Assembly (NCBI RefSeq): GCF_000298215.1
Contig: NZ_BAHD01000001.1
Location: 1 to 32,000 of the forward strand
DNA: 32,000 nucleotides
Origin: Kineosphaera limosa NBRC 100340
Lineage (GTDB): Bacteria > Actinomycetota > Actinomycetes > Actinomycetales > Dermatophilaceae
Direction: 5' to 3'
The translations under genes and the position numbers were made by a program. Under the pieces are notes generated by a model that had not been told where the DNA came from, did not search any database, and saw nothing but the letters and a program-made list of their open reading frames with translations. The number at the start of each line of letters is the position of its first letter. Within the stretch, counting starts at the first letter, position 1. Positions 1-32,000 of this stretch are shown here, in pieces.

Positions 1-372
1 GACCGCCTCAGCGGCGACGGACCCCTCGACGGGTTGCTGCAGGGTCTGTTCAGCAACCCCGTCGGCGACTGGTTCTTCATGATCTCGCTGCTGCTCATCG
101 GCGTGGCCTTCATCGCGGGTGCAGGCCTGCGGCTGGCCGGCATCGGCGGTGCGATCCTCATGGCGATGATGTTCTTCGTCGCTCTGCCCACTGCCTCGGC
201 CATGGTCGATGGCGAGTTGGTGCGAGGAGCGACCAACCCGATCGTCGACGCCCACTGGATCGAGGCGCTCGTGCTGCTGATCTGCGCCGCCACGCTGGCC
301 GGTGACACCGCCGGCCTGGGCAAGTGGTGGGCCCGGCAGGGCATCGTCCGCAAGTTCCCCTGGCTGCGCTGA
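1..372 (+). CDS. Integral membrane protein, 3' part (DoxX-like by resemblance; 5' end lies outside the window)
   Basis: Frame 1 is open from base 1, with no in-frame stop ahead of the listed TTG at 34, and ends at TGA 370-372. Hydrophobic helices are present (FFMISLLLIGVAFIAGAGL, ILMAMMFFVAL, IEALVLLICAATLAG) and GC3 bias is strong. The family name is tentative. Confidence 0.6.
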   Translation, partial: DRLSGDGPLDGLLQGLFSNPVGDWFFMISLLLIGVAFIAGAGLRLAGIGGAILMAMMFFVALPTASAMVDGELVRGATNPIVDAHWIEALVLLICAATLAGDTAGLGKWWARQGIVRKFPWLR

Positions 373-522
373 GCTCCCCTGCAGCTGCTCCCGTGCAGCG
401 GCTGTAGCGCTTCATCGAGGACGGCCCGGCGGGCAGCGCGACCACGTCGCATAGCATGACGACTGGTCGGCACCCGCCCGGCCGTTCTGCCGTTCTCCCC
501 AGCTGACAGGGGGCGTCACATC

Positions 523-1974
523 GTGACCGACCACCACCCGACCGCCGTCATCGTGCTCGCCGCCGGGGAGGGGACGCGGATGAAGTCCGCCCGGCCCAAG
601 GTGCTCCACATGATCGGCGGGCGCTCGCTGCTGGGGCACGCGATCGCCGCCGCGCAGGGACTGAGCCCGACCCACCTGGCGGTCGTCGTGCGGCACGAGC
701 GCGATCGCGTCGCCGACCACGTCAAGCAGGTGTGCCCGCAGGCGGTCGTCGCCGACCAGGACGAGGTCAAGGGCACCGGCCGCGCCACCGAGTGCGGGCT
801 GGAGGCGCTGCCGGCCGACCTGAGCGGCACCGTGCTCGTCACGTACGGCGACGTGCCGCTGCTGACCACCACGGCCCTGCAGGAGCTCGTCGTCGCGCAC
901 GAGCAGACGGCGTCTGCTGTGACGGTCATGACCGCCCGCGTGCCCGACCCCACCGGCTACGGCCGGGTGCTACGCGACGAGACCGGGCAGGTCGTCGGCA
1001 TCGTCGAGCAGAAGGATGCCGACGAGGCGCAGCGGGCCATCGACGAGATCAACTCCGGTATCTACGCCTTCGACGCCGCCCTGCTGCGCTCGGCGCTGGC
1101 TCAGGTCGGTACCGACAACGCCCAGGGCGAGAAGTACCTGACCGATGTCGTGGGCGTCGCCCACCGCGAGGGCCGGCGCGTCGGCGCGCACGTGCTGAGC
1201 GACCTGTGGCAGACCGAGGGCGTCAACGACCGCGTGCAGCTCGCGGCCCTGGGGGCCGAACTGAACCGCCGCGTCGTCGAGCGGCACATGCGGGCCGGCG
1301 TCACGGTCGTCGACCCGGCCACCACCTGGATCGACGTCGAGGTCGCCATCGGCGCCGACACGACGATCCTGCCCAACACGCAGTTGCTCGGCGCCACGAC
1401 GATCGGTGCCAACGCGACCATCGGCCCCGACACCACGCTGACCGACATGGAGGTCGGCGACGGCGCGACGATCATCCGCACGCACGGCAGCCTGTCGGTC
1501 ATCGGCGAGGGTGCCGGCGTCGGGCCGTTCGCCTATCTGCGCCCGAACAGCCGGCTCGACGCCAAGGGCAAGATCGGCACGTTCGTCGAGACCAAGAACT
1601 CCACGATCGGCGCCGGCAGCAAGGTGCCGCACCTGACGTACGTGGGCGATGCGACGATCGGCGTCGGCAGCAACATCGGCGCCGCCAGCGTGTTCGTCAA
1701 CTACGACGGGGTCAACAAGGCCCGCACCACGATCGGCGACCACTGCCGCCTCGGCAGCGACAACATGTACGTCGCTCCGGTCACCGTCGGCGACGGTGCT
1801 TACAGCGGCGCCGGCACGATCATCCGCAAAGACGTGCCGCCGGGGGCGTTGGCGATCAGCGTCGCCCCGCAGCGAAATATGCTCGGGTGGGTGGTGGCCA
1901 ATCGGCCGGGCACAGCGGCCGCCGAGGCTGCGCAAGCCGCCGCGACGGACGAGGGCGAGGGCGAGCCCGCATGA
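523..1974 (+). CDS. glmU: Bifunctional UDP-N-acetylglucosamine pyrophosphorylase / glucosamine-1-phosphate N-acetyltransferase
   Basis: GTG start at 523 with AGGGGG 9 nt upstream. The N-terminus carries the nucleotidyltransferase signature AVIVLAAGEGTRMKSARPKVLH. The C-terminal half is a left-handed beta-helix of hexapeptide repeats (IGAGSKVPHLTYVGDATIGVGSNIGAASVFVNYDG). The stop overlaps the prs start (ATGA at 1971-1974). Confidence 0.97.
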   Translation: MTDHHPTAVIVLAAGEGTRMKSARPKVLHMIGGRSLLGHAIAAAQGLSPTHLAVVVRHERDRVADHVKQVCPQAVVADQDEVKGTGRATECGLEALPADLSGTVLVTYGDVPLLTTTALQELVVAHEQTASAVTVMTARVPDPTGYGRVLRDETGQVVGIVEQKDADEAQRAIDEINSGIYAFDAALLRSALAQVGTDNAQGEKYLTDVVGVAHREGRRVGAHVLSDLWQTEGVNDRVQLAALGAELNRRVVERHMRAGVTVVDPATTWIDVEVAIGADTTILPNTQLLGATTIGANATIGPDTTLTDMEVGDGATIIRTHGSLSVIGEGAGVGPFAYLRPNSRLDAKGKIGTFVETKNSTIGAGSKVPHLTYVGDATIGVGSNIGAASVFVNYDGVNKARTTIGDHCRLGSDNMYVAPVTVGDGAYSGAGTIIRKDVPPGALAISVAPQRNMLGWVVANRPGTAAAEAAQAAATDEGEGEPA

Positions 1975-2951
1975 CCAGCCTGAAGCGCACCACCGAGAAG
2001 AACCTCATGCTGCTCAGCGGGCGGGCGCACCCTGAGCTGGCCCAAGAGGTCGCCGACTGCCTCGGCATCACGCTCGTGCCGACGACCGCGTACGAGTTCG
2101 CCAACAGCGAGATCTACGTGCGGTTCGAGGAGTCGGTGCGCGGCAGCGACGCCTTCGTCATCCAGAGCCACACGGCGCCGATCAACGAGTGGATCATGGA
2201 GCACCTCATCATGGTCGACGCGCTGAAGCGGGCGTCGGCCAAGCGGATCACCGTGGTGCTGCCGTTCTACGGCTACGCGCGGCAGGACAAGAAGCACCGC
2301 GGGCGCGAGCCGATCTCCGCGCGGCTCATGGCGGACCTGTTCAAGGCGGCCGGGGCGGACCGGTTGATCTGCGTGGACCTGCACACCGCGCAGATCCAGG
2401 GCTTCTTCGACGGGCCGGTCGACCACCTGCAGGCGATGCCGATCCTCACCGACTACGTGCACGACAAGTACGGCGATCAGCCGATGACGATCGTCTCGCC
2501 GGACGCGGGGCGCATCAAGGTCGCCGAGCAGTGGAGCAAGCGGCTGGACGGGGCGCCGCTGGCGTTCATCCACAAGACCCGCGACATCAGCCGCCCGAAC
2601 CAGTCGGTGGCCAACCGGCTCGTCGGCGAGGTCGAGGGCCGGCTGGCGATCCTCGTCGATGACATGATCGACTCCGGCGGCACGATCTGCCAGGCCGCCG
2701 ACGCGATCATGGAGGCCGGCGCCACCGGTGTCGTCATCGCCGCGACCCACGCGATCTTCTCCGACCCGGCGACGCAGCGGCTCCGGGCGAACGTGGCGCA
2801 GGAGGTCATCGTGACCAACACCCTGCCGCTGCCGCCGGAGCACCAGTTCGACAAGCTCACCGTGCTCTCCATCGCGCCGCTGATCAGCCAGGCGATCCAC
2901 GAGGTCTTCGACGACGGATCCGTCACCCGCCTCTTCGACAACGGCGAGTAG
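1971..2951 (+). CDS. prs: Ribose-phosphate pyrophosphokinase (PRPP synthetase)
   Basis: This is the internal ATG at 1971 of the 732..2951 ORF. The sequence MTSLKRTTEKNLMLLSGRAHPELAQEVADCLG...YGYARQDKK...LVDDMIDSGGT is a canonical Prs with the PRPP-binding loop. The upstream 413 codons of the listed ORF are an Arg/Pro/Gly-rich off-frame read across glmU. Confidence 0.97.
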   Translation: MTSLKRTTEKNLMLLSGRAHPELAQEVADCLGITLVPTTAYEFANSEIYVRFEESVRGSDAFVIQSHTAPINEWIMEHLIMVDALKRASAKRITVVLPFYGYARQDKKHRGREPISARLMADLFKAAGADRLICVDLHTAQIQGFFDGPVDHLQAMPILTDYVHDKYGDQPMTIVSPDAGRIKVAEQWSKRLDGAPLAFIHKTRDISRPNQSVANRLVGEVEGRLAILVDDMIDSGGTICQAADAIMEAGATGVVIAATHAIFSDPATQRLRANVAQEVIVTNTLPLPPEHQFDKLTVLSIAPLISQAIHEVFDDGSVTRLFDNGE

Positions 2952-2968
2952 CTACCGCGCCTGTCTCC

Positions 2969-4081
2969 CTAGGGCCGGTCGCCCGGGTTGTTGCGCGTCG
3001 AGGGCTGCGGTCGCGGCGCCGGTGTCCGGGAGAGGCGAGGGGCCGGAGCCGGCTGGGTCACCCCGTCGACCTGCACGAACGCCTCCCTGTCGCGCAGGTG
3101 CGGGTGGGCCGCCGCCTCCGCGTAGGTCAGCACGGGGGTGACGCAGGCGTCGGTGTCGAAGAAGAGCTGCGCCCACTCGTCCCGGGTGCGGTCGGCGAAG
3201 GCGTCGGTCAGGGCTGTGCGCAGCTCACCCCACCGGTCCCGCTCCCATTGGCCGGGCAGGTCGGCGGGGTCGAGCTGCAGTCCGGCGAGCAGCGCGGCAA
3301 AGAACTTCGGCTCGATGGGGCCGACCGCCACGTAGCGGCCGTCGGCGCAGGCGTAGGTCGTGTAGAAGGGCGCGGAACCGTCGAGCAGGTTGCTGCCGCG
3401 GCCGCTGTGCCAGGCGTCTTGGGCGCGCAGCGACCACTGCATCTGGGCGAGCACGCTGGTGCCGTCGACGATCGCGGCGTCGACGACCTGCCCCCGACCC
3501 GACCGCTCCCGCTCCCATAGGGCGGCGAGGATGCCGGTGACGAGGAACATCGATCCGCCACCGAAGTCGCCGACGAGGTTCAGCGGCGGCATGGGTGGGC
3601 CGTCGCCGGGGCCCATGTTGTCGAGCACGCCGGTGACCGAGATGTAATTGATGTCGTGGCCCGCGCGGTGGGCCCACGGTCCGTCCTGCCCCCAGCCGGT
3701 CATGCGGCCGTAGACGAGCCGCGGATTGCGCTGCAGGCAGACGTCAGGCCCCAGGCCGAGTCGCTCCAGCACCCCGGGGCGAAAGCCCTCGACGAGGACG
3801 TCCGCCTCGTCGAGCAACCCCAGCACCTGCGCCACCCCGTCGGCGGATTTCAGGTCGGCGGTGACGATCCGCCGCCCGCGCAGCATCGCGTCGTCGCTCG
3901 GGCGGACTCCCGGGAACAGCTCGGGCGTCTCCTCCCGCTCGACCCGCACGACGCTTGCGCCGAGGTCGGACAGCACCATGGCGGCGTGCGGGCCGGGGCC
4001 GATGCTGGCGAGCTCGACCACGCGCAGTCCGGCCAGCGGGCCCGCTGCGGGGGAGGGTGAGGCGTGCTCGTCGAGGGGCAT
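2969..4081 (-). CDS. Family III CoA-transferase (CaiB/BaiF; alpha-methylacyl-CoA racemase-like)
   Basis: [34 protein letters not shown] and [10 protein letters not shown] are typical of the CaiB/BaiF/Mcr fold. The start is assigned to ATG (CAT at 4079-4081), giving MPLDEH. The 46 codons further upstream run through a non-triplet tandem repeat and are not credible coding sequence. Confidence 0.85.
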
Positions 4082-4096
4082 GCGCGCATCGTGGGT

Positions 4097-4208
4097 GGTG
4101 CGGGGGCGCCCCGTCAACAGGGTGCGGCCGCGCCACGTCGACAGGGGTGCGGCCGCGCCACGTCGACAGGGGTGCGGCCGCGCCACGTCGACAGGGGTGC
4201 GGCCGTGC
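4097..4208. repeat. 25-bp tandem repeat with about 4.5 copies (unit GGTGCGGCCGCGCCACGTCGACAGG)
   Basis: Three perfect copies lie at 4121-4145, 4146-4170 and 4171-4195. A degenerate 24-nt copy sits at 4097-4120 and a truncated copy at 4196-4208. Each unit carries the palindromes GCGGCCGC and GTCGAC. The repeat lies in the 231-bp divergent intergenic region between the CoA-transferase and SDR genes. Confidence 0.95.
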
Positions 4209-4312
4209 CTCGCCCCCATGGCACGGTAGGGAGGGCGACGCCTGAGCCGTCGCCTGCAGCGATGCCGGTACCAGCCGCGTCGACGCAGCAGCGGACGAAG
4301 GAGTCACAGCAC

Positions 4313-5140
4313 ATGGGCAAGCTCGACGGCAAGGTCGCGATCGTCACCGGGTCGGGGCGGGGCATCGGGCGCGAGATCGCGCTGAAGCTCGCCGGCGACG
4401 GGGCGGCCGTCGTTGTCAACGACCTCGACGAGGCTCCGGCGGCGGAGACGGTCGCGGCCATCGAGGCGCTGGGGTCGCGGGCGGTTGCCTGCGTGGGCAG
4501 CGTGACGGACGACGGTTTCGCGGAGCGTTACGTGCAGGCGGCGGTCGACGCCTTCGGGGGGCTCGACATCGTCGTCAACAACGCGGGCTACACGTGGGAC
4601 GCGGTGGTGCAGAAGATGTCGGACGAGCAGTGGGACGCGATCCTCGACGTGCATCTCAAGGCCCCGTTCCGCATCCTGCGGGCGGCGCAGCCGGTGATCT
4701 CGGCGGCGGCCAAGGCGGCGCAGGCGGCGGGGGAGCCGGTGCCGTGCCGCAAGGTCGTCAACATCTCCTCGATCGCCGGGCTGGGTGGCAACGTCGGTCA
4801 GGCGAATTACGCGGCGGCCAAGGCGGGCGTCACCGGACTGACGAAGACGCTGGCTAAAGAGTGGGGCCGGTACAACGTGACGGTCAACGCGGTCGCGTTC
4901 GGCCTCATCCTCACTCGCCTGACGACCGGCTCCGCCGGAGACAGCTCGATCGAGGTCGAGGGCCGCCACATCAAGGTCGGGATGAACCCCCAGCTCATGA
5001 GCACGATGGAGGCGATGATCCCCCTCGGTCGCGGCGGCACCCCGGCCGAGGCGGCCGGCGCCGTCTATCTGTTCTGCATCCCCGAGTCCGACTACGTCTC
5101 CGGCCAGACCCTGGTCGCCGGCGGCGGCTTCGTCATGTGA
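4313..5140 (+). CDS. Short-chain dehydrogenase/reductase (FabG-like 3-oxoacyl reductase family)
   Basis: ATG at 4313 is preceded by GAAGGAG (4297-4303). The cofactor motif is KVAIVTGSGRGIGREIA, followed by NNAG and the catalytic S...YAAAK triad (ISSIAG...NYAAAKAG). The upstream part of the listed 4064 ORF crosses the tandem repeat and is rejected. Confidence 0.9.
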   Translation: MGKLDGKVAIVTGSGRGIGREIALKLAGDGAAVVVNDLDEAPAAETVAAIEALGSRAVACVGSVTDDGFAERYVQAAVDAFGGLDIVVNNAGYTWDAVVQKMSDEQWDAILDVHLKAPFRILRAAQPVISAAAKAAQAAGEPVPCRKVVNISSIAGLGGNVGQANYAAAKAGVTGLTKTLAKEWGRYNVTVNAVAFGLILTRLTTGSAGDSSIEVEGRHIKVGMNPQLMSTMEAMIPLGRGGTPAEAAGAVYLFCIPESDYVSGQTLVAGGGFVM

Positions 5141-6566
5141 GTTCGCCGGCCAGCAGCGGGCGTAGGCGCCGGATGGCGTCGCCGATGTCGGCGGCCGAAG
5201 GGGTGGCGACGTAGCTGATCCGCAGATGCGGGCTCGGTTCGCCACTGGGGGAGTAGCTGGTGCCCGGCGTCAGCGCGACCCCGGCGCTCAAGGCGGCGGC
5301 CGCGAACTGGCCCGCCTCGAGGTGGGCGGGCAGCCGCAGCCACAGGTGGTAGCCGCCGCGCGGGCGCAGCGGCAGCGCGTGCGGTCCGAAAACCTCGCGG
5401 ACCGCGTCGACGGCGACGGTGCGGCGGTGGGTGAGTGCGGCGGCCAGCGTCGCCAAGTTGCGCCGCCACGCGGGGGCCGTCACCACCTCCAGGGCCGTGA
5501 ACTGCAGCGGAGCCGGCACGAACATCGTGTCGATGATGTGCGCCGCCCGCAGCCGAGCCATGACGGGACCGCGGGCGGCCAACCCGCCGACCCGCAGGTT
5601 GGGGGACGTCACCTTCGTCAGCGACCGAATGTGGATGACGACCCCGTCGGGATCGTCGGCGATGAGCGGCGGCGGCAGGGTGGGTGTGTCGGTGTGCCTC
5701 ATGTGCCGGGCGTAATCGTCTTCGACGATGAAGGCCCCGTGGCTGCGGGCGATCCGCAGCAGTTCGCGCTGCCGCTGCGGGGTCGTGCAGGCGCCGGTGG
5801 GGTTCTGGAAGAGCGGCTGAGTGACGATGATCCGCGCGCGGGTGCGGGCGACGGCCTCCTCCAAGTACTCGGGCACCGGGCCGTGGGTGTCGATCGGCAC
5901 CGGGATCGGGCGCAGCCCGGTGGCGTGAACTGCGGCGATCGTGCCCGGATACGTCGGTGTCTCGACGATGACCGGATCGCCCGGCTGGCCGAGCGCGCGC
6001 AGCACGGTGCCCATCGCGCCCTGCCCGGCGCCGCACACCAGCACGTCGTGCCGGCCCAGGCCCCCGCCGATGTCGGCCGCGAACCAGTCCCGCAACTCCG
6101 GCAGCCCACCCACTGGTGGGCGATCCCAGGCCGCCGGCCGGCGCGCGGCGCGGGCTAGGGCGCTGCCGAGGGAGCCGATCGGCTGGAGGTCGGGGTGCAG
6201 GTAGCCGCCGTTGAGGTCGGCGACCTCGGGGCCCGGCGAGGAGAGCGTGCCGAGCATCGCCGCCCCGCCGAACGATCGCGCTCCGTGATCGATGCCGGGT
6301 GTCGGCGCCAAGGCTGCCTCTTGCCAGGAGGTGTCCCCGACGGCCGGTGCCGGCCTGGTCGCGGTGCGGAAGGTGCCGGCCCCCGGCCGCGACTCCACGA
6401 GTCCTCGTTGGGTCAACAACGCCAGCGCCTGGGAGACAGTAGTAGCGCTCACCTCGAACCGCCGGACGAGCTCCCGATGCGTCGGTATCCGCGAACCGGC
6501 AGGCAGAGGATCGATCTCCGTCGCGAGAGTGGCGGCCAGTTCAACCGAACTGCTACTGTCATTCAT
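5133..6566 (-). CDS. MocR/GntR-family transcriptional regulator with a fused PLP-dependent aminotransferase-like domain
   Basis: The start is the internal ATG (CAT at 6564-6566) of the 635-aa ORF. The N-terminal winged helix is RIPTHRELVRRFEVSATTVSQALALLTQRGLVESRPGAGTF. A fold-type I aminotransferase domain follows, with candidate PLP-lysine motif IRSLTKVTSPNLRVGG. The 3' end overlaps the convergent SDR gene by 8 bp (5133-5140). Confidence 0.87.
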   Translation of the reverse strand: MNDSSSSVELAATLATEIDPLPAGSRIPTHRELVRRFEVSATTVSQALALLTQRGLVESRPGAGTFRTATRPAPAVGDTSWQEAALAPTPGIDHGARSFGGAAMLGTLSSPGPEVADLNGGYLHPDLQPIGSLGSALARAARRPAAWDRPPVGGLPELRDWFAADIGGGLGRHDVLVCGAGQGAMGTVLRALGQPGDPVIVETPTYPGTIAAVHATGLRPIPVPIDTHGPVPEYLEEAVARTRARIIVTQPLFQNPTGACTTPQRQRELLRIARSHGAFIVEDDYARHMRHTDTPTLPPPLIADDPDGVVIHIRSLTKVTSPNLRVGGLAARGPVMARLRAAHIIDTMFVPAPLQFTALEVVTAPAWRRNLATLAAALTHRRTVAVDAVREVFGPHALPLRPRGGYHLWLRLPAHLEAGQFAAAALSAGVALTPGTSYSPSGEPSPHLRISYVATPSAADIGDAIRRLRPLLAGELT

Positions 6567-7467
6567 GAGTAGCAATAGTAGCGCTATCGCCCCGACCTCA
6601 GTATCGCCACTGGTCGGCGGAACCGCCCTAGCGGGCCTCGGAGTGTTGAGCTTCTCGTTGAGCTTTCCCGCCACAGTTGCCGCGCTCGGCGGCTTCGGAC
6701 CCTGGACCACCTCGGGTCTGCGTGGGGTGCTGGCAGCCGCGCTCGCGGCAACCGCGCTACTGGCGTTTCGGGTGCCGCTGCCCCAGCGCCGCGACTGGCC
6801 CGGCCTGGCCGTCGTCTCTCTCGGCTGCGTTCTCGGATTTCCGCTGCTCACGGCGCTCGCCCTGCAGACCTCCTCGACGGCCCATTCCGCGGTCGTCATC
6901 GGAGCCCTGCCCATGGCCACCGCGACCATCGCGGCGCTGCGCACGGGCCGGCATCCGAGTCCGGTGTTCTGGGCAGCGGCTGGGGCCGGAGGCGCCATCG
7001 TCGTCGCGTTCGCGCTCACCCAGAGCCACGGCCGGCCCACGCTCGCCGACCTCTACCTGCTGATCGCCCTCCTGGGCTGCGCCGCCGGCTACGCCGAGGG
7101 TGGTCGGCTGTCGGCCCACCTGCCGTCGTGGACCGTCATCGCCTGGGCCGTCGTGCTCGGTGCCCCGCTGAATCTGTTGATCTCGGGGGTGGCGCTCGCG
7201 CACGAGCCGGTGCACGTCACCTTCACCGCGCTGCTGGGCCTGATCTACATCGCGGCGATCTCCCAGTTCGGCGGCTTCGTCCTCTGGTACCGCGGCATGA
7301 GCCTCATCGGCGTGGCCAAGGCCAGCCAGCTGCAACTCGCGCAGCCGCTGCTCACCCTCGTCTGGGCCGTGCTGCTGCTCGGCGAGCACCTCACCCCGGC
7401 CGTGCCGCTGACCGCCCTGGCCGTGCTCGCGTGCATCGTCGTCACCCAGCGAGCCCGGGCGGCTTAG
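6565..7467 (+). CDS. EamA/DMT-superfamily transporter (about 10 TM helices)
   Basis: ATG at 6565 gives MSSNSSAIAP. Two EamA-like halves are rich in hydrophobic helices (LAGLGVLSFSLSFP..., IYIAAISQFGGFVLWYRGMSLIG). It is divergent from the MocR regulator, a pairing known for this regulator family. The exact start is uncertain. Confidence 0.83.
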   Translation: MSSNSSAIAPTSVSPLVGGTALAGLGVLSFSLSFPATVAALGGFGPWTTSGLRGVLAAALAATALLAFRVPLPQRRDWPGLAVVSLGCVLGFPLLTALALQTSSTAHSAVVIGALPMATATIAALRTGRHPSPVFWAAAGAGGAIVVAFALTQSHGRPTLADLYLLIALLGCAAGYAEGGRLSAHLPSWTVIAWAVVLGAPLNLLISGVALAHEPVHVTFTALLGLIYIAAISQFGGFVLWYRGMSLIGVAKASQLQLAQPLLTLVWAVLLLGEHLTPAVPLTALAVLACIVVTQRARAA

Positions 7468-7880
7468 GTGCTGGCCGCGCCCCGGGATGTGGATGCCGCG
7501 GCCAACAGCAGGTCCGTGTGCCCGAAGTCATCGCCCTTGAACAGCAGTTCCTCGCCGGATTCGGCCGCGAGCGCATAAGTCAGGCAATCGCCGAAGTTCA
7601 GCTGGGCCGGGGACCCGGAGCCGCGCCCGTAGCGCCGGTAGGCGGTTCGGGCGCGGGTGGCCTGGCGAGGGGTGACGGGCGCGGTCTCGACCTCTAGTTC
7701 GGCCAGAAGCGCGTCGAGTTCCCGGCTGAGCTGCGTCGACCTCCGATCCGCGACAATCCCGGCTTCGGCGATGGTGGCGGCGCTGGCCTGACACTTGCTG
7801 GTCAGCATCGCCTCCACAAAGGCCGACCGTTCCGGCTCGTCGAAGACGACGGCCAGCAGCGCCGAACTGTCGACGATCAC
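7464..7880 (-). CDS. vapC: Type II toxin VapC (PIN-domain ribonuclease)
   Basis: MIVDSSALLAVVFDEP supplies the first PIN acidic residue, and LNFGDCLTYALA...LLFKGDDF supplies the distal acidic residues. The start overlaps the vapB stop (ATGA at 7877-7880). The 3' end overlaps the convergent EamA gene by 4 bp. Confidence 0.9.
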   Translation of the reverse strand: MIVDSSALLAVVFDEPERSAFVEAMLTSKCQASAATIAEAGIVADRRSTQLSRELDALLAELEVETAPVTPRQATRARTAYRRYGRGSGSPAQLNFGDCLTYALAAESGEELLFKGDDFGHTDLLLAAASTSRGAAST

Positions 7881-8161
7881 CGCGGGAGGCCCGTGACGTC
7901 GTCGTAGAGATCCTCCACGCGCGTGATGTCGGGTGCGTCGGGGCCGGAGGTGGTGCGGCTGACCTCGACATCGATGCGAGCCAGGCGCCGGTTGATGACG
8001 TCCAGTCGCTGCGCACGTCGGTCCTGCGCGGGGTCGACTCCGTGCTGGCTCAGCAGGAGGAGCAGCGCCTCCTCGATCGCGGAGGTCTGCGACTGGCCCG
8101 TCACCGCAGCCGCGCGCCGCGCGAGGGCGTGTACTCGCTCGTTCTTGATGTTCAGGCCCAC
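7877..8161 (-). CDS. vapB: Type II antitoxin VapB (ribbon-helix-helix-like; Rv0623/FitA-like)
   Basis: This 94-aa ORF has a GTG start (CAC at 8159-8161) and lies directly upstream of and overlapping vapC. The N-terminus MGLNIKNERVHALARRAAAVTGQSQTSAIEEAL is typical of VapB antitoxins. Confidence 0.8.
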   Translation of the reverse strand: MGLNIKNERVHALARRAAAVTGQSQTSAIEEALLLLLSQHGVDPAQDRRAQRLDVINRRLARIDVEVSRTTSGPDAPDITRVEDLYDDVTGLPR

Positions 8162-8199
8162 GGTAGAAGGCTACCTGTCAAGGTTCTCTACCGTCTACC
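8162..8199 (-). promoter_or_regulatory. Candidate vapBC operator (GGTAG-type repeats)
   Basis: The minus strand reads GGTAGAcGGTAGAgaaccTTGACAGGTAGCcTTCTACC and is immediately followed by the vapB GTG. That gives three direct GGTAG(A/C) copies and one inverted TCTACC. Type II antitoxins usually autoregulate through such repeats. No convincing -10 element was found. Confidence 0.3.
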
Positions 8200-8217
8200 G
8201 CTCGTTCACCGCCGAGA

Positions 8218-8425
8218 GTGCTAGGCGGGGCGGGCAGGATGTTGCCCGGTGGGCCGAGCGGCGGAGGGTGGTGCGTGGGGGCTCCGGCCGCCAAACCTTG
8301 GGTGCTAGGCGGGGCGGGCAGGATGTTGCCCGGTGCGCCGAGCAGCGGCGGTCGTCGCGCGGGCGACGCGACGGATTTCGGCCCGGAGGCGGGGTGCGGC
8401 TAGGATCGTGAGGTTGCCTCGGCGA
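8218..8425. repeat. 42-bp direct repeat at 84-bp periodicity (2 near-perfect copies and 1 degenerate), each with an internal hairpin
   Basis: Positions 8218-8259 and 8302-8343 read GTGCTAGGCGGGGCGGGCAGGATGTTGCCCGGTG(G/C)GCCGAGC, with 41 of 42 bases identical. A decayed third copy starts near 8386 (GAGGCGGGGTGCGGCTAGGATCGTGAGGTTGCCTCGG). Each copy contains the hairpin CGGGCA-ggatgt-TGCCCG. The repeats lie in the 466-bp gap between vapB and rplY. Confidence 0.9.
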
Positions 8426-8627
8426 GGGCCGCGGCGCGACCAGTGAGTCTCCCAGGTCTGCGCTGCGCCGTGATCGACGCGGTGGCGGATCGCCGGCCTG
8501 TTGTGGCCGGGCGGGACTGCCGACCGTGCCGCGTCCCGCGTCGAGGCCGCCGCGGCATCCCGGCGACGGGAGCCCCCAGGGGGCGCCGCGAAGCCCGACA
8601 CAGATCCGCTCACCAAGGAGTTCCCGC

Positions 8628-9293
8628 ATGTCCGACCGCGCCACGCTCGTCACCCAGGAACGCACGGAGTTCGGCAAGGGCGCCGCCCGCCGCATCCGCC
8701 GCGCCGACAAGATCCCCGCCGTGCTCTACGGCCACGGCACCGACCCCGTCCACCTGACCCTGCCGGGCCACGACACGATGATGGCCACCAAGGTCGCCAA
8801 CGCCGTCGTCGAGCTCGACATCGACGGCAAGAAGCAGCTCGCCCTCGTCAAGGACGTGCAGCGCGACCCGATCAAGCCGATCATCGAGCACGTCGACCTC
8901 GTCGTCATCCGCCGTGGCGAGAAGGTGCAGGTCGACATCGCCGTGCACACCACGGGCGAGGCGGCCCCCGAGACCGTCGTCACCGTCGACGCCCAGACCG
9001 TGCTGGTCAGCGCCGACGCAACCAAGATCCCCGAGAGCGTCGAGGTCTCCGTCGAGGGCATCGAGGCCGGCACGCAGATCCTGGCCGCGCAGCTCGACCT
9101 CCCGTCCGGTGTCGAGCTGCTGACCGACCCCGAGACGCTCATCGTCAACATCACCCAGGCCCAGTCGCAGGAGGCCCTGGAGTCCGAGCTCGCCGAAGCC
9201 GAGGCCGAGGTCGGCATCGAGCGCGAGGAGAGCGACGAGGAGGCCGCGCAGGCCCCGGCCGAGGCTGCTGCGGAGTCCAGCGACCAGGAGTGA
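8628..9293 (+). CDS. rplY: 50S ribosomal protein L25 / general stress protein Ctc form
   Basis: ATG at 8628 is preceded by AAGGAG (8615-8620). [37 protein letters not shown] is the conserved L25 N-terminus. The long Ctc-type C-terminal domain ends in an acidic tail. The upstream extensions of the 8526 and 8501 ORFs are not credible. Confidence 0.95.
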
Positions 9294-9390
9294 GGTCGCG
9301 CCGGGTCGTCCCGGCTCCGCGTCACACGAGGGCGCGCACCCCGACCGGGTGCGGGCCCTCGGCGCGTTCGGGCCACCTACGATGGCGGTC

Positions 9391-9981
9391 ATGGACTCCT
9401 GGCTGGTCGTGGGGCTGGGCAACCCCGGCCCGAAGTATGCGGGCAACAGGCACAACGTGGGGGCGATGGTCGTCGCCGAGCTGGCCCGCCGCGGCGGGGT
9501 AACCCTCTCCCGGCACAAGACCCGCGCGAGCGCCGGCAGCGTGCGCTTGGGCACTGCGCCCGGAGGTGCGCCGGGTCCGCCGGCGATCGTCGCGGTGCCC
9601 AGCAGCTATATGAACGAGTCGGGTGGGCCCGTCTCCGGTCTGTTGCAGTACTACTCGTGCCCCACCGACCGGCTTGTCGTCGTGCACGACGAACTCGACA
9701 TCCCGTTCGGGCAGGTGCGGCTCAAGCGCGGCGGCGGTGAGGGGGGACACAACGGCCTGCGCTCCATCTCCAATTCTCTGGGCACTCGCGACTATCTGCG
9801 CGTACGGGTCGGTATCGGCCGCCCCCCGGGTCGGATGGACGCGGCCGACTTTGTTTTGCGCGATTTTTCGCCGACTGATCGCAAGGAGCTTCCGTTCCTT
9901 CTCGACGACGCCGCGGACGCCGTCGAGATGCTGGCCGATAGTGGCCTGACCAGCGCACAGCAGCGTTTTCACGCTCCCTGA
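9391..9981 (+). CDS. pth: Peptidyl-tRNA hydrolase
   Basis: [21 protein letters not shown], a later SYMNESG and GHNGLRS are the Pth signature. The start is placed at ATG 9391 ([13 protein letters not shown]). In-frame alternatives are ATG 9382 and GTG 9349. Confidence 0.92.
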
Positions 9982-10000
9982 CATTCGTTCAGAACATTCG

Positions 10001-10031
10001 ATGAAAACAATTCTTGGACAGTCGTTTTCAT
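10001..10031. promoter_or_regulatory. Inverted repeat in the comparatively AT-rich junction at the left edge of the glycan locus
   Basis: ATGAAAAC (10001-10008) pairs with GTTTTCAT (10024-10031) across a 15-nt loop. Nearby short direct repeats are ACATTCG x2 (9981-10000), TTCTTGG x2 (10011-10017, 10033-10039) and GACAGTCG x2 (10017-10024, 10068-10075). The function is unknown. Confidence 0.3.
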
Positions 10032-10219
10032 GTTCTTGGGGTTGGCGGACCCGAGCATTCATATGAGACAGTCGAACGAGTCAGTGCGTTGACGTTCGGC
10101 TTCGTCGGGCTGCTTGGGGGAGCGGTTTGGGGTTGGAGCTCGCTGGCGGCAGACACCTATCTGTCGCTTGTGGCCGCACGTTTGTCCCACCCCTGATTTG
10201 TGTCCCCGGAGGGTCCGCT

Positions 10220-11778
10220 TTGTCCGTCCACGAGCGTCAGCAGCACGATGTCTCGCGCCCCCGTCACCGTGCGCGTCGTCGTCCGTCCGTCGAACGTCTC
10301 GTCGTCGCCCGCGCGACCGACGAGCCCTTTGCCCCCACCCTGGCGGCCACGGCCGCCGACCGCCCGGCCGCCGGTGCCTGGGCCCGCACCTACCTGCGTC
10401 GCGTCGTGGCGCTCGACCTGTTGGTGGGCGTCATGGGCACTGCCCTGGCGACCACGGTGCGCTTCGGCGATCACCCGTCCTCCAGCTATCAGCTGCTGTT
10501 GGCCCTCATTCCGTTGGCCTGGGTGGGTGCGTTGTCGATGGCCGGCGCGTACGCCCGTCGCCACCTGGGCGTCAGCGGCGAGGAGTATCGCGCGGTGGGC
10601 CGAGCCACCGTCGGGCTGCTGGCGGTGCTCGCGGTCGCGGCCTTCCTGGCCAATGTGCAATTGGCCCGCTTGTACGTGTTGTACCTGCTGCCGGCGCTGT
10701 TCGTCGGCGGGCTGCTCGTGCGGCGCTTTCTGCGCGCCTGGCTCATGCGCAAGCGGGTACAGGGGCAGTTGATGCAGCGCACGGTCGTCATCGGCCGGGC
10801 CGACGCGGCGACCGCGCTGCTGCGCAGCATCCAGGCCGAACCGAGCCAGGGGCTGAAGCCGGTGGCGGCCTGCGTCAGCGGCCTCGATGCCCACTGGGAC
10901 GCCCGCAGCACGATCGACGGCGTGCCCGTCATGGGGAGCCCGCGCGACGCCCTGGCCGCAACCGACCTGTACAACGCGGAGGTCGTGGCGGTCGCCTCGC
11001 ATCCGGATCTAGCCGGTAAGTCGCTGCGTCGGCTGGCGTGGGCGCTGGAGGAGCGCGGCGTCGAGCTGATCGTCTCGCCGGGGCTACTCGACGTCGCCGG
11101 GCCGCGCCTGTCCATCCGGCCGTCGACCAATCTGTCGCTGCTGCACATCGAGCGGCCCGCTCACACGACCCGGTCGATGCTGCTCAAGGGTGCGATGGAC
11201 CGCATGCTGGCCGGCCTGCTGCTGCTGGCGCTGTCGCCGCTGCTCATCACTATTGCGTTGGCGGTCAAGTTCGGGCAGCGCGGCGACCGTGGCCCGGTGT
11301 TCTTCCGCCAGCGTCGGGTCGGGGTGCGCGGCGAGCTGTTCGAGATCTACAAGTTCCGCACGATGGTCGTCGACGCCGAGACGCGGTTGGCGGCCTTGGC
11401 CAAGCTGAGCGACGGCAACGGGGTGCTGTTCAAGATGCAGGCCGACCCGCGGATCACCCGCGTGGGACGACTGCTGCGCCGGTACTCCCTGGACGAGCTT
11501 CCCAGCTCATCAACGTGCTCAAGGGCGACATGTCACTCGTCGGACCGCGGCCGCCGCTGCCGGCCGAGGTGCAGCAGTACGAGCCGGATGCGCTGCGTCG
11601 CCTGCACGTGCGGCCGGGCATGACCGGCCTGTGGCAGGTGTCGGGACGATCCGACCTGTCGTGGGAGGAGTCGCTGCGCCTCGACCTGCGCTACGTGGAC
11701 AACTGGTCACCGATCGGTGACCTGCACATCTTGTTTCGGACCTTTCGGGCGGTTACGGGCGGATCGGGCGCCTACTGA
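10220..11778 (+). pseudogene. WbaP/CpsE-type polyprenyl-phosphate hexose-1-phosphate transferase, disrupted by a 1-nt frameshift
   Basis: Two listed ORFs (10127..11623 and 11038..11778) together encode one protein. Reading ...RRYSLDELP in one frame continues as [18 protein letters not shown]...[28 protein letters not shown] in the other. The two frames share base 11503 (CTT CCC | CAG CTC), whereas the intact downstream paralogue has CTG CCG CAG ATG. The likely start is TTG 10220, with GGAGGG 6 nt upstream. Confidence 0.8.
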
Positions 11779-11955
11779 GGGCCATGACCTCGGTCACATA
11801 TGGGTCTTCAGCGCCTGGTAGATGCGGGGTTATCCCGGAAAGGGGTACGCACCCCTAGTGCGCATCCTGGACGAAATGTACTGTGCCCGTAGTGAGCTCA
11901 GCGGCTGGGCTGGTGCGTAACCGACTTCGATTCGCAAAGAGTTGAAGGTTGTGGC

Positions 11956-13629
11956 ATGCTTCGCACCCCGCTAAGGTCACAAGCGTCCAGGACGCTAGTC
12001 CAGGACATTGTCATTGGGGGTCCCGGGGGCGGGGTCCTCCTGCCCGCCGGTTCTGAGGCCGGTCCTGCCAGGGAGCTCTACGTGTCCGCTACCGCGCCGC
12101 CGCAAGTCAACCCGGTAACCCGTGCGCCCGGTCGACACCGCGCGGCGCAGCGCTCCCGAGATTCGGGAGTTGTCCCTGTTCCCCTCCTGGATGAGGACAG
12201 GTCGACTGGTCGCTCAGCGGGTGTGCGCACGTGGCACTCGCGGTACCAACTCAAGCTCATCCCGACCGACCTGATCATTGCGCTCGCGGCAGGGCTGGCG
12301 GGCCTGGCGACACAGCTAGATCAAACGCTCCCCGCCTTAGCGTTTTACGCCCTTGGTGTGCCGACTGTCGGACTCGTGTGGCTGTTGGCGCTGTGGATGG
12401 CGGATGCCTACGGTCGGCGGCGCCTTGCGCAGGGCAACTACCAGTTCCGCGCGCTGGCCAGAGCTGCACTGGGGATCCTGGCCACTGTGGCGATTGTCGC
12501 CTATGTCACCAACCTGGGCTTGTCCCGGGTGTACGTGTTCACGGTGATGTCGATCCTCGTCATCGGTTCGCTCGCCGCCCGCCTCGTGCTGCAGCGGTGG
12601 CTGTTGCGCATGCGCTGCCAAGGGCGGCTCATGCAGCGCACGGTCGTCGTGGGGCGCGCGGACTCGGTCAGCGCCCTCATCCATTCGCTGAACTCCGAGC
12701 CCGCGCAGGGTCTGCTTCCTGTCGCTGTGTGCGCCACCGATCTCAGTGGCGCTCCGCTGAGCGTCGGCAAGATCGGCGGCGTGCCGGTGCTCGGGCCGCC
12801 GACCTTGGCCGTCGATGCCGTCGACCTCGCGGACGCGGAGGTCGTCGCTGTCGCCTCCCACCCCGATCTGGCCGGCCCCGCCTTGAGACGACTGACGTGG
12901 GCTCTGGAAGACCGTGGGGTCGAGCTCATCGTCGCGCCGGGTCTGCTCGACGTTGCCGGCCCCCGTCTGTCGATCCGACCCTCGCAAAACCTGTCGTTGC
13001 TTCACGTCGAGCGACCCGCCGCCACCCCCGTGCACGTGATCTCCAAATCCATCATGGATACCTGCGTCGCCGCGATCATCGTCGCCCTGCTCAGCCCGGT
13101 GCTGGTGGCGATCGCCGTGGCGGTCAAACTCGGCGATGGCGGCCCCGTGTTCTTCCGGCAGCAGCGGGTGGGGGTGCGCGGTCGCCCGTTCGCCATGCTG
13201 AAGTTCCGCACGATGGTTGTTGATGCGGAGTCGCGGCTGGCGACCTTGGCGGCCAGCAGCGACGGCAACGCGTTGATGTTCAAGATGAAGGACGATCCGC
13301 GGGTGACGGGCATCGGCAAGTACCTGCGCCGTTACTCCCTCGACGAGCTGCCGCAGATGTTCAACGTGCTGCGCGGCGAGATGTCGCTCGTGGGACCTCG
13401 GCCGCCACTGGCCCGCGAGGTCGATCAATACGAGCCGGACGCCCACCGTCGCTTGCGGGTCAAGCCGGGCATGACGGGTCTGTGGCAGGTCAGCGGCCGT
13501 TCCGACCTGTCGTGGGAGGAGTCGCTGCGCCTCGACCTGCACTACGTGGACAACTGGTCGCCCGCCGGTGACCTGCACATTCTGCTGCGCACGGTGAAGG
13601 CGGTCGTCGCGGGGTCCGGCGCCTACTGA
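11956..13629 (+). CDS. WbaP/CpsE-type polyprenyl-phosphate hexose-1-phosphate transferase (priming phosphoglycosyl transferase), intact copy
   Basis: N-terminal TM helices and a central Rossmann-like region (RTVVVGRADSVSALI...AEVVAVAS) precede the C-terminal bacterial sugar-transferase domain (GPVFFRQQRVGVRGRPFAMLKFRTM...[22 protein letters not shown]...GLWQVSGR). ATG at 11956 is preceded by GAAGG 7 nt upstream. A later GTG start such as 12082 cannot be excluded. Confidence 0.88.
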   Translation: MLRTPLRSQASRTLVQDIVIGGPGGGVLLPAGSEAGPARELYVSATAPPQVNPVTRAPGRHRAAQRSRDSGVVPVPLLDEDRSTGRSAGVRTWHSRYQLKLIPTDLIIALAAGLAGLATQLDQTLPALAFYALGVPTVGLVWLLALWMADAYGRRRLAQGNYQFRALARAALGILATVAIVAYVTNLGLSRVYVFTVMSILVIGSLAARLVLQRWLLRMRCQGRLMQRTVVVGRADSVSALIHSLNSEPAQGLLPVAVCATDLSGAPLSVGKIGGVPVLGPPTLAVDAVDLADAEVVAVASHPDLAGPALRRLTWALEDRGVELIVAPGLLDVAGPRLSIRPSQNLSLLHVERPAATPVHVISKSIMDTCVAAIIVALLSPVLVAIAVAVKLGDGGPVFFRQQRVGVRGRPFAMLKFRTMVVDAESRLATLAASSDGNALMFKMKDDPRVTGIGKYLRRYSLDELPQMFNVLRGEMSLVGPRPPLAREVDQYEPDAHRRLRVKPGMTGLWQVSGRSDLSWEESLRLDLHYVDNWSPAGDLHILLRTVKAVVAGSGAY

Positions 13630-13656
13630 GTTGCGGTCCTGCGCCAGACTGCCGTC

Positions 13657-14976
13657 ATGACGCGAACGTTCCAGGGGTCGATCGCTGCCGCCCAGCGGCT
13701 TGCCCACCTGGTGCCGGGCGGCGCCCACACCTACGCCAAGGGGCCCGACCAATACCCGGCGGACTGCCCGTTGGTCATCGAGCGCGGTCGGGGCGCGCAC
13801 GTCTGGGATGTCGACGGCAACGAGTACGTCGAATACGGGGCGGGCCTGCGGTCGGTCATTCTGGGGCACGCGCATCCGCGGGTCGACGAGGCGGTGAGCG
13901 CCGCGCTGAGGCAGGGTTTGAACTTCGTGCGCCCGAGCCGGCTGGAGCTGGCCGCTGCGGAAGACTTCTTGGCGGCCGTGCCAACGATGGAGATGGTGAA
14001 GTTCGCCAAGAACGGATCGGACGTCACCACCGCGGCGGCCAAGCTCGCCCGGGCGGCCACGGGCCGTGATCTCGTCGCGATCTGCCGCGACCAGCCGTTC
14101 TTCTCCACCGACGACTGGTTCATCGGCACAACGCCCATGGCCGCCGGCGTGCCGGAGTCGACGCGCGAGCTGACGGTCAGCTTTCCCTACGGTGACTTGG
14201 AGTCGCTGCGGGCGATGTTCGCCCGCTACCGCGACCGGGTCGCCGCGATCCTTCTGGAGGTCGAGGCGGGCGCCAGCACTGCGCCTCCGGGCTACTTGCA
14301 GTCGCTCATCGACCTCGCGCACGAGCACGGCACGCTGGTGATCTTCGACGAGATGATCACCGGGCTGCGCTGGGCCCTGGGTGGCGCGCACAGCCTGCAC
14401 GGCGTGGTGCCCGATCTGTGCACTTTCGGTAAAGCCCTGGGCAACGGCTATTCGGTCTCGGCGCTCGCGGGCCGCCGAGAGATCATGGAGCTGGGCGGCC
14501 TCAACACCGACGCCGATCGGGTGTTCCTGCTCTCCACGACGCACGGGGGGGAGAGCACGGGTCTGGCCGCGATGCGCGCCACCCTGCAGGTGCACCGCGA
14601 GGAGGAGGTCGCGGCACGACTGATGGCGATCGGCGGACGCCTGCGCGCGGCCGTCGAGGAGGTCGTAGCGGAGGCGGGTCTGAGCGACTACGTGCAGGTG
14701 CGCGGCCGGGACTGCAACCTCGTCTACGTCACCCTTGACGGGCAGGGCCAGCCCTCGCAGCCCTTCCGCACACTGTTCATGCGACAATTCATCCACCACG
14801 GCGTCGTCGGTCCCAGCTTCGTCGTCAACACCGCCCTCACCGACGCAGACATCGAGGCGACCGCCGCCGCCGTGCGCGCCGCTCTGCCCGTCTACGCTGC
14901 GGCGCTGGAAACCGGCGACCCGACCCCGTATCTGGGTGGGGCCAGCGTCAAGCCGGTGTTCCGCGCGAAAGCCTGA
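13657..14976 (+). CDS. Class III PLP-dependent aminotransferase (glutamate-1-semialdehyde aminomutase-like)
   Basis: LVPGGAHTYAKG...RGRGAHVWDVDGNEYVEYGAGLRSVILGHAHP at the N-terminus, then IFDEMITGLR and the PLP-lysine context TFGKALGNGYSVSA, match the class III / GSA-AM-like family. Confidence 0.85.
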   Translation: MTRTFQGSIAAAQRLAHLVPGGAHTYAKGPDQYPADCPLVIERGRGAHVWDVDGNEYVEYGAGLRSVILGHAHPRVDEAVSAALRQGLNFVRPSRLELAAAEDFLAAVPTMEMVKFAKNGSDVTTAAAKLARAATGRDLVAICRDQPFFSTDDWFIGTTPMAAGVPESTRELTVSFPYGDLESLRAMFARYRDRVAAILLEVEAGASTAPPGYLQSLIDLAHEHGTLVIFDEMITGLRWALGGAHSLHGVVPDLCTFGKALGNGYSVSALAGRREIMELGGLNTDADRVFLLSTTHGGESTGLAAMRATLQVHREEEVAARLMAIGGRLRAAVEEVVAEAGLSDYVQVRGRDCNLVYVTLDGQGQPSQPFRTLFMRQFIHHGVVGPSFVVNTALTDADIEATAAAVRAALPVYAAALETGDPTPYLGGASVKPVFRAKA

Positions 14977-14984
14977 CCAGCCGA

Positions 14985-16121
14985 TCAGTCGACGTCGGTG
15001 AGGGTTGGCAGCGGCACGACGAAGCGGGCGTGCAGGCCGCGGTCGCGCAGGGAGCCAACGACCTCCGGCGCGATATCCCAGGTGAGCACGGCGACCACAT
15101 CAGGCGCGGCGGCCACCAGCTCCTCGGGAGAGACGATCCGGATGTGCGCGCCGGGCAGCCGCCGACCCTGCTTGCCGGGGGAGAGGTCGGCGACGAGCGG
15201 CACGAGGTCGGCGCCGATGCCGGCGACGTTGAGAAAGGTGACTGCCTTGGATCCGGCGCCGTACGCCGCGACGGAGCGGCCGGCCGCCTCCTCCTCCAGG
15301 AGGTCGCGCAGGCCGTCGGTGGCCGCTCGGGCCCGCGCAGCGAGGCTTTCGTAGCCGGTCGGCGTGGTCGCCAGCGCGGCTCGTTCCGCAGCCAGGATTC
15401 GCTCGACGTCGCCGCTGGGGTGTGCTGGTGCGTGTTCGGTGCGGCGGGCGACGACGACGAGGCAGCCGCCGAAGACGTCCTCCTCCCAGGCGTCGACGAC
15501 GGTCAGCCCGTGCCGAGCGCAGGCCGCCGACCAGGAGTGCAGCGAGAAGTACAGCGGGTGCCCGTGGCGGACGGTGTCGAACTGGGCGTCGAGCAGTTGG
15601 CGCAGGGCGTGGTGAAACTCGATGACGAGCAGCCCGTCGTCGCCGAGCGCCGCGACGCGCTGAGCGAGCTCGGGCTCGAGGTCGTCGGCGTGGATGATCG
15701 ACTGGTTGTCGATGACGAGCGCGGCACCGCCCTCGACCGCCACCCCGCCGTGGGCGTCCAGTGCGGCGGTCCACGAGCCGCCGTGGTGGCTGGCGAACTC
15801 TCGGTAGGTCCAACTTTTGGGCAGGTCGAGACGATCGAGCAGGCGGTCGATCACCTCTACGGCGTGCCGTTGTAGGGTCGCCGATTCGACGGCCAGCGGC
15901 TCCTCGGGCGCGGGGGAGTCGTGATCAAGCTGCAGCAGCGCGCACTCGCCGCACAGCAGCAGACCGAGCGGCCACCGCGGATCGGGGCCGGGGTCGTCGG
16001 CCGGCGGAAAGTGGTCGCACGCGGGCTGCGGGCCCAGGTCGAGGACGCTCGCCAGGTCGTCGCTGCCGCAGCCGCGGCACCGGGTCACCGGGGTCGCCGC
16101 TCCAAGGGTTGCGTCGCTCAT
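14985..16121 (-). CDS. C-methyltransferase-family paralogue with a shortened, degenerate SAM-binding core
   Basis: The start is the internal ATG (CAT at 16119-16121), whose A is shared with the PIG-L stop (TGATG). It has an N-terminal zinc ribbon (CRGCGS...CGEC). Its C-terminal domain aligns by eye with the 17660-18937 gene (VAAYGAGSKAVTFLNVAG...RRLPGAHIRIVSPEE versus VVGYGAPGKGNTLLNHCG...KFLPGSRIPVLPPEA). Motif I reads FASHHGG instead of VASNDGY, and the core is visibly shorter. Confidence 0.7.
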   Translation of the reverse strand: MSDATLGAATPVTRCRGCGSDDLASVLDLGPQPACDHFPPADDPGPDPRWPLGLLLCGECALLQLDHDSPAPEEPLAVESATLQRHAVEVIDRLLDRLDLPKSWTYREFASHHGGSWTAALDAHGGVAVEGGAALVIDNQSIIHADDLEPELAQRVAALGDDGLLVIEFHHALRQLLDAQFDTVRHGHPLYFSLHSWSAACARHGLTVVDAWEEDVFGGCLVVVARRTEHAPAHPSGDVERILAAERAALATTPTGYESLAARARAATDGLRDLLEEEAAGRSVAAYGAGSKAVTFLNVAGIGADLVPLVADLSPGKQGRRLPGAHIRIVSPEELVAAAPDVVAVLTWDIAPEVVGSLRDRGLHARFVVPLPTLTDVD

Positions 16122-16783
16122 CAGGCACCTGCGCTCAGGTCGACGGTCAGCTTCTCCACCCGAAACGCCTCGGCGTAGGGCGCCCGGCACTCCATGCCGC
16201 GCAACCGCGCCAGGGCGGAGAACGTCTCGGCGTCCCACCAGTCCTTGCCGCGCTGGCTCACGTAGTGCTCGTCGAGCACGGCCCACTTGGCGTCGATCTG
16301 CGCCCGAGTCAGGGGCACATACACGTTGGGGCGGGACGTGCCCAGGTCGCCGTCCCACTTGGGGATCTCGAAGTGCCACACGAGGTGGTCGCGAAAGGCG
16401 GTGGGGGCCAACTCGCCGAGCAGCCGGTGGTCCTGATGCGCGTCGTACCGCTGGTGCGTCAGCACGAGGTCCCAGGGCTGGCGCGCCAGGTCGGCGAGCA
16501 CGTCCTTGACCTCGTCGAAGTGCGACGGGAGCCGGGTGTCGGGCAGGTCGTGCACCGTCACCTCGATGTCGGCGGGGTTGGCCAACGCGGCCAGGCAGGC
16601 GCGGGACTCGGCGGCCCGCTCCGGCACTGAGGTCAGGATCACGGCGGCGAACTGTGTGTCGGGCCGCTGCTGCGCGAGCGCGGCGACGGTGCCGCCGGCG
16701 CCGATCTCGATGTCGTCGCAGTGCGCGCCGAGCAGCAGCACGCGCAGTGGCCGATCCAGCTGCGGCAGTGGCACATTCAGCAT
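16121..16783 (-). CDS. PIG-L/LmbE-family N-acetylglucosaminyl deacetylase
   Basis: The start is the internal ATG (CAT at 16781-16783) of the listed 16121..17398 ORF. RVLLLGAHCDDIEIGAGG is the PIG-L AHxDD metal motif, and a later HQDH is present. The gene starts 1 nt after the RfbF-like stop. Confidence 0.85.
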   Translation of the reverse strand: MLNVPLPQLDRPLRVLLLGAHCDDIEIGAGGTVAALAQQRPDTQFAAVILTSVPERAAESRACLAALANPADIEVTVHDLPDTRLPSHFDEVKDVLADLARQPWDLVLTHQRYDAHQDHRLLGELAPTAFRDHLVWHFEIPKWDGDLGTSRPNVYVPLTRAQIDAKWAVLDEHYVSQRGKDWWDAETFSALARLRGMECRAPYAEAFRVEKLTVDLSAGA

Positions 16784-16784
16784 G

Positions 16785-17663
16785 TCAGCGGCCCGACAGG
16801 GGTGCGACCGCAGCGAGTTCGTCGAATCCGGGGACGGGGCCGCCGACGCCGGCCGGGCACGAGGCGGAGACGCTGTCGGTGGCCCAGACCCGCCACGGCG
16901 CCTCGCCGGAGCGGGAGAGCTGTTCGAGTTGCTCACGCTCCTTGACCGTGTCGGCCGGCATCCAGAATCCGTCGTAGGGGTAGGCCAGCACCTTGCCCTG
17001 GTGGGTGAGGTCGGTGAGGGTGTCGCCGACGAGATCCTTGCCCGGCTGCAGGTGGTCGAGCAGTTCGCGACGCATGACGAAGTATCCGCCGTTCTCGCGG
17101 ATGTGCATCGTCGACAGCGAGCGGATGTCGGTGACGGTGTGCGCGCCGTTAGGGTCGTCGGCGTCGTCGACGTCGACGATGTGGAACGCCGATTGGGGCG
17201 GCACGGCCAGCAACGAGGCGAGGGCGGTGGACCGCTCGAAGCGCTCGATGACCTTGTCCAGCGGCGCGTCGGTGAGCACGTCGGCGTAGTTGGCCATGAA
17301 GAACTCGTCGTCGCCGAGGTGCGCGGCGACGCGGCGCAGGCGCTCCCCGATGGGGGTCTCGATGCCGGTGTGTACGAAGGTGATCTTCCAGTCGGCAACG
17401 TCCGTGGTCAGCGGCCTGACCTGGCCGTTCTCGATGACGAAGTCGTTGGAGTGGGTTTCGTCGTATTCGGTGAAGTAGCGGGAGATGTGCCGGGCACCGT
17501 AACCCATCGCGAGGATGAACTCCTTGTGGCCGAAGTGCGCGTAGTAGCGCATCACGTGCCAGATGAGCGGCCGGTTGCCGACCATCGCCATGGGTTTGGG
17601 CAGGTCGTCGACACCGTCGCGCATCCGCATGCCGTAGCCGCCGCAGAACAGCACGACCTTCAT
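16785..17663 (-). CDS. Sugar-1-phosphate nucleotidylyltransferase, glucose-1-phosphate cytidylyltransferase (RfbF/DdhA)-like
   Basis: MKVVLFCGGYGMRMRD...LPKPMAMVGNRPLIWHVMRYYAHFGHKEFILAMGY...GFWMPADT follows the RfbF pattern, although the G-x-G-T-R-L loop is atypical (GGYGMRMR). There is a strong RBS (GGAGAAGGAG). The ATG overlaps the upstream stop (ATGA at 17660-17663). A C-terminal tail extends beyond the end of the recognisable RfbF-like sequence. Confidence 0.78.
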   Translation of the reverse strand: MKVVLFCGGYGMRMRDGVDDLPKPMAMVGNRPLIWHVMRYYAHFGHKEFILAMGYGARHISRYFTEYDETHSNDFVIENGQVRPLTTDVADWKITFVHTGIETPIGERLRRVAAHLGDDEFFMANYADVLTDAPLDKVIERFERSTALASLLAVPPQSAFHIVDVDDADDPNGAHTVTDIRSLSTMHIRENGGYFVMRRELLDHLQPGKDLVGDTLTDLTHQGKVLAYPYDGFWMPADTVKEREQLEQLSRSGEAPWRVWATDSVSASCPAGVGGPVPGFDELAAVAPLSGR

Positions 17664-18937
17664 GACTGGGCTCCTTCTCCCGACGCTCCGGGTTCGACGA
17701 TCTGCAGGTGCGGAATGGCGAAGACGAGCTGGCCGCCCCAGTCGGCGACGTAGTGCAGTTGCGCGGAGATCTCGGCGCGCAGGTTCCACGGCAGCACGAG
17801 CACGTAGTCGGGGCGGGCGGCCTCGATGGCCTCGGGCGGGAGCACGGGGATGCGGCTGCCGGGCAAGAACTTGCCGTGTTTGTGGTGGTTGCGGTCGACG
17901 GTGAACTCGAGCAGGTCGGGCCGGATGCCACAGTGGTTCAGCAGGGTGTTGCCCTTGCCCGGGGCGCCGTAGCCGACGACCCGCTCGCCCTGCTCCTGGG
18001 CGTCGAGCAGGAAGCGGAGCAGGTCGCGCTTGACGACACGCACTGCCTCCTCGAAGCCGGCGTGGCCGGCGAGGCTGTGCAGCCCGGCGGCCTCCTCGCG
18101 GGCCAGCAACTCGGTGACGGCCGCGCTGGGCTCGCCGGCGGCATCGGCGTGCTGGCAGTAGATGCGCAACGAACCGCCATGCGTGCTCAGCTCGTCGACA
18201 TCGACGACCGTCAGGCCGCCGAGGGCGACGGCGCGCTGGGCGGTGAGCAGCGTGTAGTACTGAAAGTGCTCGTGGTAGATCGTGTCGTACTGGCGCTCGT
18301 CGATGAGCCGCGCCAGGTGCGGAAACTCCATGGTCAGGGTGCCGGTGGGGGCGAGCAGCGCCGCGAGACCCTTGGTGAAGTCGGCCAGGTCGGGCACGTG
18401 CGCGTACACATTATTGGCGACCACGAGGTCGGCGCGCCGATGCCGGGTCGCGATGTCGGTGCCGGTGGCCTCGCCGAGAAAGACGACCTCGGTCTCGATG
18501 CCTTGCTCGCGCGCGGCGGCCGCGGTGTTGGCTGTGGGCTCCACGCCCAGGCACGGGATGCCGGCGTCGCGGAAGTGTCGCAGCAGGTAGCCGTCGTTGC
18601 TGGCGACCTCGACGACGAAGCTGCTCGGCCCCAGCTCCAACCGCTCGATCATCGCCTCGGCGTATCGCCGCGCGTGCTCGATCCACGAGGTGGAGAAGGA
18701 GGAGAAGTACGCGTACTCGTCGGTGAAGATCTCCTCGGCGGGGATCACCTCGGGCAGTTGCACGAGCAGGCACTCGTCGCAGATCCGCACGTGCAGCGGA
18801 TAGGCGCTCTCCCCGCGCTCGCTCTCCTCGCGGGTGAGGATCGCCTCGCAGGGAGGCGATGCCCCCAGATCGACGAAGGTCGTGGTCAGCGGGGCGCCGC
18901 AGATGCGGCAGGGGAGCGAGGCTGAAGACTCAGGCAT
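17660..18937 (-). CDS. NDP-hexose C-methyltransferase family protein (zinc ribbon, class I SAM methyltransferase and C-methyltransferase C-terminal domain)
   Basis: The start is the internal ATG (CAT at 18935-18937), giving MPESSASLPCRICGAPL. A second Cys pair is present (CDEC). SAM motif I is VVEVASNDGYLL, followed by ADLVVANNVYAHVPD and the C-terminal VVGYGAPGKGNTLLN...YVLVLPWN domain typical of TylC3-like enzymes. Confidence 0.85.
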   Translation of the reverse strand: MPESSASLPCRICGAPLTTTFVDLGASPPCEAILTREESERGESAYPLHVRICDECLLVQLPEVIPAEEIFTDEYAYFSSFSTSWIEHARRYAEAMIERLELGPSSFVVEVASNDGYLLRHFRDAGIPCLGVEPTANTAAAAREQGIETEVVFLGEATGTDIATRHRRADLVVANNVYAHVPDLADFTKGLAALLAPTGTLTMEFPHLARLIDERQYDTIYHEHFQYYTLLTAQRAVALGGLTVVDVDELSTHGGSLRIYCQHADAAGEPSAAVTELLAREEAAGLHSLAGHAGFEEAVRVVKRDLLRFLLDAQEQGERVVGYGAPGKGNTLLNHCGIRPDLLEFTVDRNHHKHGKFLPGSRIPVLPPEAIEAARPDYVLVLPWNLRAEISAQLHYVADWGGQLVFAIPHLQIVEPGASGEGAQS

Positions 18938-18944
18938 GGTTGGG

Positions 18945-20351
18945 CTATTCAACCGTCCTGGCGGCCAGGCCCGCCACATAGGTGCGGAGTCGGTCCTCCT
19001 CGCTCGCCGGGGTGAACCCGGTGGCGACGATCTTGTTCAGTTGTAGGGCGCTGTGCGTCGGACGTGGTGCCATGTTCTTGCCCTCGCCGTAGACAGCGGT
19101 ACTCACCGGCGACACGTCGGCGCGGTCGCGGCCGCGCAGCTCGAAGACGTCGGCGGCGATGTCGGCCCAGGAGCGGGCCGGGCCGGTGTTCGTCAGGTTG
19201 TAGGTGCCGTAGGCGGGGCGGGTAGCCAGCAGGTGCGCGATGCCTTCGGCGAGGTCGGCGGTGAAGGTGAGGCGGCCGAATTGGTCGTCGACAACCGTCG
19301 GGCTGATGCCCTTGTCGGCCAGCATCGCCATCGTCGCCACGAAGTTCTTGCCCTCGCCCACGACCCACGTCGTGCGCACGATGTAGTGGCGCTCGTAGCT
19401 GGCGACGATCGCGTCACCGGCCGCTTTGGTCTGCCCGTAGACGCCCAGCGGGGAGAAAGGCTCGTCCTCGTCGTGCTCGGTGGCGACGCCGTCGAAGACG
19501 TAGTCGGAGGAGACGTGCACGATCGGGATGCCGTGCTCGCGGGCCCGCGCGACGATGGCGGCGACGCCGGTGACGTTCGCGGCCCAGGCCTCTCGGCGAC
19601 CCTCGGCGCTTTCCGCGGCGTCGACCGCTGTGTAGGCGGCGGCGTTGACGATCGCCTGCACCTGCGACAGGTCCAGCGCCGCGACCGAGGCCGGGTCGGT
19701 GAGGTCGCATTCCGCCCGGGTGAGGGCGCGAACGTCCGGCAGGGTCGTCGCCAGAGCCTGTCCGAGCTGACCGCCGGCGCCGATCATAAGCGTCACCGGT
19801 TGCGGCACCAGACGCGACTCGATGAGCAGCGGATGGCTCTTGTCGGCCTCCGAGAGAATGGCGTCGGCCAACGGCACCGGCCAGTCGATGCCGAGGCTCT
19901 CGTCGTGCAAGCCCACGAACGTGTACTGGTCTCGGGCCGCCGGACTCCAGTGGTCGTTGACCAGGTAGCTGTAGGCGGTCGCCGGCTCGAGGGTCTGGTA
20001 GGCGTTGCCGACGCCCCGGGGCACGAACACCGCTCGGCCAGGGGTGATCTCGCTCGTGACGACCCGCCCGTGGCTCTCGCCCTCGCGCAGGTCGACCCAG
20101 GCACCGAAGACCCGGCCGGTGGCTACCGAGACGAATTTGTCCCAGGGCTCGGCGTGGATGCCGCGGGTGACGCCTACCTCGTCGTTGAACGACACGTTCT
20201 GCTGCACCGGCCAGAAGTCCGGCAGCCCGAGCGCGGTCATCTTGGCCCGCTGCCAGTTCTCCTTGAACCACCCCCGGTTGTCACCGTGGACGGGCAGGTC
20301 GACCAGCAGCAGGCCGGGGATGTCGGTGGTGTGCACGGCGAGATCGGTCAC
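18945..20351 (-). CDS. rmlCD: Fused dTDP-4-dehydrorhamnose 3,5-epimerase / dTDP-4-dehydrorhamnose reductase
   Basis: GTG start at 20351. Residues 1 to about 180 are RmlC-like (DNRGWFKENW...GIHAEPWDKFVSV...FVPRGVGNAYQT). Residues from about 186 to 468 are RmlD-like (MIGAGGQLGQAL...NAAAYTAVDAAE...SSDYVFDG...PLGVYGQTKAAG). It is a single uninterrupted 468-codon frame. Confidence 0.92.
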   Translation of the reverse strand: MTDLAVHTTDIPGLLLVDLPVHGDNRGWFKENWQRAKMTALGLPDFWPVQQNVSFNDEVGVTRGIHAEPWDKFVSVATGRVFGAWVDLREGESHGRVVTSEITPGRAVFVPRGVGNAYQTLEPATAYSYLVNDHWSPAARDQYTFVGLHDESLGIDWPVPLADAILSEADKSHPLLIESRLVPQPVTLMIGAGGQLGQALATTLPDVRALTRAECDLTDPASVAALDLSQVQAIVNAAAYTAVDAAESAEGRREAWAANVTGVAAIVARAREHGIPIVHVSSDYVFDGVATEHDEDEPFSPLGVYGQTKAAGDAIVASYERHYIVRTTWVVGEGKNFVATMAMLADKGISPTVVDDQFGRLTFTADLAEGIAHLLATRPAYGTYNLTNTGPARSWADIAADVFELRGRDRADVSPVSTAVYGEGKNMAPRPTHSALQLNKIVATGFTPASEEDRLRTYVAGLAARTVE

Positions 20352-20393
20352 GCCAGAGTCTCTCTCGATCGGGGCAGGGTTTCTGCGCGAAGG

Positions 20394-21395
<1,002 letters not shown>

Positions 21396-21448
21396 TTACA
21401 TCTTAGGCGTGCGCCAAAGGTATCTCTGGCGTGCGTCGATATGGAGTC

Positions 21449-22324
21449 ATGCGCGGAATCATCCTGGCCGGGGGTACGGGCACCCGTCTGCACCCCATCA
21501 CGCAGGGCATCAGTAAGCAGCTCGTGCCGGTCTACGACAAGCCGATGATCTACTACCCGCTGTCGACGCTCGTGTTGGCGGGCATCCAGGACGTGTTGGT
21601 CATCACCACCCCGCACGAGGCGTCAGGTTTCGAGCGACTGCTCGGCGACGGATCCAAATTCGGGCTCGCGATCACGTACGCGCAGCAGCCGTCGCCCGAC
21701 GGACTGGCCCAGGCATTCACCATCGGCGCCGACTTCATCGGCGGCGAAGAGGTCGCCCTCGTGCTCGGCGACAACATCTTCTACGGCCATGGCCTGGGCA
21801 CCCAGCTGCAGTTGGTGCGGGGCCTGAACGGCGGGGTCGTCTTCGCGTACTGGGTCGCCGACGCCACCGCCTACGGCGTCGTCGAATTCGACGAGGCCGG
21901 CGTGGCCCGCTCCATCGAGGAGAAGCCCGCGGCGCCGAAATCCAACTACGCGGTGCCAGGGCTCTACTTCTACGACAACGACGTCGTGCAGATCGCCCGC
22001 GACCTGGCGCCTTCGGCTCGCGGGGAGTACGAGATCACCGACGTCAACCGCCACTACCTGGCCCAGGGTCGACTCAAGGTCAGCGTGCTCGAACGCGGCA
22101 CCGCGTGGCTCGACACCGGCACCTTCGACTCCCTGCACGACGCCGGCGACTTCGTCCGCACCATTCAGGCCCGCCAGGGGCTGAAGATCGGCTGCCCGGA
22201 GGAGGCCGCCTGGCGCATGGGCTTCCTCGACGACGCAGGCCTGTCCCAACGGGCCGACGCGTTGGCCAAGTCCGGCTACGGCACCTACCTGCACGGCCTG
22301 CTGGCCCACGGCCGGGGTCGTTGA
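21449..22324 (+). CDS. rmlA: Glucose-1-phosphate thymidylyltransferase
   Basis: [41 protein letters not shown] is the canonical RmlA N-terminus. An in-frame GTG at 21431 is an alternative start. The gene is divergent from rmlB across a 56-bp gap. Confidence 0.95.
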
Positions 22325-22328
22325 CCAC

Positions 22329-22420
22329 TGCCGTCCGTACGTACGTCCAGATCCTGGCCGTTGTGCTGACTGTCGACGGTTGCTGTCGCGACCGCAGCGC
22401 TCGGCAGGGACGGCAACCGC
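22329..22420. terminator. Possible bidirectional terminator or structured region between convergent rmlA and the asnB-like gene
   Basis: Nested inverted repeats are present: TGCCGTCC (22329-22336) with GGACGGCA (22408-22415), and CGGTTGC (22377-22383) with GCAACCG (22414-22420). There is also a 10-bp palindrome CGTACGTACG. No U-tract is present, so this is weak evidence. Confidence 0.25.
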
Positions 22421-22431
22421 CGCGCCGGCGG

Positions 22432-24411
22432 TCAGGCCTGCTGGAACTCCGGGACTGGCGCCGCTGACTCGGCCTGCGTCGAGGCGAGGACGCCCAGGCT
22501 GGCGGCGAAGGTGAAGAGCATGGACTCGGCCTCGCTGCAGGTGCCGGCGCGGCGGCAGTGGGCCGCGCGCTCGAGCACCGCGGGCACGTCGACGAGGTCG
22601 CCCGGGGCCCGCGCCATGAGAGCCGTCAGGGCGTCGAAGGCGCTCGGGTCGCGCAGTACGAACCGGACGTCGACCCGGAAGGCTGCCTTGGCGAAGTCGA
22701 GTTGCGCCAACGCCGGATTGTCCTGCGCGAGTCGGGCGAGCAGGCGGCGGACCGGCTGCTTACCGTTACCCGGCGCGACGAAGTCGGCGGGGGAGTGACT
22801 CAGGGCCAGTTCGGCGACGCCCGCAGACAGATACGGCGGGCGCAACTCCACCGACTCCTCCATCCACGCGTGATCGCCTTGCACCGTCAGCAGGTAGGCG
22901 CCGAGCAGGTCGCGCAGGTCGTCGTCGCGGCGATCCAGGAGCGTGGCCTCGATCGTCGGCACGTCAGGAGTGTGCGCGTCGGCGTCTGCAGCCGAGTCGG
23001 GGATCCGCTCGCAGTCGGGTGTCGTCGCGGACTGGGCGGCGGATACGGTCAGGCTCGGCGCGAGCAGACCAGCGACAGGGCGCAGCAGGTCGCCGCGGCC
23101 CGTGGGAGTGCCGGAGGCGAGACGCACGAGCGACCTCCAGTAGCCGCGCGCCCAGCGGGGGCCGCGCTCGGCGTCGAACTCCGGCTCACCGAAGGCGGCC
23201 CAGTCCAACTCCGTGACCGGGCCGAACAGTCCGGCGCGCGCCGCGAGGATCCGGTAGGAGTCGTAGCCCGCGAACAGCTCGTCGGCGCCCTCGCCTGACA
23301 GCACCGCTCGGATCCCCTCGTGCCGCGCGCGGCGCGCCAGGGCCGTCATACCGACCGGGCCGAGGCGCACCAGCGGCACCCGGCGGGTGGCGACGTAGTC
23401 GCGCAACACCGACACGGTCTCCGCGGGGGTCACGGTGTGCTGGATGAGGTCGAGGCCGGCGGCAGCCGCGACCTGACGTTGCCGCGCACCGACCACCTCG
23501 TCGCCCTCGAGCACCAGGCCGATGCCCCGGTCCGCGCCGAGGCGAGCGGCGATCGTCGCGATGATCGTCGAGTCGATCCCGCCGCTGATCAGGCACGACA
23601 CCGGGGTCGTCGAGCGCATCCGCGCCCGAATCGACTCAGTCAGCGCGGCCTGTAGTTGCTCCGCGAGCCCCTCGTCCGACTCGGATTCGGCTCCGGCTCG
23701 GGCCGCGGCCTGGCCAGCAGTCGCCGGTCGGGTCGCGAAGGCCTGGGCGGCCCACGAGTGCTGCTCGAACGAGCCGTCGGGTTTGGCGACGATCACCTCG
23801 CCCGGCGGCACCTGGGAGACGCCCTCGACGGCGGTCTGCCCATCCGTCGGCGCCCAGGTCGTCAACACCCCCCGCAGGCCCGCCGTCGATAGGGGCCAGT
23901 CGCCCCCGGCAAGCGCCAACAGGGACTGAAGGTTCGACGCCAAGGCCACCCCACCGGCCACCGGCGCCACGTACAGCGGGGCGATGCCGAAGCGGTCCCG
24001 CGCGGCGACGAAGGGCTCGCCGGCCGCGGTCCGCAGAACAGCGGCGAACTGCCCGTCGACAGCTGCGAAGAACGCATCTCCCTCGGCCCGCAGGCCCGCG
24101 ACCAGCGCCTCGATCTCCGAGGCGCCGGGCAGGCCGAGTCGTTCTTGCAGCGCCGGCAGGTTGAACAGCTCACCGTTGAAGACGCCGAACCCCCCGGCGT
24201 CGTCGGTGTACGGCTGATGCGCCGCGCCCTCCTGCCAGTGGATCAGACGGGAGGAGGCGACGATCGCCTGTTGGCTGTGCCACCACGCGGACTCATCGGG
24301 CCCGCGCCGGCGCAGCGCCTCCTGCACGACGGCCACGCGCTGCTCCCAGTCGGGGGCACCGCGGGCCGCTTGCACCGCGTCGGGTCCCACGACGACGGCG
24401 AAGCCACACAC
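22432..24411 (-). CDS. Asparagine synthetase B-like glutamine-dependent amidotransferase
   Basis: The start is assigned to the in-frame GTG at 24411, which makes Cys residue 2 (V-CGFAVVVG). That gives the obligatory N-terminal nucleophile of Ntn class II glutaminases. The synthetase domain has the PP-loop VSCLISGGIDST. The upstream 57 codons of the listed ORF overlap the carrier-protein gene and are rejected. Confidence 0.88.
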   Translation of the reverse strand: MCGFAVVVGPDAVQAARGAPDWEQRVAVVQEALRRRGPDESAWWHSQQAIVASSRLIHWQEGAAHQPYTDDAGGFGVFNGELFNLPALQERLGLPGASEIEALVAGLRAEGDAFFAAVDGQFAAVLRTAAGEPFVAARDRFGIAPLYVAPVAGGVALASNLQSLLALAGGDWPLSTAGLRGVLTTWAPTDGQTAVEGVSQVPPGEVIVAKPDGSFEQHSWAAQAFATRPATAGQAAARAGAESESDEGLAEQLQAALTESIRARMRSTTPVSCLISGGIDSTIIATIAARLGADRGIGLVLEGDEVVGARQRQVAAAAGLDLIQHTVTPAETVSVLRDYVATRRVPLVRLGPVGMTALARRARHEGIRAVLSGEGADELFAGYDSYRILAARAGLFGPVTELDWAAFGEPEFDAERGPRWARGYWRSLVRLASGTPTGRGDLLRPVAGLLAPSLTVSAAQSATTPDCERIPDSAADADAHTPDVPTIEATLLDRRDDDLRDLLGAYLLTVQGDHAWMEESVELRPPYLSAGVAELALSHSPADFVAPGNGKQPVRRLLARLAQDNPALAQLDFAKAAFRVDVRFVLRDPSAFDALTALMARAPGDLVDVPAVLERAAHCRRAGTCSEAESMLFTFAASLGVLASTQAESAAPVPEFQQA

Positions 24412-24412
24412 C

Positions 24413-24658
24413 TCAGATCCGCTCGTACAGCTCGCGGATCGCGCCCAGGTTGCGGAAGTCGGTCGCCTGGGCGTCGTCGAACGCCTCCTCCTCCTGCCCG
24501 GTCGCCTCGATGAGCGACTCCAGGATCGCCACGATCGACAGCGAGTCGAGCATGCCGTCGCGCGGCAGATCGTCGCTGGCACGCACCTTCTCGGCGTCGA
24601 AGGCGTAGAAGACGTTGTCGAGCAGCTCGATCTCGACCGTGTTCCAGTCGGGCTTCAT
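24413..24658 (-). CDS. Small acyl/peptidyl carrier protein (phosphopantetheine-attachment type, 81 aa)
   Basis: The start is the internal ATG (CAT at 24656-24658) of the listed 24413..25003 ORF. The protein is acidic, 81 aa long, and has a centrally placed DGMLDSLSIVAILESL (DSL Ser motif). The stop lies 1 nt before the asnB-like GTG. Confidence 0.75.
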   Translation of the reverse strand: MKPDWNTVEIELLDNVFYAFDAEKVRASDDLPRDGMLDSLSIVAILESLIEATGQEEEAFDDAQATDFRNLGAIRELYERI

Positions 24659-24722
24659 GGCTGGTCTTTCCCCTTTGCTGGCAGTGCTGGTTCTGCTGGT
24701 TGGTGGTGTGTGATGGAGCTGG

Positions 24723-25697
24723 TCAGGGACGCAGGCTTCGGTTGCGCTGGTAGCGCAGCGAGGCGGCCAGGCCCGTGGCGGCCTGGCGCAGCGCCGCCGC
24801 CTTCCAGCCCGGCGCGTGTTCCAGCGCCGCCTGCACGGCCTCGTCGCTGGGAACGCTCTCGCCGTCGCCCACCAACTGACGCAGCACGTCGGCCGGGAGG
24901 GCGTAGTAGTAGTCCTCCTGCGACTGCGCCAGCGCGTAGGTGTCGGTCGTGGGGGTGCGCTCGATGATCTGCTGCGGCACGCCCAGCTCGCGGGCGAAGG
25001 CATAGACGGCCGGCTTGGTCAGGTCGCCGATCGCGCAGATGTCGGCGGCGTCGTCGCCGTACTTGACGACGAATCCGGTGTCCAGCTCGTCGCCGTTGCT
25101 CGCGCCCACGACCGCGTAGCCCAGCGCCTCGGCCTCGGCGTAGGCGAAGAGCATGCGGGTGCGCTGCTTGCGGTTCTGGTACGCGATGAGTGCCCGCAGA
25201 TCCTCCACGGACATCCGCAGGGTCTTCTCGGGGCTGCCGTGCCGCGGGCCGATCGCCACCTCGTAGACCAGCGCGCCGAGGCGCTTGGCCACGTTGTTCG
25301 CGGCGTTCACTGAGTAGGCGTGCGTCGCCGGGTCGTAGCCCGGCTCGTACTTGCGGATGAGCTCGTTGATCTGCTCGATCGGCTGCTGCGCCTCGATGCT
25401 CGCCCCGATCGAACGCTCGACGAGCCGCACTCCCGCGTTGCTCGCAGCGGCCTCGACGAAGGCCAAGGTGTCAGGGCCGGTCGAGGTGTCGGGCAGGTAC
25501 AGCGCGACGACATTCTGCGTGCCGAGCGCCCGCGCGCACAGGTGCAGGACCACCGTGGAGTCGATGCCCCCCGACAGTTGCACCACCGCGCCGCGGCGCC
25601 CGAGCCGGTGCACCTGCTCGGTGATCCACTCACACCGCTGCTGTACCGCCTCCGGTGCTGCGACCTCGGTCCCCTCCTGCGTGCTCACCTGCGTCAC
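24723..25697 (-). CDS. NAD+ synthetase (NadE)-like PP-loop ATP pyrophosphatase, without a glutaminase domain
   Basis: GTG start at 25697, overlapping the ligase stop (GTGA at 25694-25697). The PP-loop is VVQLSGGIDSTVV. The distal NadE-type block is GASNGDELDTGFVVKYGDDAADICAIGDLTKPAVYAFARELGVP. At 324 aa it is longer than a minimal NadE as I recall that family. Confidence 0.8.
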   Translation of the reverse strand: MTQVSTQEGTEVAAPEAVQQRCEWITEQVHRLGRRGAVVQLSGGIDSTVVLHLCARALGTQNVVALYLPDTSTGPDTLAFVEAAASNAGVRLVERSIGASIEAQQPIEQINELIRKYEPGYDPATHAYSVNAANNVAKRLGALVYEVAIGPRHGSPEKTLRMSVEDLRALIAYQNRKQRTRMLFAYAEAEALGYAVVGASNGDELDTGFVVKYGDDAADICAIGDLTKPAVYAFARELGVPQQIIERTPTTDTYALAQSQEDYYYALPADVLRQLVGDGESVPSDEAVQAALEHAPGWKAAALRQAATGLAASLRYQRNRSLRP

Positions 25698-27052
25698 TTG
25701 CCACTCTCCTTAGCCGTCAATCGGTCCACGTACTTGATGTCGAACAGGGCAGCCAAGCTGCCGAACTCGGCGTGCAACGCCCGGCGGATCGGGGCGGTGC
25801 TGCGCGGTGCCGGACCGTCGGGCACCAGCTCGACGACCGGCACGACGTCGCCCCCCAGCCGGCCCGGGCGGGTGCTCACGCCGATGAGCAGCGGGGCCAC
25901 CGCCTCATGCACGATCGCGGCGACGCGGCGCGCGTCCACCTTCGTGCCCGCCACGTTGACCACGTTGTCGGCTCGGCCCGCGTGATGCCACAGTGTTGTG
26001 TGTGGCCCTGCGTCGATGCGGTGACCTAGGTCGCCGGTCGGCACCAGCTCGGTGCGCCCCGCGAAGGGCTCCAACGCCTCGTAGGGGGCGCGCAGACAGT
26101 AGGTCATCGCGTGCTCGCTGCGGGCCAGAATCGGCCGGGAGTCCGATCGGTCGTCTCGCGAGGTCGGCTCGCCCGCAGAGTTCGCGTCGCCGGCACGGGT
26201 GTCCGCCGGCGGCGCGTCATCGGCGAGCGCGAGCGTGACCCCCGGGATAGGGCGGCCGATGAGGCCCTCGGTGAAGTCGCCCGCCGGACCGTGCCAGGTG
26301 GCAAGGCGCGGCCCCATCTCCGCCTGCCCGTACATGTTCGTCAGCTGCAGCCGCGGGAATCGGCGCGCCAACGCGGTAGCCGAGGTGCCGGAGAGACGCC
26401 CACCCGCGATGAGTAGCCGCCCGAGCCGGTCGCCGGGGATCGTCGACGCCAGTAGCAGCGGAGTGTGCTGCGGCAACGCATAGAGGGCCAGCGGCTTATC
26501 GTCGTCCGCCAGCAACGGCTCAAGCCCCGGCAGGCCCCAGTCGGCGTCGGTGAAGGTGACGGGCAGGCCGGCGAAGTGGTGGGAATTGACGATGCTCAGC
26601 CCATAGGCGAAGCGCATCGGCGGAAGCGCGGCCCACACGAACTCGCGACCCAACTCCAGGACGTCGCTCACCGCCTGCGCGTGCGAAAGCACCTGCTCGC
26701 GCCGGTAGACCACGCACTTGGGTGAGCCCGTCGACCCCGAGGTGTGGTAGGCGAACACGGCCTCGGGCTCAGGGTCGGGCAGCACCGCCGCGCTGTCGCT
26801 CGGCGGATCGGTGACGCTGTGTAGGTCGGCGTTCTCGTGCAGGTCGGTGACGAGCAGCGGATCGGGGGCGAGTGCGGTCAAGGTGGCCGTCACCCGCTTC
26901 AGACCCTCGAAGGCCGCGCGCGGACGCACCACGATCGAACGGCCCTCGCCCAGCGCCCGCAGGTAGGTGGTCAGCGCACCCGTGGTTGCAGGATCGGTGT
27001 GCCGCACCGCCGGCGTGTGGTCGAGGGCGCGGGTCGCGGGCGTGAGCGTCAT
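25694..27052 (-). CDS. Adenylate-forming (AMP-dependent) ligase, stand-alone adenylation enzyme
   Basis: The start is the internal ATG (CAT at 27050-27052), overlapping the hydrolase stop (ATGA at 27049-27052). Core motifs are FAYHTSGSTGSPK, NMYGQAEMG, VPTGDLG and GRADNVVNVAGTKV. The terminal lysine lies in ...AKESGK immediately before the stop. The 335 upstream codons of the listed 787-aa ORF are an Arg/Pro-rich off-frame read. Confidence 0.85.
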   Translation of the reverse strand: MTLTPATRALDHTPAVRHTDPATTGALTTYLRALGEGRSIVVRPRAAFEGLKRVTATLTALAPDPLLVTDLHENADLHSVTDPPSDSAAVLPDPEPEAVFAYHTSGSTGSPKCVVYRREQVLSHAQAVSDVLELGREFVWAALPPMRFAYGLSIVNSHHFAGLPVTFTDADWGLPGLEPLLADDDKPLALYALPQHTPLLLASTIPGDRLGRLLIAGGRLSGTSATALARRFPRLQLTNMYGQAEMGPRLATWHGPAGDFTEGLIGRPIPGVTLALADDAPPADTRAGDANSAGEPTSRDDRSDSRPILARSEHAMTYCLRAPYEALEPFAGRTELVPTGDLGHRIDAGPHTTLWHHAGRADNVVNVAGTKVDARRVAAIVHEAVAPLLIGVSTRPGRLGGDVVPVVELVPDGPAPRSTAPIRRALHAEFGSLAALFDIKYVDRLTAKESGK

Positions 27053-28860
27053 CGGTTGCCGGCACCTTCTGCATCGGCGCGGCGAGGCGCCAGCGCGGCC
27101 AAGGCGGCGGTGCGCTCGCGCAGGAGGCGCAGGGTGGCGTGCTGCGCACGCTGGGCGAACAGGCTGTGGTCGACGTCGACATCGCGCACGACGGTCAGGG
27201 GCAGCCCGCGTTTGCGCGCCCGGCGCAGCGACCGACGGCCGCCCTTGCCCACCCAGATGCGGTGATCGTGCGGGCCGTAGAGAAGCGTGAGGATGAGGCT
27301 CGCAGGCACCTGCCGCAGCATCGGGTCGGCCAGATCCAAGGGCACGTCGTGACGCAGCGCCGAGCGCAGCCGCGGATAGCGGATGGCGAGCTCGGTGAAC
27401 GCGTAGTCCTTGGCGCGGGCGATCCGCTCGCCCAACGTCAGGGCCGGCGCGGACTCTTGGGCCTCCTCCGGCTCGGCGGCCTCGTCGGCGCTGGGGGCCG
27501 GAGCGCTGCGATCGGCGGCTTCTTGCCCGTGGTAGTGGGCGTAGAAGGCGTCGGTGTAGACGGCGGGGTCGGGGTGCCAATGCACGGTGTTGACGCCGAG
27601 AAGCTCGGTCAGCGGGGCCTCGTAGCCCGGGCCGGCGGCCCGCATGAGCGCCCACGCTCCGGCGCACACGCCTACCGCGAGCACGGGCAGGCCCGTACTG
27701 GCCAGCTCGCGCACGGCGGTCGCGACATCCTCGATCGCCTCCGGCACGTAGGGGCGCGGCTCGGGGGCCAGGTCGGGATCGGCGTCGTCGCCGATGCCGC
27801 CGCGGTCGGCGCGCAGCGACACGACGCCACGAGTCGCAAGGTCGCGAGCGGCGCGGGCCCACATGCTGCCCGGCCCGGCCTTGACCTCGGCGCCCATCGC
27901 GGTGAACAGCACCGCGACCTGCGGGTCGCCCGCAGCAGCCTGGGTGCGGATCGCGGGCAGGCGGTTGGGGCCGACCTCGCAGAGCGTCTCGGTGATGTCG
28001 ATCGGCGCGCCGTCGGGCCCGGGCTGTCGCACGGTGGCGACCGTCTGCGGCTGCCACGCCGGCAGAGGCCTGGCCGGACCGAGCCGCAGCCCTGCGACGA
28101 TCTCGGTGAGCACCGACAGCGGCACGTGCGCGAAGTACGGGGCGCCCAGCACGAGGCGCATGGCCGCGCGACGGTCGGGCTCGGTGCGGATGGCGTCGTC
28201 GGGACCCAGCTGAGCGGGTTTGGGTGCCGCTAATCCGCGAACAGAGGCGACCTGTTCGGGGTCAAGTACCGCACCGTCCAACTCCACCTGTCCGGGCCCC
28301 GTCGGGACGGGCACGGAGGTGCGGCGGATGAGCGCGTGGTTACGGACGAAAGCTGCGCCGGATACCGGCTCCCAGTAGAGGCGTTGCCCGGGGCCGGTCA
28401 GCTCGCGCGGCACCCGCGCGAGCACCGCCGCACCCAGCCGCAGACCGACGATGTGGACGGGCGCCTCGGGGCCGACAATCCGCCGGGCGTGTGCGACGAC
28501 GGCCGCGAGCTCCTGCTCCCAGGCAGCTGCCGGATCGGTCGCGGCCGCTCCCGTGGCGCTGGTGGAGTCGCCGTCACCGGACCAGGAGAACGTGTAGGCG
28601 AGCAGGCCGGCCTCGCGCGCGCGAGCGGCCAGAGCACGGGTCGTGCGGAACGAGACAACCGCCTCGCGGTCGAAGGAGGGGGCGATGACCAGGGCGCCAC
28701 GAGCCTGCCGGTCGTCGGGCTCGTCCACCCGCACGGACAGCCAACGTTCGCCGACGGGCAACCAGGTCAACACGCGATGCTGCAGCCGGGCGGATCGCTG
28801 CGACGCCTCCTCGGGCTGCTCGACCGACCGAGCCGATGCCGACCTCAGATCCAGCGCCAT
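27049..28860 (-). CDS. 603-aa protein with two alpha/beta-hydrolase-like halves (putative acyltransferase or thioesterase)
   Basis: The start is placed at ATG 28860. The 42 codons upstream of it, back to GTG 28986, have A/T-rich third positions and are not coding-like. Each half has a hydrolase-like layout: a beta-strand (ALVIAPSF / VAVLFTAMG), a G-x-GD loop (SWSGDGDS / DRGGIGDD) and an elbow (VHIVGLRLGAAV / VLAVGVCAGAWA). A distal DVDHSLF is a candidate catalytic His. The family call is by architecture only. Confidence 0.55.
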   Translation of the reverse strand: MALDLRSASARSVEQPEEASQRSARLQHRVLTWLPVGERWLSVRVDEPDDRQARGALVIAPSFDREAVVSFRTTRALAARAREAGLLAYTFSWSGDGDSTSATGAAATDPAAAWEQELAAVVAHARRIVGPEAPVHIVGLRLGAAVLARVPRELTGPGQRLYWEPVSGAAFVRNHALIRRTSVPVPTGPGQVELDGAVLDPEQVASVRGLAAPKPAQLGPDDAIRTEPDRRAAMRLVLGAPYFAHVPLSVLTEIVAGLRLGPARPLPAWQPQTVATVRQPGPDGAPIDITETLCEVGPNRLPAIRTQAAAGDPQVAVLFTAMGAEVKAGPGSMWARAARDLATRGVVSLRADRGGIGDDADPDLAPEPRPYVPEAIEDVATAVRELASTGLPVLAVGVCAGAWALMRAAGPGYEAPLTELLGVNTVHWHPDPAVYTDAFYAHYHGQEAADRSAPAPSADEAAEPEEAQESAPALTLGERIARAKDYAFTELAIRYPRLRSALRHDVPLDLADPMLRQVPASLILTLLYGPHDHRIWVGKGGRRSLRRARKRGLPLTVVRDVDVDHSLFAQRAQHATLRLLRERTAALAALAPRRADAEGAGNR

Positions 28861-28869
28861 GATGTGCCC

Positions 28870-28897
28870 CCAATACGGAAAAATGCGGAACTGCCAA
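28870..28897 (-). promoter_or_regulatory. Candidate promoter of the hydrolase-ligase-nadE-carrier-asnB operon
   Basis: The minus strand reads TTGGCA (28897-28892), a 16-nt spacer, then TATTGG (28875-28870). The -10-like element ends 9 nt before ATG 28860, which implies a near-leaderless transcript. The hexamers are imperfect and sit in a locally AT-richer stretch. Confidence 0.25.
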
Positions 28898-29165
28898 AGC
28901 AGCGCCGCTGGTGTTCCCGGTCCCCAATTGCTTCGATCCGGTAGCGCTCGCGTTCCCCATGCGCCACTCGGCTCTGCCTTTGACACTAGCAGCGCCGACT
29001 GTGGGCTGTGGGCGGGAACTTGGACGCTTGTCTCAGAGTGCCGTACGTGCGCTGCGTTGGAGGCTCCCCGTTGGACGGTTAGACGGACTGCCGGGACGGG
29101 TTGTCGGTGCTGGGATCTACCCTGGGCGCTGTTCCGCTCGACTCCTCGCGAAGGCCCGTAACTCC

Positions 29166-32000
<2,835 letters not shown>

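Follow-up and report, generated by a model that had tools for sequence, protein, structure and literature searches.

What do five genes packed on one strand beside a glycan island in Kineosphaera limosa make, and do all five belong to one system? The window that we analysed is a single stretch of 32,000 nucleotides, and on its minus strand, at 22432-28860, it holds the genes listed below. The first-pass annotation had viewed them as a five-gene system that loads an acid on a carrier, transfers it to a surface glycan and amidates a carboxylate; as a whole, that interpretation is partly supported.

27049..28860, minus strand: fused double alpha/beta-hydrolase-fold protein, 603 aa
25694..27052, minus strand: short ANL-superfamily adenylating ligase, 452 aa; start overlaps the hydrolase stop
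24723..25697, minus strand: NadE-like PP-loop ATP pyrophosphatase, 324 aa; start overlaps the ligase stop
24413..24658, minus strand: carrier protein, 81 aa, acyl/peptidyl-carrier fold
22432..24411, minus strand: AsnB-like glutamine-dependent amidotransferase, 659 aa; GTG start 1 nt past the carrier stop
28861..29165: 305-bp intergenic region, from the hydrolase start to the divergent mfd gene (ATG at 29166)

The operon and its proteins

The tight packing and the gene junctions that had been described were confirmed on the sequence: hydrolase and ligase overlap by ATGA (27049-27052), ligase and NadE-like gene by GTGA (25694-25697), the carrier stop meets the AsnB-like start as TGA-G-GTG, and a 64-nt spacing separates the NadE-like from the carrier gene. 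The five reading frames are backed by third-position GC, and independent gene calls on public contigs that hold these proteins gave the same five lengths. The intergenic region 28861..29165 is presumed to hold the operon promoter; no match to the sigma-70 consensus was found within it. Each of the five proteins is soluble. The window contains no gene for a phosphopantetheinyl transferase and, as had been claimed for the latter two, none for an MBOAT protein or a PLP decarboxylase.

The motifs that had been reported for the ligase, carrier, NadE-like and AsnB-like proteins are present, and the parts list is borne out by Pfam, which finds AMP-binding, NAD_synthase and GATase plus Asn_synthase domains. 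The ligase retains A3 (TSGSTGSPK, residue 104), A5 (YGQAE), A7 (TGD), A8 (GRADNV) and the terminal GK of A10; it is strongly divergent (best PDB E-value 3e-7) and closer to acyl-CoA synthetases than to DltA. The NadE-like protein is without a glutaminase domain and has SGGIDS at residue 42, with the PP-loop and core NadE motifs intact; relative to solved NadE structures it carries an insertion of about 60 residues. It passes the generic nadE domain model (131 against 63.65), and scores below the cut-offs of NCBIfam PRK00876, of which it is a divergent relative (240 bits against 313), and of PRK13980 (139 against 255). The AsnB-like protein joins an N-terminal Cys2 glutaminase domain (V-C-G) to an Asn_synthase domain with SGGIDS at residue 276, and reaches 213 against the asn_synth_AEB cut-off of 267.

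That the 81-aa protein is a carrier, as had been proposed, is agreed upon by profile links, an AlphaFold model and Foldseek matches. The protein is acidic (pI 4.05), and its predicted phosphopantetheine site is Ser39 in the motif G-M-L-D-S-L-S, at the N-terminus of helix 39-53; the model (pLDDT 94.8) likewise places Ser39 at a helix N-terminus. Gly35, Asp38 and Ser39 are invariant across 13 positional homologues. A profile search returned thousands of matches, some named acyl carrier protein by their source or marked PF00550, and 15 of 38 members of the carrier family match PP-binding. When the model was searched against the PDB, nearly all of the top 50 Foldseek matches were carrier proteins.

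The two-domain hydrolase model (predicted; pLDDT 85.9) pairs a hydr2_PEP-like N-terminal half, in which Arg141 occupies the nucleophile elbow (G-L-R-L-G) and no His is conserved, with a hydr1_PEP-like C-terminal half that holds a triad of Cys399 (G-V-C-A-G), Asp532 and His565. Conservation among 163 fused homologues is high at each position: 161 keep His565, 158 keep Arg141 and 157 keep Cys399, and position 532 is Asp or Glu in 156. The Cys-Asp-His triad suggests an acyl-transferase rather than an esterase. Only two NCBIfam models were matched by the hydrolase, hydr2_PEP by its N-terminal and hydr1_PEP by its C-terminal half, and the halves can be bridged to these families through intermediate homologues.

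The recurring quartet and the place of the hydrolase

Piscicoccus, two species of Mobilicoccus and one Dermatophilaceae MAG have all five genes in unchanged order, again beside mfd and rmlA; on a short contig (L007) of a Kineosphaera MAG, mfd is present with the first three operon genes, where the contig breaks off. Five additional lineages of Actinobacteria hold orthologous quartets (ligase, NadE-like, carrier and AsnB-like genes) in which each of the four proteins shows 40-69% identity, and the quartet extends through Actinobacteria, Alphaproteobacteria, Chloroflexi and many metagenomes, with permuted versions in Microvirga, Oscillochloris and one JGI contig. Among 23 well-flanked loci from metagenomes, 19 have the complete quartet, and no fewer than 10 gene orders are seen; where a locus has three or more module genes, these lie on one strand in 51 of 54 cases. 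Two pairs are adjacent most often, carrier with AsnB-like (40 of 47 loci) and ligase with NadE-like (36 of 46); the remaining pairs are neighbours at 28-56% of loci. Recurrence of the five-gene set in Dermatophilaceae, and of the four-gene core across phyla, is therefore more than chance.

The conserved unit is the quartet and not the five genes. The hydrolase is lacking at all 80 of the 80 metagenomic quartet loci. The NadE-like enzyme had been thought an actinobacterial addition, and is instead a signature quartet member found also in Proteobacteria and Chloroflexi; NadE-like proteins from distant quartets pass NF002048 / PRK00876 (433-519 bits against 313). This family carries the NCBI name "NAD(+) synthase", yet its consistent embedding in the quartet would argue for a substrate other than NaAD.

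The fused hydrolase is a Dermatophilaceae add-on, a distant hydr2_PEP–hydr1_PEP fusion. The fusion is not the actinobacterial trait that it had been taken for: a representative library gave 901 matches at E<=1e-30, and most of the best 150 are fused proteins of about 550-600 aa. It is conceivable, if in our view fairly unlikely, that the hydrolase is separate from the quartet, an independent glycan-related esterase or acyltransferase whose position upstream in Dermatophilaceae is fortuitous, and that the quartet's product goes to an enzyme encoded elsewhere. Its absence from the metagenomic quartets fits such a separation, as do Dermatophilus congolensis, in which hydrolase and quartet are unlinked and no hydrolase adjoins the quartet, a D. 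congolensis MAG in which a Wzy_C gene adjoins the hydrolase, and a Mobilicoccus MAG in which the hydrolase sits beside GT4, GT2, GH18 and WbaP genes without an adjacent quartet. However, five species or MAGs share the gene order, a cysteine as nucleophile is well suited to transfer out of a thioester, and NCBIfam names that carry the exosortase A label pair the homologous hydr1 and hydr2 with a same-family ligase. In addition, distant fused homologues also adjoin PP-binding (carrier-protein) genes, one of them being flanked by glycan genes as well. We favour participation of the hydrolase with the quartet because of the ATGA overlap and the synteny within one family.

Glycan setting and alternative products

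The operon's surroundings in the window include the following genes:

10127-11778: WbaP paralogue, frameshifted
11956-13629: WbaP/EPS_sugtrans
13657-14976: PRK06209 class-III aminotransferase
14985-16379 and 17660-18979: two TylCIII-type C-methyltransferases
about 16121-16830: PIG-L deacetylase
16785-17789: glucose-1-phosphate cytidylyltransferase-like gene
18945-20351, minus strand: rmlCD fusion
20394-21392, minus strand: rmlB
21431-22324, plus strand: rmlA, convergent with the operon

These genes lie between pth and the operon, mfd flanks the operon's other side, and the rml block (18945..22324) keeps adjoining the operon in Piscicoccus and Mobilicoccus. The proposed link to glycan loci holds far beyond K. 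limosa: the top neighbour families of the quartet are Wzc, Bac_transf, Poly_export, GT2 and GT4, with WbaP-like genes at 14 loci, Wzc-like at 14 and Wza-like at 10, an association that is neighbourhood evidence and in which the Dermatophilaceae loci are mutually non-independent. It fails for two quartets, those of Nigerium and Ilumatobacteraceae, which have no glycan neighbours and are followed by an arylamine-N-acetyltransferase (NAT)-like gene with the catalytic Cys motif GGGCxQLNGGF. In other lineages SGNH-like and GNAT-like genes lie beside the quartet (weak matches, E 0.025-0.05), and MBOAT genes adjoin it at only 2 of 23 metagenomic loci. These varied acyl-transfer-type neighbours fit a module that makes an acyl-carrier donor.

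The two glycan-free loci also fit a different product, a small molecule in solution, for instance an amidated acyl-amine, for which the NAT-like protein or the alpha/beta-hydrolase would be the releasing amide synthase and the glycan neighbourhood would reflect shared regulation or island structure. Amide synthases of the arylamine-N-acetyltransferase fold release carrier-bound chains in ansamycin pathways, and would by analogy offer a precedent for such a release; distant fused hydrolases, moreover, also lie near genes of a kind usual in natural-product clusters, those for acyltransferases and methyltransferases. We nonetheless hold a soluble product to be improbable: in independent lineages the module most often adjoins genes for polysaccharide initiation, for export and for glycosyltransferases, neither a PKS/NRPS megasynthase nor an exporter recurs by the module, and the window's own operon lies within a sugar-nucleotide and WbaP island. 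Very improbable indeed is that we are looking at ordinary housekeeping neighbours (an ammonia-dependent NAD synthetase, an asparagine synthetase or LtsA-type peptidoglycan amidotransferase, and an unrelated ligase and carrier), a reading to which the NAD(+) synthase family name, the intact NadE motifs, the core genes pth and mfd on either side and a Dermatophilaceae identity of the NadE-like protein (85%) close to those of mfd (84%) and rmlA (86%) lend some colour, but against which stand the scores below the PRK00876, PRK13980 and asn_synth_AEB cut-offs, the NadE-like insertion and a quartet that stays together across phyla through repeated reshuffling, which is not how unrelated housekeeping genes behave.

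Related systems and a proposed function

Several known systems resemble the operon in part. The XrtA/PEP-CTERM accessory set shares an ANL ligase, a small carrier, an AsnB-like protein, two alpha/beta-hydrolase-fold units and a polysaccharide setting, and is likewise uncharacterised; its models are ligase_PEP_1 (TIGR03098), hydr1_PEP (TIGR03100), hydr2_PEP (TIGR03101) and eps_aminotran_1 (TIGR03108). The kinship that had been proposed stands in so far as the exosortase-associated models are the only ones that the hydrolase halves match, and in distant quartets ligase_PEP_1 ranks best to third-best for the ligase and eps_aminotran_1 second-best for the AsnB-like protein. It does not extend to membership: every window protein falls far short of the exosortase-family cut-offs (35/168, 33/203, 42/592 and 102/817 bits), so none of them belongs to those families. 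The operon further differs in its fused hydrolases, its additional NadE-like enzyme, its Gram-positive actinobacterial host and its lack of a PLP decarboxylase, an exosortase and a PEP-CTERM context.

With the Dlt system of teichoic-acid D-alanylation (DltA, DltC, the MBOAT protein DltB, and DltD), in which cargo of the DltC-type carrier decorates a wall polymer, the operon shares an adenylating enzyme and a dedicated carrier of about 80 aa, and the carrier model superposes on DltC (TM ~0.7). The analogy drawn earlier is limited, the operon proteins being soluble, with no MBOAT or DltD in the window and two amidotransferases present.

WbpS forms uronamides, and amidotransferases of its type resemble the AsnB-like protein as glutamine-dependent AsnB homologues inside O-antigen or EPS loci. 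Genes labelled wbpS in a PEP-CTERM EPS cluster were among the hits when transposon mutants were screened for genes of biofilm formation (PMC3684757). Unlike the WbpS type, the AsnB-like gene here is coupled to a carrier gene and always accompanied by a ligase and a second PP-loop enzyme. An AsnB homologue of the OxyD type makes the malonamyl starter unit of a polyketide. Amidation of a dicarboxylic acid at its free carboxylate, while the other is held as a thioester, would, by that precedent, fit the pairing of carrier and AsnB-like genes, although here PKS genes are not nearby.

We think it somewhat probable that the quartet, together with a lineage-specific transferase, attaches to a cell-surface glycan an acyl group that bears an amide. 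The ANL ligase would adenylate a carboxylic acid, which probably has at least two carboxylates, and link it as a thioester to the phosphopantetheine arm that the carrier bears on Ser39. With ammonia derived from glutamine, the AsnB-like enzyme would then convert a free carboxylate into an amide, probably on the carrier-bound acyl group, since its gene is the carrier gene's commonest neighbour. The NadE-like enzyme, whose gene is most often found next to that of the ligase, may amidate a second carboxylate, either of the same acid before loading or of a nucleotide-linked uronic acid; a simple mono-acyl decoration leaves two amidating enzymes unexplained. In Dermatophilaceae, the Cys399-Asp532-His565 domain would take the acyl group as a thioester and hand it on to a glycan precursor, at an amine or a hydroxyl, with the N-terminal domain (Arg141 in place of a nucleophile) as a putative non-catalytic binding partner. 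Because all five proteins are soluble and MBOAT and DltD are absent, transfer is probably cytoplasmic, on a nucleotide-sugar or lipid-linked intermediate. The analysis itself establishes how the genes are arranged, which domains they encode, the fold of the carrier, the conservation of catalytic residues and of the module, and the association with glycan loci; the substrate, the amidation targets of each enzyme, the acceptor and the off-loading role of the hydrolase are what we infer. Our literature search found no publication that characterises the module. The quartet that K. limosa shares with other phyla is a widespread yet uncharacterised module, encoded mostly near surface-polysaccharide genes.

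Operon structure and the encoded proteins

The operon consists of five closely packed genes on one strand:

Genes of the operon, in order of transcription
27049-28860, minus strand: fused hydrolase, 603 aa
25694-27052, minus strand: ligase, 452 aa
24723-25697, minus strand: NadE-like protein, 324 aa
24413-24658, minus strand: carrier protein, 81 aa
22432-24411, minus strand: AsnB-like protein, 659 aa

In this high-GC, actinobacterial DNA, all five reading frames are backed by third-position GC, and independent gene calls on public contigs with identical proteins give the same five lengths. The hydrolase matches a Kineosphaera limosa protein at 100% identity. The junctions are those described in the first-pass annotation (ATGA at 27049-27052, GTGA at 25694-25697, TGA-G-GTG from the carrier to the AsnB-like gene, and 64 nt of spacing ahead of the carrier gene), and the motifs that it listed were found in the operon proteins. 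Its parts list is also borne out: the domains by Pfam and NCBIfam, the carrier by fold and family evidence. All five proteins are soluble, with no membrane segments, and none reaches a specific subfamily or equivalog cut-off of NCBIfam; the NadE-like protein passes a generic nadE domain model only. A promoter and terminator consensus scan of 22200-29300 gave no match, and no phosphopantetheinyl transferase (PPTase) gene lies within the window.

The ligase has the features of the ANL superfamily: motifs A3, A5, A7 and A8 and the A10 lysine were all located, and the PF00501 AMP-binding model scores 73.5 bits (Pfam threshold, 29.9). Its top NCBIfam matches are to a generic amino-acid adenylation domain and then to the exosortase A-associated model ligase_PEP_1 (TIGR03098), on which it scores 42 bits against a cut-off of 592.35. 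There is no close solved relative (best PDB match, E 3e-7). By eye, its RFAYGLS segment, at the position where NRPS adenylation domains hold the amino-binding Asp, looks more like that of an acyl-CoA synthetase. The window encodes no TIGR03099-type decarboxylase, which, from the TIGRFAM description, we take to be the expected neighbour of ligase_PEP_1.

The 81-aa protein, searched alone, had no Pfam, NCBIfam or PDB sequence match. A five-sequence profile retrieved only a spurious PDB match, HP0242, and hhalign aligned the carrier profile to one PP-binding protein with 73% probability and to a second not at all. Its wider family is more instructive: Gly35, Asp38 and Ser39 are invariant across positional homologues from 13 loci; a profile search returned thousands of proteins, some named acyl carrier protein or marked PF00550 at source; and 15 of 38 family members, the window protein not among them, match PP-binding (PF00550). 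In an AlphaFold model built on the family alignment (pLDDT 94.8), Ser39 starts a long helix (39-53). Nearly all of the 50 best Foldseek matches in the PDB are carrier proteins (ACP, PCP, DltC), and the model superimposes on the carrier of a Bradyrhizobium amino-acid:carrier-protein ligase with a TM of 0.72-0.75. The structural hallmarks of an acyl or peptidyl carrier are present: four helices in the carrier fold, the second of which opens with the conserved Ser of a D-S-L-type motif. On this alignment and model, the protein is a carrier protein with Ser39 as its predicted phosphopantetheine site.

The AsnB-like protein has the make-up of a class II (Ntn) glutamine amidotransferase of the AsnB family: Cys2, a glutaminase domain (GATase_7, 60.4 bits; GATase_6 also matches), and an Asn_synthase domain (131.5 bits) with its PP-loop, SGGIDS, at residue 276. 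It falls short of the asparagine synthase equivalog asn_synth_AEB (TIGR01536; 213 versus 267 bits). We dropped a lasso-peptide/RiPP reading of an AsnB-like protein beside a small protein: the small protein folds as a carrier, and the AsnB-like one retains both its glutaminase domain and the Cys of that domain. The NadE-like protein contains a Pfam NAD_synthase domain and passes the generic nadE domain model TIGR00552 (131.3 versus 63.65 bits); on NF002048 (PRK00876, ‘NAD(+) synthase’) it scores 239.7 bits, below the cut-off of 313.

Distribution and genomic context of the four-gene module

With the hydrolase profile, a search of one genome per GTDB species found 11 loci, all in Dermatophilaceae. 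Piscicoccus, two Mobilicoccus species and one Dermatophilaceae MAG share the gene order mfd / hydrolase-ligase-NadE-carrier-AsnB / rmlA rmlB rmlCD; in a Kineosphaera MAG, the contig covers mfd and the first three operon genes, and then ends. MAGs of Mobilicoccus and Dermatophilus congolensis carry a lone hydrolase gene by glycosyltransferase, GH18, WbaP or Wzy_C genes. With the NadE-like protein as query, ligase-NadE-carrier-AsnB quartets emerged in five further lineages, the four proteins being 40-69% identical to those of the window; permuted quartets were found as well:

Quartets outside the window and their surroundings
D. congolensis: between mfd and wbaP-pth; hydrolase gene not adjacent
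Gephyromycinifex: adjoins glycosyltransferase and WbaP genes
Nanopelagicales MAG: within a locus of Wzy, flippase and PglD/PglF-like genes
Nigerium and Ilumatobacteraceae MAG: next gene encodes a NAT-family homologue bearing a GGGCxQLNGGF cysteine motif; no glycan neighbours
Microvirga: permuted, AsnB-carrier-ligase-NadE; adjoins Poly_export and polysaccharide deacetylase genes
Oscillochloris: permuted, ligase-AsnB-NadE-carrier
JGI contig: permuted, WbaP-Wza-Wzc and then carrier-AsnB-NadE-ligase

A metagenome scan with the NadE-like profile gave at least 600 matching stretches, and 584 of those listed encode a NadE-like relative. We kept 80 metagenomic loci and applied local HMMs for the four module proteins, the fused hydrolase and the NAT homologue. 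The quartet is complete within 6 kb in 19 of the 23 loci that have at least 4.5 kb on both sides. Gene order is fluid (at least 10 orders), and in 51 of the 54 loci that have at least three of the genes, these share one strand. Two adjacencies stand out, carrier with AsnB-like (40/47 loci) and ligase with NadE-like (36/46); for other pairs the figure is 28-56% of loci. Neither the fused hydrolase nor the NAT homologue was detected by these HMMs in any of the 80 loci. The unit proposed in the first-pass annotation had five genes, with the NadE-like enzyme taken as an addition. Both points need to be revised: the core is the quartet, the hydrolase being absent from all 80 metagenomic loci and from the D. 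congolensis quartet, and the NadE-like protein is one of its members in distant quartets too.

In the distant quartets outside the metagenomic scan, the NadE-like members clear the PRK00876 cut-off (433-519 bits); for their ligases, ligase_PEP_1 is the best to third-best family (283-464 bits, likewise under the 592.35 cut-off), and for their AsnB-like proteins eps_aminotran_1, another exosortase A-associated model, is second best. The PRK00876 subfamily (loci L023, L026, L027 and L029-L108) is almost always found inside a ligase/carrier/AsnB quartet by polysaccharide genes. Since this operon context persists across phyla, it argues against amidation of NaAD to NAD by the NadE-like protein, and the label ‘NAD(+) synthase’ is probably an over-annotation.

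The proposed glycan context holds, both for the island in the window and for the quartet at large, whose commonest neighbours are polysaccharide genes. Among the 117 ORFs that most closely flank the metagenomic loci, the leading Pfam families are Wzc-type AAA_31/GNVR (6-7), Bac_transf (6), Poly_export (6) and GT2 (4), and then, with 3 each, GT4, Epimerase, MBOAT and Hexapep. Among 398 neighbours clustered by BLAST, these families recur:

Recurrent neighbour families of the metagenomic loci
WbaP-like: 14 loci
Wzc-like: 14 loci
Wza-like: 10 loci
GT4: 8 loci
Family of ~370 aa with a weak GNAT hint: 7 loci
Family of ~311 aa with SGNH-like motifs: 5 loci

Members of the SGNH-like family include close actinobacterial relatives of the window. 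For the recurrent families A7 and A8, profile searches of the PDB were empty and Pfam gave only weak GNAT/SGNH hints. MBOAT genes lie by the quartet in two metagenomic loci (L053, 10325-14854; L054, 7424-15279); in L053, a second ligase-carrier pair precedes the MBOAT gene and a gene for a 292-aa protein, a set that resembles a Dlt-type system.

Several further features of the window were noted. The glycan island that includes the operon (9982-29165) is inserted between pth (9349-9981) and mfd (start 29166), downstream of a conserved actinobacterial run, glmU-prs...L25-pth; smaller versions of the island occupy this site between pth and mfd in D. congolensis and Gephyromycinifex. At 10127-11778, a frameshift near 11503 splits a second initiating transferase of WbaP type, the matches to residues 93-466 and to residues 467-557 of the intact paralogue lying in different frames; either this copy is a pseudogene or the sequence contains an error. 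The block at 13657-18979 looks like a branched-sugar pathway, with two TylCIII-type C-methyltransferases, a PIG-L deacetylase (~16121-16830) and an aminotransferase whose score of 640 bits on the PRK06209 ‘glutamate-1-semialdehyde aminomutase’ model is above cut-off; in an overlapping frame, 16785-17789 encodes a glucose-1-phosphate cytidylyltransferase-like protein (TIGR02623, E 1e-50, under cut-off). Lying between the genes for the EamA transporter and L25 are an ORF for 162 aa (7528-8016, minus strand), without a family match, and, overlapping it, an Rv0623-like antitoxin-type gene (7877-8170, minus strand); the pair (7528-8170) may be a toxin-antitoxin system.

The fused hydrolase and its relation to exosortase and Dlt systems

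No Pfam model matches the hydrolase. Its only NCBIfam matches are hydr2_PEP (TIGR03101; residues 48-173, E 5.5e-8) and hydr1_PEP (TIGR03100; residues 314-443, E 7.6e-9), in the N- and C-terminal halves respectively, and both scores are far below cut-off (32.6 versus 202.75 bits; 35.2 versus 168.45 bits). Other fused homologues reach 204.6 bits (hydr2_PEP) and 141.8 bits (hydr1_PEP), some near or above the cut-offs, and so by sequence the window protein is a distant relative of these families and not a member; in diverse fused members, an hydr2_PEP N-half is always paired with an hydr1_PEP C-half. A profile search of 1.84 billion representatives found 8017 relatives (901 at E<=1e-30), and among the best 150 most are fused, at ~550-600 aa. 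The fusion, which had been taken to mark an actinobacterial version, is thus common and no actinobacterial novelty.

The AlphaFold model (pLDDT 85.9, pTM 0.87) has two alpha/beta-hydrolase-fold domains, for which Foldseek found only generic esterases and peptidases in the PDB; we therefore drew no specific function from it. Conservation among 163 fused homologues is more telling. The N-half has a nucleophile-elbow sequence G-L-R-L-G, with Arg141 in 158 homologues, and no conserved His. The C-half has an elbow G-x-C-x-G-A-W, with Cys399 in 157, an Asp or Glu at 532 after strand 7 in 156, and a D-H motif with His565 in 161. We read the protein, from this alignment and the model, as a putative pseudo-enzyme domain joined to a Cys-Asp-His catalytic domain; a Cys nucleophile would fit acyl transfer from a thioester. 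The family (P0009-P0169), with its constant Arg and Cys-Asp/Glu-His signature, comprises 901 representative clusters at E<=1e-30 and has no dedicated Pfam model. A few members are duplicated or have extra domains (1184 aa). In an Acetobacteraceae locus (L018, 4227-11869), the fused hydrolase follows PP-binding, acyl-CoA-dehydrogenase-like, 304-aa, DUF1839 and 822-aa proteins, of which the 304-aa one may be an amino-acid:carrier-protein ligase resembling aminoacyl-tRNA synthetases. A contig from a soil metagenome (L028, 3441-8718) has an ATP-grasp/low-molecular-weight phosphatase fusion gene with a fused double-hydrolase gene on either side.

The proposed kinship with the exosortase A accessory set is supported in that hydr2_PEP and hydr1_PEP are the sole NCBIfam matches of the hydrolase, but membership is not, all cut-offs being missed widely. 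Moreover, that set lives with exosortase A and PEP-CTERM proteins, whereas the host here is an actinobacterium and the 32-kb window has neither gene. The closeness of the analogy to Dlt-type D-alanylation needs revision. Dlt has an MBOAT protein (DltB) and DltD, neither of which is found among the window genes scanned, whereas the operon encodes five soluble proteins; as these have no membrane segments, acyl transfer should take place in the cytoplasm, unlike in Dlt. Our literature search turned up no study that characterises a NadE/AsnB/ACP/ligase cluster in polysaccharide loci, or the hydrolases and ligase associated with exosortase. One study of an EPS cluster gives a TIGR03100 homologue as a predicted hydrolase only (PMC3584217); in another, AsnB genes of the wbpS type within a PEP-CTERM EPS cluster are reported to have been hit by transposons (PMC3684757).

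A candidate pathway for polysaccharide decoration

The system is real, conserved and uncharacterised, and most likely serves carrier-protein-dependent glycan decoration. The four genes are conserved despite repeated reshuffling, their neighbours consistently serve polysaccharide initiation and export, and acyl-transfer-type genes of several kinds (Cys alpha/beta-hydrolase, NAT-like, SGNH-like, GNAT-like, MBOAT) adjoin the quartet. These three observations speak for a unit that makes an acyl-carrier donor for polysaccharide decoration, with a lineage-dependent final transfer step. Both PP-loop enzymes activate carboxylates, and this and the adjacency sub-pairs suggest that the substrate bears at least two of them. 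The AsnB-like enzyme would act on the carrier-bound species, and the NadE-like enzyme would partner the ligase or act on a carboxylate linked to a nucleotide. Candidate acceptors in the island would come from the dTDP-rhamnose genes and a likely CDP-hexose branch (the two C-methyltransferases, the PRK06209 aminotransferase and the PIG-L deacetylase).

We put forward tentatively, as a real possibility rather than the expected outcome, a broader proposal: that the quartet is an unrecognised, phylum-spanning pathway that puts a new amide-bearing, possibly diamide, acyl group on capsular, EPS or wall polysaccharides; that the whole PRK00876 subfamily is mis-named; and that hydr2/hydr1-type proteins, with their Arg pseudo-nucleophile and Cys-Asp-His domain, are a new class of carrier-dependent glycan acyltransferase.

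Acyl, aminoacyl and amide substituents set the charge and antigenicity of surface polysaccharides and their recognition by phages and the immune system; to our knowledge, the installing enzymes are not known for most non-carbohydrate substituents. Our analysis delimits a compact, directly testable four-gene module beside the Wza, Wzc and WbaP machinery, and the results suggest that an entire subfamily named ‘NAD(+) synthase’ by NCBI uses another substrate. K. limosa and its relatives Dermatophilus, Mobilicoccus and Piscicoccus are offered as organisms for study where one operon unites the module with a candidate transferase, the D. congolensis quartet being without an adjacent hydrolase. For the uncharacterised pair of exosortase-associated hydrolases, an initial lead on mechanism comes from the pairing of an Arg-bearing pseudo-enzyme domain with a Cys-Asp-His domain; if the proposed acyltransferase class is real, it would also explain the long-unassigned accessory hydrolases of exosortase A systems.
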